DNA of 32,000 nucleotides from positions 1,650,001 through 1,682,000 of the forward strand of contig NC_002937.3 of NCBI RefSeq assembly GCF_000195755.1, written 5' to 3'. This DNA is from Nitratidesulfovibrio vulgaris str. Hildenborough. Lineage in GTDB: Bacteria; Desulfobacterota; Desulfovibrionia; Desulfovibrionales; Desulfovibrionaceae. The number at the start of each line of letters is the position of its first letter. Positions within the stretch are counted from its first letter, which is position 1. The notes under the pieces were generated by a model. The model ran no database searches. It was not told the DNA's origin and worked only from the letters and a program-made list of their open reading frames with translations. The position numbers and the translations under genes were made by a program. Of this stretch, positions 1-32,000 are shown piece by piece.

Positions 1-40
1 ACCATGCGTAGGCGTCAGGCAAGAGGCTTCTGTTCGAGGC

Positions 41-68
41 TTGCAGAAAGCCCCGCGTGGTGTACAGT
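41..68 (+). promoter_or_regulatory. Candidate sigma-70 promoter of the ferritin gene (TTGCAG - 16 nt - TACAGT)
   Basis: TTGCAG at 41-46, a 16-nt spacer and TACAGT at 63-68, about 55 nt upstream of the ftn ATG. Based on motif resemblance only. Confidence 0.3.
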
Positions 69-71
69 AGG

Positions 72-108
72 CCATTGATTTCAATCCCTCGTTTGATTCA
101 ACCATTGG
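72..108. promoter_or_regulatory. AT-rich palindromic operator-like sites between the putative -10 and the RBS of ferritin
   Basis: ATTGATTTCAAT (74-85; ATTGA/TCAAT inverted repeat) and TTGATTCAA (93-101; TTGA/TCAA inverted repeat). They form a local AT-rich island in otherwise GC-rich DNA. Confidence 0.25.
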
Positions 109-123
109 AGCAAGGAGACCGAC

Positions 124-633
124 ATGCTCAGCCAGCGTATGAACGATGCCCTCAACGAACAGGTGAAATGGGAGCTCTATTCGAGCTATATGTATCTGTC
201 GATGTCCTCCTATTTCCTGGATAAGGGCCTCGCCGGGTTTGCCAACTGGATGCGTATCCAGGCGCAGGAGGAACTTTTCCACGCCATGCGGTTCTTCGAT
301 TTCATCGGCGAAAGAGGCGGGCGGGCAGTCCTTCATCCTGTCGACGCGCCCCCCGCAGAATGGAAGAATCCGCTGGATGCCTTCACTCATACCCTTGAAC
401 ATGAAAGGCTTGTCACCTCGCGTATCAACGACCTCGTCAACGTCGCCATTGAAGAGAAAGACCACGCCACGAACATCTTCCTTCAGTGGTTCGTGACCGA
501 ACAGGTCGAGGAAGAGGATAGCGTCAACGACGTCCTTAACAAGCTTCGCCTCATCAATGGCGAGGGGCAGGGCATGCTGATGCTCGACAAGGACCTTGCG
601 ACGCGCGTGTTCACTCCGCCGACGACGGCGTAG
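124..633 (+). CDS. ftn: Non-heme bacterial ferritin (Ftn)
   Basis: 169-aa ORF. The ferritin-like four-helix-bundle signature is visible (LNEQVKWELYSSYMYLSMSSYF, QAQEELFHAMRFFDFI, LEHERLVTSRINDL, LQWFVTEQVEEE). GGAG RBS at 113-116, 7 nt before the ATG. Confidence 0.9.
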   Translation: MLSQRMNDALNEQVKWELYSSYMYLSMSSYFLDKGLAGFANWMRIQAQEELFHAMRFFDFIGERGGRAVLHPVDAPPAEWKNPLDAFTHTLEHERLVTSRINDLVNVAIEEKDHATNIFLQWFVTEQVEEEDSVNDVLNKLRLINGEGQGMLMLDKDLATRVFTPPTTA

Positions 634-643
634 CGGCAGACAG

Positions 644-669
644 GGCGCGCCCTTCATTCAGGGCGCGCC
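644..669 (+). terminator. Hairpin formed by two copies of self-complementary GGCGCGCC downstream of ftn
   Basis: GGCGCGCC at 644-651 and 662-669 can form an 8-bp GC stem with a 10-nt loop, 11 nt after the ftn stop. No U-tract follows. Confidence 0.3.
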
Positions 670-705
670 GTCCGACCCGGAACGGTCTTTACCCGGAGGG
701 ATTCC

Positions 706-2442
706 ATGCAGCAGGCGCCTCGGAGCATTGTCATCGGTGGCGAAGCGGGGCAGGGGCTTGTGACCATCGGCGACATGCTGGTGCGCACACTTATCCGTAG
801 TGGTTATGGAGTGCTGGTAGCCCAGCATTACATGTCGCGGGTGCGGGGAGGGCACAACACCTACAACATCCGGGTCGGTGCCGGAGATGTCCTTGCACCC
901 ACGGATGATGTGCATGTGCTCGTCGCGCTCGACCAGCGCACAGTCACGGAACAGGGACCCCGGCTGGGCGATGGGCTGCTCATCCTTGATGAACGTCTCG
1001 ACCCGGGCTCCCTCAACGCCTTGCGTGTTCCGTTTGCGGCGCTTGCCGGGCGTCCCCTGTATGAGAATATTGCCGCTCTCGGCGTGCTCGCAGCCCTGCT
1101 GGGGCTGGAACGTGCCCCGGTCGACCGTCTGGTCGGGGAGGCTTTCCACAAGAAGGGCGATGACGTCATCACGCGCAACCTCGAGGTGCTTGAGGCCGCA
1201 TGGCGATGGGCATCTGACCATCGTGCCGCATCCGAACCGTTATCCGCGCCGGAAGGGCCGACAGGTCGGATGATGCTGCAAGGGAATGAGGCCATCGCAC
1301 TGGGGGCACTGGCAGCGGGCGTGAAGTTCTGCGCTTTCTATCCCATGACGCCAGCCACATCGGTCGCCCAGAATCTCATCCTTCATGCGGAGCGCATGGG
1401 AGTTGTCGTAGAGCAGGCCGAGGATGAAATCGCCGCCATGAACATGGTGCTCGGGGCCAGCTATGCTGGCGCGAGGGCGCTCGTGCCCACATCGGGCGGA
1501 GGGTTTGCGCTCATGACCGAGGGGGTGAGCCTTGCGGGTGTCATGGAACAGCCCGTGGTCATCGTGCTGGCGCAGCGGCCCGGCCCCGCGACGGGGTTGC
1601 CGACGCGCACCGAACAGGCAGACCTCGACCTCGCACTCTATGCGGGACACGGAGAGTTCCCCCGTGTCATCTTCGCCCCTGCGACGCCCGAAGATTGCTT
1701 CCACCTCACGTACGCGGCCTTCGACCTGGCAGAGCGCTTCCAGATTCCGGCCTTTGTGCTGACCGACCAGTATCTCGCTGATTCCTACAGGCCCGTTGCG
1801 CCCTTCGACCTTGACGCGCTGCCGCCGCTTGCCGAGCCTGATTTCTCCACGGACAAGGGGCCGGAGGGCGACAGGTACAAACGGTACGAATTGACCAAAA
1901 GCGGTATCTCTCCTCGTAGGATTCCGGGGTTCTCGAAATCCCTGGTACTGGCAGACTGTCATGAGCACACGGAACAGGGATACATCACGGAAGACGCCGG
2001 CTTGCGGATTGCCATGAGCGACAAGAGGCTTCGCAAAGGCGATGGACTGCGTTCCATGGCGCTGCCCCCAAGGTGTTTCGGGGATGAAGCGCCTGACTTG
2101 CTGCTCGCCTGCTGGGGTTCCAGTGAAGGTGCCGTGGTCGAGGCTGCACAGCGCTTGCGTGCCCGCGGGCGCAAGGTCGGGGTGCTTTCGTTCACACAGG
2201 TGTGGCCACTCGAACCTTCGCAGTTTCTTTCCCGGTGCGGGGAGGCCTCCGAGGTCGTGTGCATCGAGGGCAACGCCATAGGGCAGTTCTCTCGCCTGTT
2301 ACGGCTTGGCGGAGTAACCGTCGGGCGTACGCTCCTTCGCTATGACGGCAGGCCGTTCACACCGGAATGGATCGTCGCGCATCTTACGGCAGGGGATTCG
2401 GGAACGTCACACATGCAGACCGCCAAAGGAGCCTCCGCATGA
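706..2442 (+). CDS. 2-oxoacid:ferredoxin oxidoreductase, fused gamma/alpha subunit
   Basis: 578 aa. The N-terminal gamma-type domain reads IVIGGEAGQGLVTIGDML. An alpha-type domain follows (MLQGNEAIALGALAAGVKFCAFYPMTPATS, VEQAEDEIAAMNMVLGASYAG). GGAGGG RBS at 695-700. Confidence 0.85.
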   Translation: MQQAPRSIVIGGEAGQGLVTIGDMLVRTLIRSGYGVLVAQHYMSRVRGGHNTYNIRVGAGDVLAPTDDVHVLVALDQRTVTEQGPRLGDGLLILDERLDPGSLNALRVPFAALAGRPLYENIAALGVLAALLGLERAPVDRLVGEAFHKKGDDVITRNLEVLEAAWRWASDHRAASEPLSAPEGPTGRMMLQGNEAIALGALAAGVKFCAFYPMTPATSVAQNLILHAERMGVVVEQAEDEIAAMNMVLGASYAGARALVPTSGGGFALMTEGVSLAGVMEQPVVIVLAQRPGPATGLPTRTEQADLDLALYAGHGEFPRVIFAPATPEDCFHLTYAAFDLAERFQIPAFVLTDQYLADSYRPVAPFDLDALPPLAEPDFSTDKGPEGDRYKRYELTKSGISPRRIPGFSKSLVLADCHEHTEQGYITEDAGLRIAMSDKRLRKGDGLRSMALPPRCFGDEAPDLLLACWGSSEGAVVEAAQRLRARGRKVGVLSFTQVWPLEPSQFLSRCGEASEVVCIEGNAIGQFSRLLRLGGVTVGRTLLRYDGRPFTPEWIVAHLTAGDSGTSHMQTAKGASA

Positions 2443-3293
2443 CCACCACCATCGAATCTCTTGGGACGTTCGAGACCTCATGGTGCCCCGGATGCGGCAA
2501 TCATGACATCATGAAGGCCCTGCGGCAGGCCATCGTCGGACTGGGACTCGAAGCGCACAAGGTGGCGCATGTCTCGGGCATAGGGCAGGCCGCGAAGGCG
2601 CCGCACTATATCCGCCTCAACGGCTTCAACGGGTTGCATGGTCGCAGTCTGCCCCCTGCGCAAGCCATACGTCTGTGCAACAGCGAGCTCACCGTCATTG
2701 CCCAGAGTGGTGACGGATGCAATTACGGCGAAGGCGGCAACCACTTCCTTGCCGCTATCAGGCGGAATGTGGATATGACCTTGCTGGTGCACGACAACCA
2801 GATATACGGGCTCACGAAGGGACAAGCCAGCCCCACGACCGGGGAGGGACAAGTCACCAAAAGCCAGCCCGGTGGGGTCACAAGTGCACCGTTCAACCCT
2901 GTTGCCGTGGCTGTGGCCATGCGTTGCGGGTTCGTCGCCCGCTCGTTCTCCGGCAATGTCGAGCACTTGCAGGCCATGATCGAGGCGGCGGTGCGACACC
3001 GGGGCTTTTCGCTGGTCGACATCTTCTCGCCGTGCGTGTCGTTCAACAAGGTGAATACGTTCGGATGGTATCGGCAACGATGCCGGGAGATTGACGCCAG
3101 CCACGACCCTACGGACTGGAACGCTGCGATGCGGATTGCCGACACCTTCGGGGACGTGTTGCCCATAGGGGTCATCTACAGGAATGAGCGTCCGCCACTG
3201 GATGAACGCGTATCACATGTCGCAAAGGGGCCGCTGGGTCGGCAGGCGGTACGTCATGACGTGCTGCGCGACATCATGGCGTCGTATATGTGA
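2439..3293 (+). CDS. 2-oxoacid:ferredoxin oxidoreductase, beta (TPP-binding) subunit
   Basis: I chose the start at ATG 2439, which overlaps the alpha stop as ATGA, with AAAGGA upstream. Motifs present are WCPGCGNHDI and the TPP motif SGDGCNYGEGGNHF. The track start at 2367 lies inside the alpha gene. Confidence 0.85.
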   Translation: MTTTIESLGTFETSWCPGCGNHDIMKALRQAIVGLGLEAHKVAHVSGIGQAAKAPHYIRLNGFNGLHGRSLPPAQAIRLCNSELTVIAQSGDGCNYGEGGNHFLAAIRRNVDMTLLVHDNQIYGLTKGQASPTTGEGQVTKSQPGGVTSAPFNPVAVAVAMRCGFVARSFSGNVEHLQAMIEAAVRHRGFSLVDIFSPCVSFNKVNTFGWYRQRCREIDASHDPTDWNAAMRIADTFGDVLPIGVIYRNERPPLDERVSHVAKGPLGRQAVRHDVLRDIMASYM

Positions 3294-3321
3294 CCCGTTG
3301 CGGTGCGAGATGCCCGGCGGC

Positions 3322-3365
3322 TGCCATAGCCGATGTTTGCCATAGTCGGTGGTTGCCATAGTCGG
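3322..3365. repeat. Three direct repeats TGCCATAG(C/T)CG spaced 16 bp apart
   Basis: TGCCATAGCCG at 3322-3332, TGCCATAGTCGG at 3338-3349 and TGCCATAGTCGG at 3354-3365, read directly from the sequence. They lie in a non-coding convergent spacer. Confidence 0.6.
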
Positions 3366-3695
3366 CGCCGGGGGATGGAGAGTATCAGGTCTGTGACGCA
3401 AGGGGGCACCCCGCCGTCTGCACGGCTGCGGAGTGCCTGCGGTGCGCAGACAGCTGCGCACCATCAAGGCGTCGGAGGTTGTCGTCGGACACGTTTGGGT
3501 ACTCGCCCCGTGAACGGCATGAGCAACACAGTGTGCCCGCGATGCATCGTGGCGAGAGTTCATTCGCAGCCGTCACGTTCCTTATGCCTTCCGTTTACGG
3601 CGTGTCCTCGCATCCGCTGTGAGTGGCACAGGATTGCTGGCAATTGCCGGGCCTCGACATCGTCGTGGAGAGTCCGCGTCCTAGCGCAGAATGTG

Positions 3696-3727
3696 AAAGG
3701 CCCGCTTTCGGTCGAAAGCGGGCCTTT
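3696..3727 (-). terminator. Perfect 14-bp hairpin, probable (bidirectional) terminator downstream of rho
   Basis: AAAGGCCCGCTTTC (3696-3709), loop GGTC, GAAAGCGGGCCTTT (3714-3727). It lies 20 nt beyond the rho stop codon. The A/T ends of the stem supply short U runs on both strands. Confidence 0.55.
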
Positions 3728-3747
3728 GAAGTCGGGTCGGGGCGTGG

Positions 3748-4998
3748 CTACTTGTTCATGCAGTTCATGAAATCGCGGTTGCTCTTGGTGCCACGCATCT
3801 TGTCGAGAAGGAATTCCATGCTGTCGATGGAACTCATGGGGGCGAGAATCTTGCGCAGTATCCACACGCGGTTGAGCACTTCGTCGGAAAGAAGCAGGTC
3901 TTCCTTGCGGGTGCCGGTGCGGTTGATGTCGATGGCGGGGAACACGCGCTTTTCGGAGAGATGGCGATCGAGATAGATCTCCATGTTGCCGGTTCCCTTG
4001 AACTCTTCGAAGATGACCTCGTCCATGCGAGAGCCGGTGTCGATGAGGGCGGTGGCGATGATGGTGAGGCTGCCGCCTTCTTCGATGTTACGTGCAGCAC
4101 CGAAGAATCGCTTCGGGCGTTGCAGTGCGTTGGCATCGAGACCGCCCGAAAGCACCCTGCCGGAAGAGGGCGTGACGGCGTTGTAGGCGCGACCGAGGCG
4201 GGTGATGGAGTCGAGCAGGATGACAACGTCGCGCTTGCGCTCGACAAGGCGCTTGGCTTTTTCGAGAACCATCTCACAGACCTGCACATGGCGCTGTGGC
4301 GGTTCGTCGAATGTCGAGCTCACCACTTCGGCGTTCTTGACGGTGCGCTCCATGTCGGTGACTTCTTCGGGGCGCTCGTCAATCAGCAGGACGATGAGAT
4401 AGGTGTCGGGGCTGTTGGCATTGATGGAGTTGGCGATGGTCTGAAGCAGCATGGTCTTGCCGGTGCGCGGCGGGGCCACGATGAGGCCGCGTTGCCCGCA
4501 TCCGATGGGGGCCATGATGTCGATGATCCTGCTCGAATAGTTCTTGTCCCCGTTCTCCATGATGAACTGGCGGTCGGGGTAGATGGGCGTGAGGTTGTCG
4601 AACAGGACGAGATTCTTTGCGTTTTCGGGGGGCTCGAAGCCGATTTCCGTGACCTTGAGAAGGGCGAAATAGCGTTCACCCTCTTTGGGGGGGCGTATCT
4701 GCCCGGAGACGACATCGCCTTTTCGCAGTGCGAACCGACGAATCTGGGAGGGGGAGACGTAGATGTCGTCGGGGCCGGGCATGTAGCTGCAGAGCGGAGA
4801 TCGAAGGAAGCCGAAGCCGTCGGGCAGGATTTCAAGCACCCCGTCGCCGTATATGGCTCCATTCTGGGATGCGCAGGCTTGCAGAAGGGCGAATATGAGC
4901 TCCTGCTTTCGCATGCCGCTGGCGTTTTCGACCTTGAACTGCTCGGCAAGCTCCATGAGCTCCTGCATGCTTTTGATCTTCAGCTCGGAAAGGTTCAT
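3748..4998 (-). CDS. rho: Transcription termination factor Rho
   Basis: Collinear with E. coli Rho from MNLSELK onward ([27 protein letters not shown], Walker [60 protein letters not shown]). I chose ATG 4998 because it aligns with the E. coli N-terminus. The in-frame ATG at 5037 ([13 protein letters not shown]) uses A/T-ending codons that are atypical for this DNA. Confidence 0.9.
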
Positions 4999-5324
4999 GG
5001 CACTTTCCGGGTTCGGAGCGCTTTTCTTTTTCCTCATAGGGTACCGGAGTGAGTAATGAAAGAGAGTTGCTGGAAGGGATGCCCCGTGCGGGAACATGTC
5101 TTCGGGCCGCAGAACTGGCTGCGTACACGTAGATGAAAGAAGGCTGCGGGGGTACTGAAGTGCGAATCGAATGCTGGATGCGTGTAAAAGACCGCGAATG
5201 AGCCTTGCTACACACGCGTAAACGACAACGAAGTCGATGCGATGCAGGGAAAGCTACAGGCTCTTGACCAGTATGTGTGGGAACAGAGAGAACCTAGCCC
5301 AATACCGTCATGTTGGCAAGGGGG

Positions 5325-5840
5325 CTATTCTACGTTCTCGCGTGGCTGGAGAACATCCTGGAATAACGCTTCGATATTGGCCCGAACTTCTTCCTGCGTG
5401 AGACCCTGCACATGGGAAAGTTCGACGACCAGCAAGGACATGGCCTGTTCAAGGAGTCGCCGTTCGCCGAAGGAGAGTTCCTTGTCTTTGCCGATGAGCA
5501 GAAGCTCGCGCAGAACGTAGGCGACATCACCAAGGTCGGGGCTCTTGAGCTTTTCGGAGTATTCGCGGTAGCGTCTGTTCCAGTTCTGTCCGGTGTACCC
5601 GGTAAAACCACTGCGGTCTTCGAGCGAAAGCATGATCTCGTTTGCCCGTTCGGTCGAACAGAGCGGGCGCAGCCCCACATTGGCCGCATTCTTCACCGGC
5701 ACCATGAGAGTGACGTTGTTGGTGAGGATGCGTACGATGTAGAACTCGGCTGTGACGCCCCCAACTTCTTGGCGTTCGATACGTTCGACTTTGCCGACGC
5801 CTTGCGCGGGGTACACTACCAGTTCATCCGGGCTGAACAC
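5325..5840 (-). CDS. carD: CarD/CdnL-family RNA-polymerase-binding transcription regulator
   Basis: 171 aa, GTG start at 5840 preceded by AGGAG. The N-terminus FSPDELVVYPAQGVGKVERIE matches the CarD_TRCF RNAP-interacting domain pattern. Confidence 0.85.
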   Translation of the reverse strand: MFSPDELVVYPAQGVGKVERIERQEVGGVTAEFYIVRILTNNVTLMVPVKNAANVGLRPLCSTERANEIMLSLEDRSGFTGYTGQNWNRRYREYSEKLKSPDLGDVAYVLRELLLIGKDKELSFGERRLLEQAMSLLVVELSHVQGLTQEEVRANIEALFQDVLQPRENVE

Positions 5841-5887
5841 TATCTGCTCCTGGGATTCGTGAGAAAGTTCTATGAGCGTGAAAAAAC

Positions 5888-5916
5888 ATAATACACAATA
5901 GCCGCAACGGCGTCCA
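5888..5916 (-). promoter_or_regulatory. Candidate sigma-70 promoter for carD (TGGACG - 17 nt - TATTAT)
   Basis: On the - strand the -35 TGGACG lies at 5916-5911, followed by a 17-nt spacer and the -10 TATTAT at 5893-5888. This is about 45 nt upstream of the carD start. Motif only. Confidence 0.3.
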
Positions 5917-5954
5917 CTCCCGATGCGGCTACCCTGCTGGCAATGTGAACGCGG

Positions 5955-6560
5955 TCAGGGCCTGAAGGCGTTGATGTACTGGGTGGCCGCGACATCCCCC
6001 TCTGTGGCGAATGTCCTGATGCCTTGTATGGCCGCCTCAAGCACCGCGTCGACCATGGCAGTGTCGGACTGGGAGAAGCGACCGAGCACCCACCCTGTGG
6101 TTTCTCCACCTGCCGGAGGTTTGCCAATGCCGAGGCGGAGTCGATGAAAGTCAGGCGTCCCAAGGCATTGTGTGATGGATTTCAGCCCGTTATGTCCTGC
6201 GTTGCCTCCCCCCATCTTGAAGCGCATCCTTCCGAGGGGCAGGTCGAGTTCGTCGTGCGCCACGACCATGGCGGCGGGCTTGACCCGATAGAACGAGGCT
6301 ATCGCAAGCACGGCCTCGCCGCTGAGGTTCATGAAGGTCTGCGGCTTGGCAAGAAGCCATGGGGCTTGTCCTTCGACGATGTCGCATCGCCAGAGGTCGT
6401 ATTTCTTCTTGCCGCCGCTGAGTTGTTCACAGCGCGCAAAAGGATTGCGCTGGGCTTCTTCCAGCAGGGCGTCGATGAACATGAATCCGAAATTATGGCG
6501 GGTACGGTCGTACTCGCGTCCCGGATTGCCGAGGCCGATGATGAGTCCGGATATGTTCAT
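5955..6560 (-). CDS. pth: Peptidyl-tRNA hydrolase
   Basis: 201 aa. LIIGLGNPGREYDRTRHNFGF is the canonical Pth N-terminus. HDELDLPLG and GGNAGHNGLKS motifs are present. Confidence 0.9.
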   Translation of the reverse strand: MNISGLIIGLGNPGREYDRTRHNFGFMFIDALLEEAQRNPFARCEQLSGGKKKYDLWRCDIVEGQAPWLLAKPQTFMNLSGEAVLAIASFYRVKPAAMVVAHDELDLPLGRMRFKMGGGNAGHNGLKSITQCLGTPDFHRLRLGIGKPPAGGETTGWVLGRFSQSDTAMVDAVLEAAIQGIRTFATEGDVAATQYINAFRP

Positions 6561-6621
6561 GTGCGCATCGGGGCGATAGGGTGGGCTACATGCCGTACCG
6601 GAAATGACCGGCCAACACGGG

Positions 6622-6650
6622 AAAAAGCCGGCTCCGCAAGCGGAGCCGGC
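6622..6650 (-). terminator. Rho-independent terminator after rplY
   Basis: On the - strand GCCGGCTCCGC-TT-GCGGAGCCGGC (6650-6627) forms a GC-rich stem of about 10-11 bp. It is followed by TTTTTC (6626-6621) and lies 25 nt after the rplY stop. Confidence 0.7.
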
Positions 6651-6674
6651 CTGAAGCGGCGGAGAAACGCGGAA

Positions 6675-7247
6675 CTATTCGCTCTTGGGGGTGAGCACGC
6701 TGAGAATAGCGAAGTTCTCGTTGGTTGCCGGACGCACACCCTCGGGCATGGCGACATCCTTCAGCATGATGGTGCTGTTGATGTCGAGTTCGGTCAGGTC
6801 CAGCGTGATCTTCTTGGGCAGCGTGAGCGGCTTGCTCATGACGTCTATGAATTCGCGGTAGACTTCGAGCTTGCCACCAAGCTTGACGCCACGCGAGGTG
6901 CCGACGAATTCCAGAGGAACGCGGATCTTGATCTCGCGATCAAGGTCGACACCGAAGAAGTCGATATGCGTGAACTTCTTCTTGTAGGGGTGGAAAAGAG
7001 CGTCCCAGATGAGAACGGGATGCGTGCTCTTCTTGCCCTCTTCTTCGATTTCAAGCTGGAATACGGTGGTGCGACCCACTTCTTCGAACAGCTTCTGAAG
7101 GGGCTTGGCGGGCATCTGGACGGCGACGTTGTTGCCCTTGGTGTCGTAGAACACGCCGGGAACGACTTCTTCGGAACGGAGCCTGCGGTTGGCACCCTTG
7201 CCCAGGTTGTCGCGCTTCTGGACGCTCAGTGTCTTCTGCTCGGACAT
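6675..7247 (-). CDS. rplY: 50S ribosomal protein L25 / general stress protein Ctc (long form)
   Basis: 190 aa. The N-terminus LSVQKRDNLGKGANRRLRSEEVVPGVFY is typical of L25/Ctc. AAGGAGA RBS upstream. Confidence 0.9.
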   Translation of the reverse strand: MSEQKTLSVQKRDNLGKGANRRLRSEEVVPGVFYDTKGNNVAVQMPAKPLQKLFEEVGRTTVFQLEIEEEGKKSTHPVLIWDALFHPYKKKFTHIDFFGVDLDREIKIRVPLEFVGTSRGVKLGGKLEVYREFIDVMSKPLTLPKKITLDLTELDINSTIMLKDVAMPEGVRPATNENFAILSVLTPKSE

Positions 7248-7296
7248 GCTGTTTCTCCTTTACATTCCTGCGGCAAGCGGCCACGGAACGAGATTG

Positions 7297-8235
7297 CTAT
7301 ACGAAAAGAACGCTCACCGACGATTCGGTGTGGATATTGTGTATGGCCTTGGCCAGAAGCCCGGCAACGGAAAGGACATGCAGTTTCGGGCAAGCGTTGA
7401 GCTTGTCGCCCAAGGGCACGGTATCGGTGACGATAACCTGCTTGAAGGGCGAGTTGCAAAGACGTTCGATGGCAGGCCCGGAAAGTACGGGGTGTGTGGC
7501 GCATGCCATGACCTCGCGCGCACCGTTCTTGAGCAGGACTTCGCCTGCTGCACAGAGGGTGCCTGCGGTGTCGATCATGTCGTCAACGACGATGGCGACC
7601 TTGTCGCGTACGTCGCCGATGACGTGCATCGCCTGCGCCTGGTTGGGCTTGTCGCGGCGCTTGTCGACGATGGCAAGCCCTGCGTTGAGCCGCTTGGCGT
7701 AGGCGCGGGCGCGTTCGACACCACCGGCGTCGGGCGACACGATGACGATTTCACCTTCGACCTGCCGCAGGTAGTCGAGAATGACCGGGGCGGCGTACAG
7801 GTTGTCGACAGGGGAGTTGAAGAAGCCCTGTATCTGACCCGCATGGAGGTCGACGGTGACGACGCGGTCAGTGCCAGCGGTTGTCAGGAAGTCGGCAACC
7901 AGTTTTGCGCTGATAGGAGCGCGGGGAGAGACTTTGCGATCCTGACGTGCATAGCCGTAGTACGGCATGACGGCGGTAACGCGGCCTGCGCTGGCACGCT
8001 TGAGGGCGTCCAGCATCAGGAACAGCTGCATCAGATTGAAGTTGACCGGGGCACACGTGGCCTGAACGACGAATACGTCGTCACCGCGCACGTTGTCGCC
8101 GATCTCGATGCGGATTTCGCCGTCACTGAAGGTTTCACACAGAGCGGGCGTGATCTGGCAACCAAGATGGTTGCAGATGGCCTTGGCCAGCTCGGGGTTG
8201 GAAGTGCCGGTCAGGATCTTGAGATCGCCTTGCAT
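7297..8235 (-). CDS. prs: Ribose-phosphate pyrophosphokinase (PRPP synthetase)
   Basis: 312 aa. Contains [36 protein letters not shown] and the PRPP-binding loop [12 protein letters not shown]. Confidence 0.92.
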
Positions 8236-8277
8236 GGTCTGACATCCGGCTAGAGTTGGGGAACTTGCGTTCTGAAA

Positions 8278-8353
8278 TGGCTGGGGCGGAAGGACTCGAA
8301 CCCTCGAATGACGGGACCAAAACCCGTTGCCTTACCAACTTGGCGACACCCCA
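8278..8353 (-). tRNA. tRNA-Gln (anticodon UUG) with encoded CCA
   Basis: The - strand reads TGGGGTGTCGCCAAGTTGGTAAGGCAACGGGTTTTGGTCCCGTCATTCGAGGGTTCGAGTCCTTCCGCCCCAGCCA. It has a 7-bp acceptor stem (TGGGGTG/CGCCCCA), an anticodon stem ACGGG/CCCGT with loop TTTTGGT, and a GGTTCGAGTCC T-arm. It closely resembles E. coli tRNA-Gln. Confidence 0.9.
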
Positions 8354-8356
8354 GCG

Positions 8357-9217
8357 TCACAAAAGATGCTGATATACCCGTATGCCATGACCCTTCAGCT
8401 GTTCGAAGGCCGCTTCGGCATCTTCACGCCTCCTGAAGAGGGCGAAGACGCTCGCGCCGCTACCGCTCATGAGGGCGGCTGCCGCGCCATGTCGCAACAA
8501 GGCTTCCTTGAGCGACCGCAGCTCCGGGTGAGACGCGAAGACCACCGGTTCGAAGCTGTTATGGAGCCATGACTCGCGGGAGAACGAGTTTCTATCCGCA
8601 ACCCCCCCCGTTGTCAAGCAACCACGCACGCGGAGTTGTTTTTCTTCGGCAGCATCCAGCGCGCCGTAGGCCCATGCCGTGGAGACCTGTACCTGCGGGC
8701 AGGCGAGAAGCAGGGTGAATCCCTTGTACGGCCATGCCACAGGGGTGATGATCTCGCCAATGCCGCTGGCACGGCACGGGACCGCATGGATGAAGAACGG
8801 CACGTCGGCTCCGATGCGGGCCGCCAGTCTGCATAGCGTCTCTCTTCCGAGGGGATGCGGGGCGATGGATTCGAGGTGGTTCAGGATTGCAGCGGCGTTG
8901 GCACTGCCGCCTCCCAGTCCTGCCCCATGCGGAACGCCTTTTCGCAACTCGACGCGAAGAGGCGGGCGGAATCCGGAGGCTTCGGCATAGGCGTCGTAGG
9001 CGCGGGTGACCGTGTTCCGTGTCGGGTCGATGCCCTGAATGGCACACGTCACAGTTATTCCGGGAGCATCGCCAACCGTCACCACCAGTTCGTCGTGCGG
9101 TTCCTCCAGCGGAAGGAAGAGGCTGTCGATTTCGTGATAGCCGTCGTCACGGCGCGACGTGATATGGAGGTCGAGATTGACCTTGCACCCGGAACGGAGC
9201 GTCACCGCGTCGTTCAT
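8357..9217 (-). CDS. ispE: 4-diphosphocytidyl-2-C-methyl-D-erythritol kinase
   Basis: The start at ATG 9217 ([19 protein letters not shown]) overlaps the hslV stop as ATGA, with GGAGA upstream. The GHMP-kinase motif [16 protein letters not shown] is present. The track start at 9268 lies inside hslV. Confidence 0.85.
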
Positions 9218-9759
9218 GCCTGTGTCTCCGCCGATTCGACGGTGAGGTGGTCGTTGGTGAAGACGCATATCTCGCCTGCGATGCGCATGGCTTCACGGGC
9301 GATGGTCTCCGCATCGAGTTGCGTGTGGCGGGCGAGTGCGCGGGCTGCGGCAAGGGCATAGGGGCCGCCGCTACCTATGGCGGCGATGCCGTCATCCGGT
9401 TCGATGACATCCCCGTTGCCCGAGAGCACGAGGATGTGTTCGTTGTCGGCCACAAGCAGCATGGCTTCGAGTCGGCGCAGATACTTGTCCTTGCGCCACG
9501 ACTTGGCCATCTCCACGGCGGCGCGGACAAGGTTGCCCCTGTGTTCTTCAAGCTTGGCCTCGAAATGTTCGAACAGCGTGAAGGCATCGGCCGTGGAACC
9601 CGCAAAGCCTGCGACCACCCGTCCGTTGTAGAGACGGCGCACCTTGCGCGCCGAGTGCTTCATGACGATGCTCTGGCCCATGGTCACCTGACCGTCACCT
9701 GCGATGGTGACACCCTGGGCACCCCGCACTGCGAGAATGGTCGTTCCCTTGAGTTCCAT
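9214..9759 (-). CDS. hslV: ATP-dependent protease subunit HslV
   Basis: 181 aa. [12 protein letters not shown], with the catalytic Thr after processing, then [23 protein letters not shown] and [15 protein letters not shown]. Confidence 0.9.
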
Positions 9760-9806
9760 GAATACTCCCGTATATCGTACGCCTGAAAGGGCGTGATGTC
9801 TGTCCG

Positions 9807-9842
9807 CACCACAAGAGGGCAGGGGGCTGCCCTCTTGTGGTG
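9807..9842 (-). terminator. Perfect 16-bp hairpin separating the M48 protease gene from hslV
   Basis: CACCACAAGAGGGCAG (9807-9822), loop GGGG, CTGCCCTCTTGTGGTG (9827-9842). It is adjacent to the 14-nt palindrome GGGCAGTACTGCCC (9847-9860). No clear U-tract. Confidence 0.45.
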
Positions 9843-9920
9843 TTCTGGGCAGTACTGCCCCATTCAGGGCTATTCCGTGGTGTTCAGTCTCAGTGCCGTG
9901 ACCTTTGAGGGGCGCGTGCT

Positions 9921-11366
9921 CTACCAGAACGCCTTTCTCTCCTGATAGGTGGCGGCGAACCGTTCGAGTTCGGCCATCTCTTCAGGTGTGCGCGCCTGTG
10001 CCCTGGCCTGTTCCTCGAATGATTCGGTCTTGTGCTTGTCGTTGCTGTACAGCGAACTGTAGGCAAGGTGGAGGTACGCCTTGAAAGGTTGCCCGGAAGC
10101 ACCCAGCACCCGCCCGTAGTAGTAGTGCACCTCGGCATCTTCGGGCAGTCGGCGAAGCACCTCGTCGAAATACTGGTACGACTTCTGGGGCTGCCCCGAA
10201 TCGGCAAGAAGCCGGGCATAGAAGAAGAGTGCCATGTAGTCGTCGGGGTTCATGAGCGTGGCGCGTTGCAGCATGGCTGCGGCCCGCCCCTTGTCACCCT
10301 TGGTGTAGTGGAACCTGCCGGCCTCGCGCCATATGAGCTGGTCTTTCGGGCTGCACTGCAATGCCTTGTCGAAGGCGGCAGTCGCTTCGGCGACCCTGTT
10401 CTGACGTGAAAAGAGTATGGCCTTGCCGAGTTGCGCGAGGCAATCCCCGGCGGGGGCATCGGCGAAAAGCCGTTCCGAGACCGCGGGGTCTCCATAGCGG
10501 GCCCTGCAAATGGTGCGCACCCTGAGGAACCGTGCGTCGTCATTGGGACGCGACCGGATATCTGCCGGAAGTGCGGCGATGCGCGCAGAAAGCGAGTTGA
10601 TGCGCTCGTTCACGGCCGGGTGGGTGCTCAGGTATGAGGGGATGTCGGTACCCATGGCCCATTGCTTCTTGCGAATCTTCTCGAAGGCGCCGACCATGCC
10701 TTCAGGACGGAAACCGGCGGCGATGAGATAGCGCAGGCCGATTTCGTCTGCCTCGGTTTCGTCCACACGGCTGTAGTTGAGCATGGCCGACTGCCCGGCG
10801 GCGATGGAACCCGCCATGGCCGCGCCCTTGCCCGACCCGCCGCCCAGAAACGCTCCGGCGAGTGCCCCCGCCATCGACAGGATGCTGGTGGTCTGCATCT
10901 TTTCGATGCGGCCCGCGATGTGCCGTTGCGTTGCGTGGGCGAGTTCATGGGCTAGCACTCCCGCCACCTCTGCTTCGTGGTCCATCTGCATGACAAGACC
11001 GGTATGGACGAAGATGAACCCGCCGGGGCTGGCGAAGGCGTTCAGCGAATTGTGCAGCAGGACATTGGTCTTGAAGTCGAAGGGCTGCGGCGGTGCCTGT
11101 TCAAGAAGGCGTGCAACGATGTCCTGAACGTAGACTTTGACTTCCGGGTCTTCGACCAGCGGCATCCGGGACTTGATGAGGACATCGAACTTCCTGCCGA
11201 GTTCCACTTCATCCTTGATGGTGAAACCGCCAAGCCCAAGAAACGCCCACGCCGGGGCAACCCCTTGAATGGTGAGCGCAAGTGCCAGCACAAAGGCCAG
11301 AATGCCCCGCGCACCGCGCCAGAAGGCGCAGCGGCGGGGCGTTTCGTTGCGAAGAAGTGTCGTCAT
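9921..11366 (-). CDS. Periplasmic M48 zinc metalloprotease with C-terminal TPR domain (BepA/YfgC-like)
   Basis: I chose the start at ATG 11366 ([12 protein letters not shown]...), which gives a signal peptide ending [14 protein letters not shown] is the HExxH zinc motif. The C-terminal half is TPR-like ([29 protein letters not shown]). The track start at 11549 lies inside cysS. Confidence 0.8.
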
Positions 11367-11371
11367 GGGCG

Positions 11372-12829
11372 TTACAGGACGTCCCAGACCGCTCCGGAAG
11401 GGGTGTCGCGCACTTCTATGCCAAGGGCGGCGAGTTCGTCGCGTATGGCATCGGCACGGGCGAAATCCTTCGCGGCACGGACGGACTTGCGTTCTTCCAG
11501 CAGGGCGTCGACCTTGGTCGTGTCGATGCCCTTGCGCCGGATGCGGCATTCCTTCAAATCACTCAGGAAGGCTTCGGGTTCACGCCCGAATACCCCGAGG
11601 ACCTTCATCCATTTTGCGACCAGACCATCCAGACGTTCGAGCAGGGCAAGGGTTTCTGCGCTCTTGCGAAGATTCTTGTCTTCAAGCAGGCGGTTCACCA
11701 GTCTGATGGTGCCGAACACGTGACCGAGGGCCGCAGCCGTGTTGAGGTCGTCTTCAAGCGCTTCGTCGAAGGCACGGTCGAGCGTGTCGAACTCTGCCGT
11801 CACGTCGGCAGGCAGAGGCGTGGCACTCCATTTGGAACGGCTGCGTTCGGTGCGGGCGAGCGAAAGGGCCTCGTAGATGCGCTTGAGGCTCTTTTCGGCC
11901 TCGTCCATGCTGTCGAAGGTGAAGTCGATGGGGCTGCGGTAGTGCTTGGTGAGCAGGAAGAAGCGCAGCACTTCCGGGAGATAGCCTTCGAGGATGTCAC
12001 GTATGGTCTTGAAGTTGCCGAGCGACTTGGACATCTTCTCCGCATCGACCTGCACGAAGCCATTGTGCATCCAGTAACGCACGAAAGGCTTGTCCAGCGC
12101 GGCTTCCGTTTGTGCTATCTCGTTCTCGTGGTGCGGGAAGATGAGGTCCTGCCCGCCGCCATGGATGTCCAGCGGCAGGGGCATGTGCTTTTCGCTCATG
12201 GCCGAGCATTCGATGTGCCAGCCCGGGCGTCCTTCGCCCCACGGGCTAGTCCAGCTCGGTTCGCCGGGTTTTGCAGCTTTCCACAATGCGAAATCAAGCG
12301 GGTCTTCCTTTTCCTCGCCGGGGGCGACGCGGGCGCCTGAACGCATGTCGTCGATGTCGCGTCCGGAGAGCTTGCCGTACTCGGGGAAGGAACGGACGCG
12401 GAAATAGACGTCGCCGGAAGGGGTGGCATAGGCCTTGCCCTTGGCGATGAGCTTTTCGCACAGCGCGATCATTTCGAGGATGTGGCCGGTAGCCTTGGGT
12501 TCGATGTCGGCGCGCAGCACGTTGAGGCGGTCCATGTCCTCATAGAAGGTGTCGATGTACTTCTCGGCGACCTGCTGGCTGGTGAGTCCCTCTTCATTGG
12601 CACGCTTGATGATCTTGTCGTCGACGTCGGTGAAGTTGCGGGCGAACGTCACATCAAGTCCGGTATGCCGCAGGTAGCGCACCAGCACGTCGAACACGAC
12701 GGCTGAACGGGCATGACCGATGTGGCAGAGGTCATAGGCGGTGATGCCGCACACGTACATGTTGACCTTGCCGGGTACGGCGGGCGTGAAAAGCTCTTTG
12801 CGGCGCGAGAGCGAGTTGTAGATCTGCAT
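11372..12829 (-). CDS. cysS: Cysteine--tRNA ligase
   Basis: Start at ATG 12829 with GGAGA RBS. Contains [14 protein letters not shown], the HIGH motif CHIGHARS and the KMSKS motif. The track start at 12946 runs into rpiB. Confidence 0.92.
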
Positions 12830-12845
12830 GGCGTCTCCGGAAAAA

Positions 12846-13289
12846 CTAGCGGCAACCGTTGAGGTCGAAAAGGTCGATGCGGCGCTGGTGGCGCCCGCCT
12901 TCGAAGTCGGTGTCAAGGAAGAGGCGTGCCAGTTCAAGAGCCACACCGGGCCCTGTCACGCGTTCGCCAAGACAGAGGACATTGGCGTTGTTGTGCTGGC
13001 GCGTGGCGCGGGCGTGGAATTCGCAGGTGCAGAGTGCCGCGCGGATGCCGGGGATGCGGTTGGCAGCCATCGACATGCCGATGCCCGTGCCACAGATGAG
13101 GATGCCAAGGGCCTCTTCGGCGAGAACACGGTCGCAGACTTTCTGGGCGTAGTGCGGGTAGTCGCAGCTGACGGCGCTTTCAGGGCCGAGGTCTTCGACG
13201 TCGTGTCCTGCGTTGCGAAGGCTGTCGACGATGCTCTGCTTGAGGGCGAAACCCGCATGGTCCGAACCGACGAATACTTTGCGTGCCAT
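12846..13289 (-). CDS. rpiB: Ribose-5-phosphate isomerase B
   Basis: 147 aa. VGSDHAGFALK and ILICGTGIGMSMAANRIPGIRAALC are typical of the RpiB/LacAB family. Confidence 0.9.
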   Translation of the reverse strand: MARKVFVGSDHAGFALKQSIVDSLRNAGHDVEDLGPESAVSCDYPHYAQKVCDRVLAEEALGILICGTGIGMSMAANRIPGIRAALCTCEFHARATRQHNNANVLCLGERVTGPGVALELARLFLDTDFEGGRHQRRIDLFDLNGCR

Positions 13290-13302
13290 GATGATGCTCT
13301 TG

Positions 13303-13671
13303 TTAAGCCTGTACGGTTTCGTTGCCGTTTCCGAAGCGCTCGCGCAGGCGCGTCACATGACGCTCTCGCGCGGCTTCGCGCATGGTGGCGAAGCGTTCGG
13401 TCTCGTCATGCAGAAAGGTTATACGCTTTCTGATGGCGTCAAGGGTCGATGCGTCGGCATCTTCAAGCAGTGCCCTGCCGAGAGATGCCTCCTCCTGAGT
13501 GATGCGCTTGCGCAGCTGGCGGGTCTCGATGGCGTGCAACACGCCGCCCGCCATCCAGCCGAGTTCCGCACCGAGAACGTTGAGCCCGGTGCGCATGACG
13601 TTGAAGACTGCCGTGCAGCGCGAAACCGAAGACGCGGAAGAGGGAGAAGACATGGTGGACTCCATGATCAT
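13303..13671 (-). CDS. Small hypothetical protein (one hydrophobic/amphipathic segment followed by a charged coiled-coil-like tail)
   Basis: 122 aa. Third codon positions are G/C-rich, as in neighbouring genes. The start overlaps the stop of the upstream lipoprotein gene as ATGA. I recognise no family. Confidence 0.55.
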   Translation of the reverse strand: MIMESTMSSPSSASSVSRCTAVFNVMRTGLNVLGAELGWMAGGVLHAIETRQLRKRITQEEASLGRALLEDADASTLDAIRKRITFLHDETERFATMREAARERHVTRLRERFGNGNETVQA

Positions 13672-14507
13672 TTGCGGCCGAGAGAGCGCAACGGCAGTAG
13701 CGTGGTGCCCTCGGGCAGTTCAAGGCCGAGCTGTTCAGGGCTGAAGGGAGTGTCGAGCCTGACGCGTTCCTTGACGAGTATGATGGCGTTGTAGCCCTTG
13801 CCGTGCTGGAAGACCAGCTTGCGGGGCATGGGCGTTGCCGTAGCGTCCGCGTCCTCGGCATATGAGACATCGAGATTCCAGCCGTCAGCCGTGCCATCGG
13901 TCCAGCGCACCGGAAGCCCGGCTTCGGAGATGACCAGCGAGCCGCCGGGGCGCTTGCCTTCGAGAGTGTAGGCGATTCCCATGCCGGGAACAAGGGTGGC
14001 CTCTCCTGCCGACCGCAGGCCGAAGACGCTGCCGAAGCGACCATCGAGCATGGCAGTGAGGTCGCTCACCGAGAAGGGTACGGGAACACCGAACGAGAAG
14101 AGGGCCTTGCCGTCGCCGTAATGATGGTATGCCTTCTGTTCGTTGGGCGAATAGGCGAGGAAGGTGTCGTCGGTTTCGCGTATCTTCGCGACCGTTGCCC
14201 CTATTCCGGCCATGATGTCGAGGCGCAACGGGGCCTTGCCATTGCCCCATATGAGGGCAATGACACGGTGTCCGTCATCGCCAGCGTTGTATCGAAGGCT
14301 GGTTTCGAGCCTGAACGGCCCTGTATCGCGTTCTGTCGCGGCACTGTAGGCCTTGTAGGCGTTCCAGACCGTCGCCGCCGTATCGGCCGGGGCCAAGGCC
14401 CCTCTGGGGGCTTTCGAGGCGCAGCCTCCCGCAAGGGCGACGCATACCACCGCCCACAGCATCATGAGGGCGGGGCGGATTCTGTTTGCAGAGGATGTGT
14501 GTATCAT
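13668..14507 (-). CDS. Lipoprotein with LolB-like sequence pattern
   Basis: Start at ATG 14507 (MIHTSSANRIRPALMMLWAVVCVALAGGCASK), giving a signal peptide with a lipobox Cys. It overlaps the upstream stop as ATGA. The segment LRLDIMAGIGATVAKIRETDDTFLAYSPNEQKAYH...FGVPVPFSVSDLTAMLDG parallels E. coli LolB [31 protein letters not shown]...TGMPIPLNSLRQWILG. Confidence 0.6.
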   Translation of the reverse strand: MIHTSSANRIRPALMMLWAVVCVALAGGCASKAPRGALAPADTAATVWNAYKAYSAATERDTGPFRLETSLRYNAGDDGHRVIALIWGNGKAPLRLDIMAGIGATVAKIRETDDTFLAYSPNEQKAYHHYGDGKALFSFGVPVPFSVSDLTAMLDGRFGSVFGLRSAGEATLVPGMGIAYTLEGKRPGGSLVISEAGLPVRWTDGTADGWNLDVSYAEDADATATPMPRKLVFQHGKGYNAIILVKERVRLDTPFSPEQLGLELPEGTTLLPLRSLGRK

Positions 14508-16192
14508 TTTTTGTCGAGTTTGGCCTTGATGGCGTCGGGATTCTGCGGGTTCATGGACAGGGCCTTGCGGTAGGCGCGCCGCGCCGTGTTCTTCTGCCCC
14601 ATGGCCGTGGCGATGTCTCCGTAATGCTCCCAGATGATGGGGTCGGGCGCATTGAGTTCGATGGCGCGGCTGATGGCCTTCCATGCTTCGGGAATGCGGC
14701 CCGCCTTGAAGTAGGCCCATGCCAGCGAGTCGAGGATGAAGGGGTTGTCGGGCGAAAGGGTATTGGCGCGTTCGAGAAGGGAGACGGCCCGGGTAAGGTC
14801 GCGCTCCTGTTCCGCAAGGGTGTAGCCCACATAGTTCAGGGCCTGTGCATGGTTGGGAGAGGCCTTGATGACCTCTTCCATGGCGGCGAAGGCAGCGTCC
14901 TTCGCACCCCTGTCGTCGAGGATGAGGGCGCGCATGAACAGCAGGCCGCTGTCATCGGGCCAGCGGTCGGCGGCCTTATCGATGACCCGGAGTGCCTCTT
15001 CGGAGCGCCCCATGTTGACGAGAAGTTGCGCCTCCATCTCGCGGAAGTCCCTTTGCTCGGGGAATGTCTCACGGCCTTCGCGGGCTGTCCGCAGCGCCGC
15101 TTCGAGGTCGCCCTTCTCATAGAGCAGCTGGCTACGCAGGCGCAGGGCGCGGTCGTAGTACTTATTGGTGGGGCGCACTTCTAGCAGCCACGACAGGGTG
15201 GCGTCCGTATCGCGCTGTCCCTCGTAGGCCAGCACGGCGAGGAAGAAGTAGACTTCTTCCGGAGCCCCGGGCGAATCCTTCACGGCCAGAAGCAGACCTT
15301 CGGCCTGTTCGAAGAACCTGTCATCGAGGAATAGCGTTGCGGCCGTGAGCATGAAGCCGAAGGTCTCCGGCCCTTGCCGTGCCAGCTCATAGGCCTTGAC
15401 GGGGTTGTTGAGCTTGATGTTGATGGCCACCAGTCGTAGCCAGACGTCCTGATTGCCCTCGTCGAGAGCCAGAATCTGTTCGTAGATCTTTTCCGCTTCG
15501 ACGTAGTTCTTGCGAAGCTCATACACATAGGCCAGTTCGGCCCATGCCTCGAGGAAGTCGGGAGATGCCTTGACCGCCTTGCGGAGTTGCGCCGTGGCCT
15601 CTGTGAGGCGGTTGAGCCCCATGAGGGCGCGCGCGTGGTAGTACCGCAGGAGCGACGTGCGCGAGGTCTCCCCGATGGACAGGATGAGCTTGTCGGCCTC
15701 TTCGTAACGGCGGGTCTTCACAAGAAGTTGTGCCAGTTCCTGCCGTGCCTCGTCGTCCTTGGGGTGCTTGGCGTTATAGGCGCGCAGCAGGGCGATGGCC
15801 TCGTCGTTGCGGTCGAGGTCGAGGTAGCTTTCGGCGAGAAGCAGGGTCAGGCCGAGGTCGTCCGGGTGGGCTGCGACGCCGCGCGTGAGGATGTCACGGG
15901 CGAGGTCGGGCTCCTTGCGTGACAGCAGGAAGCTGCCGGAGTCGTTGTAGACACGGGCCGTGGGAGACAGCCGGATGAGGTTCTCGATGGCTTCGATGGC
16001 GTCGCGGGTGTTGTCGCTGCGGGCCGCCTGATCAAGCATGAGGTAGTAGAAGGTCGTTTCGGCACCATCGGAGAGGTTCCACTGTACGGCCTCTGGCGAG
16101 GCCGTTTCGACAGCGGGGCGATGGGCGCATCCACCTGCGATGAGGGGCAGGGCGGTGACGACGGCGGCAACGGAACGGCGGAAGGATGGCAT
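14504..16192 (-). CDS. TPR-repeat lipoprotein
   Basis: 562 aa. The N-terminus MPSFRRSVAAVVTALPLIAGGCAH carries a signal peptide and lipobox. Most of the length consists of many 34-residue TPR-like repeats (e.g. AWAELAYVYELRKNYVEAEKIYEQILALDEGN, ALNYVGYTLAEQ, AWAYFKAGRIPEAWKAISRAIELNAPD). Confidence 0.8.
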   Translation of the reverse strand: MPSFRRSVAAVVTALPLIAGGCAHRPAVETASPEAVQWNLSDGAETTFYYLMLDQAARSDNTRDAIEAIENLIRLSPTARVYNDSGSFLLSRKEPDLARDILTRGVAAHPDDLGLTLLLAESYLDLDRNDEAIALLRAYNAKHPKDDEARQELAQLLVKTRRYEEADKLILSIGETSRTSLLRYYHARALMGLNRLTEATAQLRKAVKASPDFLEAWAELAYVYELRKNYVEAEKIYEQILALDEGNQDVWLRLVAINIKLNNPVKAYELARQGPETFGFMLTAATLFLDDRFFEQAEGLLLAVKDSPGAPEEVYFFLAVLAYEGQRDTDATLSWLLEVRPTNKYYDRALRLRSQLLYEKGDLEAALRTAREGRETFPEQRDFREMEAQLLVNMGRSEEALRVIDKAADRWPDDSGLLFMRALILDDRGAKDAAFAAMEEVIKASPNHAQALNYVGYTLAEQERDLTRAVSLLERANTLSPDNPFILDSLAWAYFKAGRIPEAWKAISRAIELNAPDPIIWEHYGDIATAMGQKNTARRAYRKALSMNPQNPDAIKAKLDKK

Positions 16193-16206
16193 GAGACGCC
16201 TCTGAC

Positions 16207-17277
16207 CTACTGGTTGATCCAGTCGGATGAAAAGTCCTTGATTTCCTTGAACAGGTGGTCGCGTATCTTTTGCAGCAGACGCGCCTCTATCTGGCGGACG
16301 CGTTCACGGGTGATGTCGTATTTCTCGCCAATCTCGCGCAAGGTGACTGGTTCTTCAGAAAGAAGCCTGTTCTGCAGGATGTCCACTTCCTTGTCGGAAA
16401 GCTTGGGAATGATGGATTGCAGACGGTTTTGCACCATGCTGGCAATCTCATGGTTCGACAGTGCGTCCTCGATGCCGGGGCCGAGTGCGGGCAGGAAGTC
16501 CATGCGCGAAGCCCCGCCGCCCTCGTCACCCACCGGGATGTCGAGTGACACGTCGGAAGCGTCGAGGCGCTGTTCCATCTCCACGACCTGTTCCTTGGTC
16601 ACGTTCAGGCGTTCCGACAGGGTGGCTGCGTCCGGGTCGTAGCCCTGCAGGATGAGCTTCTGTCGTTCCTTGTTGAGATTGTAGAACAGCTTGCGTTGCG
16701 CCTGCGTGGTGCCGATCTTGACCATCCGCCAGTTGTCCATGATGAACTTGAGGATGTAGGCCTTGATCCAGAAGGCGGCGTAATACGAGAACTTGATGCC
16801 CTTTTCGGGATCGAACTTGTTCACCGCGCGCATGAGGCCGACGTTGCCCTCCTGGATGAGGTCGAGCACGTTCTGCATCCAGCGCCGCTGGAAGTCCATG
16901 GCGATCTTCACCACGAGACGCAGGTGCGACGAGACGAGGCGAAAGGCCGCATCACCGTCGCCCGTTTCGCGGACACGCTTCGCCAGCTCATACTCCTCTT
17001 CGGGCTTGAGCATGGGAAAGCGGCTTATCTCGCGCAGGTAGAGGTGCAGGCTGTCCTTCCCGGTGGATACCGTGGCAGGAGCGTTGAGGTGGAACGTGTC
17101 GGGCGCGTGGTCGTCGTCGCCGATGTCTATGACATCGTCTTCGTCGACGAAATCTTCGGTATCTTCGGTGTCGTCAGCCGAATCGTCCGGGCCGTCGATG
17201 ATCTCGACGTCGTCGACTACGGTGACGTGCTTCTCATCGGCGATGTCTTCGTGCTGCGCTTTCGGGCGTTTGGTCAT
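16207..17277 (-). CDS. rpoH: RNA polymerase sigma factor, RpoH (sigma-32)-like, with acidic N-terminal extension
   Basis: 356 aa. Region 2 reads HLRLVVKIAMDF and LIQEGNVGLMRAVNKFDPEKGIKFSYYAAFWIKAYI. An RpoH-box-like QRKLFYNLNKERQ and a region 4 REIGEKYDITRERVRQIE are present. Residues about 8-60 are dominated by D/E. Confidence 0.8.
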   Translation of the reverse strand: MTKRPKAQHEDIADEKHVTVVDDVEIIDGPDDSADDTEDTEDFVDEDDVIDIGDDDHAPDTFHLNAPATVSTGKDSLHLYLREISRFPMLKPEEEYELAKRVRETGDGDAAFRLVSSHLRLVVKIAMDFQRRWMQNVLDLIQEGNVGLMRAVNKFDPEKGIKFSYYAAFWIKAYILKFIMDNWRMVKIGTTQAQRKLFYNLNKERQKLILQGYDPDAATLSERLNVTKEQVVEMEQRLDASDVSLDIPVGDEGGGASRMDFLPALGPGIEDALSNHEIASMVQNRLQSIIPKLSDKEVDILQNRLLSEEPVTLREIGEKYDITRERVRQIEARLLQKIRDHLFKEIKDFSSDWINQ

Positions 17278-17358
17278 GGCGTATCTGATTGCAACCTGTT
17301 GTCCGGCCTCGGGCCGGGTAGTGCGAAGCGCCGTGAATCAAGGCGCGAAGCGTTGCGA

Positions 17359-17387
17359 ATGGTATAGTTTATGTTTGTCCTTTTCAA
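17359..17387. promoter_or_regulatory. AT-rich divergent promoter core between rpoH and metH
   Basis: On the + strand there is an extended -10 TGGTATAGT (17360-17368) for metH. On the - strand TTGAAA (17387-17382) is followed by TATACC at 15 nt or TACCAT at 17 nt, for rpoH. Motif resemblance only. Confidence 0.25.
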
Positions 17388-17482
17388 TGTTTTTCAGTAC
17401 ACCGGAGCGGGCGTTCCAGCCCCGGAACTCCACTTGGAGCTCGTCATCCGGTGGCTTTCGCAATCTTTCAGGAGTACACGTC

Positions 17483-19897
17483 GTGCCAGATTTCCGTCAA
17501 GCCTTGCGCGCAGGGCGCAGACTTCTTTTCGATGGTGGCCTCGGAACCATGTTGCAGGCCCGTGGCCTGCCCGCCGGGGTAAGCCCCGAGCAGTTCTGCC
17601 TTGATCGTCCCGATGTCCTTCGTGGCATCCATGCCGACTATGTGCGTGCAGGGGCCGACATCCTGACCACCAACACCTTCGGCGGAAGCCGCTTCAAGCT
17701 CGGCGACGGGTTCGACGTGGTCGACTTCAACCGTCGCATGGCCGCCATCGCCCGTGAAGCTGCAGACGCATCTGGCAGGCAGGCTTTCGTCGCAGGCAGC
17801 ATAGGCCCGACGGGGCATTTCGTGAAACCACTCGGAGAGGTGGAGCCTGCCGCGCTAGTCGCCGCCTTTCGGGAGCAGGTGCGCGGGCTTGTCGCAGGTG
17901 GTGCCGATCTCCTGATGATCGAGACACAGTTCGACCTTGCCGAGGCGCGTGCCGCTGTCGTCGCAGCCCGTGCGGAGTGTTCGCTTCCCATCGCCGTCTC
18001 CATGACGTTCGAGAATGGTGTCAGCCTCACGGGCAGCACACCCGAGGTGTTCGTCGCCACCATGCTCAACCTCGGGGTGGACCTGCTGGGCACCAATTGC
18101 AGTGCAGGGCCCGACCAGATGCATGATGTGGTGGCCTCGCTGCTGGCGTCCGCTTCCGTGCCGGTGCTCGTCGAGCCCAATGCCGGATTGCCCGAACTCA
18201 TCGACGGCAAGACTGTGTTCAGGCTGCCCCCCGCCCCGTTCGCCGAGAAGACGGCTGCCTTCGCCGCCATGGGGGCGCGTGTGCTTGGCGGCTGCTGTGG
18301 CACGACACCCGACCATATCGCAGCCCTGCGGCAGGCAGTGGCCGATATTCCCGCCACGCTTCCGGTGGACAGTGGCGTGGGCATTGTCCTCACCACGAGG
18401 TCGCACCTCGTGCGGGTGGGTGGTGACGCCCCGGTGCGCATCATCGGTGAACGCATCAACCCCACAGGCAAGAAGCAGCTCATAGCCGAATTGCAGGCGG
18501 GCGACTTCTCGCTGGCGTTGCGCTTCTCCGACGAACAGGTCGAGGCGGGGGCGCCCATTCTCGACGTGAACGTGGGCGCGCCCATGGTGGATGAGGAAGT
18601 GCTGCTGCCCGACCTCGTGCAGCGACTCATCACCCGGCACGGGGTGCCGCTATCCATCGACTCGTCCAATGCCGCTGCCATCGAACGTGCGCTGCCCTAT
18701 TGCCCCGGTTCGACGCTCGTCAACTCCATCAGCGGCGAACCGGGCCGCATGGAACGCCTCGGCCCCTTGTGCCGCGACCACGGTGCCCCCTTCATCCTGC
18801 TGCCTCTCAAGGGACGCAAGCTGCCCGTGGCTGCCACGGAGCGCATCGCCATCATCGAGGAACTCCTCGTTCAGGCCGAAGGTCTCGGCATCCCGCGCCG
18901 TCTTGTCATGGTCGACGTGCTGGCGCTTGCCGTATCCTCCAAGGCGGAGGCTGCGCGGCAGTGTCTCGAGACCATCCGCTGGTGTACGGCCAACGGCTTC
19001 GCCACGACCATAGGTCTGTCGAACATCTCGTTCGGCCTGCCCGCCCGGGAACTGCTCAACGGCACGTTCCTCGCCATGGCGGCGGGGGCAGGTCTGAGTT
19101 CGTGCATCGCCCACCCCGGCAACGGGCGCATCCGCGAGACGGTGGCATGTGCCGACGTCCTGCTGGCGCGAGATGCCAACGCCGAACGGTTCATCGACGC
19201 CTACGCGGCGTGGACGCCCGCGACACAGGGCGGCCCCGTGGCCAGCGGCCCCGGCCTTGCGTCCCAGCCGCCGGCGACCACACTTGAAGAGGCGGTCGTG
19301 AAAGGCGACCGTGATGGTGTCACGGCCATCGTGGAGAGTGAGCTTGCTGCCGGGGCAGACCCCTTCGACCTTGTGCAGACCAAGCTCATTCCGGCCATCA
19401 ACGAGGTCGGCGTCAAATACGAGCGCCGCGAATACTTCCTGCCCCAGCTCATCCGTTCGGCAGAGACCATGCAGACGGCCTTCAGGCGATTGCAACCCCT
19501 GCTGGAGGAGATGCGCGGGGCCGAGGTGCGCCCGGTCATCATCATGGCTACTGTCGAGGGTGATATCCACGACATCGGCAAGAACATCGTCTCGCTCATG
19601 CTGGGCAACCATGGCTTCGAGGTCGTCGACCTCGGCAAGGATGTGAAGGCCGAGACCATCGTCGACGCGGCAGAGACCCACGGTGCACGTATCATCGGGC
19701 TCTCCGCCCTCATGACGACCACCATGGTGCGCATGGAGGATACGGTGAAGCTTGTGCGTGCCCGCGGGCTGGATGTGAAAGTCATCGTGGGCGGGGCCGT
19801 CGTGACCAAGGCCTTCGCCGACGCCATCGGGGCGGACGGTTATTCGGCCGATGCCGTCGAAGCCGTCAGACTTGCAAAATCGCTTCTCGCCGGGTAA
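17483..19897 (+). CDS. metH: Cobalamin-dependent methionine synthase, short form lacking the C-terminal AdoMet/reactivation domain
   Basis: GTG start at 17483, 8 nt after AGGAG (17470-17474). The domains run in order: Hcy S-methyltransferase (LLFDGGLGTMLQ, GGCCGTTP), pterin-binding (ERINPTGKK, GLSNISFGLP), B12 cap, then B12-binding with DIHDIGKN (DxHxxG, 19562-19579). About 804 aa. The ORF ends right after the B12 domain. Confidence 0.88.
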   Translation: MPDFRQALRAGRRLLFDGGLGTMLQARGLPAGVSPEQFCLDRPDVLRGIHADYVRAGADILTTNTFGGSRFKLGDGFDVVDFNRRMAAIAREAADASGRQAFVAGSIGPTGHFVKPLGEVEPAALVAAFREQVRGLVAGGADLLMIETQFDLAEARAAVVAARAECSLPIAVSMTFENGVSLTGSTPEVFVATMLNLGVDLLGTNCSAGPDQMHDVVASLLASASVPVLVEPNAGLPELIDGKTVFRLPPAPFAEKTAAFAAMGARVLGGCCGTTPDHIAALRQAVADIPATLPVDSGVGIVLTTRSHLVRVGGDAPVRIIGERINPTGKKQLIAELQAGDFSLALRFSDEQVEAGAPILDVNVGAPMVDEEVLLPDLVQRLITRHGVPLSIDSSNAAAIERALPYCPGSTLVNSISGEPGRMERLGPLCRDHGAPFILLPLKGRKLPVAATERIAIIEELLVQAEGLGIPRRLVMVDVLALAVSSKAEAARQCLETIRWCTANGFATTIGLSNISFGLPARELLNGTFLAMAAGAGLSSCIAHPGNGRIRETVACADVLLARDANAERFIDAYAAWTPATQGGPVASGPGLASQPPATTLEEAVVKGDRDGVTAIVESELAAGADPFDLVQTKLIPAINEVGVKYERREYFLPQLIRSAETMQTAFRRLQPLLEEMRGAEVRPVIIMATVEGDIHDIGKNIVSLMLGNHGFEVVDLGKDVKAETIVDAAETHGARIIGLSALMTTTMVRMEDTVKLVRARGLDVKVIVGGAVVTKAFADAIGADGYSADAVEAVRLAKSLLAG

Positions 19898-19923
19898 TCG
19901 GCGCGTCTTTCGACGAGGTGTAT

Positions 19924-20391
19924 ATGAAGTTCCGTTCAGCCCTGTTTACGGTCCTGTGCCTGATCGTCTTGACCCTTCCCGCTTTTGCGGCCCCCCGGGA
20001 GATTGGTTCCGGAGACCTGCTGAAGCTCGTGGGCGAGTCCCGCGGCAAGGTGGTCGTGGTCAACTTCTTCGCCTCATGGTGCCCGCCGTGCCTTGAGGAG
20101 ATTCCCGGACTCATCCGTCTGCGTGGTCATTACAAGCCTTCGCAGGTGGAGTTCATAGGTGTGTCGGTCGATGAAAGCCGCGACCAGCTTGTGGCACTCA
20201 TGGGCAAGACCCCGTTCAACTATCCGGTTTTCCTCGCACGTGAAGAGCTTTCGCGGTTCTTCGGCATCTCATCGATTCCCCGCCTGCTGGTCTATGACAA
20301 GGCTGGCAAGCTGGTCATCGACAATGTCGGCCTCGTCGAGGCGGATGAACTTGCGAAGGCCATCGACACGCTGCTTGGTGGCGGCAAATAA
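19924..20391 (+). CDS. Periplasmic thioredoxin-fold thiol:disulfide oxidoreductase (TlpA/ResA-like)
   Basis: ATG at 19924, 5 nt after GAGG. The track start at 19918 is a GTG two codons upstream. The signal peptide is MKFRSALFTVLCLIVLTLPAFA. The active site is FFASWCPPC. Confidence 0.8.
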   Translation: MKFRSALFTVLCLIVLTLPAFAAPREIGSGDLLKLVGESRGKVVVVNFFASWCPPCLEEIPGLIRLRGHYKPSQVEFIGVSVDESRDQLVALMGKTPFNYPVFLAREELSRFFGISSIPRLLVYDKAGKLVIDNVGLVEADELAKAIDTLLGGGK

Positions 20392-20855
20392 TGGCACCAT
20401 TCATACGCAAGGCCACTGTTCCAGACGTCAAGCGCATCCACGCCATACTCATGGAGTGCGCCGGGCAGCGACTGCTGCTGCCCCGGTCGCTGAATGACCT
20501 CTACAGCCGCATTCGCGACTTCGTGGTCGTCGATGCGGATGAAGGCGGGGCGATACTCGGCTGTTGTGCCCTTTCCATCACATGGGAGGACATCGCCGAA
20601 ATACGCTCGCTGGTCGTCCTTGAATCGCTGCGGGGTCAGGGATGGGGGCGCAGGCTTGTGGAGGCATGCATGAGCGATGCCGTGACGTTGGGCCTTTATC
20701 GCGTTTTCACGCTCACCTATCAGGTCGAGTTCTTCAACAAGCTCGGGTATTCTGTTGTAGGCAAGGAGGTGCTCCCCCAGAAGGTGTGGGCCGACTGCAT
20801 CCATTGCCCCCAGTTCCCCGAATGCGACGAAACGGCCATGCTCATCGAGCTGTAG
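20391..20855 (+). CDS. GNAT-family N-acetyltransferase (ArgA-like short form) with C-terminal Cys cluster
   Basis: 154 aa. The acetyl-CoA motif is LRGQGWGRRLVEA. The C-terminus is CIHCPQFPEC. The start overlaps the upstream TAA as TAATG. Confidence 0.8.
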   Translation: MAPFIRKATVPDVKRIHAILMECAGQRLLLPRSLNDLYSRIRDFVVVDADEGGAILGCCALSITWEDIAEIRSLVVLESLRGQGWGRRLVEACMSDAVTLGLYRVFTLTYQVEFFNKLGYSVVGKEVLPQKVWADCIHCPQFPECDETAMLIEL

Positions 20856-20935
20856 CGCTTCCTGCCGCAGACCCGGCAGATGCAGCGGTATATTCCGGCC
20901 CGCAAGAGGGCCGATGAAACAGGAGAGAGAGTCAC

Positions 20936-21466
20936 ATGATCATCAAGGACCTCAAGGTCGTCTACAGCGAAGAACAGATTGCAGCCCGCGTGCGTGAGCT
21001 GGCGCAGGAGATAAACAGACTCTACAAGGGCGAACCCCTTGTGGTCGTCTGCGTGCTCAAGGGGGCGTTCATGTTCTTCACCGACCTCGTGCGTCACCTC
21101 GACATGCACCCCGAACTCGATTTCGTGCGCCTTGCCAGCTATGGCGACGCCACACATCGCGGTTCGACCATCAGCTTCCTCAAGGATGTTGAAGTGAAGC
21201 TTGAAGGCAAGCATGTCCTCATCGTGGAAGACATCGTCGATACCGGGCACACCATGGACTTCCTCTTCCGGCAGCTTGCTGCGCGGGGGGCGAAGAGCAT
21301 GCGCCTTGCGGTGCTGGTCGACAAGACCGAACGGCGCGAGGTGCCGGTGCGCGCCGATTTCGTGGGATTTGCCTTGCCGCGGGGCTTCATAGTAGGGTAC
21401 GGACTCGACTATGCCCAGAAGTACCGCGAACTTGGGGCCATCTACGAGGCTATCGTGGATGCCTAG
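20936..21466 (+). CDS. hpt: Hypoxanthine phosphoribosyltransferase
   Basis: 176 aa. Contains VCVLKGAFMFFTDL, the PRPP loop VLIVEDIVDTGHT and FVVGYGLDY-type FIVGYGLDYAQKYR. Confidence 0.9.
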   Translation: MIIKDLKVVYSEEQIAARVRELAQEINRLYKGEPLVVVCVLKGAFMFFTDLVRHLDMHPELDFVRLASYGDATHRGSTISFLKDVEVKLEGKHVLIVEDIVDTGHTMDFLFRQLAARGAKSMRLAVLVDKTERREVPVRADFVGFALPRGFIVGYGLDYAQKYRELGAIYEAIVDA

Positions 21467-21496
21467 GGGCGGGACTTCACGTCCGCGAGGTGCCAG

Positions 21497-22285
21497 ATGA
21501 TCGTTACCTGCCCCAAATGTTCGACGCGCTATAACCTGCCCGACGCTGCTGCCAAGCCCGATGCCAAGGCGCGGTGCACGGTCTGCAAGCATGTCTTCTC
21601 GTTGGCTGAAGTCGTTGCCCCCTCTGTCGGGGGGCAGACTCCCGGTCATGACGCCGCTTCGGCGTCGGGTTCCGACGTGAGTGACATCATCGGTGAGGTG
21701 AAAGGCTATAATCTCGACGCCACGCCTCCGAAACCCGAAGAGAAGAAGCGCAAGCGCACGTCTCTGGTCGTTGCGCTTGTCATGCTGCTGCTCGTGGGCG
21801 CGGGTGCAGGGGCATGGAAGTTCTGGCCGCGCGGTGCGGACAAGGCGGTTGATGAGGCGGCACAGAAGCTTGCCGCCAGTGAACAGATCAAGAACATCGC
21901 CTTGCGTAACGTGCGACAGTACTACATCAACAACGAGAAGCTGGGTCAGGTCTCGGTCATCGAAGGGCGTGTGGTGAACAACTTCACCTCTCCGCGAGAA
22001 CTCATCAAGGTCGAGGCATCGCTCTATGACAAGAACGGTGCCACTGTCGTGTCGAAGACCCAGCTTTGCGGTACTACCGTGTCGCTCTTCCACCTTCAGG
22101 TACTGGGTGAGCAGGAGCTCGAGACGGCACTCAACAACAAGATCGACATCCTCACGAACAACACCAGCATCCCTTCCGCTGGCGAAGTGCCCTTCATGGT
22201 GGTGTTCTACAATCCGCCGTCGACGGTGACCGAGTTCGGGGTGAAGGTCGTCGAGGCGCGGACGCCTCCTGAAAAGAAGCAGTAG
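21497..22285 (+). CDS. MJ0042-type zinc-ribbon membrane protein (DUF3426-like C-terminal domain)
   Basis: 262 aa. The N-terminal zinc ribbon is CPKCSTRYNLP...ARCTVCKHVF. A low-complexity linker follows, then one TM segment (SLVVALVMLLLVGAGAGAW) and a beta-rich C-terminal domain. Confidence 0.7.
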   Translation: MIVTCPKCSTRYNLPDAAAKPDAKARCTVCKHVFSLAEVVAPSVGGQTPGHDAASASGSDVSDIIGEVKGYNLDATPPKPEEKKRKRTSLVVALVMLLLVGAGAGAWKFWPRGADKAVDEAAQKLAASEQIKNIALRNVRQYYINNEKLGQVSVIEGRVVNNFTSPRELIKVEASLYDKNGATVVSKTQLCGTTVSLFHLQVLGEQELETALNNKIDILTNNTSIPSAGEVPFMVVFYNPPSTVTEFGVKVVEARTPPEKKQ

Positions 22286-22297
22286 CAGGGCGGATGC

Positions 22298-23668
22298 GTG
22301 GCCAAGGTCCGAGAGACGTACGTTTGCAGTGCATGTGGTGCCAATACCCCGCAATGGCGAGGGCAATGTCCCACCTGCAAGGCATGGAACACTCTTGACG
22401 CAGTGACCGTCGCGCGTGAAACGCGCAGCGGCGTGCGGCGACAGGGGGCACCTGATTCGGTGCGCCCACGGCCTTTGCGCGACGTGAGCGATGAGGGCGG
22501 AAGCCCCTTCGGTACCGGGCTTGAAGCCCTCGACCGTGTGCTCGGTTCCGGCCTTGTGCCGGGTGCCGCCATCCTTTTCGGTGGTGAGCCGGGGATAGGC
22601 AAGTCGACGCTTCTTCTGCAGGTCGCCGGGGCTGTGGCAGCCAGCGGGCGCGATGTGCTCTACCTGTCAGGTGAGGAGTCGCTCACACAGCTCAAGGGAC
22701 GTGCAGAACGTCTCGGGGTGCTGCACGAAAGGCTTCTCGCCGTGGCGACATCGCGTGTCGAGGACGTCTTCTCCGTTCTTGAGAGTGGCACCCCGCCAGC
22801 CCTTCTCGTACTCGACTCGGTGCAGACGCTCACATCCGACCTCGCCGAGGGACTGCCCGGCAACGTCAGTCAGGTGCGCGCCGTCGCCACCGAGGTCGTC
22901 GACCGTTGCAAGCGCGCCGGGACAGCCGTCCTGCTGGTCGGGCATGTGACCAAGGATGGCAATCTCGCCGGCCCCCGTCTGCTGGAGCATATGGTCGATA
23001 CCGTCGTTTCTCTGGAAGGTGACCGACGCCAGATGTTCCGCCTGTTGCGGGTGCTCAAGAACCGCTTCGGCCCCAATCAGGAGTTGCTCGTCTTCCAGAT
23101 GGCACAGCGGGGGCTCGAGGTCGTTGAAGACCCCTCCACGTTCTTCCTTGGAGCACGCGACCCGGCCCTCAGTGGTACCGCCGTGGTGATGGCGGTTGAC
23201 GGGCAACGCCCCTTCGCCGTCGAGGTGCAGGCACTTGTCACCCGCAGCTATCTCGCCATACCCCGCCGTACCGGACTCGGCTTCGACGTCAACAGGCTGC
23301 ACCTGCTGCTTGCCGTGCTTGAGAAGCGGCTTCGCCTCAACTTCGGGCAGGTCGATATCTATGCCAAAATCGGCGGGGGGATGCGGCTTCAAGACCCCGG
23401 CATGGACCTCGCGCTTGTGGCTGCCGTGCTTTCATCCTTCTATGATGTTGCGCTTCCTGAACGCGCTGTCCTGTGGGGGGAAGTCGACCTCAACGGGCAG
23501 GTGCGCCCCGTCGCGGCGCACGACATCCGCCTCGGGCAGGCTGCCCGCCTTGGCTATGGCCCTGTTCTTCATCCCGGCGAGGGGAGGGGGGCCGTGCCGA
23601 CCGTGGTCGAACTTCAGGCAAGGCTCTTCGGCAAGTCTGGCGCCCCCCGGCATAATCCCTCCGAGTAG
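22298..23668 (+). CDS. radA: DNA repair protein RadA/Sms
   Basis: GTG start. Contains the zinc finger CSACGANTPQWRGQCPTCKAWNT, Walker A GGEPGIGKSTLLLQ, the KNRFG motif (LKNRFGP) and a Lon-protease-like C-terminal domain. Confidence 0.92.
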   Translation: MAKVRETYVCSACGANTPQWRGQCPTCKAWNTLDAVTVARETRSGVRRQGAPDSVRPRPLRDVSDEGGSPFGTGLEALDRVLGSGLVPGAAILFGGEPGIGKSTLLLQVAGAVAASGRDVLYLSGEESLTQLKGRAERLGVLHERLLAVATSRVEDVFSVLESGTPPALLVLDSVQTLTSDLAEGLPGNVSQVRAVATEVVDRCKRAGTAVLLVGHVTKDGNLAGPRLLEHMVDTVVSLEGDRRQMFRLLRVLKNRFGPNQELLVFQMAQRGLEVVEDPSTFFLGARDPALSGTAVVMAVDGQRPFAVEVQALVTRSYLAIPRRTGLGFDVNRLHLLLAVLEKRLRLNFGQVDIYAKIGGGMRLQDPGMDLALVAAVLSSFYDVALPERAVLWGEVDLNGQVRPVAAHDIRLGQAARLGYGPVLHPGEGRGAVPTVVELQARLFGKSGAPRHNPSE

Positions 23669-23984
23669 AGATTCTTCCGCCCTCCGTATCTTTTGCCTGT
23701 AAGCATCCGTGAACGTCGCCCCTTTGCACACTGCTGAAGTGCATGTGTTGTCCCGGGCTGACTTCAGCGGATGCGGCTGTCTTCCGTGTGCGCCGTGGTG
23801 GGGTCCTCGATAATGATGCATGAGGATATGGCGCAGTATATTCCGTCCATGTATCCTTGCGTACGCGGCTATGGTATGATTGGATGTAATGGGATGGCGT
23901 GACGGGGCCATCGGGGCGCATGCCGAAACCGTCACATGTCGTCATTCTTTGCCGCGTACATCGCGCATAAGGTCCGGGGGGTCC

Positions 23985-25727
23985 ATGAGCGCAGTCGTAG
24001 AAATCGCCCGCGATGTCAGCACGCATCTTGTCGAAATCGGCAAGGGGCTTGCACGTGTGGTGCATGAACAGGAACAGACCTTCCTCGACCTTGGAGATGC
24101 CGTTCAGCGGATTGCCATGCAGGTTGGCGGCATCGGCGACGAGGCACGAGACCTTGTCAGGGTCACGTCGGGCGAGGCCATGTCACACATCCTCGAAGCG
24201 CTGGAGGGCGAGTTCGGTCGCATGGCCGAATTGTGCGCCACCGGTGTTCATGGTGGAGAACAGGCCCTGCTCGCCCGTACACGGGAACTCGTCCAGAACC
24301 TTGGCGTCTCTGTCCGTGAGTACGCACGCATCGTGCGGACCCTTCAGATGCTCGGCATCGCCACCCGCATAGAGAGTGCGCGTCTCGGTGCCGACGGACG
24401 TGGGTTCAGTACTCTGGCGGATGACGTCGAGAAGCTTGCGGGAAAGATCATCGAGTATTCGTCGAGCCTGCTTGAACAGGGGCGCGCACTCGATGTCACC
24501 ATCGCCGAGGCGGAGGGGCGGAGTCTTGAGATGGGGGCGAAACAGGATTCGTGTTCGCTTGCCGTTTCAGTAGGGCTGCTCGACGGACTCGACAACCTCA
24601 AACGCACGATGGCTTCGAGCAGGGCGTCGTCGTTGCAGGTCGAGGGATTGCTGGCAGACATCAACAAATCCATGCAAGGCCTCGTGGGGTCGCTCCAGTT
24701 TCACGACATCGTCCGGCAGCAGGTCGAGCATGTCGTCGAAGCCGTCGATGATGTCCTTGCCGGGCTGGCAAGGAACGCTGCCGCAGAATCCACTTCTGGT
24801 GCCGAGGAACTGGCTTTCGCCGCAGAGGTGTGCACCCTGCAGGAGTCCCAGACCCGTGCGGCTTCAGAGAGTCTCTCCACGGCTGTCGCCTCGTTGCGTT
24901 CCGAAATGCGCACCATCGCCAGCAGCGTCCGGCAGGTCGTTCTGGATGCCGGCGGAGGCTCGGGCGAGGGTGCGTCGGAATCGACAGCAGCAAAGGTCCT
25001 GGACGCCCTAGAGAACGAAGTCCGGGCAGCCGCGACCAGTATGCGCGAACTTGCCGTGCAGGGCGAAGACATGGGTCGCACCATGGAGATGGTCGCGTCC
25101 ACGGTTTCGGACATGACGGCGTTTCTCGCCGACATCGAGGATGTCGGATCGGAAATCGAGCTCATCGCCCTCAATGCGAGCATCAGTGCGGCGCATACGG
25201 GTGACAAGGGGAAGGCGCTCGGTGTGCTCGCAACGTCCATCCAGCGTCTTTCGCAGGATGCGGGGACACAGACGGTCGCCCTTGCAGACCTGCTGAGGAG
25301 CATCGACACCGCAGCCGGGGAACTGAAGGCTCTGGCCCTGTCCTACCTTGACATGAGCAGGGTTTCTGCCGTCAAGGAGGAACTCGAGCGGCTGACGCTC
25401 GCCTTGCGCGAAGCAAGTGGCGAGGCTGAACGCCACTTCAGGGGCGTTGCCAGCAGTTGCGATGTGCTCGCGCGTGACATGGAAAGACGCGTGCAGGACA
25501 TCGCAGTGGACAGGCTCGTCTGCGCTGCGCTCGACAAGGGGGCTGAACGGTTCGCCGTGGTGGCCGCCAAGGCGCGGCGAGGGGTTCCGGCCGGGACGCA
25601 GGTGCCGCGCGAGCGCATGAAGCATATGCATCAACGTTACACCATGCAGCAGGAACGCGTGCTGCATGGCAGGCATGTCGGCGAGTCGACCGACGATGGC
25701 ATGGGCGACAACATCGAACTGTTCTGA
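23985..25727 (+). CDS. Soluble chemoreceptor-like protein with two MCP signalling (hairpin-tip) modules
   Basis: Start at ATG 23985 (MSAVVEIARD), 5 nt after GGGGGG. The track start at 23880 adds an Arg/Cys-rich extension. There is no TM-length hydrophobic stretch. Tip-like copy 1 is RIESARLGADGRGFSTLADDVEKLA. Tip-like copy 2 is LIALNASISAAHTGDKGKALGVLATSIQRLSQ. The protein lies directly upstream of cheY-cheA-cheR-cheB. Confidence 0.75.
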   Translation: MSAVVEIARDVSTHLVEIGKGLARVVHEQEQTFLDLGDAVQRIAMQVGGIGDEARDLVRVTSGEAMSHILEALEGEFGRMAELCATGVHGGEQALLARTRELVQNLGVSVREYARIVRTLQMLGIATRIESARLGADGRGFSTLADDVEKLAGKIIEYSSSLLEQGRALDVTIAEAEGRSLEMGAKQDSCSLAVSVGLLDGLDNLKRTMASSRASSLQVEGLLADINKSMQGLVGSLQFHDIVRQQVEHVVEAVDDVLAGLARNAAAESTSGAEELAFAAEVCTLQESQTRAASESLSTAVASLRSEMRTIASSVRQVVLDAGGGSGEGASESTAAKVLDALENEVRAAATSMRELAVQGEDMGRTMEMVASTVSDMTAFLADIEDVGSEIELIALNASISAAHTGDKGKALGVLATSIQRLSQDAGTQTVALADLLRSIDTAAGELKALALSYLDMSRVSAVKEELERLTLALREASGEAERHFRGVASSCDVLARDMERRVQDIAVDRLVCAALDKGAERFAVVAAKARRGVPAGTQVPRERMKHMHQRYTMQQERVLHGRHVGESTDDGMGDNIELF

Positions 25728-25753
25728 ACGGGCTTCGGACGCCCGGAGGCACT

Positions 25754-26116
25754 ATGAGCAAACTGATCATGTCCGTCGATGATTCTGCTAGTATCCGTCA
25801 GATGGTGGGCTTCACACTCCGGAATGCCGGTTACGAGGTCATAGAGGCCTCGGACGGCAAGGACGCGCTGGGCAAGCTCTCCGGCCCGGTGAAGATGGTC
25901 ATCACCGACCTGAATATGCCCAACATGGATGGTATCGAGCTCATAAGGCGCATACGGGCCACGCCTGCCTACAAGTTCATTCCCGTGGTCATGCTCACCA
26001 CCGAATCCCAGGCGGCACGTAAACAGGAAGGCAAGGCAGCCGGGGCCACGGGGTGGATAGTCAAGCCGTTCAAACCCGAGCAGTTGCTGGCTGTCGTGCA
26101 GAAGCTGCTAGGCTAG
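25754..26116 (+). CDS. cheY: Chemotaxis response regulator CheY
   Basis: 120 aa single REC domain. It has SVDDS, the phospho-acceptor context MVITDLNMPNMDG, and MLTTE...IVKPF. Confidence 0.9.
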   Translation: MSKLIMSVDDSASIRQMVGFTLRNAGYEVIEASDGKDALGKLSGPVKMVITDLNMPNMDGIELIRRIRATPAYKFIPVVMLTTESQAARKQEGKAAGATGWIVKPFKPEQLLAVVQKLLG

Positions 26117-26183
26117 CGCATGGCTGTCGCTGCCGTATGTCTGCCGTGATGCGTCAGAGGCGGCAGCACAATACCACGGGGGA

Positions 26184-28310
26184 ATGATCGTGCAGGATGA
26201 ACTCAACCGTCAGGCGTTCGTCGAAGAGGCGCAAGACCTGCTGGCCGAACTTGAGACGGCGTTGCTTGAAATCGAGGAACGTCCCGAAGACAGGTCGCTC
26301 GTCGACCGCATTTTCCGGGCCATGCACACGATCAAGGGGTCGGGGGCGATGTTCGGCTTCGACGACATCGCGTCCTTCACCCATGATGTGGAGAGTGTCT
26401 TCGACAAGGTTCGCAATGGTGAGATGGAGTTGTCTCCGGAACTGCTCGATCTTACGCTGAAGTCGCGTGACCATATCGCCTACCTTCTGCAGTGTGCCAC
26501 GAAAGGCCTCGCCGTCGACGTCTCCATGTCCGCCGACCTCACGCAGGCTCTCCGGGCCCTGCTGCCGGGTGATGACCACGCGTCCGCGTCCCCTGCCGAT
26601 GAGATGCCGTCGTCCGGTGAGGTCGAAGGTCCCCGGCGGACCTACCGTGTGCGCTTCAAGCCGCATCCGCAACTCTTCCTCTCGGGCACGAACCCTCTGG
26701 GGCTGGTGCGCGAGATACAGGACCTGGGGCGTTCGAAGCTCTTCGTCCATTTCGGTGACGTGCCAGCCCTCGATGAACTCGACCCGGAGCAATGCCATGT
26801 GTGGTGGGATGTGTTGCTCACCACCGATAGTGATGAAGCCGCCATCCGTGACATCTTCCTCTTTGTCGAGGACGATGCGACCGTTGATGTGCGGCTCATC
26901 GACGAGGCGAACCTGCTTGAACAGGACGGTGCCTACAAGCGGCTTGGCGAGATTCTGCTTGAACGGGGCGATGTGGCGACCGAAGACCTGCGGCGGGTGC
27001 TGGAGGAGCAGCGTCCCATTGGCGAACTGCTCGCCGAGGCAGGCATCGTCACCCCTGATCAGGTCGCTTCCGCGCTGGCGGAGCAGAAGACGGTGCGCGA
27101 ACTGCGCCGCAGCCGCACCGAAGACGGGGACAAGCCCGCCGAAAAGGCGGGAGACGCCGGGGCGAGCATTCGCGTCTCTGCTGCCAAGCTCGACTATCTA
27201 GTCGATCTCGTAGGTGAACTTGTCATCGTGCAGTCCCAGATCGCGCGTATGGCGCACGAGCATCCCGCCCCCGGCATGTTGAGCCTCGTCGAAGCCCTCG
27301 AAAGGCTCAGCGACGACCTGCGCGACACGACGCTGGGTGTGCGCATGCTGCCCATAGGAACCACGTTCAGCCGTTTCAGACGGCTGGTGCGCGACCTCGC
27401 CGGAGAATTGGGCAAGAGCGTCGAACTCGTCACGCTCGGAGGCGAGACGGAACTGGACAAGACCGTCATAGAGCGACTGGGCGACCCGCTGGTGCATTGC
27501 CTGCGCAACAGCCTCGACCATGGTGTGGAATCGCCGGAACGCCGTCTGGCAGCCGGGAAGAGCGCCACGGGGCGCATCACGCTGGCAGCCGCTCACGCTG
27601 GCGGCGAGGTGCTGGTGACCATTTCGGATGATGGTGCGGGCATCGATGCCGAAAGAATCTATCAGGCTGCCCTGCGCAAGGGCATCATTGCCCCCGAGGT
27701 CGACCTTTCCACCCGGCAGAAGCTGGAACTCATCTTCGCGGCAGGCTTCTCCACTGCGGAGAAGGTGACCAGCGTCTCGGGGCGCGGCGTCGGCATGGAT
27801 GTGGTGAAGCGAGCCATCGAGAGCCTGCGCGGGCGTATCGAACTGGAGAGCACGCCGGGCAAGGGGACAGTCATCACCATACGGCTGCCGCTCACGCTTG
27901 CCATCATCGACGGGCTTCAGGTTCGCGTGGGGGACGAGTCCTACATCATTCCGTTGCCCCATGTGGAAGAGTGCGCCGAACACAATACGCCCGACCATGT
28001 CGACGGGCGACAGCGCATCATCAACCTGCGGGGTGACATCGTGCCGTTCATACGCTTGCGCGATGTCTTCCGGGTTCCGGGTGTCTCTCCGGGCATGGAA
28101 CAGCTTGTGGTGGTGAACGCGCTCGGAAGCCGATTCGGGCTGGTTGTCGACTGCGTCATCGGAGAGCACCAGACGGTCATCAAGAGTCTTGGCAAGGTCT
28201 ACAAGGACATTCCGGGCATTTCCGGCGCGACCATTCAGGGGGACGGCAGCATGGCACTGATCATCGACGTGCCGGGACTCGTCCATACCGCAGCGCTTGA
28301 GGCCGCATGA
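26184..28310 (+). CDS. cheA: Chemotaxis histidine kinase CheA (Hpt, atypical middle region, dimerisation, HATPase, CheW-like P5)
   Basis: 708 aa. P1 is FRAMHTIKGSGAMFG (His codon 26325-26327). P3 is IRVSAAKLDYLVDLVGELVI. P4 carries DPLVHCLRNSLDHG, DDGAGID and GRGVGMDVV. P5 is LAIIDGLQVRVGDESYIIPL...ALIIDV. Residues about 130-310 are not a canonical P2. Confidence 0.92.
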   Translation: MIVQDELNRQAFVEEAQDLLAELETALLEIEERPEDRSLVDRIFRAMHTIKGSGAMFGFDDIASFTHDVESVFDKVRNGEMELSPELLDLTLKSRDHIAYLLQCATKGLAVDVSMSADLTQALRALLPGDDHASASPADEMPSSGEVEGPRRTYRVRFKPHPQLFLSGTNPLGLVREIQDLGRSKLFVHFGDVPALDELDPEQCHVWWDVLLTTDSDEAAIRDIFLFVEDDATVDVRLIDEANLLEQDGAYKRLGEILLERGDVATEDLRRVLEEQRPIGELLAEAGIVTPDQVASALAEQKTVRELRRSRTEDGDKPAEKAGDAGASIRVSAAKLDYLVDLVGELVIVQSQIARMAHEHPAPGMLSLVEALERLSDDLRDTTLGVRMLPIGTTFSRFRRLVRDLAGELGKSVELVTLGGETELDKTVIERLGDPLVHCLRNSLDHGVESPERRLAAGKSATGRITLAAAHAGGEVLVTISDDGAGIDAERIYQAALRKGIIAPEVDLSTRQKLELIFAAGFSTAEKVTSVSGRGVGMDVVKRAIESLRGRIELESTPGKGTVITIRLPLTLAIIDGLQVRVGDESYIIPLPHVEECAEHNTPDHVDGRQRIINLRGDIVPFIRLRDVFRVPGVSPGMEQLVVVNALGSRFGLVVDCVIGEHQTVIKSLGKVYKDIPGISGATIQGDGSMALIIDVPGLVHTAALEAA

Positions 28311-29209
28311 TGGGACAGGGGGTATCGGAAGGTATGATACAGGGGCCGCCGGAAAGGGGAGGGGGCGATGGCGCGCCTTTCAGACCGAAGAGCATGACGC
28401 CCAAGGTGTTCGAGCGTATGAGTCGCTACGTGTATGAACAGGTCGGCATCAAGCTCACCCCTGCCAAGCGCATCATGCTCGAGGCGCGTTTGCAGAAGCG
28501 CCTTCGTACTCTCGGGTTCGATTCCTATGAGCAGTACGCCGAGTACCTCTTCACTGCGCGAGGGCAGCAGGAGGAGTTGCAGCAGTTCATCGATGTGGTG
28601 ACCACGAACACCACCGAGTTCTTCCGCGAGGGCAGGCACTTCGAGTTGCTGGCGCAGAAGGTGCTGCCCCGCTGGCGTTCGCAGTTCGGTACCTCGCGTG
28701 CCATGCAGATATGGAGCGCGGGCTGCTCGTTCGGCATGGAACCCTATACACTGGCCATGGTGCTTGCTGACTTTGCCGAGCGCAATTCGGGGTTCGTCTT
28801 CTCTGTGCTTGCCACCGACATCTCCGCCCGGGCGCTGCAACATGCCCAGCGTGGCATCTATGACGAAGAGCGGGTGGAGAGTATCCCGGAATCGTTCCGC
28901 AAGCGTTTTCTGCTGCGCAGCCGAGAAAGGGCCAGAAAACTGGTACGCATCGCCCCGGAGATACGGCATCTGGTCACCTTCCAGCGGCTGAACTTCATGG
29001 AGGACTTCTCGTTCAGAACCCCCATGGACGTCATCTTCTGCCGCAACGTGATCATCTATTTCGACAAGCCGACGCAAGAGCGGTTGTTCTCGCGTTTCTG
29101 CGAAAGCCTGCGACCGGGGGGGTATCTTTTCATCGGTCATTCCGAGAGCCTGACGGGCATGTCACTGCCCCTCGAAGCCCAGGCTCCCACCGTATACAGG
29201 AAGGTGTAG
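28307..29209 (+). CDS. cheR: Chemotaxis protein methyltransferase CheR
   Basis: The ATG overlaps the cheA stop as ATGA. Contains [10 protein letters not shown], the SAM-binding [29 protein letters not shown] and [10 protein letters not shown]. An alternative internal start lies at 28394. Confidence 0.9.
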
Positions 29210-29211
29210 CC

Positions 29212-30285
29212 GTGGCGCGCCCTTGCCGTGTCCTCATCGTCGACGATTCCGCCCTTGTCAGGCAGACTCTGGCCGACCTCCTTTCCGCAGACCCCGGCAT
29301 CGAGGTGGTGGGCACCGCCTCCGACCCATTCGTGGCTGCCAAGCGCATGGAGGCGGTGGTGCCCGACGTCATCCTGCTCGATATCGAAATGCCACGGATG
29401 GACGGGCTTACATTCCTGCGAAAGATCATGACCCAGCATCCCCTACCGGTGGTCATCTGCTCTTCGGTGACGGAGCAGGGGGCCGAGGCCACGTTCAAGG
29501 CCATGGAATACGGCGCGGTGGAGGTCATCACCAAACCTCGCCTCGGCACCAAGAGGTTTCTGGAGGAGTCGAGCATCCGCATCTGTGATGCCGTGAAGGC
29601 CGCGGCGCGGGCACGCCTGCACAGGCTTGGGCACCGTACGCGCGATGTCGCCCCCAAACTGACGGCAGATGCCATGTTGCCGGGCCCCACCAACTTCACG
29701 CGGGTGCAGACCACTGAGAAGGTCGTGGTCGTAGGCGCTTCGACAGGTGGCACGGAGGCCCTTCAAGTGTTCCTTGAAGCCATGCCGCCGGATGCGCCTC
29801 CCATAGCCATCGTCCAGCATATGCCGGAACACTTCACCGGAGCCTTTTCGCGCCGCCTTGACGGCATCTGCCGTATCCGGGTGCGCGAAGCGGAGGACGG
29901 AGACATCATGGCGCGGGGTCAGGCACTCATCGCCCCCGGTAGCAGCCACATGTTGCTCAAGCGCAACGGCTCGCGCTATACGGTGGAGGTCAAGGACGGC
30001 CCCCTCGTGAGACGGCACCGTCCCTCTGTCGATGTGCTGTTCCGGTCGGCTGCGCGCTATGCCGGGGCCAATGCGGTCGCCGCCATCCTCACGGGGATGG
30101 GCGATGACGGCGCGGCGGGCATGAAGGAACTGCACGACATGGGGGCCCATACCATCGCGCAGGATGAGGCGACGTGCATCGTCTTTGGCATGCCCCATGA
30201 GGCCATCAGGCTGGGTGGCGTCGACAGGGTGCTGCCCCTTGACGCCATCGCACCCGCCGTGCTCAAGGCCTGCGCGGGTTCATAG
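29212..30285 (+). CDS. cheB: Chemotaxis response regulator protein-glutamate methylesterase CheB
   Basis: GTG start 2 nt after the cheR stop, with AGGAAGG upstream. The REC domain reads [11 protein letters not shown] and [12 protein letters not shown]. The esterase domain has [15 protein letters not shown] and TGMGDDGA. Confidence 0.92.
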
Positions 30286-30305
30286 ATACGCAAGAACAGG
30301 AGACC

Positions 30306-30965
30306 ATGATGAGTGACGAACCTAAGGGCGCGATACTGCAGCGCGACAAGCTCACCTACGCCATCGTACCCCGCACCCCGTGCGGTCTTCTCACCCCCGA
30401 CGTGCTTGATGCCGTGTCGCGGGTCTGCAGGAAGTACGAAGTGCCGATCATCAAGATCACATCCGGGCAGCGTCTGGCCCTTGTCGGCATGAAGAAGGAA
30501 GCCGTCGAACCCATGTGGGAAGAGCTTCGCCTTGACGTCGGACGTGCCGTAGAACTTTGCGTGCACTATGTGCAGGCGTGCCCCGGTACGGCGGTCTGCC
30601 GGTTCGGCCTTCAGGATTCCCTCGGCATCGGCGTGGCCATAGAAGAGGAATATGTCGGGCACGACTTCCCAGCCAAGGTCAAGTTCGGCATTTCGGGCTG
30701 TCCCTTCTGCTGTGGCGAAAGCTACCTGCGAGATGTAGGTCTCGTGGGCACCAAGAAGGGCTGGACGCTCATCGTGGGTGGCAATTCCGGCGGGCATCCG
30801 CGCATCGGCGATGTGCTTGCAGAAGAGCTTTCCACTGATGAGGCCAAGGGGCTGATACGTAAGTTCATGGAGTTCTATCGCGATAACTCGGGTAAACGGC
30901 TGCGTGTCTCCAAGTTCGTCGAGAAGACGGGCATCGAGGCCATACGGCAGGCGGTACTCGGTTAG
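30306..30965 (+). CDS. sir: Small assimilatory-type sulfite reductase (siroheme/[4Fe-4S] nitrite-sulfite reductase fold)
   Basis: 219 aa. The cluster/siroheme Cys motifs are CPGTAVC (C-x5-C) and CPFCC (C-x3-C). The size and sequence type match the low-molecular-weight assimilatory sulfite reductase described from D. vulgaris Hildenborough. AGGAG lies at 30298-30302. The second ATG at 30309 is an equally possible start. Confidence 0.85.
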   Translation: MMSDEPKGAILQRDKLTYAIVPRTPCGLLTPDVLDAVSRVCRKYEVPIIKITSGQRLALVGMKKEAVEPMWEELRLDVGRAVELCVHYVQACPGTAVCRFGLQDSLGIGVAIEEEYVGHDFPAKVKFGISGCPFCCGESYLRDVGLVGTKKGWTLIVGGNSGGHPRIGDVLAEELSTDEAKGLIRKFMEFYRDNSGKRLRVSKFVEKTGIEAIRQAVLG

Positions 30966-30969
30966 AATC

Positions 30970-30996
30970 AGGGGGGCTGCGGCCCCCTTCCTTTTT
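30970..30996 (+). terminator. Rho-independent terminator after sir
   Basis: AGGGGGGC (30970-30977), loop TGCG, GCCCCCTT (30982-30989), followed by CCTTTTT. It starts 5 nt after the sir stop. Confidence 0.75.
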
Positions 30997-31360
30997 GATG
31001 CCCCCTCGTGGGAGGGCCCCATGTCTGCGTGCCGTTTCCGCCAACCCGGCATCCCGTGCCGGTCCGTGGTCAGGATGTCATGCACTCCGGTGGACTGGCA
31101 GCTTGAGGGGTACTCGTGCATACGGTACGTCGTGCAGTCCCCATCAGTCCCCATGTAGGCCTACCCTGTGACACTGCTGGCAATCCCGTCCATGGGGGTG
31201 TGCGACCATCGCCGAAGCCGACCACGACATCGGGCACACAGGATATGAACGGGACTGTTGTACGCCCGGTCTCTGGCAGGCCAACGTTGTGAACCCGTCT
31301 GGTGTCGCGTGGATTTCGAGGCCTATGGAAGTCTGAACACGGCGGAGTCAGAACGTGAGG

Positions 31361-31705
31361 TCACGCCTTGGGGCGATGCCGGTAAAGCCTGACCTCGACA
31401 GGTTCGAGCGTTACAAGCCCCTCTTCGAGAATGGCCTCGACCTCTGGCATGAAAGCCTCTATACGCTCGGCACTGTCTATGATTTCGATGACAAGAGGAA
31501 GGCTTTCGGCCAGATGCAGCACACGTGCAGTGTGCAGGGTGCTGTTTGCCCCGAAACCGGCGAGGGCGCGTTGCATGGTCGCACCTGCAAGCTTCGCCTG
31601 CATGGCCTTTTCGATGATGACCGTATGCAGGGCACGGCCTTCATGCATGTCGTCCTCGGCGAAGTAGATGCGCAGACGTGTGGCTGTCCCCGATGGTGCG
31701 GGCAT
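31361..31705 (-). CDS. DUF190-family protein (commonly linked to crcB fluoride-resistance genes)
   Basis: Start at ATG 31705, 6 nt after AAGGAG. The product is 114 aa (MPAPSGTATRLRIYFAEDDMHEGRALHTVIIEKA...). It lies 44 nt downstream of crcB. The track start at 31840 overlaps crcB. Confidence 0.75.
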   Translation of the reverse strand: MPAPSGTATRLRIYFAEDDMHEGRALHTVIIEKAMQAKLAGATMQRALAGFGANSTLHTARVLHLAESLPLVIEIIDSAERIEAFMPEVEAILEEGLVTLEPVEVRLYRHRPKA

Positions 31706-31749
31706 GATTGGCTCCTTTGTGAATGCTGTTGGCTGGTTATGCGGTGAGA

Positions 31750-32000
31750 TCAGACCAGCCTGCCGAGTCCCGCGCCGAACCAGACGAGCATGATGCCCGC
31801 CACGGTCTGGCCGACGATGTACAGGGCCGCCTGTAGCCACATGTGCGATTGAAGCAGTACCATCCCTTCATAGGTCAGTGTCGAGAATGTGGTCAGCGAA
31901 CCCATGAATCCTGTCAGCAGTAGCAGACGCGCTTCGGGGGCGAAGGTTATCCTGTTTTCGAGTATCCCCCACACGAGGCCGAAGAGGAGGCTGCCGAGAA
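31750..32000 (-). CDS. crcB: Fluoride ion channel CrcB/FluC (5' end outside the window)
   Basis: The hydrophobic product contains GFMGSLTTFSTL, the conserved CrcB motif. The reading frame stays open from 31974 to the window edge (..LGSLLFGLVWGIL). Confidence 0.8.
   Translation of the reverse strand, partial: LGSLLFGLVWGILENRITFAPEARLLLLTGFMGSLTTFSTLTYEGMVLLQSHMWLQAALYIVGQTVAGIMLVWFGAGLGRLV

What the first reader, a model, noticed from the sequence alone, without database searches (positions are those of the whole stretch)
23985..25727. Soluble chemoreceptor with two MCP hairpin-tip modules in one polypeptide (DosM-like)
The roughly 580-aa product has no hydrophobic stretch long enough for a TM helix and no sensor domain that I recognise. 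It nonetheless contains the most conserved part of an MCP twice.

- Copy 1 (nt 24315-24449) is LGIATRIESARLGADGRGFSTLADDVEKLAGKI. It aligns position for position with E. coli Tsr [33 protein letters not shown], and the E..AR.G..GRGF...A..V..LA residues are retained.
- Copy 2 (nt 25125-25262) is LIALNASISAAHTGDKGKALGVLATSIQRLSQDA. It keeps LALNA but has lost the E, the R and the GRGF residues, so it looks like a degenerate second tip.

A receptor with two signalling domains is known from Vibrio cholerae DosM, where it bridges the two layers of a purely cytoplasmic array. A comparable protein in a sulfate reducer, with one intact and one degenerate tip, would predict a cytoplasmic sandwich array.

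The C-terminus ends in DNIELF. This is reminiscent of the NWETF CheR/CheB tether but does not match it, because the Trp is absent.
Basis: partly seen in the sequence, partly recalled or inferred. Interest (0 to 1): 0.72.

Follow-up and report, generated by a model that had tools for sequence, protein, structure and literature searches.

The report
Double-hairpin soluble chemoreceptor, not DosM
This gene encodes a soluble chemotaxis receptor made of two receptor hairpins in tandem, formed by duplicating a small receptor module rather than descending from Vibrio DosM, and it keeps an invariant motif resembling the active site of the phosphatase CheZ.

Summary
ORF 23985-25727 (+) encodes a 580-aa protein with no membrane helix, and two separate regions each match the MCP signalling-tip model.

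The "DosM-like" reading is only partly right. The protein resembles DosM in architecture but does not belong to that family.

- **Origin:** each half is homologous end to end (E about 1e-24) to a roughly 430-aa single-hairpin receptor. That receptor is the last gene of canonical F9 clusters (DosM-CheW3-B-HEAT-R-Y-A-x-Y-M), so this protein is a tandem duplication of that module.
- **DosM comparison:** a real F9 DosM has two canonical tips and none of this family's extra motifs.
- **Second tip:** it is not degenerate. It is the best-conserved block in the family.
- **Distribution:** the family occurs in at least 542 species (Desulfovibrionales, Geobacter, Acidobacteriota, Nitrospirota). The gene nearly always sits directly upstream of cheY/cheA-(cheW)-cheR-cheB. 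No CheW3 was seen.
- **Extra motif:** QFHDIVRQQVEH has D241 and Q245 unchanged in 240 of 240 members. It lies exactly 109 residues after tip 1. It aligns in register with CheZ D143/Q147, but below significance thresholds.
- **C-terminus:** ...DN(V/I)ELF is family-wide and is not a canonical NWETF tether.

Array geometry and phosphatase activity remain untested.

The parts
23985..25727 (+). ORF for the 580-aa soluble double-hairpin chemoreceptor-like protein ('DT')
   Evidence: ORF list and translation. Whole-protein MCPsignal score 48.6 bits. An identical 580-aa protein is in the public collection.
24066..24095 (+). N-terminal conserved motif (R)E..FL.LG, aa 28-37 (E30, F33, L34, G37)
   Evidence: Invariant or nearly invariant in 240 family members. 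It lies 99 residues before tip 1 in most members.
23985..24776 (+). Hairpin 1 (aa 1-264): N-arm, tip 1, C-arm
   Evidence: hhalign of the N-half against the single-hairpin family A4: probability 99.6%, E 9.3e-24, 261 columns. The family profile aligns with the whole Tm14 hairpin. Covariation is in register i+j=274. AlphaFold2 secondary-structure assignment (DSSP) shows no break at tip 1.
24327..24440 (+). Tip 1 (aa 115-152), RIVRTLQMLGIATRIESARLGADGRGFSTLADDVEKLA. Canonical type: it keeps the equivalents of Tsr E385, R388 and F396 (E130, R133, F141)
   Evidence: MCPsignal profile positions 50-83, 28.6 bits, E 1.5e-6. E130 and F141 are unchanged in 240/240. The Tsr residue equivalences use a Tsr sequence recalled from memory.
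24234..24236 (+). Cys84, which covaries with Cys190
   Evidence: Cys/Cys in 92 of 240 members. 84+190=274, the hairpin-1 register.
24552..24554 (+). Cys190, partner of Cys84
24690..24743 (+). S-L-QFHDIVRQQVEHV block (aa 236-253) containing the invariant D241-x-x-x-Q245
   Evidence: D241, I242 and Q245 are unchanged in 240/240; H240, R244, E248 and H249 in 98-99%. The block lies exactly 109 residues after tip 1 in 181/181 members. It aligns with QFQDItRQ of family A4 and, below threshold, with CheZ FQDLTGQ.
24777..24791 (+). Variable linker between the two hairpins (aa 265-269)
   Evidence: Non-helical in the AF2 model. Indels occur here in the family. The FHD-to-tip-2 distance varies from 149 to 216 residues.
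24792..25586 (+). Hairpin 2 (aa 270-534), with a Gly/Ser loop at aa 322-333
   Evidence: hhalign of A2 against A4: aa 271-568, probability 99.6%, E 5.4e-25. AF2 shows helices 334-404 and 406-454 with a break at 405. Covarying pairs (273,536), (278,542), (346,467) and (390,426) are in register about 810-820.
25134..25262 (+). Tip 2 (aa 384-426), IEDVGSEIELIALNASISAAHTGDKGKALGVLATSIQRLSQDA. Conserved variant tip
   Evidence: MCPsignal 30-37 bits, E 5e-7 to 3e-9. N397 is unchanged in 240/240 and G406 and G409 in 239/240. It is the most conserved block of the family.
25500..25535 (+). Decayed second copy of the F[QH]D motif (aa 506-517; the family consensus keeps only F-H at 508-509)
   Evidence: It aligns with QFQDItRQ of A4. 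His at column 509 is present in 64% of members.
25635..25667 (+). RYTMQQERVLH (aa 551-561), family motif RYTM..ER..H
   Evidence: Y552 is unchanged in 240/240; T553, M554, E557, R558 and H561 in 95-99%. It aligns with YVM..QR..H of A4.
25707..25724 (+). C-terminal DNIELF, family motif DN[VI]ELF-COOH
   Evidence: N576 96%, L579 98%, F580 99.6%. The motif is repeated 2-6 times in some members. Family A4 ends in IELF.
25754..26116 (+). cheY (120 aa)
   Evidence: Response_reg domain, E 4e-26. It lies directly after the receptor gene in most of the 84 loci.
26184..28310 (+). cheA (708 aa; Hpt, dimerisation, HATPase and CheW-like domains)
28307..29209 (+). cheR (300 aa)
   Evidence: It lacks the Gly188/190/194 pentapeptide-pocket signature.
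29212..30285 (+). cheB (357 aa)

Best explanation
**Shown.**
- The gene encodes a soluble, almost entirely helical chemoreceptor-like protein built from two MCP signalling hairpins in tandem.
- It arose by tandem duplication of a single-hairpin module. That module is canonical tip, then QF[QH]DI.RQ motif, then Y(T/V)M..(E/Q)R..H, then a C-terminal (I/V)ELF. In Burkholderia and Aquabacterium it is the small 'M' receptor at the end of F9 chemosensory clusters.
- Half 1 keeps a canonical kinase-control tip and the intact D-x-x-x-Q motif. Half 2 carries a conserved variant tip, a decayed copy of the motif, and the tail.
- The gene is co-inherited with cheY, cheA, (cheW), cheR and cheB immediately downstream.

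**Inferred.**
- It is the dedicated receptor or scaffold of that pathway. As a homodimer it would form two four-helix bundles.
- The bundles are most likely joined end to end into a rod of about 37 nm. Its two different tips would dock into two CheA-containing baseplates of a membrane-free cytoplasmic array. This would be functionally analogous to DosM but of independent origin.
- It has no recognisable sensor domain, so signal input probably comes from other cytoplasmic receptors. A covarying Cys84/Cys190 pair could also be an input site.
- The invariant DxxxQ face, held exactly 109 residues from tip 1, is probably a docking or dephosphorylation site for a receiver domain (the adjacent CheY). 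The acidic linker plus C-terminal ELF would act as a tether.
For: **Two tips.** Both halves hit the MCP signalling model independently.

**Soluble.** No hydrophobic stretch.

**Duplication origin.**
- N-half against family A4: E 9.3e-24, 261 columns, tip on tip and FHD on FQD.
- C-half against family A4: E 5.4e-25, tip 2 on tip and YTM on YVM.
- A4 members sit as the last gene of canonical F9 clusters in B. multivorans and Aquabacterium. This matches the published pattern [DosM W3 B. R Y A. Y M] (PMC9321776).

**Hairpin registers.**
- Antidiagonal covariation peaks at centres 137 and 405, and nowhere near 87 or 238.
- Top covarying pairs are (84,190) and (12,262) for hairpin 1, and (273,536), (278,542) and (346,467) for hairpin 2.
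- The Cys84/Cys190 pair co-occurs.

**Linkage to the pathway.** In nearly all of the 84 loci with downstream sequence, the gene is directly followed by cheY and/or cheA.

**Family size and constraint.**
- At least 542 GTDB species carry a relative.
- 1,942 clusters at 50% identity score E<=1e-30.
- D241 and Q245 are unchanged in 240/240.
- The tip 1 to motif spacing is 109 residues in 181/181 members.

**Length.** About 251 helical residues lie between the tips, which is about 37 nm. V. cholerae baseplates are 35 nm apart.
Against: - AlphaFold2 runs a continuous helix through tip 1 and places a turn at aa 85-90. This holds for the full-length model (pLDDT 86) and for the N-half alone (pLDDT 84.5). 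The N-half model superposes poorly on Tm14 (rmsd about 14 Å).
- Covariation cannot separate an intrachain hairpin from an antiparallel interchain pairing.
- No cheW is present in this operon or anywhere in the window. How a baseplate would form here is therefore open.
- The linker between the hairpins varies in length. The strongest covarying pair in the protein links tip 1 (position 138) to tip 2 (position 399) with charge-complementary states. That would fit side-by-side hairpins better than a rod.
- No canonical methylation consensus is present or conserved, although cheR and cheB are in the operon.
- The window CheA is closer to a non-F9, STAS-associated CheA than to F9 CheAs. The chemosensory class of the system is unresolved.
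Confidence: 0.6

Rival explanations
1. The hairpins lie side by side. The two four-helix bundles fold back on each other at the variable linker, so both tips point the same way and enter one baseplate. They might act as two members of one trimer-of-dimers. The protein would then nucleate a single-layer, membrane-free array rather than bridging two layers.
For: - The linker at aa 265-269 is non-helical and varies in length (FHD-to-tip-2 distance 149-216 residues).
- The strongest covarying pair in the protein is tip 1 position 138 with tip 2 position 399: G/S 147, D/R 15, E/R 4, A/Q 11. This is charge-complementary, as expected if the tips touch.
- The two tips keep complementary subsets of the Tsr trimer-contact residues. 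Tip 1 keeps the E385 and R388 equivalents, and tip 2 keeps the N381 equivalent (Tsr numbering from memory).
Against: - The 138/399 coupling could be phylogenetic. It could also arise between different molecules inserted in opposite orientations.
- The known precedent for a double-tip receptor (DosM) is an extended rod (PMC7534058).
- No structural data were obtained here.
Confidence: 0.2
2. The protein is an orthologue of V. cholerae DosM and marks an F9 chemosensory system.
For: - It has two signalling domains, no TM helix and no sensor domain.
- Its halves are related to a receptor type that lives in F9 clusters.
- The operon order DT-Y-A-R-B is collinear with an F9 cluster read backwards, M-Y-.-A-Y-R-.-B-W3-DosM.
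- A preprint reports F9-type CheA homologues in Desulfovibrionia.
Against: - No triple-CheW gene was seen in any of the 84 loci. Where a cheW is present, the match spans about 150 aa.
- A real F9 DosM (L088:175-2088) has two canonical tips and none of the FHD, YTM or ELF motifs. It matches the family profile only over hairpin 2, at generic MCP level (E 1.4e-10).
- The window CheA is 40% identical over its full length to a non-F9 CheA. It matches F9 CheAs only over P3-P5.
- A survey found F9 in only 2 of 54 Desulfobacterota genomes (Caldimicrobium and Thermosulfuriphilus), not in Desulfovibrio.
Confidence: 0.05
3. There is only one real hairpin, as in the AlphaFold topology. The tip-1-like sequence would be part of a long straight helix (aa 89-270), with the N-terminal 85 residues folding back on it. 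The protein would then be a single-tip receptor with an N-terminal helical input bundle.
For: Two AF2 runs show no secondary-structure break at aa 130-140 and a loop at aa 85-90. pLDDT is 81-93 in that region. Indels in the family cluster at aa 85-90.
Against: - The N-half is homologous over 261 columns to a bona fide single-hairpin signalling module, with tip aligned on tip (E 9.3e-24). It also aligns with both arms of Tm14.
- There is no covariation in register i+j of about 175. The strongest register is 274, including the Cys84/Cys190 pair.
- G135 and G140 are conserved in about 90% and G138 in 73% of 240 members, inside what would be a helix of about 180 residues.
- The alignments given to AF2 held only 20-73 family members and no canonical MCPs.
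Confidence: 0.05

Closest known systems
Single-hairpin 'M' receptor of F9 chemosensory clusters (family A4 here; B. multivorans P0431, Aquabacterium P0426). It occupies the gene position of V. cholerae VC1394. That equivalence is inferred from gene order, not from sequence.
   Same: - Each half of the window protein is homologous to it end to end (E 9e-24 and 5e-25).
- Both share the QF[QH]DI.RQ motif, the Y(T/V)M..(E/Q)R..H motif and the C-terminal (I/V)ELF.
- In both cases the receptor gene lies next to a cheY and near cheA.
   Different: - The F9 'M' receptor has one hairpin and is about 420-450 aa.
- The Burkholderia member has hydrophobic N-terminal segments, whereas the window protein is soluble.
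- The window protein has two hairpins, and the second has a remodelled tip and a decayed motif.
- F9 clusters also carry DosM, CheW3, a HEAT protein and a second CheY. All of these are absent here.
DosM (V. cholerae VC1403), the double-signalling-domain receptor of F9 cytoplasmic arrays
   Same: - Both have two MCP signalling hairpins in one soluble chain and no sensor domain.
- The lengths are compatible with spanning two baseplates (about 37 nm against 35 nm).
   Different: - The origin is different. A DosM homologue has two canonical tips and lacks the FHD, YTM and ELF motifs.
- DosM is encoded next to a triple CheW, in the order DosM-W3-B-.-R-Y-A.
- Here the order is DT-Y-A-(W)-R-B, with no cheW in the window operon and no CheW3 seen in the 84 loci.
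CheZ (PF04344; E. coli CheZ, PDB 1KMI chain Z)
   Same: - Both have a D-x-x-x-Q on a long helix of a hairpin or four-helix bundle. The local sequence QFHDIVRQ (QFQDITRQ in relatives) resembles DFQDLTGQ.
- All profile comparisons choose the register that puts the family's D and Q on D143 and Q147.
- Both have an acidic flexible linker followed by a short hydrophobic C-terminal peptide.
- Both are encoded beside a cheY.
   Different: - The similarity is below the Pfam threshold. The window protein gives no hit, 17 of 73 family members give 10-14 bits, and single-hairpin relatives give 25-30 bits against a gathering score of 30.7.
- hhalign E-values are 0.28, 0.0074 and 0.0031.
- Coiled-coil noise families reach similar scores.
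- The C-terminal peptide has a different hydrophobic spacing from the CheZ and FliM CheY-binding peptides (those sequences recalled from memory).
- No activity data exist.
Tm14 / TM1143 (Thermotoga maritima MCP signalling domains; PDB 3G67, 2CH7)
   Same: These are the best solved-structure matches for both halves. Tm14 is also a soluble receptor.
   Different: They have a single hairpin, a canonical tip, no DxxxQ block and no ELF tail.

Membership tests
MCP signalling domain (Pfam PF00015) | Profile match above the gathering score | tested here: met
   48.6 bits against a cut-off of 34.6 for the whole protein. All 73 family members match.
MCP signalling domain (Pfam PF00015) | Hairpin tip with the conserved E...R..G..G.GF core | tested here: met
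   Tip 1 keeps E130, R133, G135, G138, G140 and F141. Tip 2 keeps N397, G406 and G409 but has K/S401, H404 and L412 at the other positions.
MCP signalling domain (Pfam PF00015) | Methylation sites matching [ASTG][ASTG]xx[EQ][EQ]xx[ASTG][ASTG] | tested here: not met
   The window protein has no match. The only conserved EQ-EQ pair in the family is Q245-Q246, which has no small-residue flanks and never varies to E.
DosM / F9 double-signalling-domain receptor | Two signalling domains in tandem, no TM helix, no sensor domain | tested here: met
DosM / F9 double-signalling-domain receptor | Encoded beside a triple-CheW (CheW3) in an F9 cluster, in the order DosM-W3-B-.-R-Y-A | tested here: not met
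   The window operon is DT-Y-A-R-B with no cheW. No triple-CheW gene was seen in the 84 loci; where a cheW is present the match spans about 150 aa. Genuine F9 clusters are in L088 and L089 for comparison.
DosM / F9 double-signalling-domain receptor | Sequence orthology to a DosM | tested here: not met
   The family profile against B. multivorans DosM matches only over hairpin 2 (E 1.4e-10). DosM lacks the FHD, YTM and ELF motifs. V. cholerae VC1403 itself was not available.
DosM / F9 double-signalling-domain receptor | Spans two baseplates of a cytoplasmic array | not testable with these tools
   Only a length estimate is available: about 37 nm against the 35 nm spacing in V. cholerae.
F9-cluster single-hairpin 'M' receptor family (A4) | End-to-end homology of the signalling module | tested here: met
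   N-half E 9.3e-24. C-half E 5.4e-25.
F9-cluster single-hairpin 'M' receptor family (A4) | QF[QH]DI.RQ motif, Y(T/V)M..(E/Q)R..H motif, C-terminal (I/V)ELF | tested here: met
   All three are present in the window protein. They are conserved in both families.
F9-cluster single-hairpin 'M' receptor family (A4) | A single hairpin of about 420-450 aa | tested here: not met
   The window protein has two hairpins in 580 aa. It is a duplicated derivative, not a plain member.
CheZ phosphatase (Pfam PF04344) | Profile match above the gathering score (30.7 bits) | tested here: not met
   The window protein gives no hit at E<=10. 17 of 73 members match weakly, with best E 0.0063. Single-hairpin relatives score 25.4-29.8 bits.
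CheZ phosphatase (Pfam PF04344) | Catalytic D-x-x-x-Q on the long bundle helix | tested here: met
   D241 and Q245 are unchanged in 240/240. The register matches CheZ D143 and Q147, which are profile positions 129 and 133.
CheZ phosphatase (Pfam PF04344) | CheY-P dephosphorylation and CheY binding by the C-terminal peptide | not testable with these tools
   This needs biochemistry.
NWETF-type CheR/CheB tether | C-terminal xWxxF or x(F/Y)xx(F/Y) pentapeptide | tested here: not met
   The pentapeptide is N(V/I)ELF. Position 2 is V or I in 237/240 members. The motif classes are as given in PMC2577667.
NWETF-type CheR/CheB tether | Partner CheR with the beta-subdomain pocket residues (Q182, R187, G188, G190, G194, R197) | tested here: not met
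   The window CheR has K, R, S, E, K and R at these positions. Only the two arginines are kept.

The most novel reading that the evidence does not exclude
The invariant QF(H/Q)DI.RQ face is a CheZ-type active site built into a chemoreceptor. On this reading, the double-hairpin family and the single-hairpin 'M' receptors of F9 clusters dephosphorylate the CheY encoded next to them. The site sits exactly 109 residues (about 16 nm) from the kinase-binding tip, and the C-terminal ELF peptide acts as the CheY tether. Kinase and phosphatase would then sit on the same receptor scaffold and could be switched reciprocally by receptor conformation. This would also explain why these clusters, as far as examined here, encode no CheZ, CheC or CheX.
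Probability: 0.3. Interest if true: 0.85.

Novelty: new variant of a known kind. Interest (0 to 1): 0.62.

Why it matters
- **A second route to a double-tipped receptor.** DosM was the only described receptor with two signalling tips, and it defines F9 arrays. This family reaches the same architecture by a different path, in a different operon type, in anaerobes (Desulfovibrionales, Geobacter, Acidobacteriota, Nitrospirota) where cytoplasmic arrays have not been described in the papers I could search. That gives a testable prediction for cryo-tomography in genetically tractable sulfate reducers. From memory, the D. vulgaris cheA1 cluster has the same Y-A-R-B order, and its mutant has no known phenotype (PMC3944678).
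- **A possible function for an overlooked motif.** The invariant DxxxQ block, shared with the poorly understood 'M' receptor of F9 clusters, suggests a receptor-embedded phosphatase or receiver-docking site. If real, it would assign a function to the F9 'M' receptor and would add a new class of CheY-P phosphatase.

Tried and rejected
- **Mean-field DCA** on 120 and 240 sequences was dominated by gap-run artefacts or timed out. I used gap-free MI with APC instead.
- **AlphaFold2** on the full length and on the N-half gave confident helices but a topology contradicted by homology and covariation.
- **HisKA_3 H-box idea** (H-D-x-x-x-Q as in DesK or NarX). His240 is Gly or Gln in distant relatives. 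A phospho-histidine role is therefore unlikely.
- **Methylation-site reading of Q245-Q246** is rejected because these residues never vary to Glu and lack the flanking small residues.
- **'Second hairpin inserted between FHD and YTM'.** This was my first model. Tandem duplication replaced it.
- **CheZ homologue search** returned only close enterobacterial CheZ (at least 78% identical among the hits used), so the CheZ profile stayed shallow.
- **Pfam on the isolated motif, N-terminal and C-terminal fragments** found nothing.
- **Literature searches** found no description of this family or of MCP-CheZ hybrids in the held library. The Briegel 2016 DosM paper is not held.
- **The Geobacter class '40+24H'** (PMC3543383) might refer to double-domain receptors, but I could not confirm that.
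Full report
**The observation.**
- The ORF runs from ATG 23985 to TGA 25725-25727 on the + strand and encodes 580 aa. An identical protein is in the public collection.
The protein ends in DNIELF.
- The most hydrophobic 19-residue window has a Kyte-Doolittle mean of 0.94, so no membrane helix is expected. There is no proline before residue 535.
- The Pfam MCPsignal model matches the whole protein at 48.6 bits against a gathering score of 34.6.
- It also matches each half alone: aa 121-154 (28.6 bits, E 1.5e-6) and aa 361-443 (30.2 bits, E 5e-7). A fragment around tip 2 gives 37.3 bits (E 3e-9).
- A family profile aligns profile positions 50-236 and, separately, 317-505 with the complete hairpin of the solved soluble receptor Tm14 (E 7e-15 and 2e-14).

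**Surroundings.**
- Upstream lies radA (22298-23668).
- Downstream, on the same strand and closely spaced, lie cheY (25754-26116), cheA (26184-28310), cheR (28307-29209) and cheB (29212-30285). A small NIR_SIR protein follows.
- No cheW was found in the operon or among the other window ORFs scanned.

**The family.**
- Full-length relatives of about 570-640 aa are abundant. A profile search of 1.84 billion representatives finds 1,942 clusters at E<=1e-30, and the best 150 are almost all full-length.
- At least 542 GTDB species representatives carry one. They include Nitratidesulfovibrio, Oleidesulfovibrio, Halodesulfovibrio, Solidesulfovibrio, Desulfonatronum, Geobacter and Trichlorobacter, plus Acidobacteriota and Nitrospirota MAGs.
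- Sources name it only 'methyl-accepting chemotaxis protein' or 'hypothetical protein'.
- In 84 loci the gene is almost always directly followed by cheY and/or cheA. The variants are:
  - radA-DT-Y-A-R-B (Desulfovibrio type, as in the window);
  - DT-A-W-R-B (Solidesulfovibrio type, with a cheW match of about 150 aa and no cheY);
  - DT-Y-A-W-R-B;
  - a Geobacter type with three receiver genes upstream.
- Five blocks are nearly invariant in 240 members:
  - (R)E..FL.LG (aa 28-37);
  - tip 1 (aa 115-152);
  - S-L-QFHDIVRQQVEHV (aa 236-253);
  - tip 2 (aa 384-426);
  - RYTM..ER..H (aa 551-561) together with the C-terminal DN(V/I)ELF.
- Tip 2 is the best-conserved block (0.75), so it is a specialised tip rather than a decayed one.

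**Are there really two hairpins?**
- AlphaFold2 gave confident, almost all-helical models. The full-length model has pLDDT 86 and pTM 0.64. The N-half alone has pLDDT 84.5.
- These models break the helix at residue 405 (tip 2) but not at tip 1. They place a turn at aa 85-90 instead.
- Three lines of evidence contradict that topology.
  1. The N-half is homologous over 261 columns to a bona fide single-hairpin signalling module, with tip aligned on tip (E 9.3e-24). It also aligns with both arms of Tm14.
  2. Gap-free mutual information summed along antidiagonals peaks at centres 137 and 405, with nothing at 87 or 238. Among the top pairs are (84,190) and (12,262), which sum to 274, and (273,536), (278,542) and (346,467), which sum to about 810-820.
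  3. Residues 84 and 190 are cysteines that come and go together: Cys/Cys in 92 of 240 members, with Cys84 in 110 and Cys190 in 113.
- I conclude that tip 1 is a hairpin. The caveat is that covariation cannot exclude an antiparallel interchain version of the same register.

**What it is related to.**
- A tblastn search of plasmids found two distant relatives in Methylosinus.
  - One is a 575-aa 'hypothetical protein' at the end of a cheA-cheW-mcp-mcp-cheW-cheR-cheB cluster. It has both tips, LQIGDNTRQRVEHV, LYTMDGERSVH and a ...DDILFA end.
  - The other is a single-hairpin receptor with a canonical tip, SIQFQDIVRQQVEQ, DYVTEEQRNVH and ...PRIELF.
- Searching with the single-hairpin receptor revealed a family of about 420-450 aa. 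Of 120 hits, 103 have the F[QH]D...Q motif and 89 end in an ELF-type tetrapeptide.
- In Burkholderia multivorans and Aquabacterium this protein is the last gene of textbook F9 clusters: DosM (637 or 641 aa), CheW3 (514 or 542 aa), CheB, HEAT, CheR, CheY, CheA, a gene of about 80 aa, CheY, then M. This is the published pattern [DosM W3 B. R Y A. Y M] (PMC9321776).
- Profile-profile comparison shows that both halves of the window protein are homologous to this module.
  - The N-half matches at E 9.3e-24, with FHD aligned on FQD.
  - The C-half (aa 271-568) matches at E 5.4e-25, with tip 2 on the canonical tip and YTM on YVM. A family 'F-H' remnant at aa 508-509 sits where the FQD motif should be.
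- The protein is therefore a tandem duplication of the F9 'M'-type module.
  - Half 1 kept the canonical tip and the intact motif.
  - Half 2 remodelled its tip, let the motif decay, and kept the tail.
- The genuine DosM of the Burkholderia cluster has two canonical tips and none of these motifs. It matches the family only over hairpin 2, at generic MCP level (E 1.4e-10).
- The two halves resemble each other only weakly (E 0.047), so the duplication is old.
- The operon order DT-Y-A-(W)-R-B is collinear with an F9 cluster read backwards. However, the window CheA is closer to a non-F9, STAS-associated CheA (40% over the full length) than to F9 CheAs (38% over P3-P5 only). The window CheB and CheR are closest to those of the Methylosinus C49 cluster (60% and 42%). 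The chemosensory class is unresolved.

**The DxxxQ block.**
- D241, I242 and Q245 are unchanged in 240 of 240 members. H240, R244, E248 and H249 are conserved in 98-99%.
- The distance from tip 1 to the motif is exactly 109 residues in 181 of 181 members. The stretch between the motif and tip 2, and the C-terminal linker, vary freely.
- The local sequence resembles the CheZ active-site helix: QFHDIVRQ here and QFQDITRQ in relatives, against DFQDLTGQ in CheZ.
- hhalign against E. coli CheZ (sequence verified identical to 1KMI chain Z) picks exactly this register every time, but weakly:
  - E 0.28 for the double-hairpin family;
  - E 0.0074 for the single-hairpin family;
  - E 0.0031 against a shallow CheZ alignment.
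- The Pfam CheZ model gives sub-threshold hits in 17 of 73 members. In the members inspected, the family's D and Q fall on profile positions 129 and 133, which are CheZ D143 and Q147.
- Single-hairpin relatives reach 25-30 bits (E 7e-7 to 1.5e-5) against a gathering score of 30.7. Unrelated coiled-coil families reach similar E-values, so this is suggestive and not established.
- His240 is not universal. It is Gln in the single-hairpin family and Gly in Methylosinus C49. The DesK H-box did not align. A phospho-histidine role is therefore unlikely.
- Q245-Q246 is not a methylation site. It never varies to Glu and lacks small flanking residues. No canonical methylation consensus exists in the protein.

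**The C-terminus.**
- DN(V/I)ELF is family-wide (N576 96%, L579 98%, F580 99.6%). It is repeated up to six times behind acidic linkers in some members.
- It does not fit the xWxxF or x(F/Y)xx(F/Y) tether classes.
- The operon's CheR keeps only R187 and R197 of the six Salmonella pentapeptide-pocket residues.
- A tether for a receiver domain (CheY or CheB) is my inference. It rests on the analogy with CheZ's linker-plus-peptide design.

**Most likely mechanism.**
- Shown: a soluble double-hairpin receptor of duplication origin, genetically locked to a CheA pathway, with two different conserved tips and an invariant surface motif at a fixed distance from tip 1.
- Inferred:
  - It dimerises into two four-helix bundles.
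  - It assembles a membrane-free array with the operon's CheA.
  - It most likely forms a rod of about 37 nm bridging two baseplates. About 251 helical residues separate the tips, and V. cholerae baseplates are 35 nm apart.
  - Signals come from partner cytoplasmic receptors. One relative has a PAS-MCP-HNOB receptor immediately upstream.
- The main rival is a side-by-side arrangement with both tips in one baseplate. It is supported by the variable linker and by the charge-complementary covariation of tip positions 138 and 399.
- The lack of cheW in this lineage's operon is unexplained.

**Novelty and verdict.**
- Double-tipped receptors are known (DosM). This family is a different, widespread and undescribed lineage that reached the architecture independently. 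I found no paper on it in the held library.
- It is a new variant of a known kind. It also offers a more novel, unproven possibility: a receptor-embedded CheZ-like site shared with the F9 'M' receptors.

Noticed in passing
window 24234-24236 (Cys84) and 24552-24554 (Cys190): Two cysteines face each other across hairpin 1 (84+190=274) and appear and disappear together in the family: Cys/Cys in 92 of 240 members, replaced by pairs such as L/Q elsewhere. They could form a disulfide, metal or redox input site. Cys283 is also Cys in 51% of members.
   Followed up: partly
window 24396-24398 (aa 138, tip 1) and 25179-25181 (aa 399, tip 2): This is the strongest covarying pair in the whole protein, and it links the two tips: G/S 147, D/R 15, A/Q 11, D/I 9, E/R 4. 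The charge complementarity hints that tip 1 and tip 2 touch, either within one molecule or between molecules. Phylogenetic coupling is not excluded.
   Followed up: partly
L001-L084 (related loci); window 25754-30285: cheW is present between cheA and cheR in some lineages (Solidesulfovibrio and others), where the match spans about 150 aa. It is absent from the operon in the Desulfovibrio, Nitratidesulfovibrio and Oleidesulfovibrio type, including the window. The Solidesulfovibrio type lacks the cheY instead.
   Followed up: partly
L003:7878-9956: In a 6.3-Mb Desulfovibrionaceae MAG, a 692-aa PAS-MCPsignal-HNOB receptor sits between radA and the double-hairpin gene. It is a candidate sensing partner for the array.
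   Followed up: no
L034 and L036 (Desulfonatronum-type relatives), C-termini: The C-terminal (V/I)ELF motif is repeated 4-6 times, separated by short acidic linkers. This suggests a multivalent short linear binding motif.
   Followed up: partly
L088:9316-9561 and L089:9349-9582: A conserved small gene of about 80 aa with no Pfam hit lies between cheA and the second cheY in both F9 clusters. It has no counterpart in the window operon.
   Followed up: no
proteins P0368, P0372, P0373, P0439, P0474, P0482 (single-hairpin relatives): The precomputed annotation lists Pfam PF28017 on these proteins. That family is absent from the local Pfam copy, so I could not tell which region it covers or what it is called.
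   Followed up: no
window 23985-24809 (AF2 models m941617ebe382 and m6dc6a989ee50): AlphaFold2, given family-only alignments, confidently models tip 1 as a straight helix, against homology and covariation. This is a caution for automated structure-based annotation of long coiled-coil receptors.
   Followed up: yes
window 28307-28310: The cheA stop and the cheR start overlap by 4 nt. This is typical of translational coupling.
   Followed up: no
window 30306-30965: A small (219-aa) protein with the NIR_SIR ferredoxin-like half domain and the 4Fe-4S domain follows cheB on the same strand. It is not part of the conserved che cluster in relatives.
   Followed up: no
window 124-3293 and 8357-12946: The rest of the window looks like ordinary housekeeping: a ferritin-like protein, 2-oxoacid:ferredoxin oxidoreductase subunits, a GHMP kinase, an M48 peptidase with TPR repeats, and cysteinyl-tRNA synthetase. 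ORFs at 3961-5052, 6024-7400, 7189-8253 and 13668-14720 gave no Pfam hit and may not be genes.
   Followed up: no

Follow-up and report, generated by a model that had tools for sequence, protein, structure and literature searches.

Our best explanation, which taken as a whole we hold with moderate confidence, is that the central genes of the CheA1 chemosensory system in Desulfovibrio (Nitratidesulfovibrio) vulgaris Hildenborough (DvH) form an operon in the window (the 32,000-nt stretch analyzed here), and that this system, judged by its gene content, is a member of a widespread F7/F8-type class. The defining parts of the class would be a McpA-like receptor, an own CheY, a CheA bearing an MshEN_N domain, and CheR plus CheB. 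We read the operon as a dispersed variant of this known system class. The operon itself is already known, its kinase gene (DVU1594) having been named cheA1 (Ray 2014; PMC3944678), and the c-di-GMP motif of DVU_1594 has also been listed previously.

Re-reading the sequence confirmed the gene order and gaps given in a preliminary description of this DNA: receptor, cheY, cheA, cheR, cheB and sir follow each other with junctions of 26, 67, -4 (ATGA), 2 and 20 nt. An intrinsic-terminator-like hairpin with a T-run (30970..30996, plus strand; 8-bp stem with six GC pairs) is located 5 nt past the sir stop. It was described as the first clear terminator and is indeed the only strong terminator-like site across positions 23400-31500. 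The operon is preceded by radA, as described, and by a DUF3426 gene not mentioned before, and is followed by the DUF190 and CrcB genes on the minus strand. The window contains no separate cheW, in agreement with the earlier account, since its sole CheW-domain match is the P5 domain of CheA (C1:1677912-1678289). The reported lack of cheZ, cheC and cheD holds for the cluster; elsewhere the DvH genome does encode CheZ, CheX and CheD. A genome search for cheW paralogues and other che clusters gave the cheA2 and cheA3 clusters and, outside the operon, three CheVs as well as four CheWs that stand alone.

The preliminary description further read the operon as a self-contained module, and the idea that such a module does without CheW is not supported. 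The order receptor-(cheY)-cheA-(cheW)-cheR-cheB recurs in Desulfovibrionales, Geobacteraceae, Nitrospirota and Acidobacteriota (80 related loci with enough flanking DNA), and 25 of these 80 clusters carry a single-domain cheW between cheA and cheR. Clusters of Aeromonas, Massilia, Pseudomonas-like bacteria and Sterolibacterium hold the same set of parts, with genes for a McpA-like protein, cheY, cheA, a pentapeptide MCP, cheW, cheR, cheD and cheB. The in-cluster CheWs of the relatives score 175-215 bits against one DvH protein, CheW_661325 (C1:661310-661831), and at most 130 bits against the other DvH CheWs. CheW_661325 also nests within the clade of in-cluster CheWs in the tree (support 98/97) and is, by these sequence comparisons, their orthologue. 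Its gene follows that of a transmembrane MCP, the pair (C1:659201-661831) lying 1.0 Mb from the operon. Because a matching CheW and a membrane receptor are thus found at this distant site, the operon is not truly CheW-less.

The MCP of this pair has two transmembrane segments and a 4HB/HBM domain; it carries four consensus methylation sites and, at its C-terminus, the pentapeptide DFERY. Just three of the 29 DvH MCPs have C-terminal pentapeptide-type tails. The other 26 are of a different length class without such tails and presumably fit the cheA3 cluster, which encodes its own CheW, CheR and CheB. At two related loci (L056 and L096) an MCP-cheW pair is located immediately upstream of the receptor gene. 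The only DvH cheD is found at 3.08 Mb, while cheD is cluster-linked in relatives. The periplasmic 4HB-type MCP is a likely partner of the CheA1 system, and the dispersed parts (CheW_661325, the MCP and CheA1) may well associate physically.

A cluster-type CheW orthologue is present in every sampled genome bearing the receptor (13 of 13 other Desulfovibrionaceae genera), and more distant members of the class carry cheW in the cluster. Both observations count against a truly CheW-independent system, in which the two-tip receptor would couple directly to CheA1 P5 in the cytoplasm and the distant MCP-cheW pair would serve CheA2 or CheA3. We consider this alternative doubtful, though it has several points in its favor. 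Throughout the closest clade around DvH, made up of Nitratidesulfovibrio, Oleidesulfovibrio, Halodesulfovibrio and numerous Desulfovibrionaceae MAGs, the in-cluster cheW has been lost while the five other genes stay tightly ordered, and the two receptor tips are consistently diverged, which could create an asymmetric interface. Moreover, of 27 sampled genera without the receptor, 13 have the cluster-type CheW, and the CheW of the cheA2 cluster, which holds a paralogous MCP-CheW module, falls in the same clade as CheW_661325 on a long branch; CheA2 could thus be the kinase that the orphan pair serves. Nevertheless, we know of no described chemosensory array that lacks a CheW-type adaptor.

The cheA gene (26184..28310, plus strand) encodes an Hpt domain (P1), a stretch without assigned domain, an MshEN_N domain, H-kinase_dim (P3), HATPase_c (P4) and a CheW-like P5 domain according to Pfam and NCBIfam. 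The MshEN_N domain sits between the phosphotransfer part and the dimerization domain and contains two predicted c-di-GMP motifs in tandem, RLGEILLERGDVATEDLRRVLEEQ and PIGELLAEAGIVTPDQVASALAEQ, joined by a single R (26937..27086, plus strand; aa 252-301). The NCBIfam profile NF053729 matches CheA1 with 54.3 bits (cut-off 38) and scores above the cut-off in all 44 orthologous CheA segments tested, and the tandem motif is kept in 68 of 68 cluster CheAs. A profile of the CheA MshEN_N segments matches PDB entries of PilF and MshE in their c-di-GMP domains (1e-20 to 7e-8). The spacer between both motifs counts one residue in CheA1 versus five in MshE, and the first motif of CheA1 has an Asp in a hydrophobic position. 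The motif of DVU_1594 already appears in the alignment of Wang 2016 (PMC5013675): residues 245-319 of CheA1 are identical to the DVU_1594 row of Supplementary Figure 3c, bar one G absent from the machine-read alignment.

The same architecture (Hpt, middle region, MshEN_N, dimerization, kinase, CheW-like) is found in the CheA of Aeromonas veronii (EKB11881; Wang 2016, PMC5013675), whose gene neighborhood contains the same parts as the DvH system. Binding of c-di-GMP was measured on a fragment of this protein (Kd 2.6 uM; supplement of Wang 2016), whereas it is predicted for DvH CheA1. The DvH-type MshEN_N differs from that of Aeromonas by its one-residue spacer and by an ERGD that is conserved within the first motif. 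The McpA-like protein of Aeromonas also differs, being about 400 aa long and membrane-anchored with one hairpin and the ending ITFF. Aeromonas is given as a genus without F7 (Ortega 2020; PMC7184735), and its cluster is therefore of another class, possibly F8. The CheA1 system is probably modulated by c-di-GMP. With this module in CheA and the 4HB-type MCP as likely partner, the input of the system is less obscure than first described.

The cheY gene (25754..26116, plus strand) encodes a 120-aa response regulator with a single domain (Pfam Response_reg, 91.7 bits), which is 55-62% identical to the CheYs encoded at the same position in clusters of Aeromonas, Massilia and Methylococcales. The cheR methyltransferase gene (28307..29209, plus strand; Pfam CheR, 210.9 bits, and CheR_N) overlaps the cheA stop with its start (ATGA). 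The loop in the beta-subdomain of CheR1 is as long as that of the pentapeptide-dependent E. coli CheR, unlike that of DvH CheR3, which has a four-residue deletion. The cheB gene (DVU1596; 29212..30285, plus strand) encodes a methylesterase that begins with a receiver domain (Pfam CheB_methylest, 219 bits, and Response_reg; NCBIfam CheB, 440.8 bits, above the cut-off), and its product is present in a biofilm proteome (PMC11784015).

The last gene, sir (DVU_1597; 30306..30965, plus strand), encodes a small assimilatory-type siroheme sulfite reductase of 219 aa (Dv-alSir; Pfam NIR_SIR and NIR_SIR_ferr) and is probably co-transcribed with the che genes. The preliminary description listed it in the gene order of the operon. 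Among the related loci, sir follows cheB in only nine from three genera (Nitratidesulfovibrio, Oleidesulfovibrio and Halodesulfovibrio), and it is therefore a syntenic neighbor and not a core component. A functional role of Sir in the pathway, for example in coupling the sulfite or nitrite redox state to signaling, is unlikely. The maintained cheB-sir adjacency and the terminator-free gap, with the first terminator past sir, would agree with such a role, but most related clusters have no sir after cheB, among them those of close Desulfovibrionaceae that share the radA-receptor synteny. In addition, Sir shows no evident sensory domain or interaction motif, and DVU_1597 was identified as an alSir, an enzyme in its own right that was purified and studied (PMC3448663).

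The receptor gene (23985..25727, plus strand) encodes a protein of 580 aa with two signaling hairpins per chain, matched weakly by Pfam MCPsignal (50 bits, in two stretches). Its start is supported by orthologues that begin at the same ATG. As previously described, the protein is soluble: no transmembrane segment was found, the maximum 19-residue Kyte-Doolittle mean being 0.94, whereas a membrane MCP of DvH reaches 2.57. No consensus methylation site was found in it either. By homology, the receptor is a member of a large McpA-like family with at least 541 loci and at least 1902 clusters at 50% identity (E<=1e-30). The first tip motif, LQMLGIATRIESARLGADGRGFSTLADDVEKL (24342..24449, plus strand; aa 120-155), closely resembles the canonical tip of MCP hairpins. 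It corresponds to the second MCPsignal match (profile positions 50-84, E 4.3e-5), and its columns show no variation among 120 homologues. The second tip, IEDVGSEIELIALNASISAAHTGDKGKALGVLATSIQRLS (25134..25253, plus strand; aa 384-423), is a divergent MCP tip and forms the best MCPsignal stretch. Antidiagonal covariation is centered at i+j = 267-274 for tip 1 and 807-816 for tip 2, which places the hairpin turns around residues 136 and 407; the tip-2 helix is broken in the AF2 model at 404-409 (run 1) or 405 (run 2). The receptor comprises four helices of about 130 residues apiece, and the AF2 monomer is all-helical (pLDDT 87.9, pTM 0.71).

Tips 1 and 2 also covary with each other (i+j = 535-546, j-i = 249-275), so that both hairpins pack side by side, although intra- and inter-chain contacts are indistinguishable by this method. 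Because of this arrangement, the receptor looks like a single-chain pseudo-dimer and not like a DosM-type rod. The latter would be expected if the cluster were of the F9 type, as V. cholerae cluster I is, with a tip at each end of the rod and a double-layered cytoplasmic array (Briegel 2016; PMC7534058, PMC9321776). This is very unlikely here, even though DosM is likewise soluble, with two signaling domains per chain and no sensory domain, and kinase deletion gives no phenotype under standard conditions in either system. Four helices of this length would fit a 38-nm rod if the dimer were antiparallel, and covariation is blind to the chain in which a contact lies; a parallel homodimeric rod is excluded by the tip 1-tip 2 covariation. 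On the other hand, the tips lie beside each other and not at opposite ends, relatives have a proline-containing linker of varying length at residues 265-269, and the pTM of the AF2 monomer suggests a compact bundle. The hallmark of the F9 class, a triple-CheW protein (PMC9321776), is absent, all ten CheW-domain matches of the DvH genome being single domains in separate proteins, and the accessible part of the F9 survey supplement mentions neither Desulfovibrio nor Geobacter. Finally, a QFHD motif and an x(V/I)ELF ending link the receptor to McpA-like receptors and not to DosM.

The QFHD motif is part of the invariant stretch S-L-Q-F-H-D-I-V-R-Q-Q-V-E-H-V (24690..24734, plus strand; aa 236-250; family form QFHDxxRQQxEH), in which Q238, H240, D241, I242, R244, Q245, Q246, E248 and H249 are invariant in 120 receptor sequences. 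At the equivalent place, gamma- and beta-proteobacterial McpA-like proteins have SLQFQDRVSQ. The protein ends with the peptide G-D-N-I-E-L-F (25704..25724, plus strand; family consensus GDNVELF), preceded by a variable acidic linker; L579 and F580 are invariant, while N576 and E578 reach 90% conservation or more. Both elements recall CheZ (E. coli b1881; DvH copy at C1:1537477-1538223). The two proteins are long helical bundles with an exposed F-(Q/H)-D-x-x-x-Q, D241 and Q245 of the receptor being spaced as D143 and Q147 of the CheZ active site, and with a flexible acidic linker before a short conserved C-terminal peptide that ends in an aromatic residue (DDLLxxLGF in CheZ versus GDNVELF). The receptor has no Pfam CheZ match at the cut-off, and hhalign aligned its motif on FQDLTGQ of CheZ with an E-value of 0.003, barely better than controls. 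A CheZ-like role of the QFHD motif is thus speculative.

The ending is also found on McpA-like receptors (DIELF, EVELF, TVELF) of the ancestral (stage 1/2) F7 systems, where it is reported not to bind CheR (PMC7184735); VCA1088 has EVELF, versus NIELF in DvH and NVELF in the family consensus. These systems, namely P. aeruginosa Che2 (PA0173-PA0180), V. cholerae cluster III and S. oneidensis Che1 (Ortega 2020; PMC7184735), match the DvH system in a layout of mcpA-like, cheY, cheA, cheW, pentapeptide MCP, cheR, cheD and cheB genes. Like the DvH cluster, they have their own cheY and no cheZ in the cluster, and coexist with a separate system that runs the flagellum. In contrast, DvH has its cheW, pentapeptide MCP and cheD at other loci, its pentapeptide MCP is of the transmembrane 4HB type instead of the PAS-haem Aer2 of F7, and its McpA-like protein is soluble with a second signaling hairpin.

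An insertion mutant of cheA1 (DVU1594) forms wild-type motility halos in soft agar and only cheA3 is required (Ray 2014; PMC3944678), which supports the earlier suggestion that flagellar chemotaxis is not run mainly by the CheA1 system. A flagellar pathway that is redundant or acts only under certain conditions, with CheY acting on the motor, is most improbable: the full set of excitation and adaptation genes, a single-receiver CheY like those that bind the motor, and a literature confined to one medium and assay type (PMC3944678) would allow it, but halos are defective in the cheA3 and not in the cheA1 mutant, the 26 tail-less MCPs would suit the cheA3 cluster, and the F7 stage 1/2 and F8 relatives of the system have no control over taxis (PMC7184735, PMC11253619).

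In the dispersed CheA1 system that we propose, the membrane MCP and the soluble two-hairpin receptor would form signaling complexes with CheW and CheA1. Autophosphorylation of CheA1 would be set by the receptors and may also be modulated by c-di-GMP bound to MshEN_N, and CheR1 and CheB1 would adapt the pentapeptide-bearing MCPs. The phosphate would be passed from CheA1 to CheB and to the CheY of the cluster, the target of which would be one that is not needed for soft-agar taxis.

The six genes of the cluster all lie on the plus strand. The gene of a soluble McpA-like chemoreceptor (23985-25727) is followed by cheY (25754-26116), cheA (DVU_1594, 26184-28310), cheR (28307-29209), cheB (DVU1596, 29212-30285) and sir (DVU_1597, 30306-30965). 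Re-reading of the sequence gave successive junctions of 26, 67, -4 (ATGA), 2 and 20 nt, and a terminator-like hairpin, the only strong one found, at 30970-30996 behind sir, as in the preliminary description. The upstream neighbours are radA and a DUF3426 gene, and the downstream neighbours, on the opposite strand, are a DUF190 gene and crcB. No sigma-54 or sigma-28 consensus was found in the 316 nt upstream of the receptor gene. An open reading frame of 130 aa (31355-31747, plus strand) without a Pfam match is probably no gene, since it lies fully antisense to the DUF190 gene (31361-31840, minus strand).

The last gene, sir, encodes a NIR_SIR protein of 219 aa (NIR_SIR_ferr and NIR_SIR, 50.2 and 90.2 bits in Pfam). 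This is the small assimilatory-type sulfite reductase Dv-alSir, with one half-domain and one 4Fe-4S/siroheme domain in about 220 aa; alSir is known as a free-standing enzyme (PMC3448663). The 20-nt gap and a terminator found only behind sir suggest that it is probably co-transcribed with the che genes. Among the related loci, sir follows cheB in only nine, from three genera.

Parts of this locus are already known: it has been annotated and mutated in the model organism Nitratidesulfovibrio vulgaris Hildenborough (DvH), and its kinase has a published c-di-GMP motif. In the alignment of Wang et al. (2016; PMC5013675; Supplementary Fig. 3c), the DVU_1594 row corresponds to CheA residues 245-319, which identifies the kinase as CheA1. 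All three cheA genes of DvH were inactivated by Ray et al. (2014; PMC3944678), and soft-agar halos needed cheA3 (DVU2072) only, in line with the earlier view that the cluster is not the main flagellar chemotaxis system. DVU1596 (CheB) was detected in a biofilm proteome (PMC11784015).

Receptor, CheY, CheR and CheB are all encoded in the window, and the MCP signalling tip is recognized by the Pfam MCPsignal model. The window was also searched for an overlooked cheW, and only the P5 domain of CheA matched, the sole CheW domain there. Genome-wide, DvH encodes three CheA, three CheV-like proteins, 29 MCPs and ten CheW domains, each single and in its own reading frame. Four of these are stand-alone CheW proteins (starting at 661310, 1980940, 2038039 and 2157876 of the main chromosome, C1).

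The first of them (C1:661310-661831), here called CheW_661325 and about 1.0 Mb from the window, is orthologous to the CheW proteins encoded within related clusters. The receptor family, recognized by the two motifs TRIESARLG and QFHDI(V/T/I)RQ, occupies at least 541 loci in a species-level genome collection. Eighty loci were fetched, and where the flanking DNA sufficed, cheY and/or cheA and then cheR and cheB lie beside the receptor gene. A single-domain cheW is present in 25 of the 80, mostly between cheA and cheR; these include loci of Solidesulfovibrio, Desulfolutivibrio, Nitrospirota and some Geobacteraceae, many with cheD divergently upstream. The clusters of the clade around DvH have no cheW. 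The in-cluster CheW proteins (163-329 aa, one domain each) match CheW_661325 with 175-215 bits and 53-66% identity, against at most 130 bits for its three DvH paralogues. In an IQ-TREE phylogeny, CheW_661325 falls inside the clade of in-cluster CheWs (98/97 support), beside the CheW of a related locus (L096) whose gene is located immediately upstream of the receptor-cheY-cheA cluster. We also sampled one genome per genus of the family (41 genomes): the receptor occurs in 14, all of which have a CheW of the CheW_661325 type (in the cluster in two, distant in others), and this type is also found in 13 of the 27 receptor-less genomes.

The gene of CheW_661325 follows that of a 687-aa MCP with two transmembrane segments, a 4HB/HBM periplasmic domain, four consensus methylation sites and a long disordered tail ending in DFERY, which fits the canonical pentapeptide x[HFWY]xx[HFWY]. 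C-terminal tails were found in only three of the 29 MCPs, namely this protein, the MCP of the cheA2 cluster (DFERF) and the soluble receptor (NIELF). The beta-subdomain loop of CheR1, the CheR of the window, is long as in the pentapeptide-dependent CheR of E. coli, whereas CheR3 has a four-residue deletion. The most economical interpretation is a dispersed rather than a CheW-free system, with a physical partnership that we infer. The preliminary description, which saw a self-contained module without CheW, was thus correct in its observation, as cheW is indeed missing from the cluster, but only partly so in its interpretation. Since a single system can have its genes spread over a genome, calling a lone cluster ‘CheW-less’ is misleading.

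The remaining chemosensory genes of DvH comprise one CheZ, one CheX and one CheD (cheD at C1:3081579-3082178). CheR and CheB domains occur three times each, in the window cluster, in the cheA3 region and at C1:512531-513877, where a CheB methylesterase and a CheR domain are encoded in one open frame of 1815 aa, as a CheB-CheR fusion within a large multidomain protein. The cheA2 cluster (C1:2035941-2040713) consists of an MCP, a CheW and CheA2. Its MCP ends in the pentapeptide DFERF, comparable to the DFERY of the orphan MCP at 659201, and its CheW groups in the CheW_661325 clade. CheR and CheB are both missing from this cluster, and those of the window, CheR1 and CheB1, may therefore serve the CheA2 system too. 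The fourth stand-alone CheW (C1:1980940-1981416; minus strand of the fetched locus L105, 4941-5417) is the best Pfam CheW match of the genome and adjoins an mfd/TRCF-type helicase gene, with no che gene close by.

The receptor scores 50.3 bits with the Pfam MCPsignal model (cut-off 34.6), the weakest of the 29 MCPs. No hydrophobic segment was detected, in agreement with its earlier description as soluble, and no consensus methylation sites were found. It contains two MCP-tip motifs (aa 120-155 and 384-423) and four invariant blocks, RE..FL.LG (29-37), S.QFHDI.RQQ.EHV (236-250), LQ.SQ (285-289) and RYTME.ER..H (551-561), and it ends with a variable acidic linker and a C-terminal GDN(V/I)ELF. 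A profile search returned 1902 clusters at 50% identity (E<=1e-30), with nearly all of the top 150 being full-length. Covariation in an alignment of 276 sequences (Meff 185) gave antidiagonals at i+j = 267-274 and 807-816, corresponding to turns at about residue 136 (tip 1) and residue 407 (tip 2). A further signal at i+j = 535-546 places helices 138-264 and 270-403 against each other, and likewise helices 1 and 4, and parallel diagonals appear at j-i = 249-275. These peaks point to four helices of about 130 residues running down-up-down-up, with both tips at one end, so that one receptor chain would imitate an MCP dimer. An antiparallel swapped dimer is a formal alternative. The linker between the two hairpins (265-269) is variable in length and proline-rich in relatives.

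AlphaFold2 models of the receptor are all-helical and confident (pLDDT 83.8 and 87.9, pTM 0.61 and 0.71). A hairpin at residues 86-90, with an apparently unbroken helix 91-236 in the AlphaFold2/DSSP assignment, was rejected because the covariation contradicts it (the signal is clear at i+j = 267-274 and absent around 176) and because in the second run even the undisputed tip 2 is broken by only one residue. Foldseek against the PDB found nothing at E<=0.001, only generic similarities to MCPs and coiled coils.

The kinase contains Hpt, dimerisation, HATPase_c and CheW-like P5 domains (66.3, 43.8, 72.5 and 96.7 bits in Pfam, all above the cut-offs). CheA1 also scores above the cut-off of the MshE-related NCBIfam model NF053729, the isolated segment reaching 54.3 bits (cut-off 38), and the model matches all 44 orthologous segments tested. 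In the PDB, a profile of these segments retrieves Thermus PilF and V. cholerae MshE through their c-di-GMP-binding domains (1e-20 to 7e-8). The criterion used for MshEN_N was the presence of two tandem 24-residue motifs, RLGxx(L)(V/I)xxG(I/F)(L/V)xxxxLxxxLxxQ, and both are kept in 68 of 68 cluster CheAs from four phyla. The spacer between them is a single residue (R or K) in DvH and all 68 orthologues, versus five residues in MshE; in motif 1, DvH-type CheAs have ERGD where MshE has a hydrophobic pair, with D replacing one hydrophobic residue. Judged from its sequence, CheA1 carries a predicted c-di-GMP-binding module of the MshEN_N type. Wang et al. (2016) gave the architecture as Hpt, CheY-binding, MshEN_N, dimerisation, kinase and CheW, and c-di-GMP binding was measured for the Aeromonas veronii CheA fragment only (Kd 2.6 uM) (PMC5013675). 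In the later literature we found no functional study of an MshEN_N-type CheA, the module is absent from a 2023 survey of CheA architectures, and neither this survey nor a Geobacter che paper contains anything specific to the window cluster.

Between Hpt and MshEN_N, CheA residues 141-250 (window 26604-26933) gave no match to the Pfam P2/CheY-binding model at E<=0.1; the region is conserved in orthologues (YRIRFKP...NPL.L..EL..LG...WWD), and a word-based search with the CheA linker region returned close relatives only. Overall, CheA1 is most similar to the delta-type CheAs of related clusters (680-720 bits), followed by the Aeromonas type (460-510 bits) and then by CheA2, E. coli CheA and CheA3; E. 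coli CheA (356 bits) is no closer than CheA2 (357-437 bits).

The F9 system (V. cholerae cluster I) has a triple-CheW protein (CheW3), whereas DvH has single-domain CheWs only. The F9 receptor DosM is an end-to-end rod with a tip at each end; the DvH receptor, whose chain also has two tips, would differ in this if they lie at the same end, as covariation indicates. Ancestral F7 systems are closer at the receptor C-terminus: their McpA-like receptors end in x(V/I)ELF and not in x[HFWY]xx[HFWY], and NIELF of DvH and the family consensus NVELF match this. Supplementary Table 12 of Ortega et al. (2020) lists the McpA-like C-termini DIELF, EVELF and TVELF, which are no pentapeptides; McpA of P. aeruginosa binds none of its four CheR homologues, F7 arrays do not need McpA-like receptors, and F7 clusters have cheY and no cheZ (PMC7184735). 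However, ancestral F7 clusters also contain an Aer2-like 36H PAS receptor with a pentapeptide, cheW and cheD, none of which is present in the window, and the pentapeptide MCP of DvH (DFERY) is a transmembrane 4HB type encoded elsewhere.

Using the published Aeromonas CheA fragment as a query, we found one common layout in loci of Aeromonas, Massilia, Methylococcales and others. It recurs in loci of a Pseudomonas sp. MAG, Ectopseudomonas and Sterolibacterium, and ancestral F7 systems have this gene order as well (Ortega et al., 2020; PMC7184735). The layout comprises a membrane-anchored McpA-like MCP (about 400 aa) that has a canonical tip, the motifs SLQFQDRVSQ and Y.T.E.R..H and the C-terminus (D/E)(I/V)TFF, a cheY with 55-62% identity to that of DvH, a cheA that in most cases matches a relaxed pattern of MshEN_N-type motifs, transmembrane MCPs (one or two) with the terminus DF(V/I/E)RF, and cheW, cheR, cheD and cheB. 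In the DvH receptor, the part to which the Aeromonas McpA-like protein aligns comprises hairpin 1 and the QFHD region (29% identity, E 1e-9). By this alignment, the DvH form resembles an McpA-like protein whose membrane anchor was lost and to which another hairpin was added. In Massilia mucilaginosa (locus L125), the McpA-like protein has 587 aa versus about 377 aa in the close relatives L123 and L124, which may be an independent enlargement within the family. As Aeromonas is listed without F7 in the supplement of Ortega et al. (2020; PMC7184735), the ITFF-type cluster belongs to a class other than F7, perhaps F8; F8 kinase mutants are altered in biofilm traits rather than taxis (PMC11253619). 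In a genome scan with a profile of the gamma-proteobacterial McpA-like proteins, generic MCP tips dominated, and P. aeruginosa and V. cholerae were not among the matches.

McpA-like receptors, including the two-hairpin form, might be CheY-P phosphatases built into the receptor, a proposal that we consider doubtful. In this proposal, D143 and Q147 of CheZ would have their functional counterpart in the invariant F-(Q/H)-D-x-x-x-Q, located on the helix that leads back from the tip, and the C-terminal x(V/I)ELF on its flexible linker would tether the CheY of the cluster as the C-terminal peptide of CheZ does. The receptor motif resembles the CheZ active site (FQDLTGQ), and the two proteins also share an extended helical bundle, an acidic linker that is flexible, and conservation of the C-terminal peptide. 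In the receptor family, D241 and Q245 are invariant, and hhalign places them on D143 and Q147. Profile-profile comparison with an alignment of 24 CheZ sequences superposed the motifs with E-values of 0.0031 (delta family) and 0.0027 (gamma family), versus 0.01-0.6 for four reversed and 24 block-shuffled controls; the single-sequence comparison gave an E-value of 0.16. The Pfam CheZ model (PF04344) did not match the receptor in a genome scan at E<=10 and matched nine of 45 family members weakly (best 0.0063), below its cut-off. Homology to CheZ is thus only suggestive. An actinobacterial locus with the same system parts (L183, Dactylosporangium roseum, 9036-12834) has a QFQD-type receptor match (9001-9903) and cheY in a single 415-aa open reading frame (9036-10283), apparently a receptor-cheY fusion, which would be relevant to a direct relationship between McpA and CheY.

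If the phosphatase reading were true, it would explain why these clusters have cheY but never cheZ, cheC or cheX, why F7 arrays assemble without McpA, and why the C-terminus of McpA is conserved despite the lack of CheR binding. Together with c-di-GMP binding by CheA, a second-messenger input would then set CheY-P levels.

To what was known of the locus, this study adds the dispersed cognate CheW and pentapeptide MCP, whose partnership is itself deduced, the placement of the receptor in a very large McpA-like family alongside MshEN_N-type CheAs in the clusters examined, the side-by-side two-hairpin geometry and the CheZ-like hypothesis for the receptor motif. The locus bears on the role of ancestral F7/F8-type systems, which are found in model pathogens and environmental bacteria, and of McpA-like receptors, in a sulfate reducer amenable to genetics. 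The class reaches far past the gamma-proteobacteria and counts more than 500 loci and about 1900 sequence clusters, and in the clusters examined the McpA-like receptor is paired with a CheA bearing a c-di-GMP-type module. Control of CheA by c-di-GMP, the receptor motif and the pseudo-dimer geometry could tie chemosensory signalling to biofilm decisions of sulfate reducers.

Follow-up and report, generated by a model that had tools for sequence, protein, structure and literature searches.

A compact MshEN_N-type module between P2 and P3 of a CheA kinase, a candidate site for c-di-GMP

Introduction

[quoted passage not shown] YcgR, MapZ-CheR1, PlzC and PilZ-containing receptors. To our knowledge, wherever c-di-GMP has been connected with chemotaxis, such PilZ adaptor proteins provide the connection. 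In CckA, c-di-GMP is bound on the catalytic domain.

The c-di-GMP-binding module MshEN_N is made of two consecutive 24-residue copies of the strict motif RLGxx(L)(V/I)xxG(I/F)(L/V)xxxxLxxxLxxQ. The canonical domain has 53 residues, including a spacer of 5 residues (Wang et al., 2016). It folds into a compact bundle of four helices and takes up monomeric c-di-GMP with affinities in the sub- to low-micromolar range. An isolated MshEN_N without its C-subdomain bound c-di-GMP at 0.35 uM. Characterized binders have 4-7 spacer residues, and spacers in the published MshEN alignment can be as short as about 3 residues or exceed 10, with none of 1. Binding of c-di-GMP to Escherichia coli NfrB, which carries an MshEN, has been shown experimentally. 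In Aeromonas, a CheA has been tabulated in the order HPT, CheY-binding, MshEN_N, dimerisation, HATPase and CheW (Wang et al., 2016, Nat Commun 7:12481, Suppl. Table 4, Fig. 3c). No binding or kinase assay of this fusion was found in the literature since 2016, and in the papers searched ligand binding had not been assayed for any CheA-MshEN protein. Inserts between P2 and P3 of accessory CheAs were still called unexplained by chemotaxis authors in 2026. Active c-di-GMP enzymes have been described in Desulfovibrio (PMC4114195).

Gene cluster and domain layout of CheA

The window, the whole stretch of 32,000 nucleotides analysed here, contains a cluster of five chemosensory genes:
23880..25727, forward strand: soluble MCP, opening the cluster, two receptor-tip-like motifs (PF00015 in two stretches)
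25754..26116, forward strand: cheY, single-domain response regulator (PF00072, E = 4e-26; synteny)
26184..28310, forward strand: cheA, 708 aa (ORF; order P1-P2-MshEN_N-like insert-P3-P4-P5)
28307..29209, forward strand: cheR methyltransferase (PF01739, PF03705), its start overlapping the cheA stop
29212..30285, forward strand: cheB methylesterase with receiver domain (PF01339, PF00072)

The MCP has no TM segment, shows an internal duplication with two Tsr-tip-like segments and is syntenic in most loci. Its translation may instead begin with the ATG at 23982. The MCP agrees with the DosM-type soluble receptor, with two signalling domains, of the F9 class of cytoplasmic arrays, but CheW3, an adaptor of three concatenated CheW domains, is missing, and the system was therefore not filed under F9. 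The window holds no CheW gene; 40 of the 80 related loci have a single-domain CheW of ~150 aa nearby. A GGDEF or EAL gene (diguanylate cyclase or phosphodiesterase) beside the cluster was detected neither by Pfam in the window nor, in the 80 loci, by a crude search for motifs, which returned only three weak HD...GYP pattern matches.

The following segments are distinguished in CheA:
26211..26462, forward strand: P1 (Hpt), aa 10-93 (PF01627, E = 3e-18)
26637..26903, forward strand: P2-type domain, aa 152-240 (AF2 fold, Foldseek 1u0s_A, homologous CheA regions)
26904..26939, forward strand: variable, gap-prone linker from P2 to the insert, aa 241-252 (alignment n=81, AF2)
26940..27011, forward strand: MshEN-type motif 1, aa 253-276, RLGEILLERGDVATEDLRRVLEEQ (motif match, NF053729, conservation)
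27012..27014, forward strand: one-residue spacer R277 (alignments)
27015..27086, forward strand: MshEN-type motif 2, aa 278-301, PIGELLAEAGIVTPDQVASALAEQ (motif match, NF053729, conservation)
27087..27164, forward strand: helix 4 extension and variable acidic/basic linker to P3, aa 302-327 (AF2, alignment)
27165..27329, forward strand: P3 dimerisation domain, aa 328-382 (PF02895, E = 3.7e-11)
27483..27896, forward strand: P4 ATP-binding kinase domain, aa 434-571 (PF02518, E = 4.9e-20)
27912..28289, forward strand: P5 CheW-like domain, aa 577-702 (PF01584, E = 1.1e-27)

Hpt, H-kinase_dim, HATPase_c and CheW occur in CheA order, each above the Pfam gathering threshold, and NCBIfam rates the whole ORF at CheA equivalog-level similarity. 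A protein from a JGI metagenome contig (P0002) is identical to the window CheA, and the nearest named relatives are Nitratidesulfovibrio CheAs. The peptides DATVDV and GEVLVT, encoded by published cheA1 primers from an inconsistently labelled primer table, are both found in the window CheA. The insert-bearing family probably includes CheA1 of D. vulgaris Hildenborough. Orthology of the window CheA to DVU1594 is supported only indirectly. A cheA1 mutant of D. vulgaris Hildenborough had no soft-agar defect, and the function of the gene was called unexplored (PMC3944678).

P2-type domain

The first-pass annotation placed the motif segment in a CheA lacking a canonical P2, i.e. in place of that domain. 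This does not hold. For aa 152-240, AF2 predicts a beta-alpha-beta-beta-alpha-beta fold (pLDDT 91, pTM 0.80), which Foldseek matches to P2 of Thermotoga maritima CheA (1u0s_A; probability 1.0, TM 0.54/0.60). The segment has homologues in the P2 region of insert-free CheAs from Sinorhizobium meliloti and Vibrio, the latter from a cheY-cheA-cheW-cheW-MCP-cheR-cheD-cheB cluster, and in the equivalent region of the Aeromonas CheA. The Pfam P2 model found no match in CheA, and a sequence profile of the P2-like segment gave only chance-level matches to PDB P2 chains. By predicted fold and homology, a P2-type, presumably response-regulator-binding domain is present between P1 and P3, so that the module is an addition after P2 and not a replacement. 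The S. meliloti P2-CheY2 pair is reportedly the subject of one paper.

Tandem motif and profile matches

Positions 26937-27086 of the forward strand encode KRLGEILLERGDVATEDLRRVLEEQRPIGELLAEAGIVTPDQVASALAEQ, residues 252-301 of CheA; the translation first quoted for this interval matches ORF 26184..28310 exactly. The description of the first motif as matching at all fixed positions but one was accurate, since R253-Q276 deviates from the strict MshEN motif at D263 (position 11) only. [quoted passage not shown] P278-Q301, the second and looser copy, has no mismatch to the relaxed form, and the two copies of the MshEN_N definition are thus present. R277 alone separates them, as had been noted with a justified caution about the spacer. 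The CheA unit comprises 49 residues vs. 53 in the canonical domain and departs from the 5-residue spacer.

Two motifs with at most one mismatch each and a spacer of 0-12 residues were sought in the window and in 80 related loci, whose ORFs of 200 aa or longer number 1,411 (555,236 residues). The tandem occurred in 68 ORFs, all 68 with a spacer of 1 as in the CheA orthologues. Residue-shuffled versions of the same 1,411 ORFs yielded none. That the tandem MshEN-type motifs of CheA are more than chance is confirmed.

The NCBIfam model NF053729, an MshE-related c-di-GMP motif with a curated cut-off of 38 bits, scored the segment with 54 bits (E = 1e-14) and the whole protein with 45.8 bits. Motif 1 alone reached 26.4 bits and motif 2 alone 31.6 bits. 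One CheA orthologue spans the full 53-position profile in a single stretch, and the addition of four residues after R277 in silico raised the score from 54 to 59.8 bits. Searched against the PDB, the family profile matched PilF (2.3e-16), PilF GSPII-B (8e-7) and Vibrio cholerae MshE (5htl, 1.9e-6) in alignments extending over both CheA motifs. Direct matches of the CheA segment to NfrB models were weak. In Pfam, the insert has a weak DUF4388 match only. Of the T2SSE_N/MshEN assignment made from the letters, the MshEN part stood by NF053729, while PF05157 (T2SSE_N) had no match at E <= 10 to the whole protein, to residues 130-320 or to the 50-mer. In the published alignment PF05157 begins inside motif 2 and covers chiefly MshEN_C. 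This negative result is uninformative because MshEN_C is absent from CheA. The profile similarities support true homology between the segment and MshEN_N, the module that binds c-di-GMP.

Conservation and distribution

The module was present in 80 of 80 orthologous loci with a spacer of 1 throughout, and with this spacer in 140 of 143 diverse representatives. P0130 and P0193 are rare family members with longer spacers that keep the same motifs; P0272 is a further long-spacer relative. A word-indexed search for homologues of the 161-aa middle segment gave a single match, and an exhaustive search was used instead. At E <= 1e-10 it delineated a family of 672 clusters at 50% identity, distributed over several phyla and including Desulfovibrionaceae, Geobacteraceae, Nitrospirota, Syntrophobacterales, Acidobacteriota and Spirochaeta.

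Residues were counted per column over 81 orthologue sequences, and their roles were taken from published MshEN and PilF work. The ligand-contact positions 1, 2, 3, 17, 21 and 24 of each motif and the turn glycine at position 10 are conserved. In motif 1, residue 253 is K or R in 75/81, L254 is found in 74/81, G255 in 81/81, L273 in 78/81 and Q276 in 72/81, and L269 occurs in 57/81 and is otherwise hydrophobic. G255, I257, L258 and G262 are invariant. The spacer residue 277 is K or R in 78/81. In motif 2, residue 278 is R, P or K in 78/81, residue 279 is always hydrophobic, residue 294 is V or I, and G280, A297, L298, E300 and Q301 are invariant. The family has its own invariant residues outside the MshEN consensus, E260, R261, D263, A297 and E300. 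In distant family members, motif position 11, which is D263 in the window CheA, is occupied by the canonical hydrophobic residue. The linker of aa 241-252 is poorly conserved with indels (n=81), and aa 302-327 also contain indels. A generic helical linker that varies among orthologues, named earlier as the result that would count against the assignment, is not what was found: the module is near-invariant across phyla and the flanking linkers vary.

Predicted fold and spacer

The AF2 model of aa 244-322 has four helices placed as in MshEN_N (aa 254-261, 266-275, 279-285 and from 291). The pLDDT of the core is above 90, including the spacer, and low at the start of the model. Helix 4 covers model residues 48-71 (to ~aa 314), followed by low pLDDT. 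Q276-R277-P278 form a three-residue non-helical connection in the model. Reference structures require an insertion of 4-6 residues when aligned to the CheA family profile. A Foldseek search of the model against the PDB returned nothing significant, the best match being PilF GSPII-A (9g1w) with E = 1.4, TM 0.31 and an rmsd of 10.8 A.

Proposed c-di-GMP binding and alternative explanations

The explanation we favour, with somewhat better than even confidence, is that residues 253-301 are a compact MshEN_N-type module binding c-di-GMP in the MshEN manner. The module would consist of two helix-turn-helix motifs and form an independent bead between P2 and P3, with variable linkers on either side. 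The basic or Pro residue at position 1 of a motif would run alongside one guanine. Leu at position 2 and two hydrophobic residues from LxxxLxxQ of the other motif would build a hydrophobic cluster on the base, the Hoogsteen edge being bonded by Gly backbone amides, and the two Gln residues would hold ribose and phosphate. Ligand occupancy may alter the reach of the tethered P1-P2 arm to the P4 active site or, alternatively, the seating of the kinase in the receptor array. The second-messenger level would in this way act on the kinase output of the soluble MCP-CheY-CheA-CheR-CheB pathway. Both the binding of c-di-GMP and the effect on the kinase are what we infer; the insertion site, the homology, the P2-type domain and the conserved contact residues are described above.

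Work on PilF bears on the residues concerned. The Q190E+Q218E mutant has lost c-di-GMP binding, which makes the equivalent Gln pair essential. GSPII-B has Lys at position 1 and binds at 6 nM; GSPII-C has Pro at position 1 of motif II, a charged Lys at position 11 of motif I and a KD of ~500 nM. Since Pro or Lys at position 1 and a charge at position 11 occur in proven binders, the CheA deviations appear tolerable. In XpsE, I19R lies at the position of D263 and is listed among the changes accompanying the loss of binding. PilF GSPII-A demonstrates that binding takes more than a good motif. Points for the binding reading are the NF053729 and PDB profile matches, the conserved contact residues, the PilF Gln pair and tolerated deviations, the affinity of isolated MshEN_N, the four predicted helices, the stability of the module as a family trait and the active c-di-GMP enzymes of Desulfovibrio. 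Points against it are the one-residue spacer, D263, the Foldseek result, GSPII-A and the GGDEF/EAL scans, negative beside the cluster in the window and the 80 loci.

By analogy with PilF GSPII-A and the N-domain of XpsE/GspE, the module may be an MshEN_N descendant that has lost nucleotide binding and acts as a folded element for spacing or for contacts with other proteins, e.g. docking to the soluble double-tip receptor, CheY or P4. We regard this as rather unlikely. In its favour, the spacer of 1 is outside the range of known binders, the conserved Asp occupies the core position altered in non-binding XpsE (I19R), and GSPII-A does not bind despite a near-perfect motif I. The invariant E260, R261, D263, A297 and E300 suggest an additional or different interface, the AF2 model was not superposed on MshEN by Foldseek, and a 2026 preprint speculates that P2-P3 inserts of other CheA classes contact receptors. 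However, the conserved positions are those of the ligand contacts, including two surface Gln residues without an obvious structural role. XpsE lost many contacts together (G11V, R38G, G40L, L54H, L58C and Q61V), and distant family members have the canonical hydrophobic residue at position 11. A coincidental motif match in a generic amphipathic helical linker was rejected as extremely improbable. It would agree with the silence of T2SSE_N in Pfam and the weak DUF4388 match, but it is ruled out by the NF053729 score above the cut-off, profile E-values vs. MshE/PilF down to 2e-16, the absence of the tandem from shuffled sequence and from unrelated ORFs, and a module near-invariant across phyla between varying linkers.

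Geobacter and its relatives use 3',3'-cGAMP as messenger. The module might accordingly bind another cyclic dinucleotide such as this one, or its site might lie across the CheA dimer, combining motif 1 with motif 2 of the other subunit, as the spacer appears too short for the canonical intramolecular bundle. Such a ligand or site is improbable in our judgement. It would fit a spacer fixed at 1 across a large family including Geobacteraceae and other Thermodesulfobacteriota, a location that precedes the dimerisation helices of P3 by ~25 residues and a monomer model that does not superpose on MshEN_N. These points are indirect, and every guanine-contact position fits the c-di-GMP motif. Q276-R277-P278 would in principle be enough for a tight helix-helix turn, and P0130 and P0193 retain the same motifs with longer spacers. 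If the pocket did bridge the dimer, the messenger would be a dimer-bridging switch gating trans-autophosphorylation, a regulation of a chemotaxis kinase without known precedent.

Comparison with known systems

The novelty implied for a CheA with such a module was overstated, as an MshEN_N-CheA fusion at the same position was already listed for Aeromonas (Wang et al., 2016). Both CheAs have the same domain order, with MshEN_N between a homologous P2-type domain and P3, and in Aeromonas the MshEN_N is likewise a bioinformatic prediction only. The two share ~25% identity over the compared segment (plasmid tblastn). The Aeromonas-type spacer has 9-12 residues vs. 1 in the window CheA, the first Aeromonas motif is degenerate (MLG...), and NF053729 gives 37.5 bits, just below the cut-off, vs. 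54 bits. Unlike the window cluster, that of Aeromonas has STAS, CheW, CheD and extra MCPs. What is new is the compact variant, in which a single residue separates the motifs and motif position 11 is a conserved Asp. The family agrees more closely with the curated motif model than the Aeromonas case already published does, and its shortened spacer is a natural test of the MshEN_N geometry needed for binding.

MshE (5HTL) and PilF GSPII-B and GSPII-C (8PDK, 8PFA) have the same tandem 24-residue motifs and contact residues as CheA, with significant profile similarity and the same predicted four-helix pattern. Their spacers have 5-7 residues vs. 1; CheA is without MshEN_C and has Asp at position 11 of motif 1. 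The module is N-terminal in these secretion and pilus ATPases and in the middle of the kinase in CheA, and the likeness is drawn from sequence. E. coli NfrB has a C-terminal MshEN on a c-di-GMP-activated glycosyltransferase, an allosteric input outside the ATPases as proposed for CheA. Its spacer of 4 is below the canonical length, yet longer than that of CheA, and the partner enzyme and the position of the module in the protein differ.

Accessory non-motility CheAs have an insert at the same P2-P3 position as the window CheA (2026 preprint). The soluble double-signalling-domain receptor DosM of the V. cholerae F9 system resembles the two-tip MCP of the window; the triple-CheW protein defining F9 is absent from the window, and neighbouring loci have a single-domain CheW. 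For this orphan chemosensory pathway, the module provides a concrete and cheaply testable lead. The PilZ and CckA routes likewise tune chemosensory or kinase output, using PilZ adaptors or, on the kinase domain itself, a binding site, whereas a built-in MshEN_N is predicted here. If this prediction is true, a receptor module borne by CheA would place kinase output under direct control of the messenger.

Operon and domain organization

A chemosensory operon on the + strand of the window comprises five genes. CheA carries four Pfam domains.

Genes of the operon and Pfam domains of CheA
23880-25727, +, soluble MCP, first gene of the operon
25754-26116, +, cheY
26184-28310, +, cheA (708 aa)
28307-29209, +, cheR
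29212-30285, +, cheB
CheA aa 10-93, Hpt
CheA aa 328-382, H-kinase_dim
CheA aa 434-571, HATPase_c
CheA aa 577-702, CheW-like

No significant Pfam match was obtained for CheA aa 94-327, and neither T2SSE_N (PF05157) nor P2 (PF07194) matched CheA even at E <= 10. The cheA stop and the cheR start (28307) share bases in an ATGA arrangement (28307-28310), which suggests translational coupling.

The tandem MshEN motif

The stretch 26937-27086 encodes CheA aa 252-301, with exactly the translation on which the first-pass annotation based two tandem MshEN motifs. Motif 1 (R253-Q276) fits all fixed positions but one: at position 11, D263 stands in place of a hydrophobic residue. The looser second copy (P278-Q301) has zero mismatches to the relaxed motif (Wang et al., 2016). 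The linker between the copies is a single residue, R277, as described. NF053729, a dedicated curated NCBIfam model ('cyclic di-GMP-binding domain-containing protein, MshE-related'; cut-off 38 bits), scores 45.8 bits on the whole CheA and 54 bits on a 56-residue segment, both above cut-off, and 26.4 and 31.6 bits on the single halves. The score rises to 59.8 bits with the spacer artificially extended to five residues, but only to 55.3 bits with D263 changed to Ile. In a Solidesulfovibrio orthologue, one continuous match covers the full 53-position profile. A profile from 40 CheA family members (A1), searched against PDB sequences, retrieved Thermus thermophilus PilF (2.3e-16), the c-di-GMP-binding GSPII-B domain of PilF (8e-7), Vibrio cholerae MshE (5HTL; 1.9e-6) and Geobacter PilB (2.7e-6). 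These alignments span both motifs, with 4-6 residues absent from the spacer as sole gap.

A PF05157 search, proposed as a check, gave no match, the dedicated NF053729 model being above cut-off. In the published alignment, PF05157 starts inside motif 2 and runs on into the MshEN_C subdomain. Since this model mainly reaches into MshEN_C, which is absent from CheA, its negative result is not a refutation. A chance control covered the window together with 80 related loci: of their 1,411 ORFs with a length of 200 aa or more (555,236 residues in total), 68 contain tandem motifs, all with spacer 1, the spacing of the CheA orthologues. Shuffled versions of the same ORFs yielded zero, so the tandem-motif observation is confirmed far beyond chance. 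A coincidental motif match is hardly credible, and the insert is almost certainly homologous to MshEN_N.

The insert was modelled as aa 244-322 (40 sequences; pLDDT 84, core > 90), with helices at aa 254-261, 266-275, 279-285 and 291-314. Only Q276-R277-P278 is non-helical between helices 2 and 3. The predicted helices follow the helix-turn-helix pair pattern of MshEN_N. A Foldseek search against the PDB gave no significant match, the best being PilF GSPII-A (E = 1.4, TM 0.31, rmsd 10.8 Å). Such a small helical unit (50 residues, ending in a long trailing helix) may be hard for Foldseek, or the short spacer may impose a genuinely different packing.

The P2-type domain

The module had been placed in the position of P2, a reading that does not hold, as a P2-type domain precedes it. 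The model of aa 150-246 (29-sequence alignment; pLDDT 91, pTM 0.80) adopts a beta-alpha-beta-beta-alpha-beta topology. Foldseek returned many ferredoxin-like folds (E ~3e-3 to 2e-2), including the P2 of Thermotoga maritima CheA (1u0s_A; probability 1.0, TM 0.54/0.60), with the highest target-normalised TM-score among the 50 matches listed. By sequence, the domain is homologous to the same region of many CheAs, including those of Sinorhizobium meliloti and other alphaproteobacteria. In CheA of Vibrio sp. THAF64 (L083, a related locus on a 1.85-Mb replicon; 7518-9623), the P2-type domain is immediately followed by a low-complexity linker to P3 and the MshEN module is absent. This protein is a natural control for the domain layout. 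The Vibrio cluster has the order cheY-cheA-cheW-cheW-MCP-cheR-cheD-cheB; the region is without annotation in the PLSDB gene table. Judged from predicted fold and homology, the modelled domain represents P2 in this CheA lineage, with the MshEN-like unit inserted after it. PF07194 misses the domain in the window CheA and in the Aeromonas and Pseudomonas relatives, and automated annotation of the whole lineage would thus show an 'empty' gap of ~230 residues between Hpt and the dimerisation domain.

Conservation and spread

Scanning a single genome for each species yielded 403 relatives, of which 80 loci were kept. They belong to Nitratidesulfovibrio and other Desulfovibrionaceae (58-69% identity) and, at ~50% identity, to Geobacteraceae, Desulfuromonadales, Desulfobulbales, Syntrophobacterales, Nitrospirota, Acidobacteriota and others. 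All 80 CheAs align end-to-end with the query and contain the tandem module, its two motifs separated by one residue. G255, I257, L258, G262, G280, A297, L298, E300 and Q301 are invariant in 81/81 sequences; L254 is kept in 74/81, L273 in 78/81, Q276 in 72/81 and D263 in 78/81. Position 253 is K (48/81) or R (27/81), position 278 is R (51/81), P (20/81) or K (7/81). The flanks (aa 241-251 and 310-327) are variable in both sequence and length. A generic linker varying among orthologues had been named as the refuting case; the survey found the opposite, a conserved module between variable flanks.

An exhaustive search with aa 150-310 against 1.84 billion cluster representatives returned 672 clusters at E <= 1e-10. 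Within the best 150 of these, 143 match the family profile, and the spacer is one residue in 140 of the 143. The exceptions are the representatives P0130 (+5, 'RqslgrKSLG'; listed as P0130/P0272), P0228 (+1) and P0193 (~21 residues), natural comparators for the effect of spacer length on ligand binding.

Gene neighbourhood

The order MCP-CheY-CheA-CheR-CheB is conserved. In Desulfovibrionaceae, the conserved neighbours also include DUF3426-RadA upstream of the cluster and, on its downstream side, a small gene resembling sulfite reductase. In the window, the latter is a 219-aa ORF directly after cheB (30306-30965, +), a putative small sulfite reductase, presumably akin to the small assimilatory-type enzyme of D. 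vulgaris. It follows cheB in 8 Desulfovibrionaceae loci (DUF3426-RadA-MCP-CheY-CheA-CheR-CheB-SirL). No diguanylate cyclase or phosphodiesterase was found in the window or, by a crude motif scan, in the 80 loci.

The operon MCP is soluble, lacks a transmembrane segment, and has an internal duplication and two receptor-tip-like motifs, IATRIESARLGADGRGFSTLADDVEKLA and IELIALNASISAAHTGDKGKALGVLATSIQRLSQ. Its ORF is listed from TTG 23880; translation may instead begin at the in-frame ATG 23982. The soluble, duplicated, two-tip layout recalls DosM of F9, a receptor type that scaffolds double-layered cytoplasmic arrays. The cluster 25754-30285 and the entire window contain no cheW. A single-domain cheW (~150 aa) lies near cheA on the same strand in 40/80 related loci (range L017-L079), in some directly downstream. 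Triple-CheW, the F9 hallmark, occurs neither in the window nor among nearby CheWs of related loci, and because of its absence the F9 class was not assigned despite the DosM-like receptor.

The system probably corresponds to that of cheA1 (DVU1594) in D. vulgaris Hildenborough. A cheA1 mutant had no soft-agar defect, and its role is said to remain unexplored (PMC3944678). The link is based on the closest named relatives and on published primers, whose encoded peptides DATVDV and GEVLVT both occur in the window CheA. It is a lead, not a result, as the published primer table is inconsistently labelled.

Proposed function

The module forms a separate bead between variable linkers, with the P3 dimerisation helices ~25 residues further downstream; it is MshEN-like and a plausible c-di-GMP site. 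In the best-supported reading, it would bind c-di-GMP in the manner of MshEN_N. Occupancy would alter how the P1-P2 arm reaches P4 or docks on it or, alternatively, the contacts that CheA makes within its array, and would thereby couple messenger level to pathway output. Binding with a regulatory role has a slightly better than even chance. The main rival, a degenerate, non-binding interaction module, is less likely: it would suit the 1-residue spacer, an Asp where the non-binding relative XpsE also carries a change, and the family-specific invariant residues E260, R261, A297 and E300. In more distant family members, position 11 holds the canonical hydrophobic residue ('ERGVV', 'ERGLV'), so D263 is a derived state in a lineage that began as an ordinary MshEN_N. 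Altered ligand specificity, or a site across the CheA dimer, is improbable. c-di-GMP binding by the module offers a cheap, well-defined experiment for an orphan chemosensory pathway of several phyla.

Comparison with known MshEN proteins

The MshEN structure with c-di-GMP has been solved and the roles of the motif residues defined (Wang et al., 2016). Isolated MshEN_N (1-62) binds c-di-GMP without the C-subdomain. In PilF, GSPII-B binds at 6 nM and has Lys at position 1, as do most CheA orthologues. [quoted passage not shown] Binding is abolished in the PilF mutant Q190E+Q218E, which makes the conserved Q276 and Q301 of CheA significant. GSPII-A is non-binding despite a near-perfect motif I; the motif is thus no proof of binding.

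The first-pass annotation had implied that the fusion is new. MshEN had already been found with 'chemotaxis protein kinase CheA' (Wang et al., 2016). An Aeromonas CheA nearly identical to the example shown in that paper (Aeromonas sp. BC14 plasmid p1, L081 8515-10728; 37.5 bits on NF053729, just below cut-off) shares with the window CheA the P2-type domain and an MshEN_N module at the same position, so the architecture is a published one. Unlike the window CheA, it has a spacer of 9-12 residues and a degenerate motif 1. A second plasmid-borne long-spacer MshEN_N CheA occurs in Pseudomonas sp. HR96 (L082 8494-10677; 36.8 bits, just below cut-off); both plasmid clusters read MCP-CheY-STAS-CheA-MCP-CheW-[MCP]-CheR-CheD-CheB. 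Full-text literature searches retrieved no experiment on any CheA-MshEN protein. By sequence comparison, the window CheA family is a distinct, better-conserved and compact version of the published architecture.
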